Assembly: GCA_030690415.1 (NCBI GenBank)
Contig: JAUYGZ010000012.1
Span: 19,325 to 83,324 of the forward strand
Source of the DNA: a bacterium
GTDB taxonomy: Bacteria; Patescibacteriota; Gracilibacteria; JAUYGZ01
Direction of reading: 5' to 3'
Length of the DNA: 64,000 bases
Positions 1 to 64,000 of this stretch are shown one piece after another. The notes beneath the pieces were generated by a model. That model ran no database searches. It had not been told where the DNA came from and worked only from the letters and a program-made list of their open reading frames with translations. The first letter of the stretch is position 1. The number at the start of each line of letters is the position of its first letter. A program made the position numbers and the translations under genes.

Positions 1-3000
1 ACGGTCGAGTCCCCTTTGCTGTTCCGACCGGCATAGGCAGAATACGTGATCGAATAAAGCCCTGTCACCGGTGTCGTAAAATTACCGGCGCTATACGTCC
101 AGCCGTTGGCTACTGAGGTGGGATTATTAAAAGTAATGGTTTGAAAGTTCCCGGCAGATGAGACGGCCTGGTCAGTCGTATCATATCCAAACAGATAGTT
201 AGTGCCGGTGGTCGAACTGCTAAAGACATTGGTAGTCGTACAGCTCCTTAAGGTTTTCGTCGTCGTATCAAAATATTGCTCGCCAACGGTACAAGTCCCC
301 GGGACAGAAGAGGATTCCCGAAGCCGGATGCTGCTTGACCCGCTGAAGTTGATTGCTCCGGTTGAAGTAATTCCTGTCAATCCGGAAGCAACACCAGGAG
401 AACTAATATCCCAGACCGACGAATCGATTGTCACATTATCGCCATTATCTCCGATGGTCGCCACTCCATTCACGTCCAGCGCCCCATCCACATTCAAGGT
501 TGTCCCTGAGCTGAAAGTCAAAATCCCCGACGTGAAGCTGTCATTGGTATCACTACGAAGAAGCTGCGTGGAATCAAGGCTATCAAGAGTGCCGGAATTT
601 CCCCCATCCCTCACCACAGACCAGGTATTTGTAGCGGAGCAGGCTCTAAGCAAATTATCAGTGGAGTTGTAAAAGAGATCCCCCTCCGTACAGGTTCCCG
701 GATTGCTCGTCCCCTGGTGAACCGCCATTCTGGTGGCTCCACTCGCGTCAAGGTCTCCATTGACATCCAGCGCCGCCCCTGTATTGATCGTCAGGGTCCC
801 TGATGTCAGAGCATCAGACGCATCGCTCCTGAGAAACTGCAACGAGTCGATGGTATCCAGCGTGTCGGCATTTGAACTTCCGGACCCCAAAGCAGTCCAG
901 GTATCCGTATCAGTACACACTCTCAAAACATTATCAGTCGAATTGTAGAATAAATCCCCCTCCGCGCAGGTCCCGGGATTCGCTGAACCGGAACGAATCA
1001 CGAATCGGGTCGCTCCACTGAAATCAATAGTTCCATTACCATCCAGGGTTGTTCCTGAATTAAACGTCAAAGTCCCTGAAGTATAACTGTCAGAAGTGTC
1101 GCTTCGAACAAATTGGGCTGAATCAAGGGTATCAAGCGTCTCGGCATTGACCGTTCCACTAATGATCGGCTCAAATACAGCACCATTATTACTGATCTCC
1201 CAGCGGTTATTCCCATCATCATAGCGAATCACTCCATTCGATTCAGATCCCTGCTCAGCAACTATATCCGCATCCTGATCAGGATTTCCTGTTTCATCAG
1301 AATCCAGAGTGAAAGTGGTTCCCTGGACCGCAACATTGCCGTCCACCACTAAAGCATCACTCAGTAAGAAATAATTATTTCCAGTATCCCATTTCAGCGT
1401 TTCAGCAAGAGTCGTTCCAAATTTCAGGATCACATCACCGCCTGTATCATCACTATCGAGTGTAAAGGTACTAACAGAAGAACCGGTATCGGTATTTTGA
1501 TTGTGCAAACGGCTGTCATTTCCCTGCACAGCCACATTGGCACTTGTTTCACCATCTGTAGCCAGTTCAACTTTTCCTTTAGAACTTGTTGTAGCATCCG
1601 GAAGAGAACTGGCACCGGTAATCTGTATCCAGGCATTAGTATCAGAATCCCAAGCGTAGGTAATTTCTGTTTCACGACTCAACCGCGCCTCGGAATTACT
1701 AATGGCGGCATAAGCCTTTCCATCATGCATGTCGATATCGAGAAATCCTGATCCCGAAGGAACTATGGTTCCGTTACCGGTGGTAGCAGCCGTATCATGT
1801 ACCAAATAGACGGCAGCCCCACTGGCGGTTGACTGTCCTGAAAAATTCGCGGCATTCACACAGGCATCCACAGCAGCCAATATGGAAGTCGCCATATCCG
1901 CATTATCAGTGGCCGCGGACCCTGACTTAAATTGACAGCTGGCTGCAATCGGCGAATCCTTTGCCGTCAACACAAAACTCGATCCTCCGGAATTATAAGT
2001 AACCGTAATAATATCATCGGCAATAACCAATGCTTCGTCACTGACATAGATTTTACCACCGGCACGTATTCCACCCGTACCCGATTCCCCATTGACCAAC
2101 TGGTTGGACTGCTCGATAGGTGTTTGCCAGGATAAACCGGCCACCAGATTATCCACATAATTTTTGGTTGCGGCATCCTGGCTACTTGCTGGATCCAAAA
2201 TGTTTGAAATTCGATTGGCATCGAAATCAAAAACATCTGTGGCATCGTTGTAAAAAAGCTGACCATTGGTATTCTGGCCAAACTGAAGAGTAGCATTAGC
2301 ACCATCATTGTTGAGAATATATGAATCACTATTCGTACTCACATCAGTATTTTGGTTGTGCAAACGACCGTCATTTCCTTGCACGACCACCCCGGCAGCC
2401 ACCTCACCATTTGTTGCCAACTCTACCTTACCCTTCTCAGTGGTAGTAGCATCAGGTATGGATCCCGCTCCGGTAATCTGTATCCATGATTCACTTCCGG
2501 TAGACCAGGCATAAAGCACCTGATTATTATGTGTTAAACGAGATTCATTGCTTGTCAAGGAAGCATAAGCAACACCCTCTGTGATATCATAAAGAGTAAA
2601 TCCGGATCCACTGGCAACTACGGTACCATTTCCTGCCGGACCCACACTATCGTACAACAAATACACGTCCTCCCCATTTTGCACACTTGAGCCGGAAAAA
2701 TCAGCTGCGCTCGCGCATGCGTCAATTGCTGCCAGAATAGATCCAGCCATATCATCATCATCAAGAGCTGTAGCACCGGATTTGAATTCACAGTTGGCTG
2801 CTGTAGGAGCATCTTTTGCTGTTAGCACAAAATTCGATCCGCCTGAGTTGTAGGTAATGGTCAGCGTATCGTTTTCCACAACCAATGCTTCATCCGAGAC
2901 CACGATCTCAGATGCCGCCTTGATACCTCCCACTCCACTACCACCATCTATCAGCTGTGTGCTATGCCAAACAGGATTTTTCCAATCGGAGCCCGAGACC

Positions 3001-4661
3001 AGACTATCTACATAATCCTTTGTAGCCGCATCCTGTGCTTCGACAGGGTCTATCAGATTAATTATCCGATTGGAATCAACATCAAAGGTATCAGCTGCGT
3101 CATTATAGATAATTTGACCATCAGCATTCTGCCCAAACTGTAGTGTCGCGTCATCCGCGTCGGAATTGAGAATAAAAGAATCCTGAGAGGTACCCGTATC
3201 ACCATTCGCATAGTGGGACAAAGGAACCCAGCCATTAACATGAGAATCGAAAGCATAAATCATCAACTCCTGATGCACCAAACGAGCTTCAAAATGAACC
3301 AATTCCGCATATGTCTTACCTCCCTCCAACGCACTGGTACTAAAACCGGAACCACTAAAAGTCACAGTACCATTCCCTACAGTACTTGGAATATCATAGG
3401 TCAGAAAGATGTCCTGACCATTGATATAGGTACTCCCGGAAAAATCAGCTGCGGAAGAACAGGAGTCAAGAGCCGCCAGAATAGAGGTCGCCATAGCAGC
3501 ATTATTAGCTGCCGTTGCGCCTGAAGCGAATTCACAATTCGCTGCCGTCGGAGCATCCTTAGCGGCAAGGACAATAGTAGAGCCTCCACTATTATACGTA
3601 ATCGTAAACGTATCATTTTCGAGAACCAGAGTCTCATCTGTCACCTGCGTGTGGGTCCCTGCCTTGACACCTCCAACACCTGCACCACCATCTACCAATT
3701 GGCCGAGATTGGAAACATGCCCCTGCATGGCTTCACCCGCCTGAGCGGCATCCAAATAAGCCTTCGTTACCGCATCCTGATCATTCACCGGATCTTCCAG
3801 ATTCATCAGCAAATTCCCGTCAAAATCAAAGCTATTGGAAGCATCATTATAGCTGATCTGCCCATCGGTATTCTGACCAAACTGTAGTGTCGCATCATCC
3901 CCATCGGTATTAACAACAAAGGAATCCTCAGAAGTTCCCGGGACTCTCAGCTGAGAAGCCACAGAAAAATCAATAATTCCGGAAGAAGTAAATCCTGTAA
4001 ACCCACTGGCCACTCCCGCTGATGAGATGTCCCAGACAGAAGAATCAATAGCTACCGTATCTCCACCATCACCGAGTGTGGCAACACCATTGGCATTCAA
4101 AGTCCCTCCTATACTCAAATTCCCACTTTGATCCACAGACCAGTCGTTGCTGTCGACCACAAAATCCTCCGTACCGGTATCCACGGTCAGATCGGTATTC
4201 GTGGTCGTAATAGTCTTGTCGGTATCAGTACCAAAGACACTTTCAAAATCCTGGGTCACATCCACCCAAGTACTTGCATTACAATACCATAAGCGATTGT
4301 TTGTCGTATTGTAATAAACACGACCCTTCACACCCTCAGCACATGCTGCCGGATCAGAAGCCTGATTCTCAATTTTGAAATCAACCAGCTGATTTCCCTC
4401 CAGACTGAGATCATCGCTCAACTCAAATCGGGCCGCATCCACATCAAACTGCAGAATTTCAGAGAGAACTTCTCCAAATTTGAGAATCACAGTATCTCCG
4501 GCACCAGCCGTACCATCCTGGTCAATCGTAAAATTCATACTCGGAGCTCCCACGTCATCAGCGGAAAAATCCGTCAGATCCGCCTGGGCGAATACAGATG
4601 GTAGAGGGGCAGACAGTAAAATACTGAGCAAAAGAGCGATAAATGGTCGAAATATTCTCAT
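1..4661 (-). CDS. Giant secreted repeat surface protein with phage-tail-fibre-like modules; C-terminal part lies beyond the window start (>=1553 aa visible); paralog of 4936..11229
   Basis: Absent from the supplied ORF track because there is no stop inside the window. Manual translation from the ATG at 4661..4659 gives MRIFRPFIALLLSILLSAPLPSVFAQADLTDFSA, a signal peptide. Same-frame spot checks are open: 2330..2271 gives SDSYILNNDGANATLQFGQN and 59..3 gives LYSITYSAYAGRNSKGDST. All listed minus-strand ORFs here sit in the same -1 offset frame as the off-frame ORFs inside 4936..11229. Three QDA(A/V)TK.Y(V/L)D sites were read at about 2160, 3020 and 3765. Confidence 0.85.
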   Translation of the reverse strand, partial: MRIFRPFIALLLSILLSAPLPSVFAQADLTDFSADDVGAPSMNFTIDQDGTAGAGDTVILKFGEVLSEILQFDVDAARFELSDDLSLEGNQLVDFKIENQASDPAACAEGVKGRVYYNTTNNRLWYCNASTWVDVTQDFESVFGTDTDKTITTTNTDLTVDTGTEDFVVDSNDWSVDQSGNLSIGGTLNANGVATLGDGGDTVAIDSSVWDISSAGVASGFTGFTSSGIIDFSVASQLRVPGTSEDSFVVNTDGDDATLQFGQNTDGQISYNDASNSFDFDGNLLMNLEDPVNDQDAVTKAYLDAAQAGEAMQGHVSNLGQLVDGGAGVGGVKAGTHTQVTDETLVLENDTFTITYNSGGSTIVLAAKDAPTAANCEFASGATAANNAAMATSILAALDSCSSAADFSGSTYINGQDIFLTYDIPSTVGNGTVTFSGSGFSTSALEGGKTYAELVHFEARLVHQELMIYAFDSHVNGWVPLSHYANGDTGTSQDSFILNSDADDATLQFGQNADGQIIYNDAADTFDVDSNRIINLIDPVEAQDAATKDYVDSLVSGSDWKNPVWHSTQLIDGGSGVGGIKAASEIVVSDEALVVENDTLTITYNSGGSNFVLTAKDAPTAANCEFKSGATALDDDDMAGSILAAIDACASAADFSGSSVQNGEDVYLLYDSVGPAGNGTVVASGSGFTLYDITEGVAYASLTSNESRLTHNNQVLYAWSTGSESWIQITGAGSIPDATTTEKGKVELATNGEVAAGVVVQGNDGRLHNQNTDVSTNSDSYILNNDGANATLQFGQNTNGQLFYNDATDVFDFDANRISNILDPASSQDAATKNYVDNLVAGLSWQTPIEQSNQLVNGESGTGGIRAGGKIYVSDEALVIADDIITVTYNSGGSSFVLTAKDSPIAASCQFKSGSAATDNADMATSILAAVDACVNAANFSGQSTASGAAVYLVHDTAATTGNGTIVPSGSGFLDIDMHDGKAYAAISNSEARLSRETEITYAWDSDTNAWIQITGASSLPDATTSSKGKVELATDGETSANVAVQGNDSRLHNQNTDTGSSVSTFTLDSDDTGGDVILKFGTTLAETLKWDTGNNYFLLSDALVVDGNVAVQGTTFTLDSDETGNPDQDADIVAEQGSESNGVIRYDDGNNRWEISNNGAVFEPIISGTVNAETLDTLDSAQFVRSDTSDSYTSGTLTFNSGTTLDGNGTIDFSGATRFVIRSGSANPGTCAEGDLFYNSTDNVLRVCTDTDTWTALGSGSSNADTLDTIDSLQFLRSDASDALTSGTLTINTGAALDVNGDLDASGATRMAVHQGTSNPGTCTEGDLFYNSTDNLLRACSATNTWSVVRDGGNSGTLDSLDSTQLLRSDTNDSFTSGILTFSSGTTLNVDGALDVNGVATIGDNGDNVTIDSSVWDISSPGVASGLTGITSTGAINFSGSSSIRLRESSSVPGTCTVGEQYFDTTTKTLRSCTTTNVFSSSTTGTNYLFGYDTTDQAVSSAGNFQTITFNNPTSVANGWTYSAGNFTTPVTGLYSITYSAYAGRNSKGDST

Positions 4662-4817
4662 AGATGAGTGACAACTATTCCCCTTGAAATGAACAACAGT
4701 AAAAATATCCAATAATGACTATATCAAGCTATTCTCATTTTTGAATAAACGAACTCTAGCGAGAGAAGGTTTTGGGCTGAAGATCAAGGGGAAACCTAGC
4801 CACCTCCAGACCCCCGA

Positions 4818-4831
4818 CCCCTTGTCAGGGG
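4818..4831. repeat. GC hairpin CCCC-ttgtca-GGGG, member of a dispersed CCCC(C)-N4-6-GGGG(G) hairpin family
   Basis: Palindrome read directly in the 274-bp spacer between the two giant genes. Confidence 0.5.
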
Positions 4832-4894
4832 AGGCCCCTCCAGAATTTTATACTGCGTAGTACTTGTCTATGAACATTCAAGATGGAGTTGGCT

Positions 4895-4911
4895 CCCCCC
4901 TGATAAGGGGG
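4895..4911. repeat. GC hairpin CCCCCC-tgataa-GGGGG, same family
   Basis: Palindrome read directly, about 25 nt past the stop of 4936..11229. No U-run follows on the minus strand, so it is not a canonical terminator. Confidence 0.5.
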
Positions 4912-4935
4912 TCAGGGGGTCCGGGAGGGAGCCCC

Positions 4936-7900
4936 CTACCTCAGCTTCTTCCCCGTGTACTGAATCCGGATCTTGCTGATATCCACAAAACCGGTATACG
5001 TGTCGGCAACATTGGCTCCATCGCGATTTAATTTGAAAAACACAATCTCATCAGCTGTCAGATCTGCGTTGGAGAGGACAAATGTCTCTCGCTGAAGCTG
5101 ATTGGTCGTCCCGTTGGCAGCCTCGGTCGGCGTCAAAGCGGAGAAATCCCCGCCAACGATCGTATGATCCTCAGGGATACACGCGTATTCGATGTCCCAC
5201 TGCACGTCATCGGTATTGGTATTGCTCGGCGACCAGAAGATTTCGACTGAAATATCAGTCCCCGCGACCCAGTCATCCGGAACAGGGAAAGACCATCGTA
5301 CTGTACTGTCTCCAGTAGCATCCAAACGAAGTACAGGAATACGTCCACCAATCTTATTCCCCAGGGATGCTGAGGATCTCACGCCTCCCTCGATATCCAG
5401 CCAAAGGTACTTGGACTGGGTGTCATCCGTATAAATGACCCCTTCGACTCCAAGGGAACCGGAAATAAAAGCATCATCACCATCCAGAGTAAATCCTGCA
5501 TCTGAAATCGTCTCAGAATTTGACCCAACGGTCAGATTATTGGCTAAATCAAGATCTCCGGTATTCGTAAAGGTCGCGAACGGCGTTCCGTTGTCTTGAA
5601 TCACAAAATCCTGAGTGCTGGTGAGGTCGAAGACCAAGGCCCCGGCACTGTCGACGTCGATCGACTGGCCTTGAGTATAAGCGAGATCAAGAGAATTCGT
5701 GGTGTCCGTGTCGGTATCCGTATCAACAGCCGTCCAGGTATCCGCAACAGTACAGACCCGAAGCAGCTTATCCGTGGAATTGTAAAAGAGATCACCTTCC
5801 GCGCAGGTTCCGGGATTGGACGAGCCCTGCTGGAGAGCCAATCTGGTCGCTCCGCTGAAATCTACCGCTCCATCCGCATCAATAGTCGTTCCGACGGCAA
5901 GCGTTAGGGTCCCTGAACTCAGGCTGTCACTGGTATCACTTCTGAGAAATTGTGAAGAATCAAGGGTATCAAGAGTATCAGCGTCATCAGTCGATACCGC
6001 CAACCAGGTAGCCGCACCGGCAATACCGGTAGCAGTACAGACCTGGACCTGACTATCGGTCGTATCCAGAATCAACTCACCGATGGTGATACAAGCAGAA
6101 TTAGCAGCAGGATCAGTATTTTCACGGATTCTGAAAGAAGAGGCATTAGAAAAATTAATCGCACCCGTGGAACTCAATCCGGTAAATCCTGAAGCTACAC
6201 CTGCCGAACTGATATCCCAAATAGAGGAATCAATGGCAACAGAATCACCATTATCTCCCAGGGTCACTTGTCCGTTGGCATCGAGAATAGAATTCACCGT
6301 CACATTACCGGAAGTCGAAAGACTACCGGTTATACTCAAGTCATCGGAAAGCTCAAACTGATCATTAGAATCATTCCAAGTGAGAGTTTCCCATGAAGAA
6401 GAATTTCTTCCCAAATTAAGCACACCGTTGCTGTCCGATCCGGTTAAACTTTCCGCGATAGAGCCCTGCCCGGCTGCCTCAAGATTACCCTGAACGCGAA
6501 GATCATCCGTCAACGTGAAACGGCTATTGGCATCGTCCCAGGTCAGGCTTTCTGCCAGAGTTTGACCAAACTGAAAGGTAATATCACCACCGGTATCGTC
6601 ATCATCCAGCACAAAGGTATTAGTACTGGTCCCGGTATCGGTATTTTGAGTATGCAGACGACTGTCATTGCCCTGCACCGCGACTCCGGAGAGGACCTCA
6701 CCATCAGTCGCTAATTCAACCTTTCCTTTGGTCGTGATCGTCGCGTCAGGAACAGCGGCAAGAGTGATCTGAACCCAGACATCAGACGCATTAAAGCTGT
6801 ATGTAATACCACTAAACAAATCCAATCTGGTCTCATTGACCGCAATATCTGCGTAAGCTGTCCCATACTGGGGATTCACAATCGTAAATCCGGATCCACT
6901 GGCGGTGATAGTGCCATTCCCCACCTCGCCAACACTGTCGTGAATCATGATGAGTTCAGCACTATTCAATACACTCTGACCATCGAAATCCGCTGCCGGA
7001 GCACAAGCCGCAAGCGCGTCAAAGACAGAGCTCGCAAGATCAGCATTGTCCGTCGCGGTAGCGCCGGATTTGAATTCACAGCTGGATGCGGTCGGAGCAT
7101 CCTTAGCCGTCAGGATGAAAGAGCTGCCTCCGAAATTGTAACTCAAAGTCAGCGTATCATCCTCCAGCACAATGGTTTCATTTGAAATGGTAAGAGACCC
7201 TCCGGCACGAATTCCACCGCTTCCTCCACTCAGAAGCTGATTGGTATGAAGGAAAGGCTGCTTCCATTGTAAACCAGCCGCCAGATTATCGACGTAATTC
7301 TTCGTCGCCGCATCCTGAGACCCGCTCGGATCAGTAACATTGACCAGACGATTCGCGTCAAAATCAAAGGTATCAGAACTATCCGAATAAAGGATCTGCC
7401 CATCTGTATTCTGTCCAAACTGAAGGGTAGCGTTCGTCCCATCACTATTGAGAATAAAGGGATCCTGAGTGGTGCCAGCATCCGTATTTTGAGTATGAAG
7501 CCGGCTGTCATTACCCTGCACCACAACACCTGAGCTCGTTTCACCGTCAGTCCCCAACTCCACGACACCAGAAGTGGTCTCCGTAGCATCTGGAATAGCT
7601 CCAACACCGGTAATCTGAACCCACTCAGTGTTATCACTGTTCCAAGTATAGGTCACCTGGGTCCCCTGAGTGATACGAGTTTCATTCTGTACTAAATCGG
7701 CAAAATCCCTCCCCTGTGTAAGATTATTGGATGTAAATCCAAGCCCGCTCATCGTTACGGTTCCATTTCCATTCGTGCCCACGTCATCATGAACAAGAAA
7801 AACCTGAGCGGAAGAAGACTCCGAGTAACTGGAAAAGTTAGATAATCCGACACAGGCAACAAGGACATCAATAATGGAAGTCGCCAGATCGGCATTCGTA

Positions 7901-10900
7901 GCCGCCGCCACTCCGGACTTAAACTCACAACTGGCCGGTGTTGGAGAATCCTTGGCGGTAAGAATAGTCGTCATCGCTCCGGCATGGTGAACAATGGTAA
8001 TCGTGTCATCCTCCAACACCAGACTCTCATCCGTCACGGTAATTCTCCCTCCTCCCCGAACTCCTCCTACACCTGTCCCTCCATCAACCAGCTGATTCAC
8101 GGTCTCAACAGGATCTCTCCAGGAAAGTCCATTCACAAAATCATCCACATACTTTTTCGTGGCGGCATCCTGAGCGGAACTTGGATCGAGAAGATTGATC
8201 AGGCGATTAGAGTCAAAATCAAAAGTATTACCGGTATCACTGAAAGAGATCTGGCCTCCCGAGTTTTGTCCGAATTGGAGAATGGCATCATCCCCATCGG
8301 TATTGATGATAAAGAGATCCTGATTAGTCCCACCGGGAATGACAGAAGTTGGAAACACATCCCCAACCCCAAGAATAACCACATTCCCGTCAGATACACC
8401 GATATCAGCCCCATCAAGCGTTGTGGCGTTACCTCCATCTCGGACAATTGTCCAGGTATCAGCCGCGGAACAAGCCCAAAGAAAAGTATCTCCAGTATTG
8501 AAAAACACATCGCCGGGAGTACAGCTCACGGGATTCGAAGCGCCGGAAGGAAGAGCTAATCGAGTGGCGGCACTCAAATCAATGGAACCCTCTCCATCGA
8601 GAGTGGTTCCAACAGCCAGAGTTAAAGTTCCACTCGTCACGCTATCAGACTGATCTGTCCGAAGGAACTGAGAGGAATCCAAAGTATCCAGAGTATCAGC
8701 ATCAGATGATGTTGATACAGGAGTCCAGACAGCAGCGCCGGCAACACCGATCCCGGTACAGACCTGAATCTCGACATCAGTGGTATCCACAATCAGCTCA
8801 CCAAGGGTAGAGCAAGAGACATTCGTCGCCGGGTCACTATCTTCACGGATCCGAAATGAAGTCGTTTCGGAAAAATTAACCGATCCGGCCGAAAAATCAC
8901 CCTCAACTGACAAGTCATCATTGAATTGAAAGCGCGAATTACTCTGAGAATACAAAAGCGTCTTACTGAGAGTCGCCCCGAACTGCAAGATCACATCTCC
9001 GACACCGGTATCATCATTATCGATCACAAAACTCTCCGCGTTCGTCGCGCCAGGAATAACCGTGACTGGGAAAAGTCCCCCAGCTCCAAGAATAACAAGA
9101 TTGCCGTCTGAAGTCCCCACATCAGCACCATCCAGCAAGTCAGCACTCCTTGCGTAAGGAAGAGTCCCCAGAGCCACACGATCCGTAGCATTAGCCGTGC
9201 CATCGACATCCAGGAGTTCATAACTCGTATCAGCTGCCCCATCAGCTTTTACTTCAACCTGAAGGTAAAAATGGACTGAGCTGTTGAAATCAGGAATCGG
9301 TGTCACCGTTCCAATATTCACCTGAAAATATCCATTGGTATTTGGAGTTACCGTCTGCTCTTCTTCATACGATGAAAACCCGGGTGCGCCACCAGGTATG
9401 TCACCGGTCCCATCGAAATCAGCCGGAGCATCCCAGTCAGCATCACTCCAGATACTAAATCGGAATGTGTGCGCGGTCGTCAAAGCGTGCCCACTCGCAT
9501 TTTTGAGAATACCTTCGTAAGGCATGATTGTCGGCGTCGTAGGCGCAGCCTGCACTCGTAAAACAAAGCAATAGCTCAAAACAATAACTAAAGCACCAAG
9601 AAGCAATCCCAGAAGGACATCCCGTAAAACACCAAAACGACGAAGAACAAGCAGTATTGTCAAAAGAAGTGCAGCAATAAGAGACAAATACACCCAGAAA
9701 AGAGTGCCCCCCCATATATTATAGCTGATTTCAGAAGCAATTTCATCAGGAGCAAAGAATTGAAGCGCAAGTAGACTTGACTCAAGTTCTTGACGAATGT
9801 CTCCCTCTGAAAATCCGGGTCTCAAGAGGGTCAGAAAAGTTCCCTTTGAAAGTGAGAGAACCCTGCCTCCATACACCGCGACAATCTTCAAAACATCTCC
9901 ATGAACGAGACTCTCAGGATAAGAATAATCAAAGGTTCCATCAGCATGCGGAGTCAGAACAATAGCCTGCTCCAAACGGGCCGACATCACGATCAATTCC
10001 TTAGCACTGAGTGCTAAGAGCCTAATCTGAGGAACATCCGTCAAAACCGTCATGACCGATCCTTCCGAATACACAGACTGGCTAAAAAATGTATCATCAA
10101 GCTCATCGACACTCAGGACCTGAGGGTTATCGATAAGAAGCCCACTCTCCACGCTAAAGTGCTCTATCAGCAGAGTCTGATCATCATCGGTCCTCAGTCG
10201 AGCCACATACTTTCCATCCGGGAGAGATTCCTTTGGCTGAAAAGTGACCGTCCCGTCAGGACGGCTATTAAATAATTTAACCTCGTACTCTCTGACCCCA
10301 TCCGACAGTCTCACCACGGAAACCCCCGGTACCGAAAAAGAAAAAAGTGGTTGAGAATCGTTTGTTACCGTGGTTGGCTCTCCATCAAAATCCGTAGGTA
10401 GAAAAGGAGGGAAAGTGGCCTCCCCTGAGAAGGGCTCAGGGGTTGGAGAGGGGGCAGTCTGAGAAGTCACTATTTGTGCCGGCAAATAGGTCTGGAGAGA
10501 GTGCGATGTCTGAGCTGAAGGGACAATTACCTGCGCGGGTGCCGATGGGGCAAAAGGAACTGTCGGAGCAGTAGGTCGAAGGGTTTCAATCACACAGGAT
10601 CGACTGCATCCATCACCGGAGCGGGTATTGCCATCATCACATTGTTCGCCAATCTCCATTCGGGCATTTCCACACACCGGAACTTCGTCCTGACAAAAAG
10701 CATCACATCCATCACCATTGAGTCGATTTCCATCATCACAGTCCTCACCGAAATCAAGGCTGGTGTTTCCACATGAACTCCCATATACCCCACCACCACC
10801 TCCTCCTCCGCCACCACCTCCACCGCCTCCAACAACAGGAGTCGTAACACAAGCACTGGTATCAAAAGTACAAGAAGCTGAACAGCCCAGAATGCCACTA

Positions 10901-11229
10901 TCGAATCCCTGAGTAACACAGGTTTGACTATTCAAATTCACGCTATCGCAAGCTTCAGACACTTCCAAAACGGCATTTCCACACTGTGGCCCCAATCCGC
11001 AGAGCACAGCCGGCTGAAGAGAAAATGATCCCGAAGTCCCGATAGAACCAACAGGCGAAATCTGAGAACAAAGACTGTACCCGGAAGATGAAGAGTCCGC
11101 TGCGGGATTAAGATCTCCCTGAAACTGAAAAGAAGGGCTGGACGCCGCAAAAGTCTGCGCAAATGAAAAACCCAGTAGTATTACCAGGAGAAGCCCCTTA
11201 TACCCAATTGCTGTCATTAAAGATTTCAT
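4936..11229 (-). CDS. Giant (2097 aa) surface protein: signal peptide, 3 cysteine-rich repeats, Gly14, Pro-rich linker, internal TM hairpin, about 1500 aa of tail-fibre-like repeat modules
   Basis: ORF track, ATG confirmed at 11229. N-terminus is MKSLMTAIGYKGLLLVILLGFSFAQTFA. Amino acids 83-213 carry three CGN...(E/D).GE.CD.GN...GDGC..(S/F)C repeats, the Myxococcus-type cysteine-rich repeat/DUF4215 pattern. The Gly14 run is at nt 10789..10830. Two hydrophobic helices lie at aa ~507-557. Repeated motifs include PDAT.TT.G.VELATDGE, DP...QDAATK.YVD, TLQFGQN and NP..C..GD.F(F/Y)N..D..L..C. Confidence 0.95.
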   Translation of the reverse strand: MKSLMTAIGYKGLLLVILLGFSFAQTFAASSPSFQFQGDLNPAADSSSSGYSLCSQISPVGSIGTSGSFSLQPAVLCGLGPQCGNAVLEVSEACDSVNLNSQTCVTQGFDSGILGCSASCTFDTSACVTTPVVGGGGGGGGGGGGGGVYGSSCGNTSLDFGEDCDDGNRLNGDGCDAFCQDEVPVCGNARMEIGEQCDDGNTRSGDGCSRSCVIETLRPTAPTVPFAPSAPAQVIVPSAQTSHSLQTYLPAQIVTSQTAPSPTPEPFSGEATFPPFLPTDFDGEPTTVTNDSQPLFSFSVPGVSVVRLSDGVREYEVKLFNSRPDGTVTFQPKESLPDGKYVARLRTDDDQTLLIEHFSVESGLLIDNPQVLSVDELDDTFFSQSVYSEGSVMTVLTDVPQIRLLALSAKELIVMSARLEQAIVLTPHADGTFDYSYPESLVHGDVLKIVAVYGGRVLSLSKGTFLTLLRPGFSEGDIRQELESSLLALQFFAPDEIASEISYNIWGGTLFWVYLSLIAALLLTILLVLRRFGVLRDVLLGLLLGALVIVLSYCFVLRVQAAPTTPTIMPYEGILKNASGHALTTAHTFRFSIWSDADWDAPADFDGTGDIPGGAPGFSSYEEEQTVTPNTNGYFQVNIGTVTPIPDFNSSVHFYLQVEVKADGAADTSYELLDVDGTANATDRVALGTLPYARSADLLDGADVGTSDGNLVILGAGGLFPVTVIPGATNAESFVIDNDDTGVGDVILQFGATLSKTLLYSQSNSRFQFNDDLSVEGDFSAGSVNFSETTSFRIREDSDPATNVSCSTLGELIVDTTDVEIQVCTGIGVAGAAVWTPVSTSSDADTLDTLDSSQFLRTDQSDSVTSGTLTLAVGTTLDGEGSIDLSAATRLALPSGASNPVSCTPGDVFFNTGDTFLWACSAADTWTIVRDGGNATTLDGADIGVSDGNVVILGVGDVFPTSVIPGGTNQDLFIINTDGDDAILQFGQNSGGQISFSDTGNTFDFDSNRLINLLDPSSAQDAATKKYVDDFVNGLSWRDPVETVNQLVDGGTGVGGVRGGGRITVTDESLVLEDDTITIVHHAGAMTTILTAKDSPTPASCEFKSGVAAATNADLATSIIDVLVACVGLSNFSSYSESSSAQVFLVHDDVGTNGNGTVTMSGLGFTSNNLTQGRDFADLVQNETRITQGTQVTYTWNSDNTEWVQITGVGAIPDATETTSGVVELGTDGETSSGVVVQGNDSRLHTQNTDAGTTQDPFILNSDGTNATLQFGQNTDGQILYSDSSDTFDFDANRLVNVTDPSGSQDAATKNYVDNLAAGLQWKQPFLHTNQLLSGGSGGIRAGGSLTISNETIVLEDDTLTLSYNFGGSSFILTAKDAPTASSCEFKSGATATDNADLASSVFDALAACAPAADFDGQSVLNSAELIMIHDSVGEVGNGTITASGSGFTIVNPQYGTAYADIAVNETRLDLFSGITYSFNASDVWVQITLAAVPDATITTKGKVELATDGEVLSGVAVQGNDSRLHTQNTDTGTSTNTFVLDDDDTGGDITFQFGQTLAESLTWDDANSRFTLTDDLRVQGNLEAAGQGSIAESLTGSDSNGVLNLGRNSSSWETLTWNDSNDQFELSDDLSITGSLSTSGNVTVNSILDANGQVTLGDNGDSVAIDSSIWDISSAGVASGFTGLSSTGAINFSNASSFRIRENTDPAANSACITIGELILDTTDSQVQVCTATGIAGAATWLAVSTDDADTLDTLDSSQFLRSDTSDSLSSGTLTLAVGTTIDADGAVDFSGATRLALQQGSSNPGTCAEGDLFYNSTDKLLRVCTVADTWTAVDTDTDTDTTNSLDLAYTQGQSIDVDSAGALVFDLTSTQDFVIQDNGTPFATFTNTGDLDLANNLTVGSNSETISDAGFTLDGDDAFISGSLGVEGVIYTDDTQSKYLWLDIEGGVRSSASLGNKIGGRIPVLRLDATGDSTVRWSFPVPDDWVAGTDISVEIFWSPSNTNTDDVQWDIEYACIPEDHTIVGGDFSALTPTEAANGTTNQLQRETFVLSNADLTADEIVFFKLNRDGANVADTYTGFVDISKIRIQYTGKKLR

Positions 11230-11523
11230 TTGATTTTGATTTTGGTACTTTTTGCTTCTTTTGAGCGAATGAAAGTGAAAGTGAAAGGAAGATGAGAATC
11301 ACCTTTTTGAGCAGCCTCATAGCCAGACTTTCATATCATTATAGCAGATATTCAGGCCTTTTTGAAGACCTATAAGGAAGCTGAAGAGAGATTAAACTTG
11401 ACGCATTTCCAAATTAATGAATTATTTATTCGATGCTGTCATGGCGAGGAGGTACAGCGAAAATCATTCCCAAAATCTCTCCCCTGTGGTAAAAGGAAAA
11501 TACTACTTAATGATTGATCTCCC

Positions 11524-12501
11524 ATGAAAAGATTTTTCTCCCTTATCATCCTGAGCGTACTTTTAGTCTTCTTCACTGCTCCTCACGCCTCAGCAACGAG
11601 CTATTCCGACGTCCCTCAAAGCCACCCCCACTTTGTCGCCATAAATTACCTAAGTGATGCAGGTGTCCTACAAGGATACGAAGGAGGTCTTTTCAAACCC
11701 GACCAACTCATCAATCGAGTCGAAGTGCTGAAAGTGATCCTGGTCCATGCCGGAGTCAAATTCCTCGAAGATGGACCCGACCAGGTCTTCAGTGATGTGG
11801 CCAAAAACCAATGGTTTGGGCTCATCGTCGCCACGGCGAAGGGACTCGGCATCGTCAATGGACATCCCGACGGCAGCTTCACACCCGCTACAAATGTCAG
11901 AAGAGCCGAGTTTATGAAGATGATGCTGGAAACAAACCATTTTAAAAAAACTCAATGGGCCGATCAGCAACTCTTCACGGATGTTCCCAAGGAGGAATGG
12001 CATGCGCCGTACATGAACTACGCCGGAAAATCTGGACTCATCAACACGGACTCAAATGGAAAACTCTATCCTTCAAAAGAACTGACCAGAGACGAAGTCG
12101 CTGAAATGCTTTACCTGATGAGGGTCATTCTAAAAGGAGGGGATACCCAGTTTTTGCTTAGTCAAGGCGAGGCTCAAATGGCACAAATCGAAACCTACAT
12201 CAGTGCCAAAAATGTCGCGGCAGCTAAAAGAGCTGCTGAACTGGCGCTCAACATGACTCAAAAAGCAGTGTTAAATGTCCCCAACAATACTGTTGCCCTA
12301 GGAGCTGAAAAACTTGCGGATTCCTATAATCTCCTGGTGGACTCATACATCGCAGCAACACAAAAAGACAAAGAGAAAGCCACCTCACTCGCTAATCAAT
12401 CGAAAGAAATGGCTACCACAGCCTGGGAAATCAACAATGATATTCAGCTCCTCGCCAGACACATCAAAGACCGGGCGGATGAGATCCTGGCACAGCTGTG
12501 A
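11524..12501 (+). CDS. Secreted SLH-domain (S-layer homology) protein with C-terminal helical domain
   Basis: ATG at 11524. Signal peptide is MKRFFSLIILSVLLVFFTAPHASA. SLH-like repeats include YSDVPQSHPHFVAINYLSDAGVLQGY..F.P...INRVEVLKVIL and FSDVAKNQWFGLIVATAKGLGIVNGHPDGSFTPATNVRRAEFMKMML. Confidence 0.8.
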   Translation: MKRFFSLIILSVLLVFFTAPHASATSYSDVPQSHPHFVAINYLSDAGVLQGYEGGLFKPDQLINRVEVLKVILVHAGVKFLEDGPDQVFSDVAKNQWFGLIVATAKGLGIVNGHPDGSFTPATNVRRAEFMKMMLETNHFKKTQWADQQLFTDVPKEEWHAPYMNYAGKSGLINTDSNGKLYPSKELTRDEVAEMLYLMRVILKGGDTQFLLSQGEAQMAQIETYISAKNVAAAKRAAELALNMTQKAVLNVPNNTVALGAEKLADSYNLLVDSYIAATQKDKEKATSLANQSKEMATTAWEINNDIQLLARHIKDRADEILAQL

Positions 12502-12505
12502 GAAG

Positions 12506-12537
12506 AACCCCTAGCCCCTTTTAAGGGGTTAGGGGTT
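12506..12537. terminator. Long GC-rich palindrome between convergent genes (terminator-like; GC hairpin family)
   Basis: aacccctagcccctt / aaggggttaggggtt gives 15-nt arms with 1 mismatch around tt. It lies between the stops at 12501 (+) and 12559 (-). No clear U-run on either side. Confidence 0.4.
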
Positions 12538-12558
12538 TCCGAAAAGTGGATTAGGGGT

Positions 12559-14679
12559 TCATGACAACTTCTCAAGCAATCCAAGATTAATCCTCCCCAT
12601 TTCGTCGATCGCCAGAACTTTCACCTTCACCCTATTACCCATCTGGACGACGTCCGTTACGGCATTGACTCGTTCCGTTCGAGAAAGCTTGGAAATATGA
12701 ATCAATCCATCCTTCCCCCCTGGGATATTGACAAAAGCTCCGAAATCCATAATTCTATTCACTTCTCCCACCAGCTCATCACCTTCCTTTGCGATATAAG
12801 TCTGTTCCAAAATCATGGCCTTGGCTTTTTCTCCGGCTTCATGGTTGGGAGCCGTCACAAAAATCATCCCTGAATCATCTATATCGATCTCAGCACCGGA
12901 TTCAGCAGTAATCTTTTGAATGGTCTCACCACCCTTCCCAATCACCAGTCGAATCATCTCGGGATCGATTTGAATCGTCTCAATAGAAGGCGCCGTCGGA
13001 GAAAGCTCAGGACGTGGTACACTAATAACCTTCGCCATTTCAGTGGCAATAAAATCCCGGCCGATTTTCGCCTTTGCGAAAGCCTCCTTCATCCGTTCAA
13101 CAGAAATTCCGGAAACTTTGATATCCATCTGAAGCGCGGTAATCCCCTTTTCCGTTGAAGCGTACTTCAGATCCATATCCCCCGCAAAATCCTCCATTCC
13201 CTGAATATCCGTTAGAAGACGGTATTGCCCGGATTCATCATCCGTGACCATCCCCATGGCGATACCCACGACCGGTGCTTCGATCGGAACTCCTCCTGCC
13301 ATAAGCGCAAGACTCGAACCACAGACCGAACCCATAGAGCTGGACCCATTGCAGGCCAGGACTTCGGAAACCACCCTCATGGTATAGGGAAAGTCTTCCT
13401 TTTTTGGGAGAACAGGAACCAATGCCCGCTCCGCCAAAAACCCATGACCGATTTCACGACGTCCTACTCCCCTATTTCCCTTGGCTTCACCGACGGAATA
13501 GCCGGGAAAATTGTAATGGTGAAAATAACTCTTTTTGTAATCATGATCCATCAGATCAATGATCTGAGAAGCCCCCGGTCCTGCCAGAGTAATAACGGAA
13601 AGAATCTGGGTCTCTCCCCGCTGAAAAATGGCTGATCCATGTGGACGGGGAAGCGGATCCAGCATCACAGAAACCGGTCTCACCTCATCCTCAGTCCTCC
13701 CATCAAGACGCTTTCCCTTTTCCAAAATATTCTTTCTCATATACTTCTTGAAGATTTTGTCAACAGATTCTTCCACATTTTTCCTGGTCCAGTGACTAAA
13801 AGCTTCATCTTTGCTCTCGATCTTCTCGGCATGCGCTTTCAAAACAGAATCTACTAAAGCATGCAGTGCCTTGTAGACCCCCGGCTTGGAATCCTGATAA
13901 AGACCATCGAGTTGCTCAGCAGTAATCATCTCCTGAAGCTCAATGTAGAGAGTCTCATCCGGCAAGTTGAGGACCAATTCATGACCAAGCTCGCGTCCCG
14001 CCTTTTTCCTCAGCTCCTCCTGCAGAGCACAGAGTTTTTTGATCTCGTCATGAGCAAGCTGAATCGCCGCAATCATCTGATCATCGGTTATTTGCTTTGC
14101 ACCGGCTTCTACCATGGTCACGGCAGCATCCGTCCCTGCGACCACCAGATCCAGATCGCCATCTTCTATCTGCTGATACGTCGGATTGACAATCAGTTCT
14201 CCATTCATCATACCAATGCGAACCGCTGCTACGGGAGCCATAATGGGAAAACCACCCACAACGAGAGACGCGGAAGCCGCAGTAATCGCGTGGGGTCCGG
14301 GATCCGTCACGCCATCGGATGACAAAACGGAAACAGAGATCACGACATCATTTGTCGTTCCCTTGGGGAAAAGAGGACGAATAGGACGATCAATCATACG
14401 GGCCTTGAGAATGCACTCCTCAGGAGGACGTCCTTCACGCTTGATAAAACGACTTCCTTTGATCTTTCCTGCCGCGTAGAGTTTTTCTTCGTAATCGACA
14501 AGCAAGGGAAAAAAATCCCCACCTTCACGGGGAGCGCCCATCGTGGACGCGGAAAGAATCACCACATCACCGAGACGCAATACCACCGCGCCATCGGCCT
14601 GCATGGCCATCTGACCTGAAGAAAGAGAGAGAGCTGATCCGGAAAGGGTTCCGGTGACCTCATGGAGAGTTGAACTCAT
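12559..14679 (-). CDS. pnp: Polyribonucleotide nucleotidyltransferase (PNPase)
   Basis: 706 aa. Two RNase PH-like halves (FPLLVDYEEKLYAAGKIKGSRFIKREGRP; NGSSSMGSVCGSSLALMAGGVP) followed by C-terminal KH and S1 segments. Sits downstream of rpsO as in the classical rpsO-pnp operon. Confidence 0.97.
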   Translation of the reverse strand: MSSTLHEVTGTLSGSALSLSSGQMAMQADGAVVLRLGDVVILSASTMGAPREGGDFFPLLVDYEEKLYAAGKIKGSRFIKREGRPPEECILKARMIDRPIRPLFPKGTTNDVVISVSVLSSDGVTDPGPHAITAASASLVVGGFPIMAPVAAVRIGMMNGELIVNPTYQQIEDGDLDLVVAGTDAAVTMVEAGAKQITDDQMIAAIQLAHDEIKKLCALQEELRKKAGRELGHELVLNLPDETLYIELQEMITAEQLDGLYQDSKPGVYKALHALVDSVLKAHAEKIESKDEAFSHWTRKNVEESVDKIFKKYMRKNILEKGKRLDGRTEDEVRPVSVMLDPLPRPHGSAIFQRGETQILSVITLAGPGASQIIDLMDHDYKKSYFHHYNFPGYSVGEAKGNRGVGRREIGHGFLAERALVPVLPKKEDFPYTMRVVSEVLACNGSSSMGSVCGSSLALMAGGVPIEAPVVGIAMGMVTDDESGQYRLLTDIQGMEDFAGDMDLKYASTEKGITALQMDIKVSGISVERMKEAFAKAKIGRDFIATEMAKVISVPRPELSPTAPSIETIQIDPEMIRLVIGKGGETIQKITAESGAEIDIDDSGMIFVTAPNHEAGEKAKAMILEQTYIAKEGDELVGEVNRIMDFGAFVNIPGGKDGLIHISKLSRTERVNAVTDVVQMGNRVKVKVLAIDEMGRINLGLLEKLS

Positions 14680-14684
14680 AAAGA

Positions 14685-14721
14685 AACAAACTGAAAAAAT
14701 AAGAAAGAGCTTCAGTTTGTT
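14685..14721 (-). promoter_or_regulatory. 11-bp stem hairpin in the pnp 5' leader, immediately upstream of the start codon
   Basis: aacaaactgaa ... ttcagtttgtt read directly, ending 6 nt before the pnp ATG. Its position recalls the RNase III-processed autoregulatory leader hairpin of E. coli pnp, by analogy only. Confidence 0.35.
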
Positions 14722-14821
14722 GCCCGTGGAGTTGCAAGTGTTGAAGCTGAGAGAAACTCAGATCCTGCACTTGAAACTACGAGCGGACAAACCGACACAA
14801 TGGATTGTAATGGAAGGAAAT

Positions 14822-14849
14822 AAAAAAAAGAAGGTCATTTCTGACCTTC
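14822..14849 (-). terminator. Rho-independent terminator/attenuator after rpsO
   Basis: On the minus strand, gaaggtca-gaaa-tgaccttc (8-bp stem) is followed by a T8 run, 7 nt after the rpsO stop. Confidence 0.7.
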
Positions 14850-14855
14850 TCCTAA

Positions 14856-15302
14856 TTATTTTCGAATGTTGAGCTTCCTCGTAATCTCTTCGTAGAGATC
14901 CTTATCTTTTCCCTGAACATAGCGAAGCAAACGTCGTCGTTTACCAACCATCAGAAGCAATCCTCTTCGGGAGTGAGTATCTTTCTTGTGAGACTGAAGA
15001 TGATTGGTCAGTGAATTAATCTTATCAGTGAGCAGAGCGATCTGAACACGAGGAGACCCCGTATCCTTTTTGTGCTGCTGAAACTCGGCAATCACTTCCT
15101 TTTTAGGCTGTCGGGCAATCGCCTGAGATTTCTTCACAACCGCCGTCTCCTTTTTGACCAACTTTTTCGGAGTTGCCTTCTTGGGAGGAGTAGCCTTTTT
15201 GCTTGAAGCGGACGACTTCGCTGTCTTTACGGTCTTGGAGGCCTTTGAAGCCTTAGAAGCAACAACTTTCTTTTTGACGGGAGTCTTTTTTGCGGTGGCC
15301 AT
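14856..15302 (-). CDS. rpsO: 30S ribosomal protein S15 with a ~60-aa Lys/Ala/Ser/Pro-rich N-terminal extension
   Basis: The C-terminal ~88 aa match the S15 pattern ([49 protein letters not shown]). The N-terminus is [54 protein letters not shown] confirmed at 15302. Confidence 0.95.
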
Positions 15303-15420
15303 AGATAAGAGTCAGTTAAATTGAGCGAAGAAACCTTAACATAGGATGGTTAATTTGACAAGAAGAGCTTAATTTTTTCAGTCTTGCAAAAGAAGAAAAA
15401 GGGGTTTAACGTTATTTTAG

Positions 15421-15481
15421 AAAAAAGATCTGAAAGTGCAAGGCACTTGAGTAGGAATTGTTTCCCAAGACAGATCTTTTT
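15421..15481 (-). terminator. Terminator-like compound hairpin after the 15482..15844 ORF
   Basis: aaaagatctg/cagatctttt 10-bp outer stem enclosing an agtgc-aag-gcact hairpin, with a T-run on the minus strand directly after the stop. Confidence 0.4.
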
Positions 15482-15844
15482 TCATTTTCGCTCATGTTCA
15501 ATAAAGCAACTATAGACGAAATATCCTTTCGAGCGCTCTTCCACTATAACAACAATATTCCATTGTTTGAGAGTGAGAGATAATCGAAAAAATTGCTTCC
15601 TCCCCATTTTCCTCACCTCAACCAAAGACCCAAATCGAACCACATCTTCAATCAAAAGAATAATCAAGAATCGTTCAATTTGATCATCAATATCTCTCTC
15701 CCGAGCAAAAGTAATGTGATTATAAAAAGACCGGGTAACATGTACGCATATCTCAAGAGCCTCACAATATAAAGGAGATCTTTCTCTCAATATTTGGAAT
15801 GCTTTCTTCGCCGAAAGTTTAATCAAAAGCAGTATCTCTTTCAT
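15482..15844 (-). CDS. Hypothetical protein, DUF4258-like (putative RNase-type toxin fold)
   Basis: 120 aa. The pattern H-ITFA-RERDIDDQIERF ... KQWNIVVIVEERSKGYFVYSCFIE resembles the remembered DUF4258 layout (H..A..R..R.I....I ... hydrophobic strand ... vITvY). Looks AT-rich by eye. Has its own terminator. Confidence 0.35.
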   Translation of the reverse strand: MKEILLLIKLSAKKAFQILRERSPLYCEALEICVHVTRSFYNHITFARERDIDDQIERFLIILLIEDVVRFGSLVEVRKMGRKQFFRLSLTLKQWNIVVIVEERSKGYFVYSCFIEHERK

Positions 15845-15957
15845 TCTTCCCCAAACACAATATTCACCACAAACGCTTATTCAAAAAGAGTATACATATT
15901 TTCATAGGCGGGCAAAGAAAAAGAGAATAGAGTACAGTTGACATGATTTAGAAATCC

Positions 15958-18063
15958 ATGCACTACTATCACACCCTTATCAAGCACCTCCCCCAGCTGC
16001 TGACCTACCAGTCGGAAAGGGCCATTCCGATTGGCAGCCTCATCAGAACCCAACTGGGCAGAAAAGCAGTGAATGGAATCGTCATCCAGGAAATCACCCA
16101 ACCGGAGTTTGAATGCGTCTCTATCGACGAGATCCTCATACTGGAAGCCCTCACCACACTGCACCTGGATCTCTGCAAGTGGATGAGTTCGTACTATTTT
16201 GCCAGTTTAAGTCGATGCATTCAGCTCTTCCTGCCAAGTCCCATCTGGAATCAAAAGCCAAAACTCAAGCTCGATGAACAGAAAATCCCACTCAATCCGG
16301 ATAACACCCATCCCAGCAAAGCTCACCACGATCAGCCACTCACCACGGAACAGCAGCAAGTCCTTTCGATCATATTTCCTAATAATCCTACACAACCCCA
16401 CGCAAACCCTCCCATCTTTCCTCTCCTAACTCCGAACTCCGAACTCCGAACTTCCCCCACCCACTTCCTCCTCCATGGCATCACCGGCTCCGGAAAAACA
16501 GAGATTTACCTCCAGTTGATCAAAAAAAGTATACAGAGAGGAAAACAAAGCCTACTTTTAGTCCCTGAAATAGCCCTTACTACAGAGCTCATCCAATCCT
16601 TCAGTGAACATTTCCCGAATCAAATCAGTATCATTCATTCAAAACGCAGCGATCGGGAACGGATCCAGTCCTGGCACAGAATCCATCAGGGACATACCAA
16701 ACTCATCCTAGGCTCTCGGTCCGCGCTTTTCACCCCATGGAAGGATCTGGATACCATTATTATGGATGAAGAACACGAGTGGACTTACAAACAGGAGTCC
16801 TCTCCCCGATACCATGCCAAAACGGTGGCAGAAAAAATCATGCAGTTGAGAGTTGAGAATTCAGAGTTCAGAGAAAAAGAGAAACCAATACTCTTGCTCG
16901 GTTCAGCTACTCCCTCCATCGAATCCTACTTTCAAGCCACAACTCTCAACTCTCTCCTCGAGCCAGAGCGACCTCGGAGCCGATGGCAACCCTCAACCCT
17001 TAACTATCAACTCCTCACCCTCACCCACCGCGCTAACAATTCAGCCCTCCCTACGGTCACCATCGTCGACCTTCGCGAGGAATACCAGAAAAAAAACTTC
17101 TCCATGTTTTCTGAGGCTCTGCAAGAAGCCATCAAACAGCGCCTCGAAAAAAAAGAACAAATCATCCTCTTTCTGAATAAACGAGGATCCTCCTCCTCTA
17201 TCACCTGTCGCGATTGCGGGTTTACTCCGAAGTGTGAAAACTGTGATATTTGTCTGACCTTTCACGCCAAGCTCAAGGACTTCCAGGACGGTGGACTCAT
17301 CTGTCACTACTGCGGAAGCTATCAGGAAAATCACAGGACCTGCCCCGAATGCCATTCAGCAGCAATCCGGCACCTCGGCACAGGAACCCAAAAGGCGGAA
17401 GAACAGCTCAAACAGCTCTTTCCTGAAGCACGCGTCCTGCGTGCCGACAAGGACACCACAGGAGGCAAGTCGGACTTCGAAGAAATCTATCACAAAATGA
17501 AAGACCAGAAAGCCGACATCCTCCTGGGTACCCAGATAATCGCCAAAGGTCTGGACCTTGAAAACATCACCCTTACGGGGATCCTAATCGCCGACATTGG
17601 GCTCCATATTCCGGATTTTCGAGCCAGTGAACATGTGTTTCAACTCCTGACTCAGGTCGCCGGCCGCAGCGGCCGCCACAAACCCGGAGAAGTCATCATT
17701 CAGACCTATCAACCCTATCACCCGGCTATAATGGCTGCAAAAGAACACGACTATGAAGGCTTTTATAAGAGAGAAATAGCCATTCGTGAACAACATTTGT
17801 ATTCACCGTTTTCAGAGTCAGTCAAGCTCATCTACGCCCACGAAAACGCTAAAAAAGCAGCTGACGAAGCCCTCAAGCTCTATGGTGAATGCTCCGATCT
17901 CAGAAAACACCGGGGAATAATAGTGGATTACTCCCCGAACTATATCCCCAAACTCTACGGTAAGTTCACCTGGAACATCCTCATCCGAGGCTCAGATCCC
18001 CGAAATCTGTTGACTCAATTATCTCTCCCTCCAGGCTGGAAGATTGATGTGGACCCTCGGTAA
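15958..18063 (+). CDS. priA: Primosomal replication-restart helicase PriA
   Basis: 701 aa. Walker A is GITGSGKTEIY, with a DEEHE box. Cys4-type zinc cluster CRDCGFTPKCENCDICLTFH...CHYCGSYQENHRTCPECHS. ATG at 15958. Confidence 0.93.
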   Translation: MHYYHTLIKHLPQLLTYQSERAIPIGSLIRTQLGRKAVNGIVIQEITQPEFECVSIDEILILEALTTLHLDLCKWMSSYYFASLSRCIQLFLPSPIWNQKPKLKLDEQKIPLNPDNTHPSKAHHDQPLTTEQQQVLSIIFPNNPTQPHANPPIFPLLTPNSELRTSPTHFLLHGITGSGKTEIYLQLIKKSIQRGKQSLLLVPEIALTTELIQSFSEHFPNQISIIHSKRSDRERIQSWHRIHQGHTKLILGSRSALFTPWKDLDTIIMDEEHEWTYKQESSPRYHAKTVAEKIMQLRVENSEFREKEKPILLLGSATPSIESYFQATTLNSLLEPERPRSRWQPSTLNYQLLTLTHRANNSALPTVTIVDLREEYQKKNFSMFSEALQEAIKQRLEKKEQIILFLNKRGSSSSITCRDCGFTPKCENCDICLTFHAKLKDFQDGGLICHYCGSYQENHRTCPECHSAAIRHLGTGTQKAEEQLKQLFPEARVLRADKDTTGGKSDFEEIYHKMKDQKADILLGTQIIAKGLDLENITLTGILIADIGLHIPDFRASEHVFQLLTQVAGRSGRHKPGEVIIQTYQPYHPAIMAAKEHDYEGFYKREIAIREQHLYSPFSESVKLIYAHENAKKAADEALKLYGECSDLRKHRGIIVDYSPNYIPKLYGKFTWNILIRGSDPRNLLTQLSLPPGWKIDVDPR
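16428..16452 (+). repeat. Heptanucleotide tandem repeat (aactccg x3 plus partial) inside priA
   Basis: aactccg aactccg aactccg aact read directly. Encodes part of the low-complexity insert PNSELRTSP. Confidence 0.8.
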
Positions 18064-18346
18064 TCAGAGCGGCATTCTGTCTTTTACGAAATTCAAGAAT
18101 CAAAATGATAATAGCCAATCTCAATTTTCCCTCTATCTCTTCAGCCACCTCAGATCTCTTGTAAATCCGATCCAATTTACCAACCTTTATCTCAACCTCC
18201 TTATCTGTAAGGGTTCTCACGTACTCCTTTTTTGTCAGTGAATCAAAATCTGGCTCAGCATCTCTTAAATCAGACAAATCCCAATAATCATCAGCATCTA
18301 CCGGTCCCATCATATACGAATGAAGTGTCGAAACGTGAAGTGACAT
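17981..18346 (-). CDS. Hypothetical protein (weak call; 3' end overlaps the priA 3' end by 83 nt)
   Basis: 121-aa ORF in the otherwise empty 370-bp gap between priA and glyQS. Acidic N-terminal part and hydrophobic LRLAIIILILEF segment. No recognisable family. Confidence 0.3.
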   Translation of the reverse strand: MSLHVSTLHSYMMGPVDADDYWDLSDLRDAEPDFDSLTKKEYVRTLTDKEVEIKVGKLDRIYKRSEVAEEIEGKLRLAIIILILEFRKRQNAALITEGPHQSSSLEGEIIESTDFGDLSLG

Positions 18347-18434
18347 AAAAAACAGTTAGATGTGTCGGCACAATACCCGACAATGACGAATTGTCAAAAA
18401 CATCAGCACAGGAACACCAAAAAATAAGATATCT

Positions 18435-19790
18435 CTACAACCTCTGTCCCAACCATTCACCGAGTTCTTCGATCTTCACCCTCACCTGCTCCATACTATC
18501 CCGATCCCTCACCGTCACCGCCTGATCATCTTTCGTTTCATAATCCACCGTGACACAATACGGGGTTCCAATTTCATCCTGCCGGCGGTACCGCTTCCCA
18601 ATCGATCCTCCATCATCGTATTCCACAGCATAATCAATGATCAGATCATCAAAGATTTTTTCGGCAATCATATCCAGCCCATCTTTTTTCATCAAGGGCA
18701 TGACTGCGATCTTCACCGGTGCCATGTGGTGTGCAAACTTCATCACGATACGAGTATCACCATCAGGAAGTATCTCCTCCGTATAGGCATCACAAAGAAT
18801 GGCAAGCAATGATCGCTCGACTCCAAAAGTCGGCTCGACCACGTGGGGAACAAATCGCTCGTTGGTAATCGGATCTTGGTAATTCAGGGTCTTGCCGGAA
18901 TGCTCAGCATGCTGCCTCAAATCGAAATCGGTCCGATAAGCCAAACCATAGAGCTCACTTCGTCCAAAAGGAAAATCATACACAATATCTACCGTCCGCC
19001 TGGAGTAGTGGGACAGTTTTTCTTTGGGATGCTCATACTCATGACATTTCTCGGAATGAAGACCGATCAACTCACACCACTCATGCATGGATTTGAGCCA
19101 GTCATCAAAAACACCCTTCCACTGCTCTTCCCGAATAAAATATTCGATCTCCATCTGTTCGAATTCGAGCAAACGAAAGACAAAATTCCCAGGAGTGATT
19201 TCATTCCGGAAGGCTTTCCCGATCTGAGCAACTCCAAAAGGCAATTTGACGCGCATCGAATCAACAATGTTTTTATAGGTCAGAAAAATAGCCTGCGCCG
19301 TCTCAGGACGAAGATAGACCGTAGAATCTTCATCACCGGTCTTAGAAAGCTGTGTCGTAAACATCAGATTGAAGTAACGGGCAGCCGTAAAATCTTTCTT
19401 TCCGCATTTGGGACACTTCACGTCATTTTCCTCGATTAGTTTAGTCAAATCCGCTTCATTCAATCCCTCCGCCTCAATATTCAAAGCACCCTCGATCAGA
19501 TGATCTGCCCGGTGACGTGCCTTACAGTTTTTACAGTCCACCATAGCATCATTGAAGCCTTCCACATGACCGGATGCCACCCAAGTCCTGGGGTGAAGCA
19601 TAATCCCTCCATCAATCCCAACCATATCCCTCCGGGACTGAACAAAAATCTTCCACCATAGGTCCTTAATATTTTTCTTCAACTCTGCTCCATAGGGACC
19701 ATAGGTATAGCTATTGGCGAAACCTCCATAAATCTCTGATCCCGGATAGACAAATCCACGACGTTTGCAGAGAGAAATGATTTTATCCAT
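18435..19790 (-). CDS. glyQS: Glycine--tRNA ligase (single-chain class II GlyRS)
   Basis: 451 aa. The MDKIISLCKRRGFVYPGSEIYGGFANSYTYGPYGAELKKNIKDLWW N-terminus is typical of GlyQS. ATG at 19790. Confidence 0.95.
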   Translation of the reverse strand: MDKIISLCKRRGFVYPGSEIYGGFANSYTYGPYGAELKKNIKDLWWKIFVQSRRDMVGIDGGIMLHPRTWVASGHVEGFNDAMVDCKNCKARHRADHLIEGALNIEAEGLNEADLTKLIEENDVKCPKCGKKDFTAARYFNLMFTTQLSKTGDEDSTVYLRPETAQAIFLTYKNIVDSMRVKLPFGVAQIGKAFRNEITPGNFVFRLLEFEQMEIEYFIREEQWKGVFDDWLKSMHEWCELIGLHSEKCHEYEHPKEKLSHYSRRTVDIVYDFPFGRSELYGLAYRTDFDLRQHAEHSGKTLNYQDPITNERFVPHVVEPTFGVERSLLAILCDAYTEEILPDGDTRIVMKFAHHMAPVKIAVMPLMKKDGLDMIAEKIFDDLIIDYAVEYDDGGSIGKRYRRQDEIGTPYCVTVDYETKDDQAVTVRDRDSMEQVRVKIEELGEWLGQRL

Positions 19791-19812
19791 ATGAAGAGTT
19801 AAGAAATTCTCA

Positions 19813-21054
19813 TCACGCCACTAAACTATAAACCACATACACATCATTTCCCAGCTGCTTCATTTCTCGAAACTGCAGCTCCTTCGCCCCTTCAAATCCC
19901 AAATCCTCAAAAGTTAGAACCCCTGCTCCCAAAAACTGAGGTGCCATGTAAATCATCAGCTCATCAACCAGTCCCTCTCTCAAAAATGATGACCATATAC
20001 TCGGCCCTCCCTCCACATACAACGATGTCACTCCTCTTGCAGCCAACTCATCCAAAATCTGTCCCAAATGCAAATAACCCTTTTCAGTCGTATCAACCTC
20101 CAAAACCTGAACCCCTTTTTCCAATAACTTCAGTTTCCTCGACTCTCGCCGCCGAAACTGTCGTCCTCGAAAAACGATGGTACCCAGGTGAAGCACCTGA
20201 CGATCAAGAGGAACACTGAGCGCAGCGTCCAACACAACCGGAATCGGTTGAAGACCAATCACCTTTCCTTTCTCATTCCGAACCGTGAGAGCCGGATCAT
20301 CATCGATCACGGTTGCTGCCCCAACCAAAATTGCATCATACTGGGCCCTCATCTGATGAACATGAACCTGAGACTCTTTCCCTGTCAGCCAGAGCTGCTG
20401 TCCTCGTTCCGGAACGATTCGTCCGTCGAGAGTCTGGGCGATCTTCAAGCTCACCCAGGGCCGGTGCTGTTGAACCCACTTGAAAAAGAATCGATTCTGC
20501 CATTTCAGATCCTCCAGAAGCTTCTCTTCTAGACTGTCATTGCGAGGAGCGGATGGCTCTGGATTGGAGCGACGAAGCAATCCCGACACCCCAGCACTGT
20601 GCAGAAATTCACGGGATTGCTTCAGTCGTTCCTCCTTCGCAATGACACGCTGTATTTCCCCCTGTTCTTCTTCCAACACCAACACCTCCACCCCCCACCC
20701 CCTAAGCATATCCACCCCCTTTCCCCTCACCAGAGGATTCGGATCATATAACCCCACCACCACCTTCTTCACTCCCTTCTCAAGAATAATATCCGTACAA
20801 GGTGGAGTCTTCCCCACATGGCAGCAAGGTTCCAATGTGATATAGAGCACATCATCGGGCCAAACTGATTCCGTAAACAATCCCAGGAGATTCCGTTCGG
20901 CATGCCCTTCACCGATCTTTCGATGCCAATCTTCAGCAATGATCTTTCCCTTTCGAACCAACAGAGCTCCCACCACCGGATTTGGGGAAACAAAACCACG
21001 TCCTTTTTCAGCCAATTCAATAGCCCTGCACAAATACGGAAGATAAGATTTCAT
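19813..21054 (-). CDS. ribD: Bifunctional riboflavin biosynthesis protein RibD (deaminase/reductase)
   Basis: Start moved to the internal ATG (MKSYLPYLCRAIELAEKGRGFVSPNPVVGALLV). Zinc deaminase motifs HAE and PCCHVGKTPPC are present. The C-terminal reductase half carries a ~60-aa insert between the domains. Confidence 0.9.
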   Translation of the reverse strand: MKSYLPYLCRAIELAEKGRGFVSPNPVVGALLVRKGKIIAEDWHRKIGEGHAERNLLGLFTESVWPDDVLYITLEPCCHVGKTPPCTDIILEKGVKKVVVGLYDPNPLVRGKGVDMLRGWGVEVLVLEEEQGEIQRVIAKEERLKQSREFLHSAGVSGLLRRSNPEPSAPRNDSLEEKLLEDLKWQNRFFFKWVQQHRPWVSLKIAQTLDGRIVPERGQQLWLTGKESQVHVHQMRAQYDAILVGAATVIDDDPALTVRNEKGKVIGLQPIPVVLDAALSVPLDRQVLHLGTIVFRGRQFRRRESRKLKLLEKGVQVLEVDTTEKGYLHLGQILDELAARGVTSLYVEGGPSIWSSFLREGLVDELMIYMAPQFLGAGVLTFEDLGFEGAKELQFREMKQLGNDVYVVYSLVA

Positions 21055-21114
21055 GTTGAAAAAGCCAGAAATCAAGAGTATCGTAGCAGATAATATCATT
21101 CATTACCCTGAATT

Positions 21115-21483
21115 ATGGCCGATTCAGAACAAATCATCGCTCTGCTCACGTCAATCAAAAATGATCAGGGAGAAATCAAGCAAGCCCTGAGAGCCATTTA
21201 CGGTGATACCGAAAACCAGGACGACCTCATTAAAAAAATCGGAAAAAGCATCACCACAGAAATCAGAACTGACATGCAAAAACTGGAAAGAAGCCTGAAA
21301 GAGATGGAAACTAAAATAGGATCTATCCCAAAAATTCTTGAATCACTGACGAAACTCATCACCATCAATCAACAGCTCAATCCCGGATACATCAAAGAAA
21401 TCAAGGACGACGTCGACTTTATCAGGCATGAATACTACACACTGGAGACCAAACTCAACAACATCTCACAAAAAATAAGATAA
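21115..21483 (+). CDS. Hypothetical coiled-coil protein
   Basis: 122 aa with a heptad-like charged sequence and no TM segment. Sits on the opposite strand between ribA and ribD. Followed by the palindrome aagaatt-ttg-aattctt. Confidence 0.5.
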   Translation: MADSEQIIALLTSIKNDQGEIKQALRAIYGDTENQDDLIKKIGKSITTEIRTDMQKLERSLKEMETKIGSIPKILESLTKLITINQQLNPGYIKEIKDDVDFIRHEYYTLETKLNNISQKIR

Positions 21484-21518
21484 GAATTTTGAATTCTTCA
21501 TTCTTAATTTTTCATTAT

Positions 21519-22088
21519 TTATTCGTGTCCTAATTTTTCCCGTTTGGCCTTCAGGTAACGTTTTCCTCTTTCAGAATCGAGCTCAACCTGAATCGGAAAC
21601 TTCTCAACCCGAAATCCTTCTTTTCGCAAAGCCTCAACCTTGAGTGGATTATTGGTGAGCAGCTTCACCGTACTAAGGTCAAAATCCCGCAAAATAGTCA
21701 CCGCAATCCCATACTCTCGCTCATCATTTTCTCTTCCCAAAAACAAATTGGCCTCAACCGTATCCATCCCCTTCCTCTGAAGCTCATAGGCCTTGATTTT
21801 GTTCGTAAGTCCAACACCCCTCCCCTCCTGATCAAGATAGATCAGGACCCCTCCCTCCTCCTGAATCCGCAGCATCGCCAAATGCAACTGTTGTCCACAA
21901 TCACAGTACTTGGAGGCAAAAGTATCTCCCGTCAGACACTTCGAATGAATCCGAACAAGGGGGATGTGATCAGCCCAGGATTTGAACAAAACCACATGTT
22001 CCTTTCCCGTCTCCTCTTCGGCGTATAACCTAAGCTGAAAATCCCCAAAAGATGTTTCCAAAACGGTTTCCGCAGTTTTTTTAAGCAT
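21519..22088 (-). CDS. ribA: GTP cyclohydrolase II
   Basis: Start at the ATG at 22088 (MLKKTAETVLETSFGDF). Contains the motif RIHSKCLTGDTFASKYCDCGQQL. Overlaps the ribB stop by 8 nt (ATGCTTAA). Confidence 0.9.
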   Translation of the reverse strand: MLKKTAETVLETSFGDFQLRLYAEEETGKEHVVLFKSWADHIPLVRIHSKCLTGDTFASKYCDCGQQLHLAMLRIQEEGGVLIYLDQEGRGVGLTNKIKAYELQRKGMDTVEANLFLGRENDEREYGIAVTILRDFDLSTVKLLTNNPLKVEALRKEGFRVEKFPIQVELDSERGKRYLKAKREKLGHE

Positions 22089-22716
22089 GTTGACGGTCGA
22101 TAATCGTATCCAGATGGATCCCCAAATGCTCTCTAAGGGCCTCAATCGTGATGAGCTTGAGAGCATGCTTTTTTTTGAAAGCCAGCAAATCATCACCTCT
22201 CACCATCTCACCGTCTTCACGAATGATTTCACAAATAACCCCAACAGGAGTCAATCCTGCCAACTGCATCAATGCCACTGTGGCCTCCGTGTGTCCCTGG
22301 CGAGCAGCCAGTCCGCCGGTATCGGCAATAATAGGAAAGACATGTCCCGGGCTCACGAAATCCCCCTCCACCGAAAGATCATCAGCTAAAGCCCTCACAG
22401 TCCTGGCTCGATCTGCCGCGGATATCCCGGTAGTGATGCCTTCCCTCAGATCGCAAGAAACCGTAAATCGACAGTGATCTTTATCTTCATTTTTTCGAAG
22501 CATGAGAGGAAGACTGAGCTTCATCGCGCGATGCCTCTCAAGAGGCGTACAGACCAGTCCCCGAGCATGAGTGATCATAAAATTGATGTCTTCCGGCATA
22601 CAAAGCTCCGCCGACATGATGAGGTCTCCCTCGTTTTCGCGATCTTCACTATCAACAACAATGATCATTTTCCCCTGACGAATATCAGCTACCGCATCAT
22701 GGACAGAATCAAACAT
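22081..22716 (-). CDS. ribB: 3,4-dihydroxy-2-butanone 4-phosphate synthase
   Basis: Start moved to the ATG at 22716 (MFDSVHDAVADIRQGKMIIVVDSEDRENEGDL). The 21 upstream codons of the track ORF are an antisense reading of the KD repeat. Confidence 0.9.
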   Translation of the reverse strand: MFDSVHDAVADIRQGKMIIVVDSEDRENEGDLIMSAELCMPEDINFMITHARGLVCTPLERHRAMKLSLPLMLRKNEDKDHCRFTVSCDLREGITTGISAADRARTVRALADDLSVEGDFVSPGHVFPIIADTGGLAARQGHTEATVALMQLAGLTPVGVICEIIREDGEMVRGDDLLAFKKKHALKLITIEALREHLGIHLDTIIDRQHA

Positions 22717-22723
22717 AACAAGA

Positions 22724-22755
22724 AAGACTATAAAGACGATAAGGACTATAAAGAA
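22724..22755 (+). repeat. KD-repeat element copy (sense orientation aagactataaagacgataaggactataaagaa)
   Basis: Read directly between the ribB start and the ribH stop. It is an imperfect inverted partner of 22791..22833. Confidence 0.7.
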
Positions 22756-22775
22756 CCAAGGGGTGAGGAGATACT

Positions 22776-23312
22776 TCACATTTCATACTCATCATTATCA
22801 TCGTTATTATCTTTATCATCCTTATCATCCTTCATGAGATTCAGCCACTCCAAAGCCGTATAGGCCGCAAGTTTACCATGATTATGCTCACCAGAGCTCC
22901 TCTTCAGCCCCTCTTTGAGAGAATAAGGTGCCAATACTTCCATCACTACTGGAATATCCTCCTCCAACATAACCTCCATACACCCCCTGGCACATTCATT
23001 GGCCACCATCTCAAAGTGATAAGTATCACCCTTCACGATACACCCCAAGGCCACGATAACATCAAACATAGGCTCCTCCTGACCATCATCGTGAACAGCT
23101 ACCAGACAGGCAAGTCGCTGCGCCATAAGAGGAATTTCAAAGGCTCCAGGAACACGATGAACCTGCCACTGCAATCCTTCAATCCCTTCAAACACCCTCT
23201 CCAAACCGTTCAAAAGCCCATCAGAAATCTTCGGATGAAACTCTGAGAGAATAACCGCCACTCGGCCGGAAACACCTCTATACGATCGATCTGTTATTTT
23301 TTTTAACGCCAT
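22776..23312 (-). CDS. ribH: 6,7-dimethyl-8-ribityllumazine synthase with an acidic/KD-repeat C-terminal tail
   Basis: Core sequence RVAVILSEFHPKISDGLLNG...HRVPGAFEIPLMAQ...ALGCIVKGDTYHFEMVANE. Tail is NLMKDDKDDKDNNDDNDEYEM, encoded by the repeat element. Confidence 0.93.
   Translation of the reverse strand: MALKKITDRSYRGVSGRVAVILSEFHPKISDGLLNGLERVFEGIEGLQWQVHRVPGAFEIPLMAQRLACLVAVHDDGQEEPMFDVIVALGCIVKGDTYHFEMVANECARGCMEVMLEEDIPVVMEVLAPYSLKEGLKRSSGEHNHGKLAAYTALEWLNLMKDDKDDKDNNDDNDEYEM
22791..22833 (-). repeat. KD-repeat element copy forming the 3' end of ribH
   Basis: atcattatcatcgttattatctttatcatccttatcatccttc read directly. Shares the ATCATCCTTAT core with the copies at 49101, 49474, 49687 and 54071. 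Confidence 0.75.
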
Positions 23313-23887
23313 ATCTTCAATCGTTCTACATAATGAGCCAGAAGATCCGTCTCTACATTCACCTTATCCCCCTCAGACCGCGCATGGAGATTCGTATTCT
23401 GCCATGTATGGGGAATAATCGCCACCTGAATCTCCGCCTTTTCATCATCAAGAGCTATAACAGTGAGAGCTATCCCATCAAGGATGATAATGCCCTTCAG
23501 AATCACATACTTCATAAAGTCTAAAGGTATACAAATGGCAATGATAAGATCAGATCCGGATTCTTGATCAATTTTTTTGATCACGCCAAAACCTTCGACA
23601 TGACCCAGGACAATATGCCCATCCAAGCGATCATCAGTCTTCATCGCCCGCTCAACATTCAGTAAATCTCCAAGACGCAGGTCTCCCAAATTTGTCAGCC
23701 GCATTGTTTCCTCGAGCACATCAACCCGAAAGCCCTGCTCGTCAATCTCCACCACCGTCAAACAAGCCCCATTGCAGGCCACACTCTGACCAATCTTCAA
23801 TTCACTCGCAAAGGGCACATTAAACCAAAAAACATTGTCCGTTATAGAACGAAGAGCAGCAGTGGTTTCAATAATTCCGGTAAACAT
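23303..23887 (-). CDS. ribE: Riboflavin synthase (alpha chain)
   Basis: Start at the internal ATG (MFTGIIETTAALRSI). Shows the two-repeat lumazine-binding architecture. Its stop overlaps the ribH start. Confidence 0.92.
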   Translation of the reverse strand: MFTGIIETTAALRSITDNVFWFNVPFASELKIGQSVACNGACLTVVEIDEQGFRVDVLEETMRLTNLGDLRLGDLLNVERAMKTDDRLDGHIVLGHVEGFGVIKKIDQESGSDLIIAICIPLDFMKYVILKGIIILDGIALTVIALDDEKAEIQVAIIPHTWQNTNLHARSEGDKVNVETDLLAHYVERLKIWR

Positions 23888-23937
23888 AGAAAATGTGCAT
23901 ATTGGTATGTTGTGGCTGCTGGCATAAAACCATGCCA

Positions 23938-24603
23938 TTACTTCATGGCACCAAGCTTGTTCAAAACATCCCGAATACTTTCCACCACAAAATCCGGCTC
24001 CGCCGCCAGCAAACGATCCTCAGGACTCGAACCACCCCGAATCGCGATGGTTTTAACCCCCGCCAACCTTCCCGCACGAATATCGTGCTCGCTATCTCCA
24101 ATGAACACAGACCCCTCCAAGGATCTCTCCAACCGCTTCAACGCCTCCAGAACCGGCTCGGGACTGGGCTTTTGAAAAGGAATTGAATCAGCACAGATCA
24201 CCGCGTCAAAATAATGACCAATCCCCAACTGCTCAAAAATCCCATCCGCTTCGAAATGCTTATTCCCCGTGACCACTCCCATCGGGATATTGCGTATACT
24301 GAGCAATTCCAAAAGTTCAGCCACTCCATCGATCAGCCTAAGATGCTGCTGAACCAGACGAGGAAAATTTTTTTGGTACTGCGCTATCGCGTCATCAATA
24401 CTCACCGACTCCGGAATCCAGGGTCGAAGGGTATTGATCAATCCTCGACCAAACGAAGCCTTCAGCTCGATTTCATCAGTCACTTTACCTCCCATATCCA
24501 GGGCAGTTTGTTTCATGCAAGCAACAACCCCCGGCTCGGAATCAATCAGCGTCCCATCGAGATCAAAAAGCCAAGTGGTAAATCCGGAAAAGGGCACGTT
24601 CAT
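23938..24603 (-). CDS. HAD-superfamily phosphatase (Gph-like), first gene of the rib operon
   Basis: Start at the ATG at 24603 (MNVPFSGFTTWLFDLDGTLIDS, DxDxT motif). A late GDSEHDIRAG motif is present. The gene ends 51 nt before ribE. Confidence 0.85.
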   Translation of the reverse strand: MNVPFSGFTTWLFDLDGTLIDSEPGVVACMKQTALDMGGKVTDEIELKASFGRGLINTLRPWIPESVSIDDAIAQYQKNFPRLVQQHLRLIDGVAELLELLSIRNIPMGVVTGNKHFEADGIFEQLGIGHYFDAVICADSIPFQKPSPEPVLEALKRLERSLEGSVFIGDSEHDIRAGRLAGVKTIAIRGGSSPEDRLLAAEPDFVVESIRDVLNKLGAMK

Positions 24604-24668
24604 AAGAATAATCAAGTGGGAAGAGTATAACATATCATGCTATAAGAAGAGGAGTTAACTCATCCCCC

Positions 24669-25193
24669 ATGCCCATCACCTTCCCAATCGGAATCCTTGG
24701 TGGCCTCATCCTCGTTATCGGAGCGGCTTATCCCGACAAACCAGTCAGACATCCGGTACAGTCTACCCGAAACTGGCTTCTCTCCATAGGAGGACTTCTC
24801 ATGCTCACCTATTCTATCCTGAACTACCTTGAAGGTGGACCAGTCTTCTTCATCTTCCTTCAAGGACTGATCAATATCGCCAGTATCTTCATGATGAGCA
24901 ATGCCCCTGAAAAAATTTCAACGCCCATCATTGTCGTCAGCGGTATGTCCCTTATTGTCTGGTCGCTCAGCCTCTTCGAAGGCATCAACACTTTCTTTTT
25001 TATCATCGGCCTCTCCGGTATCGCACTGGGATATGTGCTCAAACCAGGCACCTTCAGACGCAATCTTGCTCTCTTTACCGGATCAGTCTTGATCGCCGTT
25101 TTCAGCTACATCGAAGCATCCTGGATCTTCTTCTGGCTGAATGTATTCTTCGCCATCTTTTCCGGCTATTACTCCTGGAAGCTATGGAAATAA
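24669..25193 (+). CDS. Integral membrane protein (about 5-6 TM), family not recognised
   Basis: 174 aa and almost entirely hydrophobic helices. Divergent from the rib operon across a 65-bp spacer. Confidence 0.7.
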   Translation: MPITFPIGILGGLILVIGAAYPDKPVRHPVQSTRNWLLSIGGLLMLTYSILNYLEGGPVFFIFLQGLINIASIFMMSNAPEKISTPIIVVSGMSLIVWSLSLFEGINTFFFIIGLSGIALGYVLKPGTFRRNLALFTGSVLIAVFSYIEASWIFFWLNVFFAIFSGYYSWKLWK

Positions 25194-25397
25194 AGAATCA
25201 TTTGTTTTACATTTTACTCAACTGCGCAAACAGGAAACATGTCTCTTTATCCAAAATCCACAATGTAGCCTCAGGGAATCCAACATCTGCTGTTTGATTG
25301 TTCAGACCGCGTGCGGAATCCCACCTTGTTCAGATGGTTACGGATAATTGGACAGCCCTTTTGCGCGGTTTCTAAAGAAACTTTCAAACGCATCACC

Positions 25398-25670
25398 ATG
25401 CTTCAATCGTTTATCACCACCTTCCTGGCTGTATTTCTCGCGGAAATGGGCGACAAAACCCAGCTGGCCACCTTCGGATTTGCAGCCCAGGAAGGATCAA
25501 AACTCACCGTCTTTCTGGCTGCTTCTCTAGCCCTGATCACGGCATCCGCAATAGGCGTCCTCGCGGGAAGCCTGATCGGAAAAACCATTCCCATACACTA
25601 CATCAAATACGGATCAGGGATCCTTTTTATTGGTATCGGAGTCTGGACGATTTGGAAGGCAAAGCTCTAA
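25398..25670 (+). CDS. UPF0016/GDT1 (TMEM165)-family cation transporter, single-repeat half-size form
   Basis: Start at the internal ATG (MLQSFITTFLAVFLAEMGDKTQLAT). The E-x-G-D-K-T signature occurs once. 90 aa with 3 TM segments. Confidence 0.85.
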   Translation: MLQSFITTFLAVFLAEMGDKTQLATFGFAAQEGSKLTVFLAASLALITASAIGVLAGSLIGKTIPIHYIKYGSGILFIGIGVWTIWKAKL

Positions 25671-25912
25671 CTCCCTTCTTCAAGGGGACAATCATGATCC
25701 ACGGAAACCAAACAATCGGCCGTATCACAATGACCAGTCTCACAATCAACCGGCGCATCAATAATGGAAGCCAGAGACATCTGATTTGGCACAAATCCTT
25801 GGGAAATAAGAACGAGAACCACCGCAAATGTAAGCAAAAAAACCGTAATAACCTGCTTGCGGCTACTCCTAGAAAGACGTTCTTTCAATCGATGAAATCG
25901 CTTCTTATTCAT
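25667..25912 (-). CDS. Small membrane-anchored Cys/His-rich protein
   Basis: 81 aa with a basic N-terminus, one TM segment (VITVFLLTFAVVLVLI) and the tail DAPVDCETGHCDTADCLVSVDHDCPLEE. Its stop overlaps the UPF0016 stop by 4 nt (convergent). Confidence 0.45.
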   Translation of the reverse strand: MNKKRFHRLKERLSRSSRKQVITVFLLTFAVVLVLISQGFVPNQMSLASIIDAPVDCETGHCDTADCLVSVDHDCPLEEGS

Positions 25913-26005
25913 AGTATGAAATGAACATTATTTGAGAAGAGAACAATAATCATATTATCATATTTTTATGATAAAATCAACCGCACTAGAAAAGCCCCCA
26001 TCCCC

Positions 26006-26030
26006 GTAGAGACAATTCACGAATTGTCTC
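26006..26030. repeat. Solitary REP-like palindrome gtagagacaattc-ac-gaattgtctc
   Basis: Shares the CCGTAGAGAC...GTCTC arms with the REP palindromes of the RAYT locus at 45.7-47.2 kb. Intergenic, just downstream of purD. Confidence 0.6.
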
Positions 26031-26054
26031 ACCTCACGAATCATTTCCACACCA

Positions 26055-27380
26055 CTACAACCGGGCAGCCCTGAGCTTCTCCATCATTTGAATTCGCTTG
26101 TTCAACAAATCAAGGCTCCCAATATCTTTCCGATAAAAAATCTTCCCCTTCACTTGATCAACGCCATCAACTGCCCTCAATCTCGCCTCTTCTATTGAAT
26201 CCCCTATCCCCACAATCCCAAGAGACCGTGAACCCGAAGTCATAATCTCACCCCCCTCCTCATTCACACTTGAATAAAAAAGTTGTACACCATCCGGCAT
26301 TTCACCGATCTCCAAAGGCTCATGAGCCATCGAATCATCGGGATATCCCTCCGGGACCACATACAAACAAACCGTCGCCTTTGGGGCAAAGCGAACTTCA
26401 AGCTCATCCAAAGTCCCCTTGATCACAGCCTGACAGACTTCCACGAAATCAGTCTCAAGAATCGGGAGTACATTCATGGCTTCAGGGTCGCCAAAACGGG
26501 CATTGTATTCAATCAGTTTGACCCCATCACGACAGGCCATGAATCCGCCATACAAGATGCCCTTAAACTCCTGGCCCGTCTCCTCCCGAACCGCCAGCAA
26601 CACTGCCTGTGAAATTTGCTTCGCCTGATCCAATTCCTGATCCGTCAAAAAAGGCATCGAATGATTCACATCAGAATAGGAACCCATCCCACCCGTGTTC
26701 GGCCCCTCGTCACCCTCGTAAGCCCGCTTGTGATCCTGAACAACCGGCATGAAAGCCAGGTGCCGGCCATCCGCGAAAGCCATCAACGAAAACTCAACCC
26801 CATACAATTTTTCTTCTATCACGACGGAGCTCTGCCCTCCTCCCAAACACTCACGAACAAATTTCAGGGCTTCCTCATGATTCCGCAAATGATCACCGGA
26901 CACCTTCACCCCCTTTCCAAAGGCCAAGCCATCCGCCTTCACCACATAGTCATCACCCAACTCCTGCAAAAAAGACATGACCCCCCCCTCAGAATCAAAC
27001 TGACGGAACCGGGGATTTCCGGGAATGAAGTGCTTTTCCAAAAGCTCCCTTGTGAAATACTTACTCGATTCCAACCGCGCGGGTGCCTGGGCCGGGGCGA
27101 CCGAGGGAACCCCAAAAGATTCCAAAAGATCAACAATGCCGTCGGCAATCGGATTATCGGGTCCCACAAAAGCAAAATCCGGCCGAACCTCATCCACAAA
27201 GTGCTTCAGTTCTTCAAAATCCGACAGATCCGTCCCCGCATAATACCGCTTGGACAAAGCTTTAATTCCGGGGTTCACCTTATTGGCGAACACATACAGA
27301 TCTGGCTTGTGTGATGACCGAATGAGAGCTTCAGCGATGGCGTGTTCACGCCCACCATTACCGACAAGAAGGATTTTCAT
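26055..27380 (-). CDS. purD: Phosphoribosylamine--glycine ligase
   Basis: 441 aa. The N-terminus MKILLVGNGGREHAIAEAL and ATP-grasp layout are typical of PurD. Confidence 0.95.
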   Translation of the reverse strand: MKILLVGNGGREHAIAEALIRSSHKPDLYVFANKVNPGIKALSKRYYAGTDLSDFEELKHFVDEVRPDFAFVGPDNPIADGIVDLLESFGVPSVAPAQAPARLESSKYFTRELLEKHFIPGNPRFRQFDSEGGVMSFLQELGDDYVVKADGLAFGKGVKVSGDHLRNHEEALKFVRECLGGGQSSVVIEEKLYGVEFSLMAFADGRHLAFMPVVQDHKRAYEGDEGPNTGGMGSYSDVNHSMPFLTDQELDQAKQISQAVLLAVREETGQEFKGILYGGFMACRDGVKLIEYNARFGDPEAMNVLPILETDFVEVCQAVIKGTLDELEVRFAPKATVCLYVVPEGYPDDSMAHEPLEIGEMPDGVQLFYSSVNEEGGEIMTSGSRSLGIVGIGDSIEEARLRAVDGVDQVKGKIFYRKDIGSLDLLNKRIQMMEKLRAARL

Positions 27381-27476
27381 ACAAGATTGAAAAACATGAG
27401 TACGCAGACTCTAACACAAGAGAGGATCCTACCCAATAATGCATAGACCCCTTTCATCTAGGATAAAAAGCAAAAC

Positions 27477-28067
27477 TTATCTCAGGCGACTCAGCTCCAT
27501 GCCCTGCTCCGACTCAAAACGAACCGATTCAAAACGCTTATCACCCCGAACAAAATTCAGATAATCCTGACACTCATCACGATGTGAGAGGACATTATCC
27601 GCACAAATAAAGGCTCCTTTTTTCAGCTTGGGCATCAGCATTTTCAAATGCGGCAAGTAATCCCCCTTTCGCTGGTCAAAAAAAACGAAATCATACTTCT
27701 CGGCCCCTGGCTGAACAATCCAGCGTTCAAAACTAGATGGTACTATTTGTACACTTTGACCATATTCAGTGCCGAAGAGAGCTTTTAAATGCATTTCCAG
27801 CTGCTCCACCTTGGGTAAAAAATACTCCAAAGAAACCAATTTCCCACCGGTTACGAGAAACCCGGAAACCAAAAAACCAGTCGAGTACCCCACCCCAGCA
27901 CCCACCTCCACGCCACGCTTCAAAGAAAAAAATCGAATCAACCAATTCATCATCTGTCCAGATTCCATGTCAACCGGCCAAAGTCCCTCACCAAAATGAC
28001 CGGAAGCCAAAAGCTGATCACTTTTTTTGTACAAAACATTAATTTTTTGAAACACCTGATTCATCAT
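27477..28067 (-). CDS. Class I SAM-dependent O-methyltransferase (caffeoyl-CoA OMT/YrrM-like)
   Basis: 196 aa. SAM motif I is VEVGAGVGYSTGFL, followed by FDFVFFDQRKGDY. Confidence 0.75.
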   Translation of the reverse strand: MMNQVFQKINVLYKKSDQLLASGHFGEGLWPVDMESGQMMNWLIRFFSLKRGVEVGAGVGYSTGFLVSGFLVTGGKLVSLEYFLPKVEQLEMHLKALFGTEYGQSVQIVPSSFERWIVQPGAEKYDFVFFDQRKGDYLPHLKMLMPKLKKGAFICADNVLSHRDECQDYLNFVRGDKRFESVRFESEQGMELSRLR

Positions 28068-28150
28068 AAATTAACTTGATAAATATGATGATCATAGAGT
28101 ATGCTCTCTCAGCATAAACACAAACAGTAAGGAGGTAAGGATTGATTGAG

Positions 28151-28201
28151 CCCCTACCCCCTACCCCCTACAACCTACCCCCTACAACCTAACTCCCCCC
28201 C
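28151..28201 (+). repeat. C-rich tandem repeat (ctaccccctacaac x2 plus partial units) forming the rpmA 5' leader
   Basis: Perfect 14-mers at 28161..28174 and 28175..28188, flanked by ccctacccc and ctaactccccccc. Ends at the rpmA ATG. Confidence 0.8.
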
Positions 28202-28480
28202 ATGGCACATAAAAAAGCAGGAGGCTCCACATTCAACGGCCGAGACTCACAGTCCAAGCGCCGAGGCGTCAAACTCTTCGGAGGCCAGAGAGCTATACCG
28301 GGCAATATCATCGTTCGACAAAAAGGAACCAAGTGGTTTCCCGGAAAAGGTGTTGAGATGGGACGAGACTTCACTATTTTTGCTGTCACAGAAGGCCTGG
28401 TCACCTACACGCACAAGCGACAGAAGAAATTTAACGGACAGACCCACTACGACACCCTTGTGAATGTCATGCCAGCCTAG
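28202..28480 (+). CDS. rpmA: 50S ribosomal protein L27
   Basis: [29 protein letters not shown]... is the canonical L27 N-terminus. An in-frame TAA at 28190 rules out an N-terminal extension. Confidence 0.97.
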
Positions 28481-28493
28481 ATAGAATAAATTT

Positions 28494-28528
28494 AAACACC
28501 CTGCCAACCCGGACAGGGTGTTTTTTTG
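28494..28528. terminator. Bidirectional rho-independent terminator
   Basis: aaa-caccctg-ccaacccgga-cagggtg-ttttttt between convergent rpmA and the SLH-cupredoxin gene. Confidence 0.75.
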
Positions 28529-28539
28529 TGTCCACAAAG

Positions 28540-29607
28540 CTATTCCACGATCAAAGTCCCCTCCATCCCCATACTCTGGTGAAATGAACAATAGAAGGTA
28601 TAGGTTCCCGGCTGATCAACCGTCAGATCAAAAGTGTCATCAGCTGTCAAAGCCATATCAATCCCCAATTCATCGATGGTAAAGGTGTGATTCCCTTGGG
28701 TCGTGAAATGGATCCGATACGGCGTCCCTGCGGCAATCCGAAGACTGGTCGGGGAAAAGAAAAAATCACTCGCTTCCATCGAGAGAACAGTCATGTTCGC
28801 ATCCACTTCGGCTCCCGCCTCTACTTCAGCCTCCATCTCTACCTCTACATCCGAATCCGTAGTTCCATCATTCATCGTCTCCGAACTCTCAAGCTGCCCA
28901 CTCACACGTTCTCTTTCCTGAAGAGATAAGGGATACGCCTCCAAGTCGTGCCTCTGGAGAAAAGAAAGACGATACATAACCTCCGCCAGTCGACTACGAT
29001 CCATTGGCTGGTTCGGGTAAACCTTGTTATTGCTATCGGCATCTATAAGACCCTTCATCTTGGCATACTGGACATAAGTTGCAAACCAGGCGTCTACACT
29101 GACATCAGCATAAGCATTAGCTTCCACTCCAATTCCTGAAACATCTATCCTATTGGCCTCGATCAGGATTTTAAGGCATTCGACTAAATTCAAGGTTGCT
29201 CCAGGACGAAAGGTTCCATCTGGATACCCCTGAATAATCCCCAGTGCGCGAGCACGGGCAACAAAACTGATATACCAGGCATCCTGAAAGGTATCCGCAA
29301 AAAAAGATGTCGTAAGACTCTGATCAACTGAAATGCCGGAACCCAGAAGAATAATCTTCAAAGCTTCAACACGATTCACTTCACGGTCAGGCTGGAAAGT
29401 CCCGTCCGGATAGCCCCCCACAACTCCTCGGGCGGACAGATCCGCAATTGCCTCAGCATGAACCGTTGCCTCAGAAACATCTGAAAACCGAGCCGTGACA
29501 TCCGCAATCGTTTTCAACTGACCATCCATCTCAATCATAATCGCCTGCGTTCCAGGAACGCCCAAAAACATCACCACAGCCAGAGAGAGTGTAATAAGAC
29601 GTTTCAT
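28540..29607 (-). CDS. Secreted SLH-domain protein fused to a C-terminal cupredoxin (type-1 copper) domain
   Basis: Signal peptide is MKRLITLSLAVVMFLGVPGTQA. SLH-like repeats include FSDVSEATVHAEAIADLSARGVVGGYPDGTFQP. An acidic linker follows. The C-terminus GNHTF...GTYTFYCSFHQSMGMEGTLIVE shows the His / Cys-x2-His-x4-Met ligand pattern of plastocyanin-like proteins. Confidence 0.8.
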   Translation of the reverse strand: MKRLITLSLAVVMFLGVPGTQAIMIEMDGQLKTIADVTARFSDVSEATVHAEAIADLSARGVVGGYPDGTFQPDREVNRVEALKIILLGSGISVDQSLTTSFFADTFQDAWYISFVARARALGIIQGYPDGTFRPGATLNLVECLKILIEANRIDVSGIGVEANAYADVSVDAWFATYVQYAKMKGLIDADSNNKVYPNQPMDRSRLAEVMYRLSFLQRHDLEAYPLSLQERERVSGQLESSETMNDGTTDSDVEVEMEAEVEAGAEVDANMTVLSMEASDFFFSPTSLRIAAGTPYRIHFTTQGNHTFTIDELGIDMALTADDTFDLTVDQPGTYTFYCSFHQSMGMEGTLIVE

Positions 29608-29685
29608 AAAAATAAATTAAAAGTACGTTATTTTTAAGAATACCAATTTTTTTCAGCAGGCCAAAATAAACAATCTTCACAAATC

Positions 29686-30981
29686 TCAAAAAACAAGGTT
29701 TAATGACCACAAAAGTGAAATAAGCTTCATTCCCAAAAACGCAGCGTTGAGAAGCATCCCGATAAAGGGAATCCAAATCGGAAAATACACCGCCCCCTGG
29801 ATCTCCGGATGCCGGCGCTTGAGACTAAAAAGAGCCGCATTCACAAGCGTAAAGACAAAAAGCACTATAAAACTAGTCGCATTCGCCAGATTTCTAAGCG
29901 GAAACCAGAGAGCAAGGAGAAGAGACACAATCCCGACGAAGAGCGTAGCCATCAGAGGCGTCTTGGTCCACCAATTCACAGAAGCAAAGACCCGGGGTGC
30001 CAATCCCTGATCAGCCATGCCGTAGAGAATACGGGATGACATGATGAGCTGAACCAACGCTCCATTGAGAATAGCCACCAAACCGATCAGGCTGATGACC
30101 TGAGGAGAAATATTCCCATTAAATTCGAGTATCCTGGCCAAAGGAGCTTCACTGCCAGCCAGTTCTGAAACCGGTATTGAGGTAATCGCCACCAAAACCA
30201 CGAGAAAATACAAGAGTATTGAAACCGCGATGGACGTCAAAATTGCGATGGGAATAGTCAAGCGCGGCCTCTTAACCTCCTCTGCTACGTTCACCATGTC
30301 TTCAAAGCCGATAAAAGCGAAAAAAGCCAAAAAAGCCCCCAGAAAAATCCCGGAAAAATCCGAGATATGAAAATCGCTTACCCCCTGAACAAACAATGAA
30401 GGCATTTCTGTCAGATGAGATCCCCCCACCCAGATCACCAGAAGTAATCCCCCAATTTCAATCAGAGTCGTGAAAGCGGCTACCACTACCGATTCACTGA
30501 TTCCGTAGACCGCAAGGGTACAGAGAGAAAGTATCAGCAACGTAATTGTCACCGTATCAGGAATCATCACAAACTCTCTCAGGTATCCCGCAAAACCATT
30601 GGCCAAAGCAGCCGCAGTAATCATCCCCGTCACCATAACCAACACTCCTATCAGCTGGGAAAGACGATCACGGTGGAAGGCCTTATGAACATACACTGCT
30701 GCACCAGCAGACTGGGGATAACGGGAAGAGAGCTCGGCATATGAAAATCCCGTCAAGACAGCCAAAATTCCTGCCAAAAGGAAGGAAAGCGGAGCGTTGA
30801 TCCCCGCATCTGCCACAACTTCACCGATCAGAACGTAAATCCCTGCACCCAGAATGGTCCCCAGACCATAGAAAATCAAAAAAGGTAAAGAAATAACTCG
30901 CTTCAAACGCGGCCGAGGCGAGATCTCCAACTCTGACAAACATTCGAAATTTTTTGAAGGGAATGGTGAATTTCGTTTCAC
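29686..30981 (-). CDS. APC-family amino acid permease (start uncertain; GTG at 30981 proposed)
   Basis: Contains LKRVISLPFLIFYGLGTILGAGIYVLIGEV and about 12 TM segments. The track ORF start at 31185 would overlap divergent argH, so the start was moved to a GTG just upstream of the conserved core. Confidence 0.8.
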   Translation of the reverse strand: MKRNSPFPSKNFECLSELEISPRPRLKRVISLPFLIFYGLGTILGAGIYVLIGEVVADAGINAPLSFLLAGILAVLTGFSYAELSSRYPQSAGAAVYVHKAFHRDRLSQLIGVLVMVTGMITAAALANGFAGYLREFVMIPDTVTITLLILSLCTLAVYGISESVVVAAFTTLIEIGGLLLVIWVGGSHLTEMPSLFVQGVSDFHISDFSGIFLGAFLAFFAFIGFEDMVNVAEEVKRPRLTIPIAILTSIAVSILLYFLVVLVAITSIPVSELAGSEAPLARILEFNGNISPQVISLIGLVAILNGALVQLIMSSRILYGMADQGLAPRVFASVNWWTKTPLMATLFVGIVSLLLALWFPLRNLANATSFIVLFVFTLVNAALFSLKRRHPEIQGAVYFPIWIPFIGMLLNAAFLGMKLISLLWSLNLVF

Positions 30982-31108
30982 AGAAGGAATGAGAAAAAAT
31001 GAGAACAAGAAAAAGTATACACGAGACAGAATTGGAACTTGAAGAGAAGGAGAGAGCAGACTATAGTGGTCGGGAATTGGGCGATCAGAGATCACTAAAC
31101 CACGTTTT

Positions 31109-32440
31109 ATGTCAGACACCATTAAGAAGAAAATCTGGTATAAAAATAAAGTCGTCCAGCTCAACAAAACGGTCGAAGAATACAATGCGGGAGAAGATAT
31201 CCTCTATGATCAAGATATGATCCCGGATGATGTCTGGTGCTCACGATGCTACGCGAGACTTCTGGAAAAGCACGAACTCCTGACCAGGGAAGAACTGAAG
31301 CAACTGGAAACCGGCCTTGACGAAATACTGGACCTCTACCAAAGAGGCGAATTTGTTTTGCGACTGGAAGATGAGGACAGTCACACAAAGATCGAAGATT
31401 ATTTGATCGAACGCTTCGGAGACACCGGAAAAAAAATTCATACCGGACGATCCCGAAATGACCAGGTACTCGTCATGATGCGCTGGTTTCTGCTCAGAAA
31501 ATCAAAGTCCATCCAGAAAAAAGCGCTCGAACTGGGCCTCGTCTTTGTTGAATTCGCCAAACAATACGAAATGATCGCCATGCCAGGATACACCCACATG
31601 CAGAAAGCCATGCCGACCAGTGTGGGAACCTGGATGGGAGCCTTCGCGGAAAGCCTCATCGACGACGTCAAAGTGATGATGACCATTACCAATGACATCG
31701 TGGATCAAAACCCTCTGGGCTCAGGGGCTGGCTATGGATCCCCCTTTGCCTTTGACCGTGACTGGCTGAGCAAAGAGATCGGATTCAAAAGAACACAAAA
31801 CAACGTCATCTACTGCCACAACTCCCGTGGAAAAATTGAGGGACTGGTGCTCGAAGCCTGTTGCCAGCTCATGCTCACCCTGAACCGCCTGGCCTGTGAC
31901 CTGCTCTTTTTCACCACTCAAGAATTTCAGTTTTTCAGCATTGATGACAGTATTGCCACCGGATCCTCCATCATGCCCCAGAAAAAAAACCTTGATGCCG
32001 CGGAGCTCATGAGAGGTCGTACAGCCACCGTGCTGGCCTGCAGAAGCGAGCTCAACATGAATATACTCAACAAAATCTCCGGATACCACCGTGACGGACA
32101 AGAAATCAAACGACCCCTCTTTCTGGGACTGAAATACACGGAAATGTCCCTCGAAACCATGAAGGTCCTGATTCAAAACATCAAACCGAATGAAGAAATC
32201 CTTCGAAAAGCCATGCTGGACTCACCGGGTCTTTTCGCGGCCCACAAAGCTTTTGAAAAAGTCAAAGAAGGCATGACCTTCCGCGACGCTTACCGGGAAA
32301 TCGGTTCCGATATCGATCGGATTGAGGTCAGCAAAGAAGATATTGAAAAATGGCTCGCCATGTCAACTCATCAAGGCGGAACTGGAAATCTGCAACTGGA
32401 AAAAGTGGAGAAAGAAATCAAGGCAATGATGAATCTATAA
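31109..32440 (+). CDS. argH: Argininosuccinate lyase
   Basis: 443 aa. Contains the GRSRNDQV and GSSIMPQKKNLDAAELMRG signatures of the fumarate-lyase family, ArgH type. Confidence 0.93.
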   Translation: MSDTIKKKIWYKNKVVQLNKTVEEYNAGEDILYDQDMIPDDVWCSRCYARLLEKHELLTREELKQLETGLDEILDLYQRGEFVLRLEDEDSHTKIEDYLIERFGDTGKKIHTGRSRNDQVLVMMRWFLLRKSKSIQKKALELGLVFVEFAKQYEMIAMPGYTHMQKAMPTSVGTWMGAFAESLIDDVKVMMTITNDIVDQNPLGSGAGYGSPFAFDRDWLSKEIGFKRTQNNVIYCHNSRGKIEGLVLEACCQLMLTLNRLACDLLFFTTQEFQFFSIDDSIATGSSIMPQKKNLDAAELMRGRTATVLACRSELNMNILNKISGYHRDGQEIKRPLFLGLKYTEMSLETMKVLIQNIKPNEEILRKAMLDSPGLFAAHKAFEKVKEGMTFRDAYREIGSDIDRIEVSKEDIEKWLAMSTHQGGTGNLQLEKVEKEIKAMMNL

Positions 32441-32451
32441 TCCGACACCAT

Positions 32452-33432
32452 ATGCAATCCTGGGACCTCCTCACACTCTTAAAAACCAAAATTGATGCAA
32501 ATGGCGGCCCCGTCAGCTGTCATGCACACTTTGATAAAGCCTACGTGATCACTCCCGAAACCCTGGAGATGACGAATGAGCATATGGAAGTCAAATGGGA
32601 TCTCTGGAAAGCCGTGAAAAAAAAATACACCCATAAAAACCTCGTAGAACGCATTTCGCTGAGTGCTGAAAACATGATCCGTCAGGGCAGTACCATGACC
32701 AGGACCAATGTCGACGTCGACAGTACTGTGGGCCTCATGTGTTTGGAGGCGGCCCTAGAGGTAAAAGAAAAGTATAAGAATCAGATCAATATCCAAATCT
32801 GTTCTCAGGTCCTGGAAGGAGCCATGACCCCTGAATCTCGGAAATGGATCGAAAAAGCCGCCCCCCTGGTCGACTTGCTAGGAGGTCTTCCCTCCAGAGA
32901 CCGCCCTCATCAGGCAGAGCACCTGGACTATCTCTTCGGAATCGCGAAAAAATACAACAAGCACGTCGATGTTCACATCGATCAGAACAATGATCCCGAT
33001 GAAAAAGACACTGAGCTCCTTGCCCGGAAAGTCATAGAACACGGACTCCAGGGCAAGGTCAACGCGGTACACGCCTGTTCACTATCCGCGCAAGATGAAG
33101 GCTATATCAAAGAAATTGTTGCGCTCCTCAAAGAAGCCGACATAAGCGTGATCATCTCCCCGAGAGCAATGCTGGACAATCAGCAACCCCGCCACAAAAT
33201 GGCTCCCGTTCACAATTCCATTGGCCCCGTAGTTCAGCTCATAGAGGGAGGAGTCAACGTCGCCATAGGAGTCGATAATGTCCACGATTACTTCTGTCCC
33301 TTCATCGACGGGGACATCTTCACTGAGCTGCTCTTCCTTATCGAGACTACCCGCTTCTACGAGATCGACACCCTGGTGGACATCGTCACCACCAACGGAA
33401 GAAAGCTCATTGAAGCGGCTCAGCAGTCATGA
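32452..33432 (+). CDS. Metal-dependent amidohydrolase (cytosine-deaminase-like)
   Basis: Start at the ATG at 32452, after the argH stop. Has an HxH motif (SCHAHFD), later HVDVHIDQ and AVHACSL, and GVDNVHD near the C-terminus. Confidence 0.7.
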   Translation: MQSWDLLTLLKTKIDANGGPVSCHAHFDKAYVITPETLEMTNEHMEVKWDLWKAVKKKYTHKNLVERISLSAENMIRQGSTMTRTNVDVDSTVGLMCLEAALEVKEKYKNQINIQICSQVLEGAMTPESRKWIEKAAPLVDLLGGLPSRDRPHQAEHLDYLFGIAKKYNKHVDVHIDQNNDPDEKDTELLARKVIEHGLQGKVNAVHACSLSAQDEGYIKEIVALLKEADISVIISPRAMLDNQQPRHKMAPVHNSIGPVVQLIEGGVNVAIGVDNVHDYFCPFIDGDIFTELLFLIETTRFYEIDTLVDIVTTNGRKLIEAAQQS

Positions 33433-33512
33433 GGTGAAAATCTCAATTTGCTTGCCTCTTCCTTCTTATTTCTTGTAGACTGCTGTGGCTATTTTCACCA
33501 ATCCAAACTATT

Positions 33513-33587
33513 CCGAGGTAGCTCAGCGGTAGAGCAGTTGGCTGTTAACCAATTGGTCATCGGTTCGAATCCGATCCTCGGAGCCAT
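33513..33587 (+). tRNA. tRNA-Asn (anticodon GTT), CCA encoded
   Basis: Hand-folded cloverleaf. Acceptor TCCGAGG/CCTCGGA; D arm GCTC-AGCGGTA-GAGC; anticodon arm GTTGG-CTGTTAA-CCAAT; T arm ATCGG-TTCGAAT-CCGAT; discriminator G; CCA. Confidence 0.92.
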
Positions 33588-33664
33588 GCATTCATTCAAA
33601 TACAAAGCCGGTTCATGTCCTTCCGAAGCTCGAGAGGTCTTTAGGAAAGGAAGCGAAGGAGGAC

Positions 33665-33686
33665 GAATCCGATCCTCGGAGCCATA
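33665..33686 (+). repeat. 22-bp exact direct repeat of the tRNA-Asn 3' end (att-like scar)
   Basis: cgaatccgatcctcggagccat occurs at 33567..33588 and again at 33665..33686. Confidence 0.85.
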
Positions 33687-33717
33687 TTCCTCAAAAAACC
33701 TGTCTAAGTAAAGATCC

Positions 33718-34077
33718 CTACAGTTTCTTGAGAAACTCCGATCTCAGCACAATCGCCATGCCATCAATTTTACAGTCGATCTCCTGGGGATTTGAAGTGA
33801 GCTTGATGGACTTCACCTTTGTCCCTCGCTTCAGGACGGTAGAAGATCCGCGAAGGGGAAGATCCTTAATCAGGGTCACGCTATCACCATCATGAAGCTC
33901 ATTCCCATGAGCATCCTTCACGATGACCTGAGCTGCCACCTGCTCCCGGTGATGCATGCCATCAGTACAATCACATTCCGTCATCAATTCCCACTGATGG
34001 GTACAGCCATCAGCTTCACACACTCCGAGATCATCCGAAACAGCTCCACACGTCCCGGTGCAGATAAAGTGATTCAT
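33718..34077 (-). CDS. PhnA/YjdM-family protein with a Cys-rich N-terminal region
   Basis: The C-terminal half VKDAHGNELHDGDSVTLIKDLPLRGSSTVLKRGTKVKSIKLTSNPQEIDCKIDGMAIVLRSEFLKK matches the PhnA C-domain pattern. The N-terminus is CTGTCGAVSDDLGVCEADGCTHQWELMTECDCTDGMHH. Confidence 0.75.
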   Translation of the reverse strand: MNHFICTGTCGAVSDDLGVCEADGCTHQWELMTECDCTDGMHHREQVAAQVIVKDAHGNELHDGDSVTLIKDLPLRGSSTVLKRGTKVKSIKLTSNPQEIDCKIDGMAIVLRSEFLKKL

Positions 34078-34192
34078 ATTCTCAAGGGTTCATCAATTAT
34101 TACTAGCCTTATCTTAACGAATATGAGACTCTCAGGCCAGTCAAATACGATCTGAGTAAGAATATTCTCACCTGAATTGACGAATCGTCCTT

Positions 34193-35473
34193 ATGCCCCT
34201 TCGTGTCGCCATTATCGGTGGAGGTGCCGCCGGACTCATGGGTGCCGCGACACTTCTGGAAGAATATCCCTCAGCGAAGATCCATCTTTTCGAGAAAAAC
34301 AAACAGCTCGGGACAAAAGTCATCATCAGTGGAGGTGGAAGATGCAACGTCACGACCGGCATCCGGGATAAAAAAGAATTGTTTTCCAAGTATACCCGGG
34401 GAAGCCATTTTTTGCGAACGGCCATCGGTCAGTTCCCTCCGGAGAAAGTGGTGGAATGGTTTGAAGCTCATGGAGTACCTCTAAAGACCGAGCCGGATAA
34501 CCGGATTTTCCCCGTTTCCAATAAGGGACAGGACGTCGTGGGAGTCTTTGAAAAACTTTTCAAACAACACGGCGTATCACTTCATTTCTCAGAACCCGTG
34601 ATCAGCATAAGCCAAAAGGGGCCATTAAGCGCCGAGCTCATAACTACCAAAAAAACCTACGAATTCGATGCTATAGTTCTCTGCACAGGCGGCAATGCTT
34701 ATCGGCACACCGGTTCAACAGGTGACGGTTATGATTTCGCTCAAAGCTTTGGACACAGCATCACTCCTCTGGGACCGTCCTTAAACAGTTTTTTGTGCGC
34801 TGAGGAATGGGTAAAAAGCTTATCAGGACTCAGTCTTTCCCATGCGGAGCTCCGGGCACAAACAGATGATGGGACACAGGTGAGCGCTCAAGGGCCTATG
34901 CTCTTCACCCACTTCGGAGTTTCAGGCCCCTCTGTTTTTGCCCTCTCATCACATTTAGCATTCACCACTCTTTCCCCCGAAAAACCTGTTCACATTGCCA
35001 TGCTGCCGATAGCCGGACGGTCAGCTCATGAATGGAATGAAATCATTCATTCTGAAATGAAACAGAACGGTGCTCAACAGATTATCACCCTCCTCAAAAA
35101 TCACCTTCCTCATCGCCTCGCCCAAACAATTCTTGAAATAACGAGCATTCCTGCCGAAAAGAAAAATTCAGAAATATCTCGAGAGGAAAGAGAAAAACTG
35201 CTCCTAATACTGACCGGAAAGCTCACCATTTCTCTGACAAAAAGACGTCCCGGAGATGAGTTCGTCACCGCAGGAGGAGTTAAGCTCAGTGAAGTTGATT
35301 CAAAAACAATGCGATCAAAACTTCACCCATCGCTCTATTTCGCGGGAGAAGTCCTGGATATCGATGGAGTGACGGGAGGGTTTAATTTACAAGCATCTTG
35401 GGCCACTGGACGCCTAGCAGGAAAAAGCATTGCACATGATAAAAGAAAAAAAACTCAAGATCGCATTGATTAA
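34193..35473 (+). CDS. HI0933/YhiN (BaiN-like) family flavoprotein
   Basis: VAIIGGGAAGLMGA dinucleotide fold, GGGRCNVT motif and FAGEVLDIDGVTGGFNLQ near the C-terminus. Confidence 0.85.
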   Translation: MPLRVAIIGGGAAGLMGAATLLEEYPSAKIHLFEKNKQLGTKVIISGGGRCNVTTGIRDKKELFSKYTRGSHFLRTAIGQFPPEKVVEWFEAHGVPLKTEPDNRIFPVSNKGQDVVGVFEKLFKQHGVSLHFSEPVISISQKGPLSAELITTKKTYEFDAIVLCTGGNAYRHTGSTGDGYDFAQSFGHSITPLGPSLNSFLCAEEWVKSLSGLSLSHAELRAQTDDGTQVSAQGPMLFTHFGVSGPSVFALSSHLAFTTLSPEKPVHIAMLPIAGRSAHEWNEIIHSEMKQNGAQQIITLLKNHLPHRLAQTILEITSIPAEKKNSEISREEREKLLLILTGKLTISLTKRRPGDEFVTAGGVKLSEVDSKTMRSKLHPSLYFAGEVLDIDGVTGGFNLQASWATGRLAGKSIAHDKRKKTQDRID

Positions 35474-35583
35474 TCTTGATATACTATGTACACTTGCGTT
35501 AATGCAAAAGGTACTCAGAAGTGGATCTCCGTCGAATTTCCCAGAGGAACATTTGCGGATTTACTCATTTTAATTCAGTACCT

Positions 35584-35781
35584 ATGAAAGGAACTATCAA
35601 ACGTATAACCGACAAAGGTTTCGGTTTCATTGCCGTAGAAGGTGAAGAGAAGGATTTATTCTTCCACTCCTCGGCACTGGTAGGAGTATCATTCGATGAG
35701 CTCCGAGAAGGTGACGCCGTCACTTTTGACACGGAAGACTCTGACAAGGGTCCTCGTGCAACCAATGTCCAGCGTGCGTAA
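35584..35781 (+). CDS. Cold-shock domain protein
   Basis: MKGTIKRITDKGFGFIAVEGEEKDLFFHSSAL carries the RNP1-like KGFGFI and RNP2-like DLFFH motifs. Start taken at the internal ATG at 35584. Confidence 0.92.
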   Translation: MKGTIKRITDKGFGFIAVEGEEKDLFFHSSALVGVSFDELREGDAVTFDTEDSDKGPRATNVQRA

Positions 35782-35793
35782 TCGTACCATTCT

Positions 35794-35829
35794 AAAAACC
35801 TCTCTGATATTTTGTCAGAGAGGTTTTTA
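35794..35829 (+). terminator. Rho-independent terminator after the csp gene
   Basis: cctctctga-tattttg-tcagagagg followed by ttttt. Confidence 0.8.
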
Positions 35830-35854
35830 TATATCTCCACCTCCTCTTTTTCCC

Positions 35855-37198
35855 ATGCACCTCGACCTCAATGCCGAATTCAAAAAAGCCCTGAACCACA
35901 TGGAAGATGGAGACGGCCACCTCTTCATCACGGGAAGAGCTGGAACTGGTAAATCGAGTTTGCTGACCTATTTCCGTACGAATACTCTAAAGAATCTGGT
36001 AGTCCTGGCTCCCACGGGAGTGGCCGCACTAAATGTCCAGGGTCAAACGATCCATTCGTTTTTTGGATTCCCTCCTCAGATAAGCCCTGAGCAAGCCAGA
36101 AAAGAACATCCTTTCGATAAGATGAAAACTCTTATTCAAAAACTGGAGCTCATCATCATCGACGAAGCCTCCATGCTCAGAGCAGACCTTCTCGACTGCA
36201 TCGACCAAGCTCTCAGGAGATACGGAAACAAGGACAAACCCTTCGGAGGAAAACGACTCGTCCTCGTGGGAGACCTCTATCAGCTCCCTCCTGTGGTCAA
36301 CCGCGAAGAACAGAAAACCTTCTGCGAAACCTATACCAGCCCCTATTTTTTCGACGCCAAAGTCTTTTCAGAAACCATACTGCACATTCACGAGCTCAGC
36401 AAAATCTATCGACAAAACGAAGACGACTTTATCGAGCTTTTGAACCACGTCCGAGAGAACTCTGTCACCTGGGATCACATTCGAGATCTGAATCGAAGAA
36501 CAGACCCTGAATACATCAGCTATCGCAAAAACAATGAAATTACTTTGAGCACCACCAACGCCTCCGCCAATGAAATCAATAGGAAACAACTGAAAAACCT
36601 CAAGGGGAAAACCATACGACTAGAGGGGAAAACCAGCGGGGATTTTCAACGCCAGCTTCCTACCGAAGAGCAGCTCGAGCTGAAAGTCGGAGCACAGGTC
36701 ATGATGGTGAATAATGATTCCGCCAAACGTTGGGTCAACGGAAGCATGGGGACCATCACCGGTTTCGGATGGAATGAAGAAGAAGAGTGTAATGTCCTCC
36801 TGGTTACCCTTTCGGACGGAAAAAGAGCGGAGGTCCTGCCCTACACCTGGGAATCCAACCAATACTTTTTCGATCCCGAAAGCCAAAGCATCGAGATGGA
36901 GTCACTCGGGTCATTTACCCAGTACCCCATTCGCCTCGCCTGGGCCGTTACCATCCACAAAAGCCAGGGCAAAACCTTCGACAACGTCATCGTCGATATT
37001 GGCCGGGGAACCTTCGCACATGGTCAGGTCTACGTCGCCCTCAGCCGATGCAGCAGCTTCGAAGGACTGATCCTGAGAAAGCCCATAGAAAAAAAACATA
37101 TCTGGAGTGACCGAAGGATTCATCAGTTTATGACGACCAACAACCCTCGACTCTCGCCCCTAAAAATCACCAACCAGCAACCAGAAACCAGAAACTAG
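35855..37198 (+). CDS. Pif1/RecD-like SF1 DNA helicase
   Basis: Start at the ATG at 35855 (MHLDLNAEFKKAL). Walker A is GRAGTGKSSLL, with IIIDEASML, VGDLYQLPPV and a C-terminal TIHKSQGKTFDNVIV motif. Confidence 0.85.
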   Translation: MHLDLNAEFKKALNHMEDGDGHLFITGRAGTGKSSLLTYFRTNTLKNLVVLAPTGVAALNVQGQTIHSFFGFPPQISPEQARKEHPFDKMKTLIQKLELIIIDEASMLRADLLDCIDQALRRYGNKDKPFGGKRLVLVGDLYQLPPVVNREEQKTFCETYTSPYFFDAKVFSETILHIHELSKIYRQNEDDFIELLNHVRENSVTWDHIRDLNRRTDPEYISYRKNNEITLSTTNASANEINRKQLKNLKGKTIRLEGKTSGDFQRQLPTEEQLELKVGAQVMMVNNDSAKRWVNGSMGTITGFGWNEEEECNVLLVTLSDGKRAEVLPYTWESNQYFFDPESQSIEMESLGSFTQYPIRLAWAVTIHKSQGKTFDNVIVDIGRGTFAHGQVYVALSRCSSFEGLILRKPIEKKHIWSDRRIHQFMTTNNPRLSPLKITNQQPETRN

Positions 37199-37207
37199 CA
37201 ACCTGCC

Positions 37208-38476
<1,269 letters not shown>

Positions 38477-38490
38477 AAATAGAATTAGTT

Positions 38491-40287
38491 TTACTTCCCC
38501 CCTCTCTTCCTATCCGTTTCCTTCAAATACTTCTTCCTAAGTCTCACATGAATCGGCGTAATCTCCACATACTCATCGGAATCAATATATTCAATCGCCT
38601 TCTCCAGAGTCATCGGCACAATCGGCGTGAGATTGAGAGCTTCATCCGATCCTGAAGCCCGCACATTCGTGAGTTTTTTATTCTTGGTTGGATTCACGAC
38701 CAATTCCGTCCCCTGAGTATGCTCACCGATGACCATACCCTCATACACATCCACACCCGCTTCCACGAAAAGAGGGCCTCTCTCCTGGAGCTTCCAGAGT
38801 GAGTAAGCCATCGTCGAACCCGATTCACCGCAAACCATGGATCCGTACTGACGCTTTGAAATCGTCCCCATATGCGGAACAAAACGGTCAAAAGCATGGT
38901 AGAGAGTCCCTTCTCCTCGCGTAAGAACCAGAAACTCTGATCGGAAACCAAGAAGACCACGCGTCGGGACTTCAAACTCGAGTAAAGTATTTCCTTCACG
39001 GCTTTCCATGTTTTGCATAATCCCCTTCCTCTTTCCCAAAGCCTGAATAACAGAACCAGCCATAGCATCCGGGACATTCACCACCGCTGCCTCAAGAGGC
39101 TCCATCTTTTTCCCATCAACCTCCTGCATGATCACCTCCGGCTGGGAAATCTGAAGCTCAAAACCCTCTCGTCGCATCGTTTCAATAAGAACCGCGATAT
39201 GCATTTCACCTCGGCCATACACTTTCATCCCATCACCATTGTGATCAAATTCAATTTTCAATCCCACGTTCGTCTCCAATTCTTTCATCAAACGATCGCG
39301 AATATGCCGTGAAGTCACGAACTTGCCTTCTCGACCGGCAAAAGGAGAATCATTCACCATGAATTCAATGGCTAGAGCCGGAGGATCTACTCTGATTGCG
39401 GGTAAAGGTTCGATGGATTCACCGGTGGCTATGGTCTCACCCACATAAATATCAGGAAGCCCTGCCAAGACCACGATATCTCCCGCCTCAACCTGATCCA
39501 CTTCAACCCGCTCCATCCCTTCGAAGCTAAACAATTTGGACACCTTTCCCGAACGTTTCTCTCCCTTGGGAGTCAAAATAGTGACGGACTGATTCACGTT
39601 CAGCTTGCCTTCATACACGCGACCAATCGCCAATCGGCCCAAATAATCATCGTATCCAAGGGTGGCGGGCTGCATTCGGAAGGGACCGTCGAAGTTGCGC
39701 TTCGCTTTCGGGACATGCTCGAGAATGAAATCAATAAAAGGATCAATATTTTTTCTCTCATCACCCAGCTCCTTGATCGCCACACCATCTCTCGCCACCG
39801 TATACAAATACGGAAAATCAAGCTGCGCGTCAGAAGCACCCAGGCTCGAAAACAAATCAAAGGTAAGATCAATCACCTCACTGGGACGAGCCGAAGGCTT
39901 ATCAATCTTATTAATCACCACCAGTACCTTGTGTCCCAACTCCAGTGATTTTCGAAGGACAAACTTAGTCTGAGGCATGGGGCCTTCGTAAGCATCGACA
40001 ACAAGTACTACCGCGTCCACCGTCCGCAAAACACGCTCTACTTCTGATCCAAAATCAGCGTGTCCGGGAGTATCGACAATATTGATTTTTGCTCCTCGTT
40101 TGGTGATAGCGGCATTTTTGGCATAAATGGTAATTCCCCGCTCCTTTTCCTGATCATTGCTGTCCATAGCCCTTTCTTCCAGCTCCTTCCGCGAATCATA
40201 GGTATCACTCGCCTTCAGCAGAGCGTCCACAAGCGTGGTTTTCCCATGATCAACGTGAGCCACTATAGCAATGTTATAAATATCCAT
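38491..40287 (-). CDS. typA: Translational GTPase TypA/BipA
   Basis: [32 protein letters not shown] and NKID motifs. The 598-aa length and domain order are typical of BipA. Confidence 0.96.
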
Positions 40288-40298
40288 AATAAATCAGA

Positions 40299-40391
40299 TC
40301 AGCAAACGGCGAAATCCTTCGAAGCTCGAAGGGAACTTTGGAAGGGGGCGAAGAATGGATGAGCAACTATTGCGATATTATATATATCCAT
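40299..40391 (-). other. Upstream ORF (30 codons) whose first 11 codons duplicate the typA N-terminus; possible leader peptide or relic of a replaced typA 5' end
   Basis: ATGGATATATATAATATCGCAATAGTTGCTCAT versus typA ATGGATATTTATAACATTGCTATAGTGGCTCAC gives 27/33 identical. All 6 differences fall at third codon positions and both encode [11 protein letters not shown]. The uORF stop TGA lies 9 nt before the typA ATG. Confidence 0.5.
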
Positions 40392-40416
40392 AGAATGGTA
40401 AAGTCGGCCAATTGTA

Positions 40417-40458
40417 GCGCAGACAGGATAAAAAAGCAATCCTGTCGTCCGCTTTTTC
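40417..40458 (+). terminator. Terminator-like hairpin with T5 run on the plus strand, 76 nt upstream of the 40534 gene
   Basis: gcg..gacaggat-aaaaaagca-atcctgtc..cgc followed by ttttt. No annotated plus-strand gene lies upstream. Confidence 0.4.
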
Positions 40459-40533
40459 CAAACCATTTTAGTACTGATCCCAAAAATCAACTTCAGAGCA
40501 AAGCTTACAAAACTTCATTCTTAATTCACTCCT

Positions 40534-41118
40534 ATGTCCACCAAAAAGCTCTCCAGCTCCGTTCTCAGCAAAATTCAGGAAGAACACATCAAACCAATAC
40601 CAAAATGGCATTACTGGATAAAAAACGGACTTTTTTGGACCATATTCCTCCTCAGTGCCTTTATCGGAGGAAGAGGAATCAGTGTCATCATGAGAATTTA
40701 TAGTGAAAGTGATTTAGGCTTCATTATGCTATCCCACGGCCCATTTCTACCCCCGTTCCTGACAATCCTGCCCCTCTTCTGGATTATCTTTTTTCTCCTC
40801 TTCCTCCTTTTCGCAGCCTACGGTCTTCACAGCACCAAAAAAGGATACCGCTTCTCCACCACCAAACTGATCGCTCTCAACCTGGGGATAGCACTTGTCA
40901 TCGGAATCGGGGCCTTCGCCTTGGGAGACGCGCCCGGATTTGAAGAAGCTCTTCACCCCCTGAAAAAAGGGCTTCGGAACCAGAAACCGGCATATAAAGA
41001 ATGCAATATTTACAAAATAATTCAAGCTTGCCAGCATAAAAACCTGAAACACTTTTTTTCAGGCTGCGTAATAAACAGTGAAATTGGCCATTTCATCTCC
41101 TTCATTCATAATTTGTAA
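40534..41118 (+). CDS. Hypothetical integral membrane protein
   Basis: 194 aa with about 4 TM helices after a basic N-terminus. First gene of a two-gene plus-strand unit. Confidence 0.65.
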   Translation: MSTKKLSSSVLSKIQEEHIKPIPKWHYWIKNGLFWTIFLLSAFIGGRGISVIMRIYSESDLGFIMLSHGPFLPPFLTILPLFWIIFFLLFLLFAAYGLHSTKKGYRFSTTKLIALNLGIALVIGIGAFALGDAPGFEEALHPLKKGLRNQKPAYKECNIYKIIQACQHKNLKHFFSGCVINSEIGHFISFIHNL

Positions 41119-41134
41119 TTTTTACCCCAACCCC

Positions 41135-41914
41135 ATGCCTACGAAAAAAACCGCCGCTATGGCACTCACCATCGTCTCGGCCATCGGCTTGATCCTCACC
41201 ACCCAATTCACTCTAGCCGCCCCCGAAGAAGCCCCATCTACCACTCACCAGGAGCGCTTCGAACAACAAAAAGCTCACCGGGGACAACTCCAGGCCATGC
41301 AAGAAAAAACCACTTATACCGAAACCAAAATCGACAATGGAGTCTTGGTCAGCATCACCTCAGATGATACAGAAATCGTGACACAGCTTCAAAACCGGGA
41401 ACAAAAAGCTCCAAAAAACGATGAAGTAACCGTAACCGTCGTCAATCTCGACAATGGAGTACAGATCACTCGAACCTCTGACAATGCGGAACTTGTCGCC
41501 AAATGGCATGACATGATCGACCAAAAAGCAAAAAAAGACAGCATTATTCGTGAGGTAACAAACACCGACACCGGCGTCACCATCACCATCACCAGCTCCG
41601 ATCCGGAAGTCGTGCAGAAACTTCAGACAAAAGAAGAACACCGTCCGGAAAATGAAAACGAGGAAATCGAAGTCAGCAAAACGAACCTTAACAATGGCGT
41701 CCAGATCACGATCAGCTCAAACAACCCTAACCTCGTGGAAAAAATCCAGCAAGGTGCCGCGCACAAAGCTGAAGGAAAAGGAAAAGGACATGGGATGAAA
41801 AAAGGATTTGGAAAGCACTTTGGACAAGGCTTTGGAAATGGAGGTGGATTCAAAGGACATTTTGGATCTCGGGGCTTGGACACCAGGTCCTCATCTGAGG
41901 TTAACCAGTCGTAA
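41135..41914 (+). CDS. Secreted protein with four ~35-aa (D/N)(N/T)GV.(I/V).I(T/S)S.(D/N).E(I/V)V..(L/I)Q repeats and a Gly/Lys/His-rich tail
   Basis: Start at the ATG at 41135 (MPTKKTAAMALTIVSAIGLILTTQFTLAAP). Repeats are DNGVLVSITSDDTEIVTQLQ, DNGVQITRTSDNAELVAKWH, DTGVTITITSSDPEVVQKLQ and NNGVQITISSNNPNLVEKIQ. Confidence 0.7.
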   Translation: MPTKKTAAMALTIVSAIGLILTTQFTLAAPEEAPSTTHQERFEQQKAHRGQLQAMQEKTTYTETKIDNGVLVSITSDDTEIVTQLQNREQKAPKNDEVTVTVVNLDNGVQITRTSDNAELVAKWHDMIDQKAKKDSIIREVTNTDTGVTITITSSDPEVVQKLQTKEEHRPENENEEIEVSKTNLNNGVQITISSNNPNLVEKIQQGAAHKAEGKGKGHGMKKGFGKHFGQGFGNGGGFKGHFGSRGLDTRSSSEVNQS

Positions 41915-41932
41915 GCGTTCTTTCACAACGCT

Positions 41933-41971
41933 AAAAAACTCCTCTAAAACCCTTAAAGAGGAGTTTTTTTA
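41933..41971. terminator. Bidirectional rho-independent terminator
   Basis: aaaaaa-ctcctct-aaaaccctta-aagaggag-ttttttt between convergent genes. Confidence 0.75.
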
Positions 41972-42343
41972 TGTTTTCGAAACATATTCCACTCCATCCA
42001 AACCTTTAAAATCCGCATCCTGAGTCCAGAGCCGGGCCTCATATTTTCGCGCGGTAGCCAGAATAATACTATCAGCCATCGGAAGGCTGAGCCCATCACT
42101 CAGCTGAGCCGCCAACACAGAAAGCTCCAAATCAAAATCGATAATGTTCCCTTGTCTCATGTGAGCAACGACTCGAAGAGCGGAAGACTCATCCCGTTCG
42201 TGTAGGACCTTTTTAAAAACCTCATATAAGACAATCGTTGGGACAAGAAGACGTTTCGTATCTTCAATCGCCTTCAAAAAATATCTTGCCCTTGTCGTAT
42301 TGGCAAAAAACTCTAACCAGGCTGAAGAATCAACAAGATTCAT
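41969..42343 (-). CDS. vapC: PIN-domain toxin VapC
   Basis: 124 aa. Sequence MNLVDSSAWLEFF...LVPTIVLYEV...ADSIILATA...LWTQDADF shows the conserved acidic residues of PIN. The start overlaps the upstream antitoxin stop by 4 nt. Confidence 0.88.
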   Translation of the reverse strand: MNLVDSSAWLEFFANTTRARYFLKAIEDTKRLLVPTIVLYEVFKKVLHERDESSALRVVAHMRQGNIIDFDLELSVLAAQLSDGLSLPMADSIILATARKYEARLWTQDADFKGLDGVEYVSKT

Positions 42344-42546
42344 AATCTGTCTTTATCACGCGTAATAGTGGTATCCATACCCTTCAGGAAACCCTTCAGA
42401 GTGGAAATGGGCTGGATGGGAATAAGTTCAATTCGCTCACCAAACAGAATAACCTCCAGCTTCATTCCGGAACGGAGCTTCATCGAGTCCCGAACAGCCT
42501 TGGGAATAACCACTTGAAATTTTGGGGAAAGAGTTACGGTATTCAT
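42340..42546 (-). CDS. vapB: AbrB/SpoVT-fold antitoxin VapB
   Basis: 68 aa. LSPKFQVVIPKAVRDSMKLRSGMKLEVI is the swapped-hairpin AbrB-like motif. Confidence 0.85.
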   Translation of the reverse strand: MNTVTLSPKFQVVIPKAVRDSMKLRSGMKLEVILFGERIELIPIQPISTLKGFLKGMDTTITRDKDRL

Positions 42547-42622
42547 ACAGTTTTATTATCGATAGCATTCAGGTAAAATTATACATCGATCGACACATTA
42601 TTTCAACCGCAAAATACACTAT

Positions 42623-43375
42623 TTACATACCCTTTATTCCCTTCATCATTTCCTCCAAATCCCCCATATCCTGAATCTTGATGTCATCAGGAACAACAAA
42701 CCGGGAAACATCAACCGGCCCTTCAAACACCTCAGTAGCTGTCTCAGAAATACTCATCCCCATCATATTTGACTGAGATTTGAGCGTAACAGCATTCCAG
42801 ACACAAGTCGTCGTGGCAAGATTCACCACATCATAGACATCACAGGTTTTACCCGCGACAATATCAGCTCCTGTTTTGATACCACCCATGGACTGAAGCA
42901 TCTGAAGACCTACTTCGCCAAGATCATCCTTTCCGGTATTCTTTGCAATCTGATCCAGAATGGTGTTTTTGATCCGACTCCCCGTCTTGGTATCAGGATT
43001 GTAGGTAACAAGCCAATCCCCATCCATTATCGAAACCTCTCTGGATGGAACTGTCACCCCACCTGCCTGTATTTCAGAATCCTTGTAAGTAGCCTCCCTC
43101 ATCCCCCAATGATCCCAATAAATCGTCTTCGTCCCCACCTGAACCCCTGAAAGAGTATAAGATACCATCCCCGACTCCACCCCATATCGACGAGTAAAGC
43201 CGGTGCCTTCCATCATCGCGTCCCCCGATCGATCTATCGCGCCGCCATCGCCATCTTCATCCTCATCCATCATGCTATCCTCACCTTTTTCTTCAACATC
43301 AGGAGGCGTGTCACACGCTGTTAACATGAGTGAAAAAAGCAAAGTAAAGAACAACAGAAAAGAAAATCGCTTCAT
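42623..43375 (-). CDS. Hypothetical lipoprotein
   Basis: MKRFSFLLFFTLLFSLMLTAC carries the lipobox LTAC. Acidic linker follows. Domain not recognised. Confidence 0.75.
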   Translation of the reverse strand: MKRFSFLLFFTLLFSLMLTACDTPPDVEEKGEDSMMDEDEDGDGGAIDRSGDAMMEGTGFTRRYGVESGMVSYTLSGVQVGTKTIYWDHWGMREATYKDSEIQAGGVTVPSREVSIMDGDWLVTYNPDTKTGSRIKNTILDQIAKNTGKDDLGEVGLQMLQSMGGIKTGADIVAGKTCDVYDVVNLATTTCVWNAVTLKSQSNMMGMSISETATEVFEGPVDVSRFVVPDDIKIQDMGDLEEMMKGIKGM

Positions 43376-43558
43376 AAATAAAAAAAAAGAATAGTCACGC
43401 TCATTGAAGCAGAGAACTCAAGAGAAAGCGAATAAGAAGTCGTGGAAACACATTTTCAAAATTCGTCCACAGCCCTCTTTTAACTCCTCAAGAAAGAGAG
43501 CATACAATATGATCACTTTTTATAGTGAAGCATTAAGCAATTTTTTTATATTCCTCCT

Positions 43559-44338
43559 ATGAACTCTACAGTTAAAAACCTCATCGGTGCTGGAGCTATC
43601 CTCCTCGCCCTTGTACTCTCCTTCGTCACCTTCAAAGCCGTAGGAATTTATGATCGCTCCAGCGAACCTACCAATTTCCGAAGCTTTAGCGTTTCTGCCG
43701 ATGGCGATGCAGTGGGGGTCCCCGACATTGCTGAATTTTCTTTTGACGTCATCACTGAGGGAGGGACAGACATCGCAGGCCTCCAGCAACAAAATACTGA
43801 AAAAATGAATAACGCGATCAGCTTCGTCAAAAGCCTTGAAGTGGATTCAAAAGACATCAAGACCCAGTCCTATTATGTCTCACCACGATACCAAAATACT
43901 TTTTGCCGATATGAACCGGGGGAAATTTGCCCACCTGCCGAAATAGTAGGATATAGCGTCAGTCAGTCCGTCAGTATCAGGATCCGTGATTTCGACAATA
44001 TCAGCACGGCTCTCACAGGAGTGGTCACAAACGGAGCCAATTCTGTTTCGCAGCTGAACTTTACGATCGACGATCCCACAGGAGTCGAAAATGAAGCCCG
44101 CGCCGAAGCCATCCAAAAAGCAAAAGTAAAAGCCATGGACATCGCCAAAGCCGGCGGCTTCAGCATCGGGCGACTCCTGGAGATCTCTGAATACGGATCC
44201 CCTCAGCCTTACATGGTCCGAAGCATGACCATGGAGAGTGTGGCCATGGATAAAGACGGAGCCGTCCCCTCTCCCTCCATTGAACCCGGATCGGAAGAAG
44301 TCGTCATCAATGTGACGCTGAGATATGAGATCGAGTAG
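43559..44338 (+). CDS. SIMPL-domain (DUF541) periplasmic/envelope protein
   Basis: 259 aa with an N-terminal TM/signal segment. Sequence ISVSADGDAVGVPDIAEFSFDVITEG ... ARAEAIQKAKVKAMDIAKAGGFSIGRLLEISE is the typical SIMPL layout. Confidence 0.8.
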   Translation: MNSTVKNLIGAGAILLALVLSFVTFKAVGIYDRSSEPTNFRSFSVSADGDAVGVPDIAEFSFDVITEGGTDIAGLQQQNTEKMNNAISFVKSLEVDSKDIKTQSYYVSPRYQNTFCRYEPGEICPPAEIVGYSVSQSVSIRIRDFDNISTALTGVVTNGANSVSQLNFTIDDPTGVENEARAEAIQKAKVKAMDIAKAGGFSIGRLLEISEYGSPQPYMVRSMTMESVAMDKDGAVPSPSIEPGSEEVVINVTLRYEIE

Positions 44339-44960
44339 TAAGTCCTGCAATGAGCTTCGTCATCTCCGCTCTGGTCACAAACTGAGCGGCTCCAAACTGA
44401 CCAACTCCATCAGGACTCATCAAACCTCGCTCAACTGCGCAATCGACGTAAGAAGCATACCAATCTCCAGGAGCAACATCAGCAAATAAGCGCTGGAACG
44501 AAGTTTCGAGAGGCACTCCGGCAGCACCTAATACAATCTTGAGAGCCTCAACACGATTCACATATTGATCTGCGTGGAACATCCCGTCAGAATAGCCCTG
44601 AACCACTCCCATGTGACGAGCCTCAGCAACATAAGAGGCGTACCAGGCCGTCACGGGAATATCGGGAAAACGGCTTGAAGCCGCAGCCTTCTTCATGGAA
44701 GGCGAAGCAAAGGCGACAAGTGCCATTTTTGTGACTTCAGCCCGATCAACCCAGGCATCCGGGTCAAATTGTCCAGGTAATCGCCCCTCTACAATCCCCT
44801 GCTGAACGAGTTGCTCTATGAAGGGTTGAGCCCAGTGGCCCTGAATATCAGAGAATACAGAACCGGACTGAGCCAGCACCCCGTCCAAGGGAGTCACCGT
44901 AAATCCAAAAGCCAGAAGAAGGATGATACAACGACTGGTGAATCGACGAAAAATAACCAT
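44307..44960 (-). CDS. Secreted protein made of three SLH repeats
   Basis: Start at the internal ATG at 44960 (MVIFRRFTSRCIILLLAFGF). SLH motifs are FSDIQGHWAQPFIEQLVQQGIVEG, FPDIPVTAWYASYVAEARHMGVVQGYSDG and FADVAPGDWYASYVDCAVERGLM. Confidence 0.8.
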   Translation of the reverse strand: MVIFRRFTSRCIILLLAFGFTVTPLDGVLAQSGSVFSDIQGHWAQPFIEQLVQQGIVEGRLPGQFDPDAWVDRAEVTKMALVAFASPSMKKAAASSRFPDIPVTAWYASYVAEARHMGVVQGYSDGMFHADQYVNRVEALKIVLGAAGVPLETSFQRLFADVAPGDWYASYVDCAVERGLMSPDGVGQFGAAQFVTRAEMTKLIAGLTTRSHISASH

Positions 44961-45128
44961 AGACAAAATATGATTTCTGAATATATATAATATAACACAT
45001 ATTATAGACATTTGTCAATTTATTAAAAAACACAAAAAATATCAGAGTCAATCAGCACTCAATTGCCAAGGAACAAAAAGCCTTGGTATACTAAATTCAA
45101 CTCAATCGATTCTCCTAAACAGGTCATT

Positions 45129-45347
45129 ATGAAAAGATCTATTCTTTTTGCCGTGCTCGCCCTTGCCTCACTCCCCCTCCTGACTGGCTGCGCCAGCAAC
45201 ACCCAGCAGGTCGATAATGTGACCGGCCCGGATAATCAGCCGGTCGATAATGAGATCGGCATGGATAATCAACAGGTGAAAATCAGAGAGCTCCAGGGAC
45301 AGCTGCAAAACATCAAGTCAGAGGTAGATAAAATGAAGAGGCCATAA
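45129..45347 (+). CDS. Small Lpp-like coiled-coil lipoprotein
   Basis: MKRSILFAVLALASLPLLTGC carries a lipobox. Has QVDN/PVDN repeats and the heptad tail KIRELQGQLQNIKSEVDKMK. Confidence 0.7.
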   Translation: MKRSILFAVLALASLPLLTGCASNTQQVDNVTGPDNQPVDNEIGMDNQQVKIRELQGQLQNIKSEVDKMKRP

Positions 45348-45455
45348 AGCAACAAACTAAAATAATACCCCCGTCAACCTTATTCACTCCTCAAAATTTT
45401 CAGCTTTGGCTAGACTCTCTAGCGAACACATTTTTTACCCTTAATATCTGTTCTT

Positions 45456-45674
45456 ATGAAAAAGCCAGCCATAATTCTGCTAAGCGCCATCTTCGGACTC
45501 AGTATGCTCACGGCTTGTGGGGCAACGGATGAGGTAAGCGGAATGGAGAGAAATAGAGAAATCCTGAATATATTACAGCCGCAATTTGACAAAACTAATG
45601 CTATTATTGAAGAATTAAGAGTAGATGTAAAAACTATAAGGGAAGATATGGGTGAGGTGAAAAGTGCCAACTAG
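45456..45674 (+). CDS. Small Lpp-like coiled-coil lipoprotein
   Basis: MKKPAIILLSAIFGLSMLTAC carries a lipobox. Helical tail is NAIIEELRVDVKTIREDMGEVKSAN. Confidence 0.7.
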   Translation: MKKPAIILLSAIFGLSMLTACGATDEVSGMERNREILNILQPQFDKTNAIIEELRVDVKTIREDMGEVKSAN

Positions 45675-45691
45675 TCAATAATCATACACCC

Positions 45692-45719
45692 GTAGAAACG
45701 CATAGCTATGCGTCTCTAC
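45692..45719. repeat. Degenerate REP palindrome gtagaaacgcatag/ctatgcgtctctac
   Basis: Read directly; one arm mismatch. Followed by acgcggacctacgcatctcaccgttcatacccac. Confidence 0.7.
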
Positions 45720-45769
45720 ACGCGGACCTACGCATCTCACCGTTCATACCCACCCGCCAACGCCACCCC

Positions 45770-45798
45770 GTACAGACGTTTTGCCAAAACATCTCTAC
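45770..45798. repeat. Degenerate REP palindrome gtacagacgtttt-gcc-aaaacatctctac
   Basis: Read directly; two arm mismatches. Confidence 0.55.
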
Positions 45799-45872
45799 CC
45801 CCTTCACGCCCCCTCCCCCTTTTTCTGATTTGTGGTTGATTTATTGCGCGAGTTTGATATCATAGAGATACA

Positions 45873-45916
45873 AAGCTTGGACGCTGAAGCTATTGCTACA
45901 GTGCTTCCGGGTGTCA
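45873..45916 (-). other. Inverted, rearranged fragments of the adjacent tRNA-like gene
   Basis: 45873..45885 (aagcttggacgct) is the reverse complement of 45993..46005 at 12/13 positions, and the mismatch would be G:U in RNA. 45904..45916 (cttccgggtgtca) is the exact reverse complement of 46005..46017. The order of the two pieces is swapped relative to the tRNA. Confidence 0.7.
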
Positions 45917-45971
45917 CAGAAACTCTTCCTCACGGGAGGGTTTTTCTGTATGCTCCAAAAGCTGGTGGTAT

Positions 45972-46047
45972 GGGGGCGTAGCTTAATGGTAAAGCGTCCG
46001 AGCTTGACACCCGGAAGATGCCGGTTCAATTCCGACCACCTCCACCA
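45972..46047 (+). tRNA. Aberrant tRNA-like gene (76 nt, CCA encoded): alanine-type acceptor (G3:U70, A73), apparent anticodon TGA, three A:C mismatches; possibly a pseudo-tRNA
   Basis: Hand fold. Acceptor GGGGGCG/CACCTCC has G3:T70 and C6:A67. D arm GCTT-AATGGTA-AAGC. Two nt precede the anticodon arm CCGAG-CTTGACA-CCCGG, which has an A:C mismatch and extends to 6 bp with T:A. Variable region AAGAT. T arm GCCGG-TTCAATT-CCGAC has a C:A mismatch. Ends in ACCA. Confidence 0.5.
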
Positions 46048-46184
46048 GCATATTAAGAAATGGGGACGATGAATCAAAAGGTTTTTTTATTGTGCGGGCT
46101 GAACATTTATGAACCCCTGGCTAAATAAACCCGTACAGACGCCACGATAAATTGTAGAGACACCCCGTAGAGACGTTTGACCCC

Positions 46185-46213
46185 GTAGAGACGCCCCGGC
46201 GGGGCGTCTCTAC
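46185..46213. repeat. REP palindrome gtagagacgcccc-ggc-ggggcgtctctac
   Basis: Perfect 13-nt arms. Preceded by three half-sites (ccgtacagacgcc, tgtagagacacc, ccgtagagacgtt) at 46131..46177. Confidence 0.85.
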
Positions 46214-46384
46214 ACGCACACCATCGCAAACCATCGCAAACCAACGCATCCCCGTTCATACCCACGCAACCCACACGACCCTGCGCATACCCACAAAAAC
46301 AAAACATAAACATCCGTACGTAAAGACCATCCGTGAATGGTCCTTATTAATTATGGTAATATACAATTGTTCTATATCGTTCCA

Positions 46385-47170
46385 ATGTTTCCATCCGCAA
46401 CGTACCACCTTATCGACGAATCCCGATTCCGTGGAAAATACCGTATCGAATCGACGCGACTAAAACATTACGATTATTCATCGGATGGCGCGTATTTCAT
46501 CACCATCTGCGCGAAAAATATGGAACATTTTTTTGGGGAAATACGGGATGGGGAGATGCGATTATCAGAAATGGGGAAAATTGTTGCGCATGAATGGGAA
46601 CAGACAGAAATTATACGCAATTATATTATTTTGGATGAATGGGTGGTGATGCCGAATCATTTTCATGCCATCGTGATCATTAATAAACCAATAACCACAC
46701 CCACTCGAACGACACCATATATGTATACAACCACCACAAATATGCCTCCGACGGGACGTTTGGCCCCCGTAGAGACGCCCCGCCGGGGCGTCTCTACAAT
46801 ATATCGGGGCGTCTCTACACCGTATACAACACGCCGGGGCGTCATCACGAATGGGGGCGCATTTTCGAACACGGATACGGACAAAAACATGGATTACACC
46901 ACAGTTACCAATACGACCGTTTCACCATATAAAAATCCCAATCACAAACCCCAATGGAAACCAGGTTGTCTTGGCGCAATTATTAACCAATTTAAATCCA
47001 AATGTACTAAACTCATTCGCACTATATATCCCGATTTTTCGTGGCAATCCAGATTCCACGACCGCATCATCCGTGATGAGAACGCACTGAATCACATCCG
47101 CGAATACATCAGAAACAACCCCATGAATTGGGAAAATGATCGGAACAATACGAAAAATCTGAATATGTAA
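46385..47170 (+). CDS. REP-associated tyrosine transposase (RAYT; IS200/IS605 Y1 HUH family) with a REP-containing low-complexity insert
   Basis: Start at the ATG at 46385 (MFPSATYHLIDESRFRGKYRIESTRL). HUH motif in VVMPNHFHAIVI. C-terminal WQSRFHDRIIRDENALNHIREYIRNNPMNW carries the catalytic Tyr context YI..NP. The insert PVETPRRGVSTIYRGVSTPYTTRRGV is encoded by REP sequence. Confidence 0.85.
   Translation: MFPSATYHLIDESRFRGKYRIESTRLKHYDYSSDGAYFITICAKNMEHFFGEIRDGEMRLSEMGKIVAHEWEQTEIIRNYIILDEWVVMPNHFHAIVIINKPITTPTRTTPYMYTTTTNMPPTGRLAPVETPRRGVSTIYRGVSTPYTTRRGVITNGGAFSNTDTDKNMDYTTVTNTTVSPYKNPNHKPQWKPGCLGAIINQFKSKCTKLIRTIYPDFSWQSRFHDRIIRDENALNHIREYIRNNPMNWENDRNNTKNLNM
46769..46818. repeat. Intragenic REP palindrome (46769..46797) plus an extra half-site (46806..46818) inside the RAYT ORF
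   Basis: gtagagacgcccc-gcc-ggggcgtctctac followed by ggggcgtctctac, in frame in the transposase coding sequence. Confidence 0.85.
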
Positions 47171-47181
47171 CGGTGTCGTCC

Positions 47182-47210
47182 GTAGAGACGCCCTGCCAGG
47201 GCGTCTCTAC
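47182..47210. repeat. REP palindrome gtagagacgccct-gcc-agggcgtctctac
   Basis: Perfect 13-nt arms, 12 nt after the RAYT stop. Followed by acacggacctgcgcatacccacg. Confidence 0.85.
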
Positions 47211-47253
47211 ACACGGACCTGCGCATACCCACGTAAACTCGCACTTACTCTAC

Positions 47254-48297
47254 CTACTCCACCACCCCCCTCTTTTCTTCCTGATACTGGGCGATAGCTC
47301 TTTGAATCATAAACTCAACCGGGGAGTCCATATGGATAGGAATCAGCTCTACGGTTGGTCTCCTGGTCTGATAGACCCGAAAAACCTCATCAGCAAAACC
47401 CTGGCCAACCAGTTGAATTTTTTTAAAATCAAGAATGATCGTATCGAAACCTTCCAACCCTTCGAGGAGTTTTTTTGCCTGGGAACGCGAGACATAGCTA
47501 TCTTCCTGTTTGTAGAGCTCGACAATGGTTTGGGTCTTCGAGAAGCGAAAATCATCATTGGTGTACTGGTCAAAAACACTTTTCAATTCCTTATCACTAC
47601 TTTTTCTCATCCGAAAAATGACTCTGGTTCCTTTTACCGGTTTGATTTCATCAACAAAAACATCTGGAATGGTGTTGTCAAAAATGAGGTGAAGCTTCGA
47701 GCTCATGATTTCGAACCGATCAGCGATTTTTGACGTAAAAAATATTCCCTGCCCAGAGTGATATTTTGGAGAGGTTGTCTGCTTCCCTTTCAGGACACGC
47801 TGAAGCGCTTCGTAATTATCTTTGAGCTGAAATTTTTTTCTGAGATTGTTAAAGATTCCTATCCCCCGATCTGTGATCTCAAAGGAGATTTCTGCCCTAT
47901 TGGCAGTAAAATCAACGGTTACTTTCGAAGAACGCGAATGCTCAATCGCGTTATTCAGCATTTCAGTAAAGGCATAGCTGAGAATACTCTCGACATTTTT
48001 TTTGAGATAATCATGAATAAGATGTTGAATCTTTCCATAAACCTCGTCTTCCTTGAGTGCTGTGTTGTTGAAAGTCTTGTGAAACTGCATGTCAAAAAAG
48101 TGAGACCGTTCCGACGTCAGCACATAAAAAGACCCCTTTGTCTTCCCGATCTGAAAAACCTGCCCTTCATGAACGAGTTCTGAAATAAGTTTACTCGCGT
48201 AAACCCGGGATACGCCTAAAGATCTGGCAATTTCCTGACTATCAATACGCCCATTTTTCTTGAGGATATCGAATATGTGTTGTTTCTTATTTAACAT
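47254..48297 (-). CDS. Single-polypeptide wHTH - GHKL/HATPase_c-like ATPase - STAS-like (DUF4325-type) protein
   Basis: The N-terminus NGRIDSQEIARSLGVSRVYASKLISELVHEGQV is a winged HTH. N-box is FTEMLNNAIEHS, G1 is ITDRGIGI, G2-like is HSGQGIFF. The C-terminus TIILDFKKIQLVGQGFADEVFRVY fits the remembered DUF4325 STAS-like pattern. Confidence 0.7.
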   Translation of the reverse strand: MLNKKQHIFDILKKNGRIDSQEIARSLGVSRVYASKLISELVHEGQVFQIGKTKGSFYVLTSERSHFFDMQFHKTFNNTALKEDEVYGKIQHLIHDYLKKNVESILSYAFTEMLNNAIEHSRSSKVTVDFTANRAEISFEITDRGIGIFNNLRKKFQLKDNYEALQRVLKGKQTTSPKYHSGQGIFFTSKIADRFEIMSSKLHLIFDNTIPDVFVDEIKPVKGTRVIFRMRKSSDKELKSVFDQYTNDDFRFSKTQTIVELYKQEDSYVSRSQAKKLLEGLEGFDTIILDFKKIQLVGQGFADEVFRVYQTRRPTVELIPIHMDSPVEFMIQRAIAQYQEEKRGVVE

Positions 48298-48457
48298 AAT
48301 GTTCGTAATTGGTATACGATAATATATTACACTTTCTAAAATTAATTGTAAACCAATATTTTAGACATTGTAATCTATTGCAGCCTGTACTCTACATATG
48401 CCAAAAAAACCTAAGAACCTACTCGTCGCTTCGTAGTCACAAGGCTACACCCCCCCC

Positions 48458-48655
48458 CTATATCCCAAACCGCACCGCCTGATCCAGTACATCTTGCTGA
48501 CCCAAACTCCACAGTTGCGCGGATCCTTCCGACAGCCCTTGGAAATTCATCTGAAATGAGATCAAAAGAATCAGGAGGCTTAATCCGGCGAAAAGCACCG
48601 CCACAACAGCCTTTTTTCGGGAATGACCCAGGAGGGACTTGAAAAGTTGTTCCAT
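48458..48655 (-). CDS. Small single-pass membrane protein (weak call)
   Basis: 65 aa, MEQLFKSLLGHSRKKAVVAVLFAGLSLLILLISF..., lying between nadB and the HTH-ATPase gene on the same strand. Confidence 0.35.
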   Translation of the reverse strand: MEQLFKSLLGHSRKKAVVAVLFAGLSLLILLISFQMNFQGLSEGSAQLWSLGQQDVLDQAVRFGI

Positions 48656-48721
48656 GTTTTATTTTTATATTCATCGAATTATATCAAAAATTAGCAAAAC
48701 AGTAAAGAAAAATTCACCCCC

Positions 48722-50440
48722 TCACTCCAATATATGCCCTCCCAGGGAATCCAACTTTATATTCGTATAGTTTGCCGCGTCGGAGACAATCACATAGGCT
48801 GTCTCCACCATGTGCCGCAACTCAATCAAACCCTCACTCAAGGCTGACTGACTATACCGTCGCTCAACCTCTCTCCAGAGCTCACGCAGCTCATCCCGGG
48901 CTTCGAACAGCTGTTCCTTTCGACGAATAATTCCCACCTTCTCCCACATCACAGTCCGAATCCGAGACTTGAACTCCTTAATCTCCACCTCATCCACCTT
49001 CTTCGTCCCGAACGACTCCCATTCTTCCAGCAGTTCAAACGCCTTTTTTAAATCAAAACGCTTCATCCCTCGTTTCTCATTTGTAATTTGTCCCTTTCCA
49101 TCCTTCTTATAATCCTTATCGTCTTTATCGTCTTTATCGTCTTTATCCTCTTTATCATCCTTCTTCAAGGCTTCCGCTACCTTCACCCCCCAGGTCAGAC
49201 ACTCCAGCAAAGAAGTCGAAGCCAAACGATTCGCCCCGTGAACCCCTGTACAGGCCACCTCCCCTGCGGCAAACAAACCGGACAAATCAGTCCTTCCATC
49301 CAAATCAACCGCAATCCCCCCACAAAAAAAGTGTTCTGCCGGCACCACTGGTATGGGATCTCGAGTGATATCAATACCCTCTTCTAGACACCGCTGATAA
49401 ATGTCAGGAAACCGCTCCGGAATAGGGACGCTCCCCGTATAATACTCCGAAAGATTCAAAAACACAGTGCCTTCCTTATTCTCCTTATTCTCCTTATTCT
49501 CCTTATCATCCTTATCATCCTTATAGTCCTTCTTCATCTCCATCATCGCCCGGCACACCACCGACCGTGGCTCCAGGTCTTTCAACGGAAACCGATCCAT
49601 GAAATACTCGCCTTTTTGATTCATCAGCCTCGCCCCCTCCCCCCTCATCGACTCCGAGATCAAAAACAAGCGACCCCACTTCCCCCTATCATCCTTATCG
49701 TCCTTCCCCGGCCGCAAGGCCGTCGGGTGAAACTGCACAAACCTCGCGTTCAGGATTCGGACTCTGGCCCTATTCGCCGCCGCGATACCACTCCCGTAGG
49801 CATGCTCAGCATTGGTATGGTATTCATAAACCTGACCAATCCCCCCGGAACACAGTATCGTATGTTCGGCAAAAAACGGCTTCACCTCTTCTGTCTTCAG
49901 ATCGAAAAGATAGGCTCCAAGACAGCGATTCGGCTGGTACCGGAATTCATAACCCCTGCAATGGTGAACACTCGTGAGCAGATCCACGAGTACATGTCCG
50001 GCAAGAAATGTGACATGGGGACTTTTTTGAATCGCCCGAAACATCGCCTCCATAATGGTCTTCCCCGAATGATCTCCGGCGTGCAAAATCCTCGCCACAC
50101 TGTGAGCCGCCTCTTGAGTAAAGGAATCATCAAAAGAAACCCCTGCCCCCTCAATCAACACCTCATTCACCAAATCAACCCCTTCCCGAGCCAACTGCTC
50201 AATAGCAGGGAGATACCCAATTCCGGCGCCAGCCTTCACAATATCCTGAATCAAAAGTTCGGCCGTGTCTCCAGAGGAACGAGAGATAATTCCCCCTTGA
50301 GCCAATACCGAATTCGATCCCTCCAACACGGACTCATCCTTGGTCACCACCGTACAGGCAATCCCCAGCTGAGAAAGCCGATAGGCAACTGACAATCCCG
50401 CTAGTCCCGAGCCGATAATTAAAACAGGCGTTCGTTTCAT
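48722..50440 (-). CDS. nadB: L-aspartate oxidase with three in-frame Lys/Asp-rich repeat insertions
   Basis: VLIIGSGLAGLSVAYRL FAD fold, FHPTAL, ISESMRGEGARL and GGIAVD...GLFAAGEVACTGVHGANRLASTSLLE motifs. Inserts are GKDDKDDRGKWG, KKDYKDDKDDKENKENKENKEG and KKDDKEDKDDKDDKDDKDYKKDGKG. Confidence 0.93.
   Translation of the reverse strand: MKRTPVLIIGSGLAGLSVAYRLSQLGIACTVVTKDESVLEGSNSVLAQGGIISRSSGDTAELLIQDIVKAGAGIGYLPAIEQLAREGVDLVNEVLIEGAGVSFDDSFTQEAAHSVARILHAGDHSGKTIMEAMFRAIQKSPHVTFLAGHVLVDLLTSVHHCRGYEFRYQPNRCLGAYLFDLKTEEVKPFFAEHTILCSGGIGQVYEYHTNAEHAYGSGIAAANRARVRILNARFVQFHPTALRPGKDDKDDRGKWGRLFLISESMRGEGARLMNQKGEYFMDRFPLKDLEPRSVVCRAMMEMKKDYKDDKDDKENKENKENKEGTVFLNLSEYYTGSVPIPERFPDIYQRCLEEGIDITRDPIPVVPAEHFFCGGIAVDLDGRTDLSGLFAAGEVACTGVHGANRLASTSLLECLTWGVKVAEALKKDDKEDKDDKDDKDDKDYKKDGKGQITNEKRGMKRFDLKKAFELLEEWESFGTKKVDEVEIKEFKSRIRTVMWEKVGIIRRKEQLFEARDELRELWREVERRYSQSALSEGLIELRHMVETAYVIVSDAANYTNIKLDSLGGHILE
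49101..49166 (-). repeat. KD-repeat insertion 1 in nadB (9-nt tandem atcgtcttt x3 plus 2 variant units)
   Basis: Units at 49118, 49127 and 49136 are perfect; 49145 and 49154 are variants. Encodes KKDDKEDKDDKDDKDDKDYKKD. Confidence 0.85.
49474..49535 (-). repeat. KD-repeat insertion 2 in nadB (9-nt tandem ccttattct x3, ccttatcat x2, ccttatagt)
   Basis: Read directly. Encodes KDYKDDKDDKENKENKENKE. Confidence 0.85.
49687..49709 (-). repeat. KD-repeat insertion 3 in nadB (tatcatccttatcgtccttcccc)
   Basis: Same core and the same ccttcccc end as the intergenic copy at 54071..54115. Encodes GKDDKDDR. Confidence 0.75.
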
Positions 50441-50472
50441 TCGAATCCCTAAAAACCTATAAACCTCAGCAC

Positions 50473-52047
50473 TTACTTTTCTTCCTCCGGAAACAAAATC
50501 GGCGTAAACAGATCATTCCCCTTATGTTCAGCCAAGAAATCTCGTATTTCCACGATATCAGCCCGTCGCTGCTCACTTGCCTCGACTTCAATATCTCCAA
50601 TTTTCTTGTCCGGATACGGAACAGACTCTGTCAGCAGCATCTGGTAGAGATAATACCACTCAGGAGTAGTCTTCTCTCCATCAGCAGCAGAAACAGTGTC
50701 CGAAAAGCTCTCTTCCATACCCTCAAAGCTGATGATTCCCTCAGTCAGAGGCATTCCACCCGTCTCAACCATGACAAAAGCGCTGGAAACTGTCTCTGAA
50801 AGATCTTTGTAGTCTGTCGGCTGGATGATCAGAAGCTGCTCGTAGCGAAGAGCGTCCAGAAACCGCTCATAGACCGTAACCCCATATCGGTACTGCTGAC
50901 ATTTTTCGTAGGAGTAGGCCCGATAACTATAATTTTCTTTCTCATAATCCATCCCATTCAAAAAATCACAGAGAGGCGTCTCCAGCGAAGACTGGGAACT
51001 GTACTCTAATCCTGGACGCGGGAGAATAATTCTTCCTTCCGGCTCATCAGGAAACGAAGTCTCATACACGGGCCGTAGAGAAAACCAGGGCTTCTTCGCA
51101 GAAACATACCATCCTCCTTTCACCAGAGTGAAAGCCCCAAACAATCGATCGACGTGATCGTTCAAAGACCATTTGGTCGAACGAAGACTAAAATGCTTCC
51201 TCGCCATAAGCAGTCCATCAGCATCAAAAGCCTCAACAACATACTGATTGAGCCCGGGAAGAAGATTTCCCAGCTTTTCTTCAGCATGGTAATCAAAGCG
51301 GACATCACCAGGACTAAAACGATTCAAAACTCCAAAAGTAGCGCCACCGGAATTCGGATTGAAAGAGTAAACCTGAAGCTTCTCCACCCCCCCAGGGACA
51401 TCCCCATTCAAAACAACCGCATCAGAATCCGTCAGCTCAGGAAGATCAGACAAAACAATATCTTCCGTGCTCACCCCCATCATATCCTGTAAATCAAAAC
51501 TAATCGTCACGCGAAACCGAAACTTTTCCCGATCAGCCAAAGTTCTGTCTTCCGCGTCACCTTCTTTCAAGGGGCGGTATCCGAGGATTTCAAACACATT
51601 ATCTCCGGGTAGGAAGTTGCCATATGAGGACTGTGCATGGTAGCTGGCTACAGTATCCCCTGGGCTAAAACTCTGAAGCGTATGAGCATCCATATTCCCC
51701 GTAGCCGGATGAGTCCAGTTCACATCGATCTGATCCAATTCCTGAAGGATCTTCATATCAATGGTGACCCCGGAATCCTCCACCACTCTCGGAACCTGAA
51801 ACGAAATCCAGTCCTGCTCAACCAACTGTGGTGCGTCATGAAGACCGGAATCAGCGGTAATAGGCTTCATACCATCAGGCAATTCGGCATTAGGATCCTC
51901 AACAATTCCCGCATCAGAAACCGTCACATCCCGCGTTTCTTCAAAAGGAAGGCGCTGTGTCCAAAAAGAAACAAACACAATCCCGGCACCGAGGACCGAT
52001 ACCACCGCGAGAATCCAGGAGCGAGTACGCATAGGAAAAAAATGCAT
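50473..52047 (-). CDS. Hypothetical membrane-anchored protein with an internal duplicated domain
   Basis: 524 aa. N-terminal TM segment is SWILAVVSVLGAGIVFVSFW. Two related segments are SFSPGDTVASYHAQSSYGNFLPGDNVFEILGY and RFSPGDVRFDYHAEEKLGNLLPGLNQYVVEAF. Sits between nadC and nadB. Confidence 0.75.
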   Translation of the reverse strand: MHFFPMRTRSWILAVVSVLGAGIVFVSFWTQRLPFEETRDVTVSDAGIVEDPNAELPDGMKPITADSGLHDAPQLVEQDWISFQVPRVVEDSGVTIDMKILQELDQIDVNWTHPATGNMDAHTLQSFSPGDTVASYHAQSSYGNFLPGDNVFEILGYRPLKEGDAEDRTLADREKFRFRVTISFDLQDMMGVSTEDIVLSDLPELTDSDAVVLNGDVPGGVEKLQVYSFNPNSGGATFGVLNRFSPGDVRFDYHAEEKLGNLLPGLNQYVVEAFDADGLLMARKHFSLRSTKWSLNDHVDRLFGAFTLVKGGWYVSAKKPWFSLRPVYETSFPDEPEGRIILPRPGLEYSSQSSLETPLCDFLNGMDYEKENYSYRAYSYEKCQQYRYGVTVYERFLDALRYEQLLIIQPTDYKDLSETVSSAFVMVETGGMPLTEGIISFEGMEESFSDTVSAADGEKTTPEWYYLYQMLLTESVPYPDKKIGDIEVEASEQRRADIVEIRDFLAEHKGNDLFTPILFPEEEK

Positions 52048-52080
52048 GATGATCGACTTCAGCTTACGAAAAAGCCACCC

Positions 52081-52914
52081 CTAAGACAACCGAAAACTCC
52101 AATCAAAAATCTTTGAACTATGAGTCAGCGCCCCAACAGAAAGAAAATGAACCCCTGTCTCAGCGATCTGCTCAGCATTTTCGAGGGTGACACCACCTGA
52201 AGCTTCCAGCAATATCTTCTGCGACGCCAGCTCGACAGCCTCTGTCATCAGATCCAGAGTGAAATTATCCAAAATAATCCGATTAAGAGATTTTGCGTAT
52301 CCCAAAGCTTCCTGCAACTCTTTCAAATCCCGGACCTCAACAATAAGCGGCGTATCTTTATTTTTCTCACGAAACCGAACAATGGCAGCTGATATTCCAC
52401 CCATCCCATCCACATGCGTGTCCTTAATGATGGCCACCTCCTCGAGATTCATGCGATGATTGACCCCTCCACCGATTTTTACTGCGTATTTATCGAGATA
52501 CCTCCAACCCGGAACGGTCTTACGCGTGTCCAAAATAACACCACCATGAGCGTCCACACACTGAACAAATTGCCGAGTCATGGTCGCGATACCAGAAAGC
52601 CGGCCCAAAAAATTGAGCAGGATCCGCTCAGCTCTCAACAAAGACGCGGCCTTCCCGGTAATACTAGCGATCATCATGCGTTCTTTGACGTTATCTCCTT
52701 CATCCAAGAATGGATCAACCACGAGCTCTTCATCAATCGCCTGAGCAATCTGCTGAAGAAATTTCAAACCGCACAAAACTCCATTTTGTTTGGCAATAAT
52801 GACCCCCTCCTTGAGGACATCATCATCAAAAAGGGTCTGAGAAGTCACGTCAGTGGCACCATCTTCAGCAGTTGCCAGCAAAATCAAAGCTTTGAGTTCC
52901 TGCTCAAGATTCAC
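52081..52914 (-). CDS. nadC: Nicotinate-nucleotide pyrophosphorylase (quinolinate phosphoribosyltransferase); GTG start proposed
   Basis: Core motifs are ILDTRKTVPGWR, AVKIGGGVNHR and IILDNF...ASGGV. The 64 upstream codons of the track ORF lack similarity and would overlap the Smr gene region. An in-frame GTG lies at 52914. Confidence 0.88.
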   Translation of the reverse strand: MNLEQELKALILLATAEDGATDVTSQTLFDDDVLKEGVIIAKQNGVLCGLKFLQQIAQAIDEELVVDPFLDEGDNVKERMMIASITGKAASLLRAERILLNFLGRLSGIATMTRQFVQCVDAHGGVILDTRKTVPGWRYLDKYAVKIGGGVNHRMNLEEVAIIKDTHVDGMGGISAAIVRFREKNKDTPLIVEVRDLKELQEALGYAKSLNRIILDNFTLDLMTEAVELASQKILLEASGGVTLENAEQIAETGVHFLSVGALTHSSKIFDWSFRLS

Positions 52915-52984
52915 ATCAAAAAAACAAATTGAAAGTGCCGATATCCTAGCACAGACTGAAAAAAAATGATAATTGGAAATTGGC

Positions 52985-53305
52985 TCACCGAAGGTGAACC
53001 TCAAGCGCCCCCTCACCACCACGATCAACCCTCGCGGAAACAACCAACTGGACCTGAGGCAGCTTGTGCAAGTACCAGGAAAGCATGGGACGGATGACGG
53101 GCCCATCAGATGAATGTAAACCCTTACCAGTCACAATCAACACCCTCTTCAATCCCCTCTGGGCTGACTGATAAATAAAATCCTGAGCCAATCGCTGAAT
53201 ATCTTCTTCCCGAAGCTTTCCTAAGCCATGAAAATCAAATTCAGCCTGGGGATCATTCAGGGTGGCATACTTGTCATGTTTTCGTTTTCTAGGCTTTTTT
53301 GCCAT
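52985..53305 (-). CDS. Smr-domain protein
   Basis: Start at the ATG at 53305 (MAKKPRKRKHDKY). Sequence FDFHGLGKLREEDI...VLIVTGKGLHS...LR is the Smr pattern. Confidence 0.8.
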   Translation of the reverse strand: MAKKPRKRKHDKYATLNDPQAEFDFHGLGKLREEDIQRLAQDFIYQSAQRGLKRVLIVTGKGLHSSDGPVIRPMLSWYLHKLPQVQLVVSARVDRGGEGALEVHLR

Positions 53306-53361
53306 TGGAGTTGAAATCAATGCGGGAGAAGGATAGCATAAAGAAGCTGAATTTAACACCT

Positions 53362-54021
53362 ATGCCAAATCTTGGAAAACTCGTGCTCGTCCGCCACGGC
53401 GCTTCAGAATGGAATATTCATAATATTTTTACGGGCTGGATGGATGTTCCCCTGGCAGAACAAGGCATCGAAGAAGCCCATGAAGCCGGCAAGAAGCTGA
53501 AAGGGCTGCATTTTGATATAGCCTTTACCTCAGTATTGTCCAGGGCCATCGACACGCAAAAGATCATCTTAGATGAAATCGGACAAAGTGACATCCTCGT
53601 TTTCAAAGACCAAGCCCTCAATGAGAGGCATTATGGAGCTCTCCAGGGAAAGAACAAGGATAAAACCCGGGAAGAATTTGGAGAAGAACAAGTTCAGCTC
53701 TGGAGACGCAGTTACGACATTGCTCCGCCTGAAGGAGAGAGCCTCAAGGACACCTGTGACAGAACCATCCCCTACCTCACCGAAAAAATCCTCACGGAAG
53801 TTAAACAAGGTAAAAATGTCCTGGTCACCGCTCACGGCAACAGCCTGAGAAGCATCGTCATGAAGCTGGAAAAGCTCAGCCCCGATGAGATTATCAAGGT
53901 CAATATCCCCACGGGAGTACCCTATATCTACACCTTCGACACTGAGATGAACGTGATCAACCGGGAAATTCTCAATGGAAGTATTTCTCAGCTGACCCAC
54001 CTCGAGCGGGAAGTCCAATAG
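53362..54021 (+). CDS. gpmA: 2,3-bisphosphoglycerate-dependent phosphoglycerate mutase
   Basis: Start at the ATG at 53362. Motifs are LVLVRHGASEWN, ERHYGALQG and VTAHGNSLR. Confidence 0.93.
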   Translation: MPNLGKLVLVRHGASEWNIHNIFTGWMDVPLAEQGIEEAHEAGKKLKGLHFDIAFTSVLSRAIDTQKIILDEIGQSDILVFKDQALNERHYGALQGKNKDKTREEFGEEQVQLWRRSYDIAPPEGESLKDTCDRTIPYLTEKILTEVKQGKNVLVTAHGNSLRSIVMKLEKLSPDEIIKVNIPTGVPYIYTFDTEMNVINREILNGSISQLTHLEREVQ

Positions 54022-54070
54022 TCCGCTTCATTTTTTTATTTTCTATTTTTTTGTTTCCTATTTCCAGTCT

Positions 54071-54115
54071 TCATAATCATCCTTATAGTCATTATAGTCC
54101 TTATCATCCTTCCCC
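54071..54115. repeat. KD-repeat element copy, intergenic, in the hpf 5' region
   Basis: tcataatcatccttatagtcattatagtccttatcatccttcccc read directly, ending 8 nt before the hpf ATG. Confidence 0.75.
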
Positions 54116-54122
54116 ATTTCCC

Positions 54123-54506
54123 ATGAATCTCCGATTCCACTTCAAAAACACCACGGAAGCTCTCAAAGAAGACCTCAAACTCTACGCCGAAAAACGCTTC
54201 GAACACCTGGAACGCTTCCTGTCCAGCTATCAGGAAGACAACAAAATCCTCACCATCGATATCGAACATCATGAACGACATGAATCCTACGAAGTGAAAT
54301 CAACGCTTCAGATTGGCGGAAAAGTGCTGCATCACACTGAAATGACCCATGTTCCCAAAGAAGCCATTGACAAGGCTGAAGCCAACCTGATCCGACAAGC
54401 CAAAAAACACATCGAGCACATAAGAGAAAAGGGAATCCCCCTAGAAAAAGTGAATAAAGAACTCCCTGAAGAAGAAGCCCCTCCGATGAGTTATGACAAT
54501 ATTTAG
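54123..54506 (+). CDS. hpf: Ribosome hibernation promoting factor / RaiA family
   Basis: Start at the ATG at 54123. Sequence MNLRFHFKNTTEALKEDLKLYAEKRFEHLERF...YEVKSTLQIGGKVLHHTEMTHVPKEAIDKAEANLIRQ matches the family. Confidence 0.85.
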   Translation: MNLRFHFKNTTEALKEDLKLYAEKRFEHLERFLSSYQEDNKILTIDIEHHERHESYEVKSTLQIGGKVLHHTEMTHVPKEAIDKAEANLIRQAKKHIEHIREKGIPLEKVNKELPEEEAPPMSYDNI

Positions 54507-54528
54507 ACCGTAACTGCCAACATCTCCT

Positions 54529-54606
54529 AAAAAACTCACCCCCTTCGCTTAACGCTCTTTCCCCCTCTCTTCCGAAGAGAGGGGGACCAAGGGGGTGAGT
54601 TTTTTT
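54529..54606. terminator. Bidirectional compound terminator (nested GC hairpins flanked by A6 and T7 runs)
   Basis: Outer stem aaaaaactcaccccc / gggggtgagtttttt. Inner hairpin ccccctctctt-ccg-aagagaggggg. Lies between convergent hpf and pcrA. Confidence 0.75.
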
Positions 54607-54660
54607 ACCGCGTCTGACGGGTATGTTTACCTCTTCTATCAGGAGGCCTGTACAGTTACT

Positions 54661-56871
54661 TTAAACCTTCCTCACCGGCGCCACATTCAGCGCAATTTTC
54701 TTCATGCCATAATGTTCAAACTCAACATCCGCGATATCCCCTTTGAGAGTGCGAATAATGCCCCGGCCGAAGACCTTATGCTCCAGCTCATCACCTTCGA
54801 TAAATGCTGATGCGGAGCTGCCAAACCCTTTTGATCCACTCAATTGCTGCATAAACCCCGGTATTTCATCCGAAAATACAATTTTTTCCTCTCTCCCCAC
54901 CTCTCGCAATCGCCCCACCATCTCTACTTCTCCCTGCTGAGCCAGGTATTCCCCATCCGCACATTCGGGAGGTAGGTGTTTCAAAAATGAGGAGGGAGGG
55001 TTGTACTGCGTTTCACCAAAAAGCATTCTCCTCCGGGCCCAGATAAGATGCAAAAACTCTCTGGCGCGGGTCATCCCCACATACATCAACCGCCGCTCTT
55101 CTTCCATCTGCTCAGGATCAAAAGCCGCACGGGAATGAGGAAAAACCCCTTCTTCCAGGCCGATCAGGTACACGTGCTTAAATTCAAGTCCCTTCGAACT
55201 GTGAATCGTCATCAGGGTCAAATAATCTTCAGAACCCTGAAGTTCATCCGTATCGCTGACCAAAGCCACTTCCTCAAGAAAGGTCGACAGGCCCACTCCC
55301 AACTCCAGCTCATCATATTTTTTCGCGACGGAAATCAATTCTTCCACGTTTTCAAGACGAGTTTGACCTACTTCTTTTTCTTCCAGGAGCATTTTGTCAT
55401 ATCCGGTCCGATACAAAATCTCCCGAATGAGAGTCGAAACCGGAAACTCACGACTAAAGACCTGAAGCCCCTCAATCAGTCGTGCAAACCGCTGAAGTTG
55501 CGCGTACTTGGATTCTGGCAGCTCGGTGAGAAGAAGATCTGAACCCGCTGCCATCACCTGAAACAGAGAAAACCCCTGCCGCACCGCCACCCGCAAAGCA
55601 GACTCAAGAGTCTTGGCACCGATCTTTCGAGAGGGAGTATTGATAATCCGAATCAGAGAGGCATCATCCCGGGCATTATGAATCAGACGGAGATAGCCCA
55701 CCATGTCTTTGATTTCCTTTCGAGCATAAAACCTCACTCCCCCAATAACCTTGTAGGGAATACCATACCGCAAGCAGGCCTCCTCCATGACACGAGATTG
55801 CGCATTGGTGCGGTAGAGAACCGCATGCTCATTCAAGTGCCCTAAAGAACGGCTCACCTGCTGAAGTACATAATCCGCCTCCGCTCTTTCATCATCCACA
55901 TCAACCATCTGAACTTTTTCACCTTCGGTCAGTTCAGTCCAAAGCTGCTTTTCAATTCGCCCCTTATTATGTGCGATAACAGCCTCTGCTCCGGAAAGAA
56001 TATGAGGTGTCGAACGATAGTTTTGCTCAAGCTTCACGACCTTCGCCTCTTGATATTCCCGCTCAAACTGAAGAATATTGGTGATATCAGCCCCTCTCCA
56101 TGAATAAATATTTTGATCAGGATCACCCACCACACAAAGGTTTCGATATGCCTGAGCAAGAAGCTGAATCAGTCGATACTGAGCCGTATTCGTATCCTGA
56201 TACTCATCGACATGCAGATATTTCCAACGATACTGGTACTTCTGTAAAATAGTCTCATGCTGTTCAAAAAGCTCGACCGTCTTCATGATCAAATCATCGA
56301 AATCCAAAGAGGCAGACCTGAGAAGCGCCTTCTGATAGTGCTCGTAAACCAGTGCCACTTTTTGCTGAAAGGTATTCATCGCAGATCGCTCAAGGTCTTC
56401 AACCGTCTGCAATACATTCTTCGCGGCACTAATAGCACCCCTAATCGCCTTGGGATTGAAAGATTTTTCAGAAATCTGAAGCTCTTTCATGACACGTTTC
56501 ACCAAAGCCAATGAATCATCACTGTCGTAAATAACAAAACTCGTCTCATATCCCAAATGCTGGATCTCTCGACGTAAAATTTGCACACAAATGGAATGAA
56601 AGGTCCCCATCGTCGGCAGTCCGGAACTCAACACATCTGAATCTAGCAAGAGCTTCTCTACCCTTTCCTTCATCTCCCCAGCCGCCTTATTCGTAAAAGT
56701 AACCGCCAAGATTTGCCGGGGATCGACTTTTTTTTCCTGAATCAGATAAGCGATTCGATAAGTCAGAGCCATAGTCTTCCCGGTCCCCGCCCCCGCCAAA
56801 ATCAAAAGGGGCCCTTCAGTCGTCTGAACTGCCTCCTTTTGTCGGTCATTGAGGTGTTCGAGGAGATCCAT
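54661..56871 (-). CDS. pcrA: ATP-dependent DNA helicase PcrA/UvrD
   Basis: Start at the ATG at 56871 (MDLLEHLNDRQKEAVQTTEGPLLILAGAGTGKT). Also contains the VDEYQDTN and TIHSSKGLEF motifs and a C-terminal Tudor-like tail. Confidence 0.93.
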   Translation of the reverse strand: MDLLEHLNDRQKEAVQTTEGPLLILAGAGTGKTMALTYRIAYLIQEKKVDPRQILAVTFTNKAAGEMKERVEKLLLDSDVLSSGLPTMGTFHSICVQILRREIQHLGYETSFVIYDSDDSLALVKRVMKELQISEKSFNPKAIRGAISAAKNVLQTVEDLERSAMNTFQQKVALVYEHYQKALLRSASLDFDDLIMKTVELFEQHETILQKYQYRWKYLHVDEYQDTNTAQYRLIQLLAQAYRNLCVVGDPDQNIYSWRGADITNILQFEREYQEAKVVKLEQNYRSTPHILSGAEAVIAHNKGRIEKQLWTELTEGEKVQMVDVDDERAEADYVLQQVSRSLGHLNEHAVLYRTNAQSRVMEEACLRYGIPYKVIGGVRFYARKEIKDMVGYLRLIHNARDDASLIRIINTPSRKIGAKTLESALRVAVRQGFSLFQVMAAGSDLLLTELPESKYAQLQRFARLIEGLQVFSREFPVSTLIREILYRTGYDKMLLEEKEVGQTRLENVEELISVAKKYDELELGVGLSTFLEEVALVSDTDELQGSEDYLTLMTIHSSKGLEFKHVYLIGLEEGVFPHSRAAFDPEQMEEERRLMYVGMTRAREFLHLIWARRRMLFGETQYNPPSSFLKHLPPECADGEYLAQQGEVEMVGRLREVGREEKIVFSDEIPGFMQQLSGSKGFGSSASAFIEGDELEHKVFGRGIIRTLKGDIADVEFEHYGMKKIALNVAPVRKV

Positions 56872-56939
56872 AAAGGATTGAAAAAGGGGACCCATGATAT
56901 CACAGGCCCCCAATCTTGTCATTGATGCTAAAAGACCTC

Positions 56940-57614
56940 TTAATTTCCACTCCCTGACTCTCCCCTCCTCATTCTCCTCTCACGAATCTTTTTCACTTCC
57001 TTCTTCACAGCCGTTCGAATCCTTTCTTTCGCGTCTCGAACACAATCCTTTCGATCTTCATCCTGGCTGCACATTCTAACCAGGCGTCCAACACCACGCT
57101 CCACTTTCCGGTGATGAGATCGAAGTTTCCGAAAAAGATTTTTAAGATCTTTTGAATTCAACAAACGCTTCAGTGCGTGAAGTCGATCTTTGAAGTTATC
57201 AAATCGTTTGAGCTGTCGATTTTTGGTCAAGAGGTAAGCCTTGAGTAAAAGAGCCTGCTGCTCGGAAGTAAGCTGATCCTCAGTTAATCCATCTGGAAGA
57301 GCGGCCAAACCCTCTTCGACTTCGGTCAACTGCGCATCGAAGTCTTCCTCAGAAACAGAACTCTCCACCTCAGCAGCCGCGTCAGACTCATCATTCGTCT
57401 GAACATCTTCCATTTTCTGTTCATCATCAGAAGTGCTCTCCGCACTACTGTCATCTGAAGTATTCTCCATGTTTTCATCCTCAGTTCCACTGCTCGAATC
57501 AGTTGAAGTGGTATCGGTTGAGTCAGAGTCTTCCGCATACACAAAATTCACACCACTCGAAACACTGGTCATGATCAACACCAGCACCAAGAGTAAAGAT
57601 AAGAAACGTTTCAT
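56940..57614 (-). CDS. Secreted acidic Ser/Asp/Glu-rich protein with a basic C-terminus
   Basis: Start at the ATG at 57614 (MKRFLSLLLVLVLIMTSVSSGVNFVYA). Low-complexity acidic region followed by a KR-rich helical tail. Confidence 0.6.
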   Translation of the reverse strand: MKRFLSLLLVLVLIMTSVSSGVNFVYAEDSDSTDTTSTDSSSGTEDENMENTSDDSSAESTSDDEQKMEDVQTNDESDAAAEVESSVSEEDFDAQLTEVEEGLAALPDGLTEDQLTSEQQALLLKAYLLTKNRQLKRFDNFKDRLHALKRLLNSKDLKNLFRKLRSHHRKVERGVGRLVRMCSQDEDRKDCVRDAKERIRTAVKKEVKKIRERRMRRGESGSGN

Positions 57615-57681
57615 AAAAATGGAGTTAAAAATACACTGACGCCACTCTAGCAAAAAAAGAAAGCTAACAACAGAGGGAAAC

Positions 57682-57960
57682 TCAAACAAAAACAGAAACC
57701 AAAGCATAGCGAATCAGATCGATCAGAATCAAAGCCACCAGAGGAGCCCAATCAACCATAGCCACCATCCCCTCACCTCGAGGCAAACGGGAACGAATCG
57801 GTGAAATCACCTGTTCTGTGGTACGCAAGACAAAGATCACCACGGGATGAGTAGAATGGGGGGCGACCCAGGAGATAATAATCCTGGCCACAATCAGAAA
57901 ACTCAAGGCCCTTAAAAACCAATACACACCAATGACGAGAAAAGAAAGATCGATTTGCAT
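57682..57960 (-). CDS. yggT: YggT-family membrane protein
   Basis: Start at the ATG at 57960. Sequence VARIIISWVAPHSTHPVVIFVLRTTEQVISPIRSRLP...VDWAPLVALILI is the YggT pattern. Confidence 0.8.
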   Translation of the reverse strand: MQIDLSFLVIGVYWFLRALSFLIVARIIISWVAPHSTHPVVIFVLRTTEQVISPIRSRLPRGEGMVAMVDWAPLVALILIDLIRYALVSVFV

Positions 57961-58041
57961 GCGGAGAAATGATGGTTCATGCTCATTGTAGCTGAAAAAC
58001 ATCGAAAATGAAGATATAATCCAACAGCCTTAACTACCATC

Positions 58042-59817
58042 ATGCTCACCGAAGACATCAAACAAATGCTCTCAACGACCATCAAAAAGCTCACCGGAAA
58101 AGTTCCTGAGAGCATTCACCTCGAACCTTCGGACAACCCAGATCACGGTGATTTTTCGACGAACAGTGCGCTCACCACCTCCAAACAACTCAAAAATAAA
58201 GCCCCCCTTGTAAGGGGGGGAGCGAACGAGAGTGAGCAGGGGGTTTTTTCTTCCCCCCGAGAAGTCGCCGAAGAACTCATCGCAGCTCTTCCTGAAAACG
58301 ACCTCATCTCCAAAACCGACATCGCCGGCCCGGGATTCATCAATTTTTGGCTGAGTGATAAGGCCTATCGTGAAGCCTTTTCATGGTTGAACAATAAAAT
58401 TGATCAGAATTCTTTTGGAGTGCTCGATATTGGCAAAGCGCAGACCGCGATCACCGACACCTCTCACCCAAATGTTGCCAAACCCATGGGGGTCCACCAC
58501 CTCCTTTCCACCATTATTGGACAATCCATCAACAATCTACTCAAAACCTGTGGATACACCCTGATCAAAGACAATTATCTCGGTGACTGGGGAACCCAAT
58601 TCGGGAAACTCACCTACGCCATCAAAACCTGGGGACACATGGAAGTGATCAAGTCCGATCCTATCCCGGAGCTCCTCAAGCTCTACGTAAAATTCCACGA
58701 AGAAGCCGAACAAAACCCAACTCTCGAAGACCAGGGCAGAATGGAATTCAAACGTCTGGAGGAAGGAAATCCTGAAAGCCGAAAGCTCCTGCAGTGGATC
58801 GTCGACCTCAGCCTCACCGAATTTCAAAACATCTATGACCGTCTCGGAGTTGATTTTGACCTGATGAACGGCGAGAGCTTTTATGAAGACAAAATGGAAA
58901 GCATCATCAAAGAAGGAGTCCGGAAGGGAATCATTGTTGAAGGCGAAAAAGGCGCACTCATCATCCCTATGAACGATCCAAATAAACCCCCGGCCATCAT
59001 CCGAAAAAAAGACGGCGCAACACTTTACGCCACTCGCGACCTCGCCAGAATCAAATATTGGCAAGACGAGCTGAAGGGAGATCTGGGCATCAACGTCGTC
59101 GACATCGCCCAAAAGCTCTATTTCGAACAGCTTTTTGAATCCGCCCAAAAGATGGGCTTTACAAAAATGAAGCAAGTCCACATCGACTTTGGAAGAATGG
59201 AATTCCCTGAAGGAGGCATGAGCACCCGTAAGGGGAAAGTCGTCTTACTCGAAGAGGTCCTCGACGAAGCCGAAAGACGAGCCTACGAAAAAATCGAATC
59301 TCACGACTCTGAACTTTCTGAGCAGGGAAAGCATGAGCTTGCACGGATCATGGGCATCGGAGCTATCAAGTACAATGTGCTTTCGCAAAACCGAAACAAG
59401 AACTACACCTTCGACTGGAACCAGATGCTCTCCTTCGAAGGCAATTCCGCACCCTACCTTCAGTACGCCTACACGCGTACCCAAAGTATTTTAAAAAAAG
59501 TAGCCGAGGATCAAAATCCTCGGCTAGACGATCCTCAGCTACGAGTATACGAACCCGAAGAAAAACAATTGATAAAAACCATCATCTCATTCGAAGACAT
59601 CATAAAAAGATCATTGGAAAACTATAAACCCAACCTCCTCTGCACCTACCTCTTCGAACTCGCTCAGAGCTTCAGTCAATTTTACAACAATCTACGGATC
59701 CTTGACGCCGAGTCAGAAGAAGAAATCCTAACCCGCCTTCAGCTCGTCAAAGACACCGCTTACGTCCTCAAAAAAGGCCTAGAAATCCTTGGGGTAGAAG
59801 TGCCGGAAAGGATGTAA
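58042..59817 (+). CDS. argS: Arginine--tRNA ligase with a ~20-aa insertion encoded by a GC-hairpin element
   Basis: 591 aa. HIGH-type motif is SHPNVAKPMGVHHL and the KMSK-type motif is GGMSTRKGKVV. The N-terminal domain carries KNKAPLVRGGANESEQGVFSS between conserved SKQL and PREVAEEL. Confidence 0.95.
   Translation: MLTEDIKQMLSTTIKKLTGKVPESIHLEPSDNPDHGDFSTNSALTTSKQLKNKAPLVRGGANESEQGVFSSPREVAEELIAALPENDLISKTDIAGPGFINFWLSDKAYREAFSWLNNKIDQNSFGVLDIGKAQTAITDTSHPNVAKPMGVHHLLSTIIGQSINNLLKTCGYTLIKDNYLGDWGTQFGKLTYAIKTWGHMEVIKSDPIPELLKLYVKFHEEAEQNPTLEDQGRMEFKRLEEGNPESRKLLQWIVDLSLTEFQNIYDRLGVDFDLMNGESFYEDKMESIIKEGVRKGIIVEGEKGALIIPMNDPNKPPAIIRKKDGATLYATRDLARIKYWQDELKGDLGINVVDIAQKLYFEQLFESAQKMGFTKMKQVHIDFGRMEFPEGGMSTRKGKVVLLEEVLDEAERRAYEKIESHDSELSEQGKHELARIMGIGAIKYNVLSQNRNKNYTFDWNQMLSFEGNSAPYLQYAYTRTQSILKKVAEDQNPRLDDPQLRVYEPEEKQLIKTIISFEDIIKRSLENYKPNLLCTYLFELAQSFSQFYNNLRILDAESEEEILTRLQLVKDTAYVLKKGLEILGVEVPERM
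58202..58219. repeat. GC hairpin CCCCCC-ttgtaa-GGGGGG inside argS
   Basis: Perfect 6-bp G/C arms read directly. Same family as 4818, 4895, 12515 and 54561. Confidence 0.75.
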
Positions 59818-59877
59818 TATAAACTGACAATGAACATCTCTAAAAAAGCCATTCGTTTGTCCAAAATCTCCAACAAA

Positions 59878-61437
59878 CTAATACTGAAAAGATGAAAAAT
59901 CTTCAAACTCCTCCGGCATTCTGAGGACATCTTTATCTGCCGTGTTAATCCGATTCACAGGGAAAAGCAAGGTCCTCACAATGATCTGGGCCGCTTTGCC
60001 TCGCGTCAGACGCTGTCCCGGATAGATTGGCCCACCCTCTTGAACTTCGGTGAGAATACCCTCTCTAAAAGCGGTCTTCACATACCGACTAAACCAGTCA
60101 TGATTACTCACATCAGAAAACTCCACAAGTGTATCATCCTTAATTTCAAGAGTTGTAAAGTGCATGGCCATTTTCAGGGCTTCCACCAGATTGACCGTTT
60201 GTTCCGGATGAAAAAGCCCATCCGGATAACCTTTAGTGACACCAAGAACATCCGCCTGAAAGACGTAATGCGAGAACCATTGCCCTGGCAAGACATCCTT
60301 GTATCGAGCAGAAAAAATATCCGGCTGAATATCATAATTCAAGACGCCAAAAATCAGCTTCAGAAACTCTGCCCGATTGATCGCGTTCGTCGGCCGCATC
60401 GTGCCATCCTGATACCCCTTCATCACACCGAGATGATAGAGCTCGAGAATGGAATTTTGATACTCTGGAGCCAAAGCCAGATCAGAAAAATCCATCGATT
60501 TGTCATTGACGATCACCCGTACCACCTGAGGAGCTGAGATCTGAGTCCCTAAATCTTCACAAAGCTCCTGAGCCCGCACTCGAAGCGTAAAAGACCCCGT
60601 GTTTTGCGGAACAAAAGAAAGATCTCCAAAGCGATCATCAATCGTCACATCCACGATCTCCATACCGTTTGGCTTTTGCCAGCTGAACTGAAAAAACTGG
60701 CATTTCCCATCCGGGTCATAGACATCATCCAGGTGAATCGCAACCGGCTCACCCAGGAAGGTCAGTCGATCCTGAATGCGAATATTGATTTCGGGACGAC
60801 GGCTGGGTTCATTGCTGAAATCAAGCTCTGGAAGGGATGAAGGGTCTGAACTTAATCCACCGCCAGAACCATCAAGCGTTTCCTCAACTAAAGGCGGCGT
60901 TCCCCCTCCCTCAGGACAGGCCTGGGGTAGTGTTAGCTCAGACCGAAGGGCCCAGCAGAGAGGATCGATATCATGTCGATGCTCGATTTTATAGCTGGAA
61001 AAAGCTGAGGGATCATCCTGAAGAAGGCTCAGCAGAGTATTCTCCTCGACCTCCGTATGAGGCAGGTAATACAAAATAAGATGAACGGAAGAATTTGCTT
61101 CGCTGTCTCTCTCGACATACAAGGTCCCTCGCTCAAATATCTGAAGTCCCGAAGCCACACTCTGTTTTCCTCCAGAAACCAGCTCGAAATACACCTGATC
61201 AAAATCAAAAGAACCAGTATCCTGATCCGCGTAAACGGCTATGTACCCGCTTCCCGGCACGAATCGATTCGTACTGCCGGTGGTCAACACGTCATTGTAG
61301 AGCACCACCACGCCATTTGAGAGAACATCTCCCTGTAAAGGCACCAGAGCAGGGCCCATAAAAAACGCGAAATACACCAGGAGAGCAGCCACCACGAGCA
61401 ACAAAGCAATTCCGAATTTTTCTGCAAGGTATTTCAT
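59878..61437 (-). CDS. Membrane-anchored protein with three C-terminal SLH repeats
   Basis: N-terminal TM segment is FGIALLLVVAALLVYFAFF. SLH motifs are FSDLALAPEYQNSILELYHLGVMKGYQDGTMRP, YKDVLPGQWFSHYVFQADVLGVTKGYPDGLFHP and FSDVSNHDWFSRYVKTAFREGIL. Confidence 0.8.
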   Translation of the reverse strand: MKYLAEKFGIALLLVVAALLVYFAFFMGPALVPLQGDVLSNGVVVLYNDVLTTGSTNRFVPGSGYIAVYADQDTGSFDFDQVYFELVSGGKQSVASGLQIFERGTLYVERDSEANSSVHLILYYLPHTEVEENTLLSLLQDDPSAFSSYKIEHRHDIDPLCWALRSELTLPQACPEGGGTPPLVEETLDGSGGGLSSDPSSLPELDFSNEPSRRPEINIRIQDRLTFLGEPVAIHLDDVYDPDGKCQFFQFSWQKPNGMEIVDVTIDDRFGDLSFVPQNTGSFTLRVRAQELCEDLGTQISAPQVVRVIVNDKSMDFSDLALAPEYQNSILELYHLGVMKGYQDGTMRPTNAINRAEFLKLIFGVLNYDIQPDIFSARYKDVLPGQWFSHYVFQADVLGVTKGYPDGLFHPEQTVNLVEALKMAMHFTTLEIKDDTLVEFSDVSNHDWFSRYVKTAFREGILTEVQEGGPIYPGQRLTRGKAAQIIVRTLLFPVNRINTADKDVLRMPEEFEDFSSFQY

Positions 61438-61524
61438 GGATCCATTCTATCACAATTTTTTGTCATTTCGACCGTGTAGGGATTGATTGTAATCAATCCC
61501 TGATTTTGCAGAATCAACGAAGTT

Positions 61525-62745
61525 TTAATAAAGGAACCCAAAGAGATAGAGAGGAATAACGTTTTTCTCACCCTCCGTAATACCATCGAGCACGAGATAA
61601 CGCTGTGGATTTTTTTTGAAGTTTGCCCAGGTCTTGTTCTTTCCTCCGATCTCAAACACCTGTTTACCGATACGCAGATCACCAATTTCCGAGTACGACA
61701 CGGTCAGGCCGGCATTTTGAGCCTGGTTGAGGACAAAAAGCTCCCGAATCTGACCAATGTCCACGGGTTGATCCAGTGTCATGGTAATACTTCGAAGCAT
61801 ATTGGGATTCTCTAAAAAGACTTTGGCGGCGTTCCGTATGAGCTTCGAACCTCGAGCATCCATAAGGAGAAAACGGATCAGTCCGGCCTGTCTCAGAAAT
61901 TCCACATACTCAGCGGCAGTTTCATGAGCAACCCCCAAATGCTTGGCAAGATTGTGGGTATTAACTGTCCCAGGAGGAATCGTGGCGAGAAAGTACAGGA
62001 TTTTTGTGAGAAGGGTAAGATTTCCAGTTTTGAGCTGGTGTACTCGGGCAATATCCAGATAAATCGTTTTTTCTATTGTTGAATTCACTCTTTGGAGGTA
62101 TTCCTGCCAGGAAGCAGATTCGAGAGAAAACGGATAATATCCCTGCTCTAAATAGTCCTTCAGCTCCTTGAGAGGAGATATATTTTCTCTGATACGAGCC
62201 GTCCACTCACCACTGTTCTTCATCAGTTGAGGCAAGCTCAAGACTTGGAGATGGATACCATTTTTAAGCTCCAGGAATTCACGGAAAGACAGTCCCGGGA
62301 GGTCATACATCAAAGCTCGTCGAGAGAGATCATAGGTCCCTTGAATAAGATCCAGAGAAGAACTGCCTGAAAAAATGACACGAAGCTTTGGATAACGGTC
62401 ATAGAGATTCTTGATTTCCTGTTGCCAGTTAGGATATTTATGGACCTCATCAAGGATTAAGAGTTTTCCCTCATATTCCTCCACAAATTGTGATCCGAAA
62501 TCCAATAGTGTGTTTGAAGAAAAGGAAAGGTCATCGAGAGAGACATAGAGTGACTGTCGATTCTCCGGTTTTTGGGTCATCAGGTACTGTAAAAGAAGCG
62601 TAGTTTTCCCTACGCCGCGTGGACCACGGATACCAATAAGACGATTTGAAAATCGGATTTTTTTAATCAAAAATCGCTGGAATGTGGTTGGGGTGTTTTT
62701 CAGTAGCCCTTGTTGAAGGCTGAAAAAATGTTTCATAGAGCTCAT
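61525..62745 (-). CDS. AAA+ ATPase of the AAA_14/DUF4143 type
   Basis: 406 aa. Walker A is GIRGPRGVGKTTLL and Walker B is LLILDEVH. The C-terminal wHTH-like part is typical of the DUF4143 family. Confidence 0.8.
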   Translation of the reverse strand: MSSMKHFFSLQQGLLKNTPTTFQRFLIKKIRFSNRLIGIRGPRGVGKTTLLLQYLMTQKPENRQSLYVSLDDLSFSSNTLLDFGSQFVEEYEGKLLILDEVHKYPNWQQEIKNLYDRYPKLRVIFSGSSSLDLIQGTYDLSRRALMYDLPGLSFREFLELKNGIHLQVLSLPQLMKNSGEWTARIRENISPLKELKDYLEQGYYPFSLESASWQEYLQRVNSTIEKTIYLDIARVHQLKTGNLTLLTKILYFLATIPPGTVNTHNLAKHLGVAHETAAEYVEFLRQAGLIRFLLMDARGSKLIRNAAKVFLENPNMLRSITMTLDQPVDIGQIRELFVLNQAQNAGLTVSYSEIGDLRIGKQVFEIGGKNKTWANFKKNPQRYLVLDGITEGEKNVIPLYLFGFLY

Positions 62746-62848
62746 AAAGCACTACAGACAGTATATCATATTGTTCAAGTGAAGTCGAAGTATTTTGTAT
62801 TTTTTTTCGAGTGGACTCTAAACAGAAATTCCTAAGAAGCTTCCGCCC

Positions 62849-63991
62849 TTACTCCTCCGGCTCCTCCGGTGCCGCGCAATACCCCTCCTGCCAATTCGCG
62901 AAAGTCCAAAACCGATCATAAATACTCTTCAGCAGACTATAGTGTGTTTTAGTGGAGGGAGTACTCTCAGAATATTCCTTCACATCTGCTTTAAAAAGCT
63001 GAGTGGAAACATCAGCAAGAAGAACATCCAACAGTGCCGTCGTCCCCGTTTGAGCTCCATACAAGCCATTGTAACGAGCTCGCAACCCTTCAAAGTGCAA
63101 ATTTTTGGCCTTTAGCAAATCATTCAGTGATCGCTGCTGGAGCAGGTACCCGATATCCTCCCCCACTTCATCAATCACATCTGCGGTAGCCTGGCTTGGC
63201 CCCAGCTCACCGGAATTGAAGGTAAACCCTGAGCACTCCGCCAGCTTGCTCCAGCCCTCTGAACCACCGGTAAAATTGAGGAGATTCACATCCGCGCAAT
63301 CCGGATTCGCCCGACAATACACATGCCCATTCGCTGAGCCAATGACCGGAAGATCAGCCGTGCTTCGACCGGATTCCCGGTACATGGCCTCAAGACGGGA
63401 GCAGAGCTTCTGAAAAGTCCTCTCCTGACTATCTTCGAAACGCTCAGAGAGAGAAAGCCTGGAGCTCAACGCTCCCTTTTTATCTGACTTCACCCCCAGC
63501 ACCGCTTCGACAAACTGCGACAAATGCTCTCCTATTTTCTTCAAACTCTCTGAACTGGAAGATCCCACCTTATTCAGCGCCATGGTATGGTAATCGATCA
63601 GACCCAGATACATTCCGCGTAATCTCCAGACCTGCTCCAATTTCTTTTGAGTTTCAGGAGGGATTTGCCCGGACTCAAGCACCTGCTGGTCTTTCAGGAG
63701 TGAGCTTTCCAGCCGTAAACTTTCTGCTTCAACCTGTAGATACCGCTCCTGAGCTTTTTCAAGAATCAGCTTCAAGCTTTCCTGAAAAGCCTCAAACTGC
63801 TGTTCCGCACTTGTTTTATCCGGTTCGGGAATAGCTCCCTCTGCTGCTCGTCGACATTGCTCACCATACTCATCACGGATCAATATCTGATTTCTCGCCA
63901 CGAAATCAGCGAAACCCTCATAATAATTGCCTTCAGTATCTCGAAAACGATTTCCATCAGGAATCAGTGAGAAGGTAAAGGTCATCAACAA
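62849..63991 (-). CDS. Hypothetical protein (coiled-coil N-terminal half, Cys-containing C-terminal half); 5' end may extend beyond the window
   Basis: The track ORF starts at a TTG at 63991, with the first ATG at 63985. The frame stays open to position 64000. No recognisable family. Confidence 0.6.
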   Translation of the reverse strand: MLMTFTFSLIPDGNRFRDTEGNYYEGFADFVARNQILIRDEYGEQCRRAAEGAIPEPDKTSAEQQFEAFQESLKLILEKAQERYLQVEAESLRLESSLLKDQQVLESGQIPPETQKKLEQVWRLRGMYLGLIDYHTMALNKVGSSSSESLKKIGEHLSQFVEAVLGVKSDKKGALSSRLSLSERFEDSQERTFQKLCSRLEAMYRESGRSTADLPVIGSANGHVYCRANPDCADVNLLNFTGGSEGWSKLAECSGFTFNSGELGPSQATADVIDEVGEDIGYLLQQRSLNDLLKAKNLHFEGLRARYNGLYGAQTGTTALLDVLLADVSTQLFKADVKEYSESTPSTKTHYSLLKSIYDRFWTFANWQEGYCAAPEEPEE

Positions 63992-64000
63992 ATTTTCTGC

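Follow-up and report, generated by a model that had tools for sequence, protein, structure and literature searches.

Probable attachment fibres sharing a module with T4-like phages, encoded beside an SLH gene in a Gracilibacteria lineage

Two tandem genes at the start of the window, the whole 64,000-nucleotide stretch of patescibacterial DNA analysed here, encode giant proteins with the motifs of phage tail fibres, which raises the question of whether they belong to a virus or to the cell that carries them. The reading favoured, with a probability of roughly 0.7, is that both products are extracellular, probably trimeric fibres for attachment, encoded in a fast-evolving "fibre island" beside the SLH, pnp, S15 and PriA genes. 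Attachment to a host or to a surface is their probable role, and they are probably no prophage remnant, because they are secreted, one of them is membrane-tethered, and their shaft module also occurs in the virion fibres of T4-like phages.

The original prediction of two minus-strand paralogues filling about 17% of the window is borne out by open reading frames of 2097 and at least 1553 amino acids, which occupy 17.5% of the window and share 41% identity over 1333 aa. The frame of gene 1 (g1) starts at an ATG at 4661 with a canonical signal peptide and stays open as far as the window edge (position 3), while an identical product of gene 2 (g2) is present on Logan contig SRR13727534_382925. Small ORFs in other frames inside both genes, such as 202-672 and 7984-8559 on the plus strand, also appear in the program-made ORF list. 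The locus is laid out as follows:

3..4661, minus strand: g1, a secreted mosaic fibre of at least 1553 aa, with its C-terminus beyond the window start
4718..4815, minus strand: g2-g1 spacer with a terminator-like hairpin (4815-4790) and a promoter-like site (4745-4718), from a consensus scan only
4936..11229, minus strand: g2, an intact ORF of 2097 aa, in which a Cys-rich membrane anchor continues into a mosaic fibre
11338..11366, minus strand: promoter-like site 5' of g2, TTCAAA-17-TATAAT with TG, from a consensus scan only, the count of such sites being not above shuffles
11524..12501, plus strand: SLH protein of 325 aa with a signal peptide, three SLH repeats and a C-terminal part outside the repeats (Pfam SLH, E 1.1e-30)
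12559..14679, minus strand: pnp (Pfam)

Both shafts are chains built from two kinds of block, namely a 285-aa module and repeats of about 91 aa, distributed thus:

3189..3932, minus strand: g1 fibre module 1, aa 244-491, a short copy without the PDAT tail
2334..3188, minus strand: g1 fibre module 2, aa 492-776
1479..2333, minus strand: g1 fibre module 3, aa 777-1061
207..1148, minus strand: g1 array of about 3.5 Cys-bracketed ~91-aa repeats, aa 1172-1485, with a DNA period of 273-276 nt
8431..8706, minus strand: g2 ~91-aa Cys-bracketed repeat, aa 842-933 (HMM, regex scan, DNA repeat families D3/D4)
7471..8325, minus strand: g2 phage-type fibre module 1, aa 969-1253
6628..7470, minus strand: g2 phage-type fibre module 2, aa 1254-1534
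5713..6195, minus strand: g2 Cys-bracketed repeats, aa 1679-1839

A repeated module of roughly 250-285 aa had been proposed, and the five copies found measure 248-285 aa, are 48-59% identical in pairs over 245-285 aa, and recur in the DNA with a period of 855 nt (744 nt for the short first copy) at 60-74% identity to a reference copy. Judged from these alignments, the likeness is far above chance and the duplications are old, not recent. The QDA(A/V)TK motif starts at 3794, 3050 and 2195 in g1 and at 8187 and 7332 in g2, all within about 35 nt of where three and two copies had been placed, and (T/I)LQFGQN is indeed shared by all five modules. The PDAT...KG.VEL motif, expected in every module, is present in four of the five, the first module of g1 lacking its last ~37 aa. 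The Cys-bracketed element had been assigned to the module and has to be moved out of it: it sits in the separate ~91-aa repeats, recognised with an HMM built in this analysis, which flank the arrays of 285-aa modules, and it also occurs at g1 aa 94-137 (regex scan, HMM). Within the module, Cys133 and Cys158 are both kept in 13 cellular copies, lost together in two, and missing from the phage copies. The full 285-aa module is very rare, with about 10 clusters among 1.84 billion representatives.

The phage kinship of this module is well supported. With g1 module 3 as query, aa 46-257 align to two proteins, P0167 and P0166, at 35-36% identity (BLASTP, E 4e-33 and 1e-32), confirming the predicted tail-fibre-like build; these come from T4-like metagenomic phage contigs (L166-L168), where their genes adjoin those of Portal_T4, Peptidase_S77 (prohead protease) and the Gp23 capsid. 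The N-terminus of P0167 matches PHROG 16641 "tail fiber protein" (E 1e-10) and Pfam BppL_N; since the neighbours are head genes, head or neck fibres are conceivable, and the two proteins might be such rather than tail fibres. The QDAATK motif matches Pfam Phage_T7_tail at g1 aa 524-553 (27 bits against a cutoff of 25.2) as well as PHROG 1640 "tail protein", and a profile search of the PDB returns gp9, a tail fibre (E 3.4e-4), together with KN1 depolymerase tailspikes and HylP. The lambda Stf sequence "EDADTTRKGIVQLSS" matches the PDAT motif, in line with the Stf-type motif first recognised there, and proteins with this region belong to PHROG tail and tail-fibre families. Structural comparison of a single-module model, proposed as a check and made with g1 module 3, gave a divided result: Foldseek found phage proteins in BFVD (E 4.8e-6 to 1.6e-4) and nothing significant in the PDB (best E 0.028), and its matches for the module and for the g2 tip have low TM-scores of 0.24-0.36. 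A tblastn search of 50,697 GenBank phage records found no module match, and a pattern scan of IMG/VR found no full-length module. On this homology the module is a genuine phage fibre module, shared with T4-like phages most simply through acquisition from phages.

The remaining parts of g1 lie at its two ends:

4362..4661, minus strand: g1 signal peptide (aa 1-26) and conserved N-terminal region (aa 27 to about 100)
3..233, minus strand: start of a possible head domain of C1q/BclA_C type, aa 1477-1553, incomplete at the window start (weak)

The N-terminus is 37-49% identical to those of three related proteins (P0123, L169_d and L169_e), in which it is joined to different shafts and tips, making it a candidate cell-proximal docking region. 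L169_e, a neighbouring fibre gene in a relative, also contains a short collagen-like GXY run. The distal end of g1 is possibly a C1q/BclA-like head, as suggested by a Pfam C1q match on g1 (E 0.089) and a BclA_C match on the C-terminus of P0123 (E 7.4e-5, 23 bits against a cutoff of 38); a sequence search of the PDB for this head was negative.

In g2, the fibre is preceded by an anchor and ends in a distinct tip:

11143..11229, minus strand: g2 signal peptide, aa 1-29, ...SFAQTFA|AS (translation and hydropathy scan)
10585..10992, minus strand: g2 Cys-rich acidic repeats, DUF4215 / TIGR02232, aa ~80-215 (Pfam, NCBIfam)
9550..9711, minus strand: g2 transmembrane hairpin, helices aa 507-530 and 537-560 (hydropathy scan)
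9136..9543, minus strand: g2 "NDOM", a conserved ~136-aa domain right after the internal signal peptide, shared in relatives
4939..5709, minus strand: g2 C-terminal tip "CTERM_A", aa 1841-2097, with a beta-sandwich at its end

The Cys-rich repeats match DUF4215 (PF13948, E 9.7e-9, 35.8 bits against a cutoff of 27) and TIGR02232 (NCBIfam, E 1.8e-17), with weak pappalysin matches in the PDB; a run of 15 Gly within this region (aa 133-147) is encoded by mixed GGN codons. The two transmembrane helices are connected by a basic loop, RRFGVLRD, and the second, ending VQA|APTTP, looks like a retained signal peptide. In one relative (L005), the anchor (482 aa, with a C-terminal TM) and the fibre (714 aa, with its own signal peptide, SFA|ADDTTP) are separate neighbouring genes, and because g2 has an internal TM hairpin where L005 encodes the two separately, g2 is read as an anchor-fibre fusion. 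NDOM is common to g2, P0122, L003_a, L169_a, P0127, P0124, L005_b and P0137, and weakly resembles NCBIfam Bdello_MAT_N in four of nine members, the matches being sub-threshold (best E 1e-6, at most about 25 bits against a curated cutoff of 60, about 40 residues covered, hhalign probability 12%). CTERM_A is conserved in P0121, P0128, P0292 and P0293 at 46-58% identity to g2; its AF2 model has a mean pLDDT of 55, rising to about 53-80 for blocks of ten residues within the final 120 aa. Its best Foldseek match in the PDB is the receptor-binding C-terminus of lambda gpJ (8xcj_F, E 1.1e-5), followed by Eph ligand-binding, MAM and CBM jelly-rolls.

The surroundings of the two genes are cellular. The SLH and pnp neighbours named in the original prediction are confirmed by Pfam, and the other 52 kb of the window (11.5-64 kb) holds housekeeping and envelope genes and no phage gene. 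The organism uses the standard genetic code, and the label Candidatus Gracilibacteria, which NCBI assigns to the Patescibacteria group, is carried by cluster mates that are at least 90% identical, in keeping with the episymbiotic lineage that had been thought plausible. The order PriA-S15-pnp-SLH-fibre recurs in the relatives' loci compared (L002, L003/L004, L005, L169 and L171); the fibre genes are shuffled and differ from one locus to the next, and none of these loci has phage genes.

It is possible, though rather doubtful, that the two proteins are structural parts of the envelope, such as an S-layer spacer, a sheath or a glycocalyx fibre, perhaps acting as phage decoys, and not specific adhesins. 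The SLH gene, which runs divergently from the fibre genes and has a 54% identical copy in L169, adjoins them also in L002, L003 and L169; three SLH proteins are encoded in the window, much of the length of g1 and g2 is a repetitive, disulfide-braced shaft, and the conservation of the site on the chromosome points to a core role in the envelope. However, neither protein has an SLH or other wall-binding domain, and the g2 tip has a likeness to jelly-rolls that bind ligands, among them the receptor-binding domain of lambda gpJ. Moreover, although the pnp genes of the window and L169 are 76% identical, the two loci carry different sets of fibre genes, and C-terminal tips have been swapped, a rapid turnover typical of receptor-binding proteins under diversifying pressure and not of core scaffolds.

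That the genes are the tail-fibre locus of a prophage, defective prophage or tailocin, with the remaining structural genes past the window start, is very improbable, even though the module has homologues among phage fibre proteins, tail-fibre motifs are present, and g1 runs off the edge at position 1, where the gene scan starts. Cleavable signal peptides, a DUF4215 ectodomain and a TM hairpin are foreign to virion fibres, GC content is uniform along the window, and the conserved gene order speaks for a chromosomal locus. The predicted absence of phage genes around the pair is thus directly seen on one side, over 52 kb, while beyond position 1 it is read from synteny, since only L169 and L002 speak to that side: there the fibre array gives way to CAP-domain, GroEL and GroES genes (L169) or to SLH and Na/H-exchanger genes (L002). 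The prediction that these are cellular proteins is upheld by the export signals, the g2 hairpin and the housekeeping context. Least probable of all is that the fibres do the targeting for a contact-dependent system of killing or delivery (like a polymorphic toxin or predatory weapon), for although some Absconditabacteria relatives are predators according to the background text of PMC11452946 and giant modular exoproteins often bear toxins, Pfam, PHROGs and NCBIfam reveal no toxin, peptidase, S74 or enzymatic domain in g1 or g2, no immunity-like small ORF or secretion-system gene adjoins them, and the C-terminus of g1, cut at the window start, resembles a small beta-rich head and not a toxin.

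For the attachment fibres favoured here, the following arrangement can be proposed, in which the adhesive role, trimerisation, internal cleavage and docking to the DUF4215/SLH envelope are all inferred. The g2 protein would be a fusion of a secreted, Cys-rich DUF4215 N-half ending in a TM helix with a fibre half whose retained signal peptide forms the second helix, so that both halves would face outwards; the fibre may stay tethered by the hairpin, or be cut by signal peptidase after VQA and then held via NDOM. By comparison, g1 would be an independently secreted fibre with its own conserved N-terminal docking region. The 285-aa module is bordered by junction motifs of the T7-gp17 type (DPxxxQDAATKxYVD) and the lambda-Stf type (PDATxxxKGxVELA) and contains a globular alpha/beta insert, which in cellular copies would be stabilised by the Cys pair, and each ~91-aa repeat would be closed by a Cys-Cys hairpin. 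Outside the central insert, AF2 models of the monomer are of low confidence (mean pLDDT 52 for the module), so a trimeric geometry is assumed. By analogy with phage fibres and the MAT fibres of Bdellovibrio, the conserved N-termini would anchor the fibre to the cell, while exchangeable distal tips, in g2 a beta-sandwich like those of lambda gpJ, Eph-LBD and CBM jelly-rolls, would bind ligands carried by a host cell, by a partner cell or by some other surface.

Several known systems share parts of this design. BclA-type exosporium and C1q-headed collagen-like fibres resemble g1 and P0123 in their possible C1q/BclA_C-like head, but all head matches are sub-threshold, the window cuts the g1 head short, and g1 and g2 lack collagen repeats. 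Bacteroidota "endosialidase-like" S74 fibres, such as P0130 of Pedobacter cryoconitis, are likewise cellular, with many QDAATKxYVD motifs and GD.(F/Y)YN(T/S)...L..(Y/C) hairpin motifs like those of the Cys-bracketed repeat; however, they lack the 285-aa module, end in Peptidase_S74, and reach only 26-28% identity over short stretches. The phage proteins P0166 and P0167 share the module and the junction motifs matching Phage_T7_tail, gp9 and lambda Stf, but are single-module proteins with a BppL_N or tail-fibre-type N-terminus and no signal peptide or Cys pair, whereas g1 and g2 have two to three tandem modules, export signals, a housekeeping context and, in g2, a membrane anchor.

The nearest precedents are the large Cys-rich extracellular proteins of Peribacteria and the MAT fibres of Bdellovibrio. 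The former are exported, strain-variable proteins proposed for attachment to other cells, and the passages of that report found by keyword make no mention of phage-fibre modules (Anantharaman et al. 2016, PMC4736985). The N-terminal third of g2 resembles such Peribacteria/Peregrinibacteria proteins in its above-threshold DUF4215 and TIGR02232 "Myxococcus cysteine-rich repeat" matches, while g1 differs in lacking DUF4215; hundreds of DUF4215 proteins match only 2-9% of full-length g2, consistent with their sharing only the Cys-rich repeats. The mosaic adhesive trimer (MAT) fibres of Bdellovibrio bacteriovorus are cell-borne phage-like fibres (Caulton et al. 2024, PMC10769870). No PDB chain named Bdellovibrio or MAT protein matches by phmmer at E<=1, and g1 and g2 differ from MAT proteins in lacking the S74 chaperone/protease domain, in building the shaft from another, 285-aa module with a globular insert and from Cys-bracketed repeats, in the DUF4215 membrane anchor fused to g2, and in belonging to Patescibacteria, where the genes cluster at one SLH-adjoining locus. 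The likeness lies in the overall plan: chromosomal, signal-peptide-bearing, phage-tail-fibre-like proteins, displayed in the case of MAT on a bacterium living off other bacteria (PMC10769870), with several genes subject to mosaic shuffling, a conserved ~130-aa domain straight after the signal peptide, which in g2-type proteins weakly matches Bdello_MAT_N, and a long repetitive shaft carrying swappable C-terminal tips; QDAATKxYVD-type motifs are present in a Bacteriovoracaceae S74 fibre (L068) as well.

Two tandem minus-strand genes occupy the start of the window, and both carry repeated copies of a phage-type fibre module of 248-285 aa. They are laid out as follows.

3-4661, minus strand: gene 1, starting with an ATG at 4661 and still open where the window cuts it (position 3), 1553 aa visible; modules at aa 244-491, 492-776 and 777-1061
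4936-11229, minus strand: gene 2, intact ORF of 2097 aa; modules at aa 969-1253 and 1254-1534
9550-9711, minus strand: two hydrophobic helices of gene 2 (aa 507-530 and 537-560), joined by a basic loop

Aligned over 1333 aa, gene 1 and gene 2 share 41% identity, and the translation of gene 1 opens with a canonical signal peptide, MRIFRPFIALLLSILLSAPLPSVFAQA. Pairwise identity among the five module copies is 48-59%, and an HMM built from them recovers the same copies, by construction, at E 1e-123 to 1e-157. The module period in DNA is 855 nt, reduced to 744 nt in the short first copy, and the copies are 60-74% identical to the reference copy, which indicates that the duplications are old. The original prediction of three module copies in gene 1 and two in gene 2 was confirmed, with motif positions right to within about 35 nt, while its PDAT motif, expected in every module, was found in four of the five. 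The Cys-bracketed element that it had counted as part of the module belongs instead to a separate repeat of about 91 aa flanking the module arrays. Neither gene has any match to the SLH domain, which is carried by a separate neighbouring gene, and Pfam searches with isolated PDAT segments, the Cys-bracketed repeat and the gene 2 tip returned no family.

The origin of the module is indicated by its relatives. An exhaustive HMMER scan of one module against 1.84 billion cluster representatives yielded 991 proteins (E<=1e-3), and the whole module is contained in only about ten (P0121, P0122, P0127, P0132-P0135, P0137 and two fragments). Most of the others match aa ~31-66 (QDAATKxYVD) or aa ~244-283 (PDAT) alone, often many times per protein, and a third group also matches the central part. 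This group includes P0166 and P0167, which are 36% and 35% identical to module aa 46-257 (E 1e-32 and 4e-33), and whose contigs both encode T4-type portal, Peptidase_S77 prohead protease and Gp23 major capsid genes. P0167 has a BppL_N / PHROG "tail fiber protein" N-terminus and no signal peptide. Taken together, these matches, contigs and N-terminus identify the module as a unit, as judged from its homologues, as a phage virion fibre module.

The junction motifs are found in the same kinds of protein. Phage_T7_tail (PF03906) matches gene 1 at 27.0 bits against a cutoff of 25.2, covering profile positions 121-150 of 157, that is, the QDAATKxYVD motif alone. The QDAATK junction also matches PHROG 1640 "tail protein", and profile searching of the PDB linked it to tail fibre gp9 (E 3.4e-4), KN1 depolymerase tailspikes and HylP. 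The PDAT junction is 52% identical over 25 aa to the lambda Stf segment LEDADTTRKGIVQLSSATN, a match that is not significant alone (pairwise E 0.13), and proteins sharing the PDAT region fall into PHROG tail, tail-fibre and tail-collar-fibre families. A tblastn search of 50,697 GenBank phage records with the module gave no match. When the module profile was used to scan IMG/VR and JGI metagenomes by pattern, the matches listed were motif-level or N-terminal-half hits only, with no new full module among them. Separately, a fibre of a Bacteriovoracaceae genome from a predatory lineage (UBA7695; L068, 1356-5046) has the same DPxxxQ(D/E)AATK.YVD motifs, so that the motif is common to phage fibres and to cell-borne fibres of several phyla. 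By eye this fibre is apparently MAT-like (resembling the mosaic adhesive trimer fibres of Bdellovibrio), with a C-terminus judged from its sequence to be of S74 type.

A monomeric AlphaFold2 model of the module is confident only at aa ~90-200, where an alpha/beta insert reaches a pLDDT of mostly 55-93 per 10-residue block. The shaft regions fall below 50, as would be expected if these flanks fold only in the trimer, and we infer that gene 1 and gene 2 assemble as trimeric fibres. The structural check proposed for single modules succeeded in part: Foldseek retrieved phage proteins from BFVD at E 4.8e-6 to 1.6e-4, but no PDB entry at E<=0.001. Cys133 and Cys158 of the insert (gene 1 module 3, 1860-1937) are both kept in 13 cellular modules, are lost together in two cellular copies, which have G and Y instead, and are absent from the phage homologues. 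This joint presence and loss points to a predicted disulfide that would have been added specifically in the cellular lineage.

The alternative to be weighed is that the two genes are ordinary prophage tail fibres. Shaft homology to the phage fibre proteins P0167 and P0166 is what such an explanation requires, and it is present. A prophage fibre would also be expected to lack a secretion signal and a membrane anchor and to lie within a phage structural gene module; however, both proteins have signal peptides, gene 2 has a transmembrane hairpin, and window 11.5-64 kb contains housekeeping and envelope genes only. As originally predicted, no phage genes were found in that interval, nor were any found in the syntenic loci of relatives. 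The remainder of the window encodes S15, PriA, GlyRS, enzymes of riboflavin, purine and NAD biosynthesis, helicases, ArgRS and two further SLH proteins, and GC content is even across the window. The reading of these genes as cellular adhesins made from tail-fibre folds therefore stands as far as they are cellular, exported and composed of phage-fibre modules; for the remaining element, we infer an adhesive role.

The cellular fibre of gene 2 appears to be attached by its own anchor. Its signal peptide is followed by Cys-rich acidic repeats, a Pro-rich linker and the two hydrophobic helices, and the repeats pass curated cutoffs for DUF4215 (PF13948; 35.8 bits against 27) and TIGR02232 (E 1.8e-17; 62.8 against 20.8); gene 1 has no DUF4215 or TIGR02232 repeats. 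Among GTDB species-representative genomes, one alone has a near-complete module, that of Ca. Gracilibacteria bacterium RS_3_32 (L005, 1471-5056), and it encodes anchor and fibre as two adjacent genes, namely a 482-aa Cys-rich anchor with a terminal TM helix and a 714-aa fibre with its own signal peptide. By this comparison, gene 2 is a fusion of the two genes that are separate in RS_3_32, and its second helix appears to be the retained signal peptide of the fibre. An AXA site still lies directly after the second helix (VQA|APTTP, with the predicted cut after VQA at aa 562), which suggests possible internal processing by signal peptidase at this predicted site, and both halves of gene 2 are predicted to face outwards. 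The Cys-rich region of gene 2 also contains a run of 15 glycines (aa 133-147, window 10789-10833) written in mixed GGN codons, and similar runs are found in P0122 and in the RS_3_32 anchor.

Identical copies of the window proteins exist at NCBI as MAG proteins MDP2691454 (SLH), MDP2691455 (pnp) and those after them, and their cluster mates (>=90% identity) are labelled Candidatus Gracilibacteria, a name placed by NCBI in the Patescibacteria group. Because of this label, whose name is usually tied to UGA=Gly recoding, genetic code 25 was considered and rejected: TGA stops 8 of 31 long ORFs, genes read cleanly in table 11, and the standard code is therefore used here despite the labelling of the closest database relatives. 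Three SLH-domain proteins lie in the 64 kb (11524-12501, 28540-29607 and 59878-61437), the second of which also has a cupredoxin/plastocyanin-like domain. Genes for biosynthesis are found at 19813-23938, 26055-27380, 31109-32440 and 48722-53106, comprising ribD, ribA, ribB, lumazine synthase, riboflavin synthase, purD, a Lyase_1 fumarate-lyase-family enzyme and nadB- and nadC-like genes; such capacity for riboflavin, purine and NAD synthesis is unusual in a genome of the Patescibacteria group. The ORFs for GTP cyclohydrolase II (21519-22196) and DHBP synthase (22081-22779), enzymes that often form the fusion protein RibBA, share 116 nt read in different frames. The overlap may stem from a wrongly placed start codon, since the ORFs were called mechanically, or from a frameshift within one fused gene. 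Two ATPases, one histidine-kinase-like and bearing a STAS-like DUF4325 domain (47254-48297), the other of the AAA_14 type (61525-62745), are isolated among the metabolic genes. In the spacers, promoter-like and terminator-like sites were no more numerous than in shuffled sequence.

The arrangement in the window recurs in related contigs, and the pnp of one of them (L169) is 76% identical to that of the window.

L003/L004: pnp fragment, SLH, a 1692-aa DUF4215-TM-fibre protein, P0121 (two modules and a gene 2-type tip), another fibre
L002: P0122 (DUF4215-TM, gene 2-type N-domain, two modules), P0125, a 1085-aa protein, SLH
L169: PriA, S15, pnp, SLH, five surface-protein genes, then CAP, GroEL, GroES

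Seven block HMMs were built, for the DUF4215 repeats, the gene 2-type N-domain, the module, the Cys repeat, tip A, tip B and the C1q-like head, and scanning with them revealed that the combination of blocks differs in nearly every protein. Tip A, the C-terminal domain of gene 2 (aa 1841-2097), is carried by a fibre in gene 2 and P0121 and by a beta-helix-like repetitive protein in P0128, so the tip moves between unrelated shafts. Proteins of the gene 1 type share a common N-terminus at 37-57% identity and have different shafts. Repertoires of receptor-binding fibres have this pattern as their signature: the N-terminus stays constant, shafts are modular and tips vary. P0128 itself (L169, 10001-13207) is 1068 aa long, with a body that by eye resembles a right-handed beta-helix (repeats in the style of tailspikes and pectate lyases) and ends in the gene 2-type tip. 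Two further surface-protein genes (612 and 849 aa) with a gene 1-type N-terminus follow at L169 13208-17684, and at least the 849-aa protein contains a short collagen-like Gly-X-Y run, GAPGPQGPQGVPGPG, which hints at possible trimeric assembly of that protein.

The AlphaFold2 model of the gene 2 tip reaches a pLDDT of about 53-80 in the final beta-sandwich. Its best structural match is the receptor-binding C-terminus of lambda gpJ (E 1.1e-5), followed by Eph ligand-binding, MAM and carbohydrate-binding jelly-rolls, with low TM-scores throughout. At the cut C-terminus of gene 1, C1q scores E 0.089 and 13.5 bits against a cutoff of 23.7, and BclA_C scores 23.1 against 38 on the homologue P0123. 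In phmmer searches of PDB sequences with gene 1, gene 2 and the P0123 head, nothing significant was found except weak pappalysin-type Cys repeats.

Relatives of the fibres are scarce. A search with full-length gene 2 returned so many DUF4215 repeat proteins, matching 2-9% of the query, that it was uninformative on the fibre part; repeated without the N-terminal DUF4215 part, the search gave 11 proteins from 5.8 billion clusters, and the gene 2 tip alone added two more. This rarity may be partly technical, since the short-read Logan assembly from the same sample (SRR13727534_382925, L001), which contains gene 2 exactly, stops 44 bp past it, at the start of the paralogous gene 1. Public assemblies probably contain too few of such repeat-rich fibre genes, which would make them look rarer than they are.

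To our knowledge, little beyond type IV pili is understood of the means by which ultra-small Patescibacteria recognise their hosts and hold on to them. The locus provides sequence-defined candidates for host attachment, in the form of fibres that are exported and have shafts of phage origin and exchangeable tips, encoded at a chromosomal position that is conserved but varies from one close relative to the next. We give roughly one chance in five to a broader reading, in which the fibre island beside SLH and pnp would be the host-range determinant of the lineage, holding cassettes of cell-anchored receptor-binding fibres. Shaft modules, and perhaps tips, would be exchanged with T4-like phages, whose targets would be either these bacteria themselves or the cells on which they live. 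The DUF4215 membrane protein would act as a dedicated socket, much like a baseplate. Anchor and fibre are one protein in some genomes and two in others, and the fused form would be processed at the internal signal peptide. If these are host-recognition fibres, tip sequences could predict or fish for the hosts of uncultivated lineages. The finding would also add a second host-dependent lineage, unrelated to the first, to the bacteria that borrow phage receptor-binding hardware, a theme familiar from the MAT fibres of Bdellovibrio. A module common to phage and cell flags candidate phages tied to this ecosystem.

A literature search found no paper linking Patescibacteria surface proteins to phage fibre modules. 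An earlier report had noted that Peribacteria genomes encode large, Cys-rich, strain-variable extracellular proteins, with a proposed role in attachment (PMC4736985). The nearest concept to gene 1 and gene 2 is the MAT family of Bdellovibrio, whose trimeric fibres are phage-tail-fibre-like and signal-peptide-bearing, with a conserved N-domain of ~130 aa and swappable tips; their presence on the surface of the predator has been demonstrated, and they bind glycans of the prey (PMC10769870). Bdello_MAT_N (NF053851) is the sole model matched by the gene 2-type N-domain, in four of nine family members (best E 1e-6), and gene 1 has no match to it. On gene 2 the match covers only about 40 residues at E 1.6e-5 and 24.7 bits against a cutoff of 60, and hhalign of this N-domain with the N-terminus of a Bacteriovoracaceae MAT-like fibre aligned 27 columns at a probability of 12%; MAT membership is not claimed for these reasons. 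Gene 1 and gene 2 are without S74, and interchangeable tips (CTERM_A, CTERM_B and C1q-like) are spread mosaically across their family, as in the non-S74 MATs.

Follow-up and report, generated by a model that had tools for sequence, protein, structure and literature searches.

An in-frame REP within a probable subclass 2.4 RAYT gene of a Patescibacteria-like genome

Introduction

The closest described systems are the subclass 2.4 REPtrons defined by Quentin, Siguier, Chandler & Fichant (2018; BMC Genomics 19:475, PMC6006769). Transposases of this subclass carry the motifs NH[IFV]H, WQ and YIxNNP, and their REPs are double-footed (GT[AG]G...C[TC]AC), with GTAGAGACG...CGTCTCTAC types listed in Table S1 of that paper. 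REPs are also found in frame within tnpAREP itself, in the beta3/alphaC loop that lies between HuH and Y, and these in-gene copies were treated as 'insertions with little impact' (PMC6006769). Table 1 of the same paper labels the subclass '2.4 (4)', a label that we take to denote RAYT Group 4 of Bertels et al. (2017; PMC5581495).

Two further systems are relevant. The E. coli REPtron (TnpAREP YafM, PDB 4ER8; REP/BIME) has been described by Ton-Hoang (2012), Messing (2012; PMC3479197) and Corneloup (2021; PMC8266576). In-frame short palindromes in coding genes have also been described as intragenic REPs and Rickettsia palindromic elements (Di Nocera et al., 2013; PMC3733652).

The stretch analysed here, called the window below, comprises 64,000 nucleotides of a 1.45-Mb, Patescibacteria-like genome of the candidate phyla radiation (assembly 98.8% complete). 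The locus of interest within it is very probably (about 85%) a subclass 2.4 REPtron, that is, a single-copy and apparently intact RAYT/TnpAREP gene with an in-frame REP; membership of the subclass rests on motifs, architecture and REP type, and general RAYT/TnpAREP criteria were taken from Nunvar (2010) and NCBIfam NF047646.

The RAYT gene and its family

The gene lies on the forward strand as an open frame of 277 aa (46337..47170) of the subclass 2.4 type. The database gene call begins at M17 (46385) and gives 261 aa; this is likely the true translation start and product. The HUH codons CAT TTT CAT (46658..46666, forward strand) encode H-F-H in MPNHFHAIV, with H92 and H94 invariant in the homologue alignment (A1), and NHFH at 46655-46666 satisfies the subclass 2.4 motif NH[IFV]H. 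The catalytic Tyr motif YIRNNP (47105..47122, forward strand), within REYIRNNP, has its Tyr codon TAC at 47105-47107 and fits YIxNNP. WQ is present in FSWQSRF, and W220, Q221, Y241, I242 and N245 are invariant across the same alignment. In total, 26/26 invariant alignment columns are kept, including HUH, WQ and Tyr.

The NF047646 model (REP_Tyr_transpos) matches the protein with an E value of 3.6e-13 and 49.6 bits, and a profile built from the homologue alignment retrieves the 4ER8 TnpAREP (E 1.8e-5). A Foldseek search with the AF2 model, whose core has pLDDT values of 85-98, returned E. coli TnpAREP 4ER8 as top match (prob 1.00), followed by the IS200, IS608 and ISDra2 TnpA proteins. The family assignment made in an earlier note on this DNA, a REP-associated Y1/HUH transposase, is borne out by the NF047646 match and by the fold. 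The PF01797 comparison proposed there is less favourable: the protein scores 20-21 bits on Pfam Y1_Tnp, below the curated cut-off of 23 bits, and its 49.6 bits on NF047646 likewise fall below the curated 80 bits. Excision of the loop in silico raised the NF047646 score to 55.2 bits only. Short-loop relatives, P0003 and P0039, are also under the NF047646 cut-off (69-70.5 bits); on Pfam, P0003 fails (17.8 bits) and P0039 passes (32 bits). Since even short-loop relatives score below the cut-off, the NF047646 equivalog model does not cover the subclass.

A motif scan found a single HUH+Tyr gene genome-wide. Neither tblastn nor the motif scan of the genome revealed a second RAYT that might serve other REP subfamilies, and weak partial tblastn matches on contigs C30 and C1 were rejected as they are without HUH/Tyr motifs. 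A PF01797 search of the whole genome gave no match, the RAYT itself included, and is uninformative because the subclass scores under the model threshold. The RAYT is bordered by a tRNA-like gene and by a gene of the HTH-HATPase-DUF4325 type; neither neighbour is tnpB. The single copy, the same palindrome on both sides and the non-tnpB neighbours do not fit an IS200/IS605 insertion sequence.

REP palindromes at the locus and in the genome

Perfect 29-nt palindromes of the form GTAGAGACGCCC..GGGCGTCTCTAC lie at 46185, 46769 (in frame) and 47182. Exact matches to the pattern GTAGAGACGCCCNNNNNGGGCGTCTCTAC occupy 46185-46213, 46769-46797 and 47182-47210, three in 64 kb against 0.00 expected from 100 shuffles. 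Folded as single-stranded DNA, each of the three gives a stem of 13 bp and a loop of 3 nt, at -14.5 to -15 kcal/mol (z -6.7 to -8.5). Chance palindromes are ruled out by the shuffles and the folding scores, and the two flanking 29-bp palindromes of the earlier note were recovered as exact pattern matches.

The upstream flanking REP, GTAGAGACGCCCCGGCGGGGCGTCTCTAC (46185..46213), is a perfect double-foot palindrome with identical copies at C8:56795 and C8:57408. Three left-arm half-sites precede it on the forward strand (46133..46179): GTACAGACGCC at 46133, GTAGAGACACC at 46154 and GTAGAGACGTTTG at 46167. Half-sites had earlier been placed only inside the gene, and this is corrected here, as the flanks hold them too. 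The downstream flanking REP, GTAGAGACGCCCTGCCAGGGCGTCTCTAC, occupies 47182..47210, with the stop codon 12 nt before it.

The internal REP, GTAGAGACGCCCCGCCGGGGCGTCTCTAC (46769..46797), has the codons GTA GAG ACG CCC CGC CGG GGC GTC TCT AC and is read VETPRRGVST. Its 5' flank, GGGACGTTTGGCCCCC, is similar to the 5' flank of the upstream REP. Two extra right-arm half-sites follow on the forward strand (46805..46848): CGGGGCGTCTCTAC at 46805-46818, translated (Y)RGVST, and a degenerate one, CGCCGGGGCGTCATCAC, at 46832-46848, translated RRGVIT. Thus, the perfect copy and extra half-site already reported inside the ORF are confirmed, and a third, degenerate right arm is added to them.

Two palindromes further upstream had been described as degenerate copies of the same element. 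Neither is a decayed RAYT-linked palindrome: each represents one of two sister subfamilies, the most frequent in the genome, whose inner stems are GCATAGCTATGC and GTTTTGSCAAAAC. The first (GTAGAAACGCATAGCTATGCGTCTCTAC, 45692..45719; inner stem GCATAGCTATGC), of sister subfamily A (~14 genome copies), has one left-foot mismatch and folds as single-stranded DNA at -7.2 kcal/mol. The second (GTACAGACGTTTTGCCAAAACATCTCTAC, 45770..45798; inner stem GTTTTGCCAAAAC), of sister subfamily B, has a GTAC left foot and one right-arm mismatch. Together they form an A+B doublet found at 5-6 further genome sites. An Rfam search gave no match for the palindromes and detected the tRNA-like gene only.

Genome-wide, ~45 double-foot palindromes of the family were counted; they fall into five inner-stem subfamilies and lie mostly outside long ORFs. 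That the palindrome might not be repeated elsewhere, the outcome the earlier note had set against its own reading, is ruled out by these 45 family members and by the exact 29-mer found twice on contig C8. The inner stem CCCCG/CGGGG or CCCTG/CAGGG occurs in only 5/45 census matches; four of the five are exact for CCCCG, the remaining one being the variant downstream of the gene, at 47182. Because the inner stems of the dispersed REPs differ from those of the RAYT-linked ones, it does not follow that one enzyme serves all subfamilies. A purL-like ORF at C13:29163 also holds an in-frame REP, translated VETPRRGVST.

The loop that hosts the internal REP

The internal REP lies in a disordered, Thr-rich loop of variable length that runs from beta3, the HUH strand, to alphaC (46697..46930, forward strand; ~78-80 aa). 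In the AF2 model of the 261-aa form, a strand at residues 92-99 and a helix at 196-211 bracket residues 105-182, which have pLDDT values below 50; in this predicted structure, the internal REP is located away from the folded core, in the long disordered loop. The HUH-to-Tyr spacing is 152 aa, compared with a median of 103.5 and a maximum of 169 among the best 80 of at least 576 relatives. Alignment with homologues, as had been suggested for delimiting the insert, gave a loop of 85 aa here and 27 aa in L093, the closest relative with compared DNA. The low-complexity insert of ~80 aa proposed between HUH and Tyr is therefore supported by both the model and its length relative to homologues.

Loop length differs among homologues, and equally long loops occur in many intact relatives. 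Repeated partial palindromes are present in the loops of P0005, P0011, P0062 and L005, among others. In related genomes, several RAYT copies are split into two frames at the loop region. Both features speak for the loop as a hot spot.

The internal hairpin among relatives

The relatives compared were the best 80 of at least 576 matches, which are not independent of one another. Within this set, an internal hairpin was found in 73/80 loci, at a density of 3.7 per kb against a background of 0.55 per kb. For the 72 loci with full flanks, drawn from the same best 80, hairpins were counted in the internal position in 67, upstream in 38, downstream in 34 and in an N-terminal coding control in 8; 17 of these 72 loci have the internal copy alone, with no flanking one. 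The internal hairpin is therefore present in ~93% of loci that span many phyla, as against ~50% for each flank. Similarity between an internal hairpin and those of its own flanks was 0.74, compared with 0.51 across loci, and 0/2000 permutations reached the observed value. These sequence comparisons show that the internal hairpin matches its locus's own flanking hairpins.

The copies vary in their setting. They lie 35-270 nt from HUH, their number is variable, and the palindrome is read in two frames, V-E-T in 42 cases and R-D-A in 21. The codons for VET are nearly fixed (GTA 30/31, GAG 28/31, ACG 24/31), whereas conserved P, Y and Q elsewhere have mixed codons. In L093, the protein is 49% identical, the nucleotides 62% and third positions 55%, yet the palindrome is identical at 29/29 positions. 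Such synonymous-site invariance points to DNA-level constraint or continual renewal, not to a one-off invasion.

The earlier note had described REPs that invaded the gene of the enzyme thought to mobilise them without breaking its frame. The presence of a REP in the transposase gene with the frame intact stands. The reading as a special, recent invasion does not: an in-frame REP recurs in relatives of many phyla, the palindrome of L093 is the same base for base, and this arrangement is a published hallmark of subclass 2.4 (PMC6006769).

Explanations of the in-frame REP

In the preferred reading of the locus as a subclass 2.4 REPtron, the three perfect palindromes would be a cognate 29-nt double-foot REP (5' GTAG ... 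CTAC 3') that flanks the gene on both sides and occurs once inside it. By analogy with the TnpAREP biochemistry of E. coli, Stenotrophomonas and Marinomonas (PMC8266576, PMC3479197), REP binding and cleavage having been demonstrated for group 2/3 enzymes only (PMC8266576), the enzyme would bind the folded REP on single-stranded DNA, using the GTAG foot. It would then cut and rejoin beside this foot, by which REPs would be spread and reshuffled. The beta3/alphaC loop may serve as a permissive 'REP nest', and the nested REP would be open both to the same enzyme, as a substrate, and to hairpin slippage. In this way it would be renewed time and again, duplicated in part, and would stay similar to the cognate REP, with selection retaining only those length variants that preserve the reading frame. 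The peptide encoded by the internal REP is probably irrelevant. Renewal with partial duplication would account for both the half-site arrays (46805 and 46832) and the additional 55-60 residues of this protein. Counting against renewal, the same conservation would be expected if purifying selection acted on a functional element in the DNA or RNA. Taken alone, the nest and renewal mechanism stands at about even odds.

The best surviving alternative, tentative as it is, has the internal REP under selection as a cis-element rather than tolerated as a passenger. It would be either an autoregulatory site, at which the gene is controlled by its own RAYT product or through a step of transcription, translation or mRNA decay that is sensitive to the hairpin, or a protected 'master copy' that ensures that enzyme and substrate are co-inherited. 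The in-gene REP would in that case be the functionally central copy, a directly selected DNA or RNA hairpin used for expression feedback or as a protected template. Such a role would explain why the internal position is more constant than the flanking REPs and why synonymous sites are frozen across phyla. The loci with the internal copy only, the palindrome unchanged in a relative of half-identical protein sequence and the folding of a 121-nt region as RNA (-56 kcal/mol, z -3.3) are also consistent with a cis-element. However, the wide range of distances from HUH, the two reading frames and the variable number of copies fit a passenger better. Loss of the internal copy by a deletion of 28-29 nt would disrupt the reading frame, which protects this copy passively, while the flanking copies are unprotected. 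In the model of Quentin et al., the loop lies at the periphery and affects activity little. The earlier note had raised a coupling of hairpin folding to transposase expression; it may exist, and the DNA-level conservation is the one result here that bears on it. A functionally central internal copy is possible but rather unlikely.

An inactive relic is considerably less probable. The 80-aa insert with its half-site debris would have crippled the enzyme, and the frame would be open by chance or through recency. The near-maximal HUH-to-Tyr spacing, the HMM scores under curated cut-offs and the copies split at the loop in related genomes are what a relic would predict, and the nearest relatives in the same genome family are without a close orthologue. 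Against this, the 277-aa frame stays open across a GC-rich palindromic stretch in which one of the three frames has a TAG, all invariant columns are kept, and the core is predicted to fold with high pLDDT. Many intact relatives have loops as long, and the flanking and internal palindromes are perfect, which argues against long neglect. The pseudogene considered in the earlier note is not what was found, as the ORF is apparently intact and homologues with equivalent inserts are the rule.

That VETPRRGVST is a conserved functional peptide and the DNA palindrome a by-product of its codons has hardly any probability. The peptide is nearly invariant in the 22 closest homologues, but family-wide it varies freely while the palindrome is kept by paired changes (P..G to F..N or H..A, among others, as in the compensatory variants VETFRRNVST, VETHCNASL and VGAHGRAPL). 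The palindrome can be read in either of two frames, and its synonymous positions are frozen, which is not the case at truly conserved residues. The segment is predicted to be disordered, and identical 29-mers are found in purL as well as outside genes. Compensatory variants, two frames and codon invariance contradict a protein-level explanation.

Significance

The in-frame REP in its own RAYT gene is real but is a new example of a phenomenon described in 2018 (PMC6006769), and because the layout was published then, the finding itself leaves knowledge unchanged. With this locus, the hosts of subclass 2.4 REPtrons come to include a reduced Patescibacteria genome. The locus is also an extreme one, its 80-aa loop bearing half-site arrays arranged as mirror images. 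The excess of internal over flanking hairpins and the frozen synonymous sites sharpen the question of whether selection or enzyme-driven renewal maintains the in-gene copy. A small enzyme of subclass 2.4 whose putative substrate is a perfect 29-nt REP is a convenient system for this question, and the answer would bear on how REP/RAYT partnerships remain matched over long times.

Comparison with known systems

Subclass 2.4 shares with this locus the motifs (here NHFH, WQ and YIRNNP), the variable-length beta3/alphaC insertion, double-foot GTAG...CTAC REPs within +/-1000 nt of the gene (46185 and 47182) and a REP in frame between HuH and Y (46769-46797). Also shared are about one gene copy per genome, few REPs and a patchy distribution across phyla. 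The host differs, being a member of the Patescibacteria (Gracilibacteria/Peregrinibacteria-like), and a search of the accessible literature found no link of RAYT/TnpAREP to that group. The HuH-Y spacing of 152 aa also differs from the published subclass median of 88, the loop being among the longest, and the mirror-image half-site array is a feature of the present locus.

The E. coli REPtron resembles the locus in its Y1/HUH fold, the best structural match, in the cognate REP hairpins that bracket the gene, in GTAG at the hairpin foot and in a single-copy, domesticated-like gene. Sequence identity is only ~14%. Unlike the REPs described here, those of E. coli have a single foot and a bulged stem, are present in hundreds of copies and do not occur inside the gene. 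The E. coli TnpAREP has a C-terminal tail contacting GTAG and is without the beta3/alphaC insertion.

Similarly, the TnpA proteins of the IS200/IS605 family (IS608, ISDra2) share the catalytic fold, HUH and Tyr chemistry and recognition of single-strand DNA hairpins. Each of these autonomous, multi-copy insertion sequences has subterminal hairpins that differ between its left and right ends, and often tnpB as well. In the locus described here, the gene is present once and is not accompanied by tnpB, the two flanks carry identical palindromes, and further hairpins are dispersed without a gene.

The in-frame elements described by Di Nocera et al. (2013) are likewise tolerated in loops, sometimes as dimers or clusters encoding tens of residues. 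Their hosts are unrelated housekeeping genes, with insertion sites that differ by gene. In contrast, the host gene here encodes the enzyme presumed to mobilise the REPs, and one insertion site is used throughout the subclass.

The RAYT gene and its palindromes

The REP-associated tyrosine transposase (RAYT, or TnpAREP) is encoded by a 277-amino acid open frame at 46337..47170 (+) of the window, which the public gene call begins at M17 to give a 261-amino acid protein. The HUH motif lies in MPNHFHAIV (codons 46658-46666, +) and the catalytic tyrosine in REYIRNNP (47105-47107, +). Exact matches of GTAGAGACGCCC-N5-GGGCGTCTCTAC were found at 46185, 46769 and 47182, with none over 100 dinucleotide shuffles. 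Folded as single-stranded DNA, every copy gives a hairpin of 13 bp capped by a 3-nt loop, at -14.5 to -15 kcal/mol and z about -7 to -8.5. The open frame runs through the copy at 46769 and translates it as VETPRRGVST, after which come an extra right arm at 46805-46818, read (Y)RGVST, and a third, degenerate right arm at 46832-46848, read RRGVIT. Three stacked left arms (46133, 46154 and 46167) precede the upstream copy as a mirror image of the internal array. An earlier note had described the open frame, both motifs and the three palindromes in this layout, all of which were confirmed. The two palindromes that it took for degenerate copies are actually members of the two commonest sister REP subfamilies of the genome, A (45692-45719) and B (45770-45798). 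The internal copy has the 5' flank GGGACGTTTGGCCCCC; the upstream copy and, on the opposite strand, a copy on another contig (C8:57408, contig:position) have a matching one, GTAGAGACGTTTTGCCCCC. Because the three copies have these flanks in common, the sequences point to a unit of about 45 nt exchanged within the genome.

The protein matched NCBIfam NF047646 (REP_Tyr_transpos; E 3.6e-13) and, weakly, Pfam Y1_Tnp, both under the curated cut-offs. Deletion of the loop in silico gave one continuous NF047646 match (profile positions 7-132 of 146), still of 55 bits. Since short-loop relatives also score only 69-70 bits, this equivalog model misses the subclass. A profile built from 22 homologues found E. 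coli TnpAREP (4ER8) in PDB (E 1.8e-5). The AlphaFold core is confident (pLDDT 85-98), and residues 105-182 of the 261-amino acid form are modelled as disordered between the HUH strand (92-99) and a helix (196-211). Foldseek ranked 4ER8 first, followed by the IS200, IS608 and ISDra2 transposases. All 26 of 26 invariant alignment columns are retained, HUH, WQ and Tyr among them, for which reason the gene is treated as intact.

Upstream of the RAYT gene lie genes for an SLH-domain protein and two small lipoprotein-like ORFs; its downstream neighbour (47254-48297, -) encodes an HTH, histidine-kinase-like ATPase and DUF4325 (STAS-like) protein. A 76-nt tRNA-like gene just upstream (45972-46047) has a G3:U70 pair, discriminator A73, anticodon UGA and C37, with A·C mismatches in three stems. 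Its paralogue at C12:77244-77319 shares G3:U70, the UGA anticodon loop (UUGAC) and an upstream terminator-like module of about 40 nt, and has a REP about 100 nt downstream. A canonical 90-nt tRNA-Ser(UGA) is found elsewhere, on contig C6.

The REP family of the host genome

The assembly comprises 1.45 Mb in 30 contigs (98.8% complete). The host is a Patescibacteria bacterium with the standard genetic code, since the best ArgRS matches carry the labels Candidatus Gracilibacteria, Altimarinota, Peregrinibacteria and Patescibacteria, and genome size ranges over 0.7-1.9 Mb in relatives from its class. A genome-wide search found one gene with both HUH and Tyr motifs, and a pattern-based REP census found 45 palindromes of the form GTA[G/C]AGAC-N10-13-GTCT[C/G]TAC. 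The outer feet are constant among them and the inner stem varies in paired fashion: GCATAGCTATGC occurs in about 14 copies, GTTTTGSCAAAAC in about 10, GCATTGCAATGC in about 7, AATTCATGAATT in about 5, and the RAYT-linked GCCCCGSCGGGGC in 4, plus the GCCCTGCCAGGGC variant at 47182. In most of the dispersed copies position 4 is mismatched (C·C or G·G), one foot being GTAC, so that the GTAG foot is presented by one strand only. Changing GTAG to GTAC abolished cleavage by Stenotrophomonas TnpAREP, and a substrate with a GTAC foot was still cleaved by the Marinomonas enzyme, though at different sites (PMC8266576). By analogy, these results may bear on the GTAC-footed REPs of this genome.

REP copies lie mostly outside genes, as judged from long open frames. 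One at C13:29163-29191, GTAGAGACGCCGCGCCGCGGCGTCTCTAC, falls in phase near residue 616 of a 1267-amino acid purL-like frame and is also read VETPRRGVST; in-frame REPs are known in housekeeping genes (Di Nocera et al., 2013; PMC3733652). Further possible in-frame REPs were seen at C9:75657 (472-amino acid frame) and C7:136383 (417-amino acid frame). The nested palindrome at C8:56772-56847, GTACAGACGTCTTGTTATTTT-[perfect 29-nt REP]-AAAATAACAAATTGTCTCTAC, appears to have arisen by insertion of one REP within another REP's loop; the second exact copy is 613 bp away, at C8:57408, with just short ORFs in between. Dispersed REPs are often doublets of A and B in the same orientation, spaced 10-50 nt apart (C6:31292/31330, C9:16185/16230, C26:4627/4666, C30:66107/66174 and window 45692/45770). 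These sit in strand-biased low-complexity DNA with (GGAGTTA)n or CCAACTC-like heptamer runs, e.g. C9:31440-31477. At C27:79640-82121, six REPs of mixed subfamilies bracket a 416-amino acid ATPase-like gene and a small gene pair whose products, by eye, resemble a nucleotidyltransferase and a HEPN-like protein.

Internal hairpins in related RAYT genes

A protein search gave 1263 matches, mostly of 170-235 amino acids and some annotated 'REP element-mobilizing transposase RayT'. VETPRRGVST aligned at the same position in most of the 22 best matches. The relatives are encoded at at least 576 genome loci in Chloroflexota, Bacteroidota, Cyanobacteria, Patescibacteria, Proteobacteria and other phyla, from which 80 were fetched as a best-scoring, phylogenetically non-independent sample. 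The fetched loci have, downstream of HUH, palindromes specific to each lineage, with translations such as VETHCNASL, RDAMHCVST, VETLHATSL and VGAHGRAPL. A hairpin scan at fixed thresholds found a GTAG...CTAC palindrome after HUH in 73 of the 80 loci, at 3.7 per kb versus a far-flank density of 0.55 per kb. Among the 72 loci with complete flanks, an internal hairpin was present in 67, an upstream one in 38, a downstream one in 34, and one in the N-terminal coding control in 8. Similarity of the internal hairpin was 0.74 to the flanking hairpins of its own locus versus 0.51 to those of other loci, a result reached by none of 2000 permutations.

The palindrome was read as V-E-T 42 times and as R-D-A 21 times; no locus used the TAG frame. 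The VET codons are near-invariant (GTA 30/31, GAG 28/31, ACG 24/31), unlike those of the genuinely conserved P, Y and Q residues, where codon use is mixed. L093, the closest relative for which DNA was compared, is identical to the gene described here at 49% of protein, 62% of nucleotide and, for identical residues, 55% of third positions. It has the same 29-mer in the same place despite a different genomic neighbourhood, with a loop of 27 amino acids versus 85 in the gene described here. Several RAYT copies in five related genomes (G007, G008, G020, G027 and G029) are split into two frames, N-terminal half from C-terminal half, at the variable REP loop. In-frame TGA codons occur within the copies of G027 and G029, which may read TGA as sense.

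Maintenance of the in-gene REP

Two explanations are left for the persistence of the hairpin, and continual renewal is favoured. The loop would serve as a REP nest where both the enzyme and hairpin slippage act, and selection would preserve the reading frame only. Renewal is favoured because the internal REPs differ in number, in reading frame and in their distance from HUH (35-270 nt), arrays of partial palindromes occur in the loops of many relatives, half-site debris adjoins both the upstream and internal copies here, and the flank-sharing unit suggests exchange within the genome. The splitting of RAYT copies at the loop is also what a fragile site predicts. In the second, less likely explanation the hairpin would itself be under direct selection as an element of DNA or RNA, a regulatory role included. 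The comparative figures speak against one old insertion under neutral drift, because the synonymous sites of such a copy would have decayed and the copy would have grown unlike the flanking ones.

Comparison with known systems

The TnpAY1 proteins were classified by Quentin and colleagues (Quentin, Siguier, Chandler and Fichant, 2018; PMC6006769). Their subclass 2.4 has the motifs NH[IFV]H, WQ and YIxNNP, a highly variable beta3/alphaC insertion attributed to short DNA repeats, and long or 'double foot' REPs, GT[AG]G...C[TC]AC, which include GTAGAGACGCACGGCCGTGCGTCTCTAC (Table S1). In-frame REPs inside tnpAREP, generally between HuH and Y, were called its 'remarkable and unique feature', and the loop was seen as peripheral, probably without effect on activity. 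The REP 'invasion' proposed in the earlier note is thus the standard architecture of this subclass and no local accident. RAYT Group 4, which we take to be subclass 2.4, is common in Cyanobacteria, Chlorobia and Caldilineae, with low counts of flanking 16-mers (Bertels et al., 2017; PMC5581495). Biochemistry has so far been limited to group 2/3 enzymes (PMC8266576), and our literature search found no paper linking RAYTs with Patescibacteria. Compared by motifs, architecture and REP type, the locus agrees with subclass 2.4 in every feature tested; it is very probably a subclass 2.4 REPtron, a RAYT gene with its cognate REP hairpins.

What the first reader, a model, noticed from the sequence alone, without database searches (positions are those of the whole stretch)
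45972..46047. Aberrant tRNA-like gene: alanine identity elements with a UGA (Ser) anticodon and three A:C mismatches
The 76-nt sequence folds into a cloverleaf with an encoded CCA, discriminator A73 and a G3:U70 pair, the major AlaRS determinant. The 7-nt anticodon loop CTTGACA presents TGA, which reads UCA (Ser). Position 37 is C. There is an extra nucleotide before the anticodon stem, or a 6-bp stem. Each of the acceptor, anticodon and T stems has one A:C mismatch, all of which a G-to-A transition would produce. It is either a decaying pseudo-tRNA in a REP-rich hotspot or a candidate mistranslating or regulatory tRNA-like RNA.
Basis: partly seen in the sequence, partly recalled or inferred. 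Interest (0 to 1): 0.6.

Follow-up and report, generated by a model that had tools for sequence, protein, structure and literature searches.

The report
Alanine tRNA mimic plus antisense sRNA
The odd "serine" tRNA is real, and it is one half of a conserved two-gene RNA module of uncultivated Peribacteria: an alanine-type tRNA look-alike encoded beside a small RNA tailored to base-pair with it and probably unfold it, a pairing I could not find described in print.

Summary
Window 45972-46047 is a 76-nt cloverleaf (ARAGORN; Rfam tRNA 49.4 bits) with G3:U70, A73, encoded CCA, loop CUUGACA, C37, a 6-position anticodon stem and three A.C mismatches.

It is not a random decaying pseudogene. It has a paralogue in the same genome and about 20 relatives in Peribacteria/Peregrinibacteria (CPR) genomes and metagenomes.

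Each tRNA-like sits beside a roughly 80-nt small-RNA gene with its own promoter and terminator (window 45836-45949). The sRNA's variable part is antisense to tRNA positions 1-34 and 34-46.

The intermolecular helices co-vary, and B:tRNA (96% paired, 10 of 13 pairs compensatory) is kept better than the tRNA's own anticodon stem (83%). Gene order varies and includes convergent pairs, so the sRNA acts in trans.

The "anticodon" varies (UGA, GGU, UGU, CGU, GAU, GUC, UGC, CGA) and co-varies with the sRNA. Position 37 is C in 17 of 21, so UGA is probably not a serine anticodon in use.

Best reading: a dedicated antisense sRNA sequesters an alanine-accepting, mostly non-decoding tRNA mimic. The biological role is unknown; the module is patchy and multi-copy.

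Rfam and the literature searches found no description. This scan met the same module earlier on other genomes.

The parts
45836..45863 (+). Promoter of the small RNA: TTGATT, 16-nt spacer, TATCAT, with TG upstream of the second hexamer
   Evidence: The promoter scan found this as the only site in 45700-46200, against 0.5 expected from shuffles. The same box is conserved in the C12 paralogue and in relatives.
45870..45949 (+). Small RNA of about 80 nt (inferred start about 7 nt after the -10 box; the 3' end lies in the T-tract)
   Evidence: Covariance model R1 matches it at 74.1 bits, E=3e-14. The unit occurs in 1-6 copies in related genomes. The transcript ends are inferred, not measured.
45873..45885 (+). 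Segment A of the sRNA (AAGCTTGGACGCT), complementary to tRNA-like 45993-46005 (D-stem 3' strand, anticodon-stem 5' strand and first loop nucleotides)
   Evidence: Inverted repeat I5, with 13/13 pairs if one G.U is allowed. The mean uninterrupted run is 9.9 nt for cognate pairs and 5.6 nt for non-cognate pairs, and 0/5000 permutations reach the observed mean. 10 of 12 pairs show compensatory changes.
45886..45908 (+). Segment H of the sRNA: it folds as a small hairpin in the free sRNA and is complementary to the acceptor 5' strand and D arm of the tRNA-like
   Evidence: Uninterrupted pairing reaches 20 nt in relatives, and is weaker (7-8 nt) in this copy. The H helix is 88% paired against 15-51% when slid, and acceptor position 6 co-varies as AU 7, GC 5, GU 1. 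The mean run is 9.5 nt against 6.1 nt for shuffled sRNA.
45904..45916 (+). Segment B of the sRNA (CTTCCGGGTGTCA), complementary to tRNA-like 46005-46017 (loop nucleotides 34-38, anticodon-stem 3' strand and start of the variable loop)
   Evidence: Inverted repeat I4, 13/13 perfect. Across 15 pairs the helix is 96.4% paired with 10 of 13 pairs compensatory, and sliding the partners gives 41-53%.
45916..45949 (+). Intrinsic terminator of the sRNA: core stem 45924-45940, T-tract, and flanking ACAGAAA/TTTCTGT pairing
   Evidence: Terminator scan. Consensus fold with 13 pairs. In distant members the sequence changes with compensating substitutions.
45949..45954 (+). TATGCT, a -10-like hexamer overlapping the end of the sRNA terminator; candidate promoter element of the tRNA-like gene
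   Evidence: A TAnnnT hexamer sits at this spot in 15/16 loci where a tRNA-like gene follows, and in 0/9 loci with another arrangement. This is inferred, and the loci are related, so they are not independent.
45961..45968 (+). Leader GCTGGTGG, complementary to CCACCAGC (46041-46048), that is, to the ACCA 3' end plus the trailer
   Evidence: Direct reading of the sequence. The feature is present in only the 2 tRNA-likes among the 43 tRNA genes of the genome and is conserved in relatives.
45972..46047 (+). tRNA-like gene of alanine type: G3:U70, A73, CCA, a 6-position anticodon stem with one mismatch, and loop CUUGACA
   Evidence: The window sRNA ranks this gene first of all 43 tRNAs of the genome.

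Best explanation
The locus is a two-gene RNA module. Gene 1 (about 45870-45949) is a small RNA of roughly 80 nt with its own promoter and intrinsic terminator. Gene 2 (45972-46047) is a tRNA-shaped RNA derived from tRNA-Ala. It keeps everything alanyl-tRNA synthetase needs (G3:U70, A73, CCA, an intact acceptor/T domain and elbow), but its anticodon arm is non-standard and free to vary.

The sRNA's 45-nt variable part is a tailored antisense of its own tRNA-like. Segments A+H are a contiguous antisense of positions 1-34, and segment B is antisense to positions 34-46, placed after A+H in permuted order.

Inferred pathway. In the free sRNA, A and B pair with each other around the small hairpin H, and the few nucleotides between this hairpin and the terminator are the most open. 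These nucleotides contact the anticodon loop. B then invades the anticodon stem, which every member keeps weak through one mismatch. A captures the released 5' strand, giving a four-way-junction-like intermediate. Pairing can then zip through H into the D arm and acceptor strand. The cloverleaf is unfolded, so the RNA can no longer be charged or used, and the long duplex is a likely RNase III substrate.

Shown here: the existence of the two genes, their conservation, cognate-specific complementarity with compensatory changes, and action in trans. Inferred: the order of binding steps, alanylation, RNase III cleavage, and the biological purpose. The purpose is probably a tightly controlled, possibly harmful or conditional, non-decoding Ala-tRNA mimic.
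For: A paralogue exists on C12, with homology extending about 130 nt upstream and compensating changes in A and B. About 20 independent pairs were found in CPR genomes and metagenomes. RNAduplex gives -38 kcal/mol for cognate pairs against -26 for non-cognate pairs, and the cognate is ranked first in 12/15, the exceptions being close paralogues. A and B are cognate-specific, with 0/5000 permutations reaching the observed mean. Formal pair counts: B:tRNA 96.4% paired with 10/13 compensatory; A:tRNA 78% with 10/12 compensatory despite register shifts in the alignment; H:acceptor 88%; the tRNA's own anticodon stem only 83%, with one position unpaired in 9/15; acceptor, D and T stems 95-97%; slid controls 15-53%. 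Many pairs are G.U, which supports pairing at the RNA level on this strand. Gene order is sRNA then tRNA, tRNA then sRNA, or convergent on opposite strands, so the two are separate transcripts. The sRNA promoter and terminator are confirmed by scan. A -10-like box for the tRNA-like is present only when a tRNA-like follows. Every pair is predicted to form a heterodimer more stable than the separate folds, by 7-21 kcal/mol. The free sRNA folds as an A:B hairpin plus terminator, and the loop-complement linker is its most open part. The genome encodes RNase III and AlaRS. No second target was found in the genome.
Against: Full A+H pairing and full B pairing cannot coexist on one tRNA molecule for geometric reasons, so the real complex is unknown; it could be a junction, sequential binding, or a 2:1 complex. 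H complementarity is weak in the window copy itself, at 7-8 nt. Related sequences inflate covariation statistics. The window copy has two private A.C mismatches and may be impaired. The purpose of the module is not established.
Confidence: 0.6

Rival explanations
1. RNA-only toxin-antitoxin or abortive-infection-type module. The alanine-charged tRNA mimic harms the cell, by mis-insertion of Ala, by jamming ribosomes, or by titrating AlaRS, EF-Tu or RNase P, unless its labile private antisense sRNA covers it.
For: The distribution is patchy (about 11-12 of 151 class genomes, and 4 of 7 in the family), with 1-6 diverged, mutually orthogonal copies per genome. No protein partner is conserved next to it. 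Orphan sRNAs and loci where only the tRNA-like was deleted exist (L050, L016, L058, L015). In contrast, every alanine-type tRNA-like found by a tRNA-first screen in this clade had a cognate sRNA beside it.
Against: Toxicity is untested. Two members carry the cognate Ala triplet UGC (L029, L031), so mistranslation cannot be the general toxic principle. C37 and the odd stem argue against efficient decoding. My tRNA-first sample is small. An earlier check in this scan, on other branches of the family, reported stand-alone tRNA-likes and priced this reading low (e1-785949; I did not verify this).
Confidence: 0.13
2. Regulated non-ribosomal alanine donor. The mimic is charged by AlaRS and used by an aminoacyl-tRNA-dependent transferase, for example a FemAB-type peptidoglycan bridge enzyme, and the sRNA tunes its availability.
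For: Alanine identity and the acceptor/T domain are conserved while the anticodon arm is not. The genome has two FemAB-family genes, one about 2 kb from alaS. Non-proteinogenic tRNAs for Fem enzymes are an established precedent (established knowledge: the Staphylococcus tRNA-Gly species).
Against: FemAB is present in 147/151 genomes of the class, while the module is in about 12, so there is no co-occurrence signal and the module is not needed for FemAB function. This reading gives no reason for hypervariable, orthogonal arm/sRNA pairs or for several copies per genome.
Confidence: 0.1
3. One reading: a working mistranslating tRNA that reads UCA/UCG (Ser) and inserts alanine.
For: G3:U70, A73 and CCA are present. 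AlaRS ignores the anticodon (established knowledge; PMC10543346). U33 and a 7-nt loop are present. A canonical tRNA-Ser(UGA) exists, so this gene would be an extra, competing decoder.
Against: Position 37 is C here and in 17/21 members, whereas it is a purine in essentially all decoding tRNAs (established knowledge). The stem has 6 positions with a mismatch. The triplet varies freely and co-varies with the sRNA rather than being conserved. Acceptor and T stems in this copy carry mismatches.
Confidence: 0.06
4. One cis-acting structured precursor: a self-blocking or T-box-like leader. The upstream region would be a leader of the tRNA-like transcript, controlling its own read-through or processing.
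For: In most loci the sRNA lies directly upstream on the same strand. MFE folding of 45866-46052 gives a stable joint structure with z = -4.2. The UGGU in the leader pairs with ACCA, as in T-box antiterminators.
Against: The sRNA unit has its own promoter and terminator. It lies downstream of the tRNA-like in L005, L031 and L035, and on the opposite strand in L053 and L059. A -10 box for the tRNA-like sits after the terminator. There is no Rfam T-box match at E<=10.
Confidence: 0.06
5. This particular copy is a decaying member of the family: a pseudo-tRNA inside a REP/RAYT hotspot.
For: Two A.C mismatches (6:67 and 50:64) are private to this copy, and all three mismatches look like G-to-A transitions. 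REP clusters and a RAYT-like ORF flank the locus. Remnant copies exist elsewhere in the family.
Against: RF00005 gives 49.4 bits, mid-range for the family, which spans 34-71. The partner sRNA, its promoter and its terminator are intact, and its A and B segments match this copy 13/13 each. A.C can form a protonated wobble pair.
Confidence: 0.12
6. The tRNA-like is a sponge or decoy that titrates the sRNA, and the sRNA's real targets lie elsewhere.
For: Sponging of sRNAs by tRNA-precursor fragments is established in E. coli (3'ETS-leuZ; established knowledge).
Against: Essentially the whole 45-nt variable part of each sRNA is devoted to its own tRNA-like. No other convincing complementary site exists in the genome; the one 15-nt match lies on the non-coding strand and is at chance level. 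This reading does not explain the conserved alanine identity.
Confidence: 0.05

Closest known systems
Linked antisense RNA pairs: type I toxin-antitoxin loci (hok/sok, ibs/sib, tisB/istR-1) and the plasmid copy-control RNAs CopA/CopT
   Same: A short, separately promoted, terminator-ended RNA is encoded beside its single dedicated target. Several diverged, non-cross-reacting copies occur per genome, and distribution is patchy. Two folded hairpins must exchange strands, probably through a loop contact and a four-way junction, as described for CopA/CopT.
   Different: The target is not an mRNA and encodes no peptide; it is a tRNA-shaped RNA. The antisense is not transcribed from the opposite strand of its target: it is a separate gene whose antisense blocks are permuted. 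Toxicity has not been shown.
RNA-toxin/RNA-antitoxin pairs (type VIII: SdsR/RyeA, CreT/CreA)
   Same: The module is RNA-only with no protein gene. In CreT the toxic principle involves the tRNA pool.
   Different: CreA works through a CRISPR effector on a promoter, and SdsR/RyeA are true cis-antisense RNAs. None of these involves a tRNA mimic with aminoacylation identity.
Natural hybrid-identity (mistranslating) tRNAs, such as tRNA-Ala anticodon variants and bacterial tRNA-ProA/ProX
   Same: Alanine acceptor identity (G3:U70) is combined with a non-alanine triplet in the anticodon loop.
   Different: Those are canonical decoders with purine 37 and a 5-bp stem, and they have no partner RNA. Here the arm is non-standard and hypervariable, and it co-evolves with an sRNA.
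tRNA-like domain of tmRNA (Rfam RF00023) and reduced or tag-less tmRNAs
   Same: A non-decoding RNA charged through G3:U70, A73 and CCA, with a conserved T arm.
   Different: The module RNA has a complete D arm and anticodon arm, and no message or pseudoknots. The genome has an ordinary tmRNA as well. The only Rfam hit to a tmRNA model is 18.6 bits against a gathering score of 47, over the T arm alone.
T-box leader RNAs (Rfam RF00230)
   Same: An RNA that reads a tRNA's anticodon region by base pairing, and a UGGN-type element that pairs with the NCCA end.
   Different: There is no T-box match and no regulated aminoacyl-tRNA synthetase or transporter gene. Pairing spans about 45 nt and would unfold the tRNA rather than dock on it. 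The partner is a private tRNA-like, not a cellular tRNA.

Membership tests
Canonical elongator tRNA (Rfam RF00005) | Cloverleaf scoring above the family threshold | tested here: met
   49.4 bits against a gathering score of 29; ARAGORN also calls it.
Canonical elongator tRNA (Rfam RF00005) | 5-bp anticodon stem, and a 7-nt loop with U33 and purine 37 | tested here: not met
   The stem has 6 positions with an A.C mismatch. Position 37 is C here and in 17/21 family members.
Canonical elongator tRNA (Rfam RF00005) | An anticodon conserved among orthologues, as a decoding function requires | tested here: not met
   The triplet varies (UGA, GGU, UGU, CGU, GAU, GUC, UGC, CGA) and co-varies with the sRNA.
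tRNA-Ser | Long variable arm and G73 | tested here: not met
   The variable loop is 4 nt and the discriminator is A73. The genome's true tRNA-Ser genes are 90-93 nt with G73.
tRNA-Ala identity set (AlaRS substrate) | G3:U70 wobble pair, A73 and a CCA end | tested here: met
   All are present here, and each is present in 20/21 family members. AlaRS is encoded in the genome.
tRNA-Ala identity set (AlaRS substrate) | Actual alanylation | not testable with these tools
   This needs an in vitro charging assay.
tmRNA / tmRNA tRNA-like domain | Acceptor/T domain without a normal anticodon arm, plus a message and pseudoknots, or a permuted two-piece form | tested here: not met
   Complete D and anticodon arms are present. 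The tmRNA_permuted hit is 18.6 bits against a gathering score of 47. A normal tmRNA lies elsewhere in the genome.
T-box leader | Match to RF00230, a specifier loop, an antiterminator, and a regulated downstream gene | tested here: not met
   No match at E<=10. The sRNA occurs downstream of the tRNA-like or convergent to it.
Type I toxin-antitoxin | The target RNA encodes a small toxic peptide | tested here: not met
   The target is a 76-nt tRNA-like. The only ORF across it is a spurious antisense frame.
RNA-only toxin-antitoxin (type VIII) | RNA effector and RNA antidote encoded together | tested here: met
   Two adjacent RNA genes with no conserved protein neighbour.
RNA-only toxin-antitoxin (type VIII) | The effector RNA is toxic and is neutralised by the partner | not testable with these tools
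   This needs expression tests in a laboratory strain.
Dedicated trans-acting antisense sRNA/target pair | Cognate-specific complementarity maintained by compensatory changes | tested here: met
Dedicated trans-acting antisense sRNA/target pair | Independent transcription unit for the sRNA | tested here: inconclusive
   A promoter and terminator are predicted, and the variable gene order, including convergent pairs, argues for an independent unit. No transcript data are available.

The most novel reading that the evidence does not exclude
An addiction or defence module made of RNA alone. An alanine-charged tRNA mimic acts as the harmful effector, through Ala mis-insertion, ribosome jamming, or titration of the tRNA-handling machinery. 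It is held unfolded by a short-lived private antisense sRNA, so that loss of transcription or loss of the locus releases it.
Probability: 0.13. Interest if true: 0.9.

Novelty: new variant of a known kind. Interest (0 to 1): 0.72.

Why it matters
If the model holds, CPR bacteria carry a class of tRNA-derived RNAs that keep a synthetase identity but have given up decoding, and each is policed by its own antisense RNA. That would be a new mode of control acting directly on a tRNA-shaped molecule: a small RNA unfolds a cloverleaf. It would also be a natural set of orthogonal RNA-RNA pairs, and possibly an RNA-only addiction or defence system.

There is a practical consequence for annotation. tRNA finders report these genes as tRNA-Ser, Thr, Ile, Asp or Gly, which inflates and distorts the tRNA inventories and codon-capacity inferences made for CPR genomes.

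The pairs are short and easy to test in vitro, so the question can be addressed directly.

Tried and rejected
- Rfam at E<=10 around the locus, and gathering-threshold scans of 18 related loci: only RF00005 matched, and nothing matched the sRNA.
- Literature searches (tRNA-like + Peregrinibacteria; chimeric or mistranslating tRNA-Ala; antisense + tRNA-like + CPR; Peribacteria + tRNA; RNA toxin/antitoxin): no description of such a pair. The Peribacteria genome paper only counts 46 tRNAs.
- Conserved neighbouring protein genes: none.
- FemAB co-occurrence: uninformative, because FemAB is near-universal in the class.
- RqcH/NFACT Ala-tailing: the gene was not found in this 98.8% complete genome.
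- tmRNA-like reading: rejected, because a normal tmRNA is present and the tRNA-like has complete arms.
- Co-transcribed leader reading: rejected because of tRNA-first and convergent loci.
- IS110 bridge-RNA-like or H/ACA-like guide topologies: considered and rejected by reasoning. Both halves of the sRNA pair with the same strand, and the order A:t1, B:t2 is crossing, unlike either system.
- Other targets of the two G000 sRNAs: none convincing.
- The MAFFT alignment of segment A is register-shifted between rows, so the 78% pairing for A is an underestimate; I did not refit the alignment, to avoid circularity.
- Pattern-scan false positives: four Jutongia-like coding loci (L027, L032, L034, L036) and the two weakest R1 hits (L055, L056).
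Full report
**1. The observation.** Window 45972-46047 (+) is a 76-nt cloverleaf. ARAGORN calls it tRNA-Ser(tga). Rfam RF00005 scores it 49.4 bits against a threshold of 29, with E=1.5e-7 for the window.

Parsed, it reads GGGGGCG/TA/GCTT/AATGGTA/AAGC/G/TCCGAG/CTTGACA/CCCGGA/AGAT/GCCGG/TTCAATT/CCGAC/CACCTCC/A/CCA.

- G3:U70, A73 and an encoded CCA
- loop CUUGACA with C37
- a six-position anticodon stem
- three A.C mismatches (6:67, the fifth anticodon-stem position, and 50:64)

The window lies in contig C23 of a 1.45-Mb, 30-contig, 98.8% complete genome. Its relatives in public records are labelled Candidatus Peribacteria/Peregrinibacteria. The genome has a full canonical tRNA set, including a 90-nt tRNA-Ser(UGA), tRNA-Ala(UGC) and tRNA-Ala(GGC), and an ordinary tmRNA.

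**2. The gene is not alone.** Repeat analysis showed two 13-nt inverted repeats between the upstream region and the two halves of the anticodon arm (45873-45885 with 45993-46005, and 45904-45916 with 46005-46017).

ARAGORN on the whole genome found a second 76-nt "tRNA-Ser(tga)" on C12. Aligning the two loci showed that homology starts about 130 nt upstream of the tRNA-like. The shared parts are a promoter-like box, two segments complementary to the anticodon arm, a terminator-like hairpin, and a CTGGTGG motif complementary to the CCACCAG 3' end. The complementary segments differ between the copies but match their own tRNA-like.

**3. A family.** I collected about 20 distinct loci using four searches:

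- BLAST in relatives
- exact-pattern scans of genome and metagenome collections, anchored on the hairpin
- a covariance model of the upstream unit (R1)
- a tRNA-first pattern screen

All loci are from Peribacteria/Peregrinibacteria-type genomes, apart from one contig binned as Nitrospirae. R1 hits 4 of 9 genomes of the order and 12 of 151 sampled genomes of the class, with 1-6 copies per genome. The two weakest hits look false, and one genome (G064) has a module that R1 missed.

The tRNA-likes score 34-71 bits on RF00005, so the window copy is mid-range. No Rfam family matches the upstream unit.

**4. The upstream unit is a separate small-RNA gene.** In the window it has a sigma-70-type promoter (45836-45863, TTGATT-16-TATCAT with TG) and an intrinsic terminator (45924-45940 plus T-tract). 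Each is the only such site in 500 nt.

Gene order is decisive:

- In most loci the unit lies just upstream of the tRNA-like.
- In L005, L031 and L035 it lies just downstream of it.
- In G109 (L053, L059) the tRNA-like is on the opposite strand, convergent with it.

The complementarity is retained in every case. A TAnnnT hexamer overlaps the end of the sRNA terminator in 15 of 16 loci where a tRNA-like follows, and in 0 of 9 other arrangements. This suggests the tRNA-like has its own promoter (in the window, TATGCT at 45949-45954).

In distant members the terminator changes sequence with compensating substitutions. No protein gene is conserved beside the module.

**5. Anatomy of the pairing.** The sRNA's 45-nt variable part has three blocks:

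| Block | Complementary to |
|---|---|
| A | tRNA positions about 21-34 |
| H | positions about 1-20; H also forms a small hairpin in the free sRNA |
| B | positions 34-46; B abuts the terminator |

A+H is therefore a contiguous antisense of the tRNA 5' half. B is the antisense of the next 13 nt, but it is placed after A+H, so the order is permuted. Many of the pairs are G.U, so the constraint acts on RNA of this strand.

Tests of the pairing:

- RNAduplex energy is -38 kcal/mol for cognate pairs against -26 for non-cognate pairs. The cognate is ranked first in 12 of 15, and the exceptions are close paralogues.
- The longest uninterrupted pairing for A is 9.9 nt (cognate) against 5.6 nt (non-cognate). 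For B it is 10.9 against 6.1. In both cases 0 of 5000 permutations reach the observed mean.
- For H it is 9.5 nt against 6.1 nt for shuffled sRNA.
- Each G000 sRNA ranks its own tRNA-like first among all 43 tRNAs of the genome.

Formal counts on 15 concatenated pairs (alignment A2, MAFFT, not fitted to the structure):

| Helix | Cells paired | Compensatory pairs |
|---|---|---|
| B:tRNA | 96.4% | 10 of 13 |
| A:tRNA | 78% (despite register shifts) | 10 of 12 |
| H:acceptor strand | 88% | position 6 co-varies: AU 7, GC 5, GU 1 |
| tRNA's own anticodon stem | 83% | one position unpaired in 9 of 15 |
| Acceptor, D and T stems | 95-97% | |

The B:tRNA helix includes the loop. Loop position 36 pairs as UA in 7 members, AU in 6 and GC in 2. 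Partners slid by 1-3 columns drop to 15-53% paired. Both the cloverleaf and the intermolecular duplex are therefore maintained.

**6. What the tRNA-like keeps and what it gives up.**

Kept:

- G1-C72, G2-C71 and G3.U70 in 20 of 21
- A73 in 20 of 21
- CCA in 20 of 21
- U8; a D loop AAYGGTA with the GG; a T loop TTCRAWT

This is a foldable L-shape with alanine identity, very close to the genome's tRNA-Ala in the acceptor stem.

Given up:

- 15 of 21 have a six-position anticodon stem, each with exactly one non-pair.
- Position 37 is C in 17 of 21.
- The triplet varies (UGA, GGU, UGU, CGU, GAU, GUC, UGC, CGA).

AlaRS ignores the anticodon (established knowledge; PMC10543346). That explains why a tRNA-Ala scaffold can let its anticodon arm drift as an address for an RNA partner.

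The leader-trailer helix CUGGUGG/CCACCAG masks the ACCA end in the precursor. It is found in only the two tRNA-likes among the 43 tRNA genes.

**7. Mechanism.**

*Shown:* two genes, action in trans, cognate-specific co-evolving complementarity over positions 1-46, and a deliberately weak anticodon stem.

*Inferred:*

- The free sRNA folds as an A:B stem around hairpin H, followed by the terminator. The few nucleotides complementary to the anticodon loop are its most open part.
- Those nucleotides contact the loop.
- B displaces the 3' strand of the anticodon stem, and A takes the 5' strand. This exchange between two hairpins gives a four-way junction.
- Pairing can then extend through H into the D arm and acceptor strand, unfolding the cloverleaf.

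All 21 pairs are predicted to dimerise with a gain of 7-21 kcal/mol. Each does so in one of two modes: A+H with positions 1-34, or B with positions 34-46. Both modes cannot be complete on one molecule, so the end state is open.

An unfolded or arm-blocked mimic could not be charged or used. RNase III is encoded in the genome and could cleave the duplex.

**8. Purpose.** This is unknown. The module looks like an accessory or selfish element:

- The distribution is patchy.
- Several orthogonal copies occur per genome.
- Orphan sRNAs and loci with only the tRNA-like deleted exist (L050, L016, L058, L015).
- My tRNA-first screen found no stand-alone tRNA-like (small sample).

An RNA-only toxin-antitoxin reading is therefore attractive, but it is unproven. 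Two members carry the cognate Ala triplet, and most loops look unfit to decode. An earlier check in this scan, on other branches of the family, reported stand-alone tRNA-likes and priced that reading low (e1-785949; I did not verify this).

A role as a regulated alanine donor for FemAB-type enzymes is possible, since there are two FemAB genes. It gains nothing from co-occurrence, because FemAB is in 147 of 151 genomes. RqcH was not found.

**9. This copy.** Its sRNA, promoter and terminator are intact, and A and B each match it 13/13. The anticodon-stem A.C is a family feature. The 6:67 and 50:64 A.C mismatches are private to this copy, and its H complementarity is weak. It may therefore be slightly eroded, and I give about 0.12 to this copy being non-functional.

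**10. Novelty and earlier notes.** Rfam 15 and five literature searches gave no description of the module. After finishing the anatomy, I found that this scan had noted the same kind of module on several other genomes. Those notes agree on the anatomy. They count as leads only, not as evidence.

The nearest known kinds are:

- linked antisense pairs (type I TA, CopA/CopT)
- RNA-only type VIII TA
- hybrid-identity tRNAs
- the tmRNA tRNA-like domain

The module differs from each of these in a defining respect; see the membership table.

Noticed in passing
window 45684-45800 and 46125-46320; ORF 46337-47170 (+): REP-like palindromes (GTAGAGACG...CGTCTCTAC) cluster on both sides of the RNA module. 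The next ORF gives a weak Y1_Tnp (IS200-like) match, 20 bits against a cut-off of 23, and carries a Thr/Pro-rich insert. This looks like a RAYT with its REPs. The C12 paralogue also has a REP hairpin just downstream.
   Followed up: partly
window 45834-45850 and 46080-46096: A 17-nt direct repeat (GGTTGATTTATTGCGCG / GGTTTTTTTATTGTGCG, 82%) brackets the module 246 nt apart. The first copy overlaps the sRNA -35 box. The second could be the decayed promoter of a lost second sRNA (a tandem sRNA-tRNA-sRNA arrangement exists in G140), or a duplication scar.
   Followed up: no
L018 (G001:C68), L054 (G054:C6), L052 (G043:C2): Some family members carry an insertion of about 40-60 nt, itself a hairpin, between the T arm and the 3' acceptor strand, or are interrupted in the D/anticodon region. 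These may be intron-like inserts, REP insertions or decay.
   Followed up: no
L053 (G109:C1): One convergent member has G3-C70 instead of G3.U70, together with a canonical loop (UUGUCAC, A37). It is the only member without the alanine mark.
   Followed up: no
L016 (G005:C34), L058 (G043:C2), L015 (G001:C165), L050 (G140:C3): These sRNA genes are followed only by the last 13-20 nt of a tRNA-like (…CGGCTCCACCAGG), or by nothing. They are remnants in which the tRNA-like, not the sRNA, was lost.
   Followed up: partly
G000 C12:~92370-92385 (+): A 15-nt perfect complement to the C12 sRNA (CTCAATACGGCACCC) lies on the strand opposite an ABC-ATPase-like gene. This is probably chance.
   Followed up: partly
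window 41969-42343 (-) with 42340-42546 (-): A PIN-domain (VapC-like) protein (61.9 bits) with a small overlapping upstream ORF. This is a probable type II toxin-antitoxin pair, 3.5 kb from the module.
   Followed up: partly
window 48722-50440 (-): An L-aspartate-oxidase-type flavoprotein (FAD_binding_2, 226 bits) carries two lysine/aspartate-rich low-complexity inserts (KDDKDDKENKENKENKE; KKDDKEDKDDKDDKDDKDYKKD).
   Followed up: no
window 47254-48297 (-): A 347-aa protein with an N-terminal HTH domain, a histidine-kinase-like ATPase domain and a C-terminal STAS-like DUF4325. It resembles an anti-sigma-factor-type regulator, and sits next to the RAYT-like ORF.
   Followed up: no
G000 C12:135078-135977 and C12:138191-139537: One of the two FemAB-family genes lies about 2 kb from alaS.
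   Followed up: no
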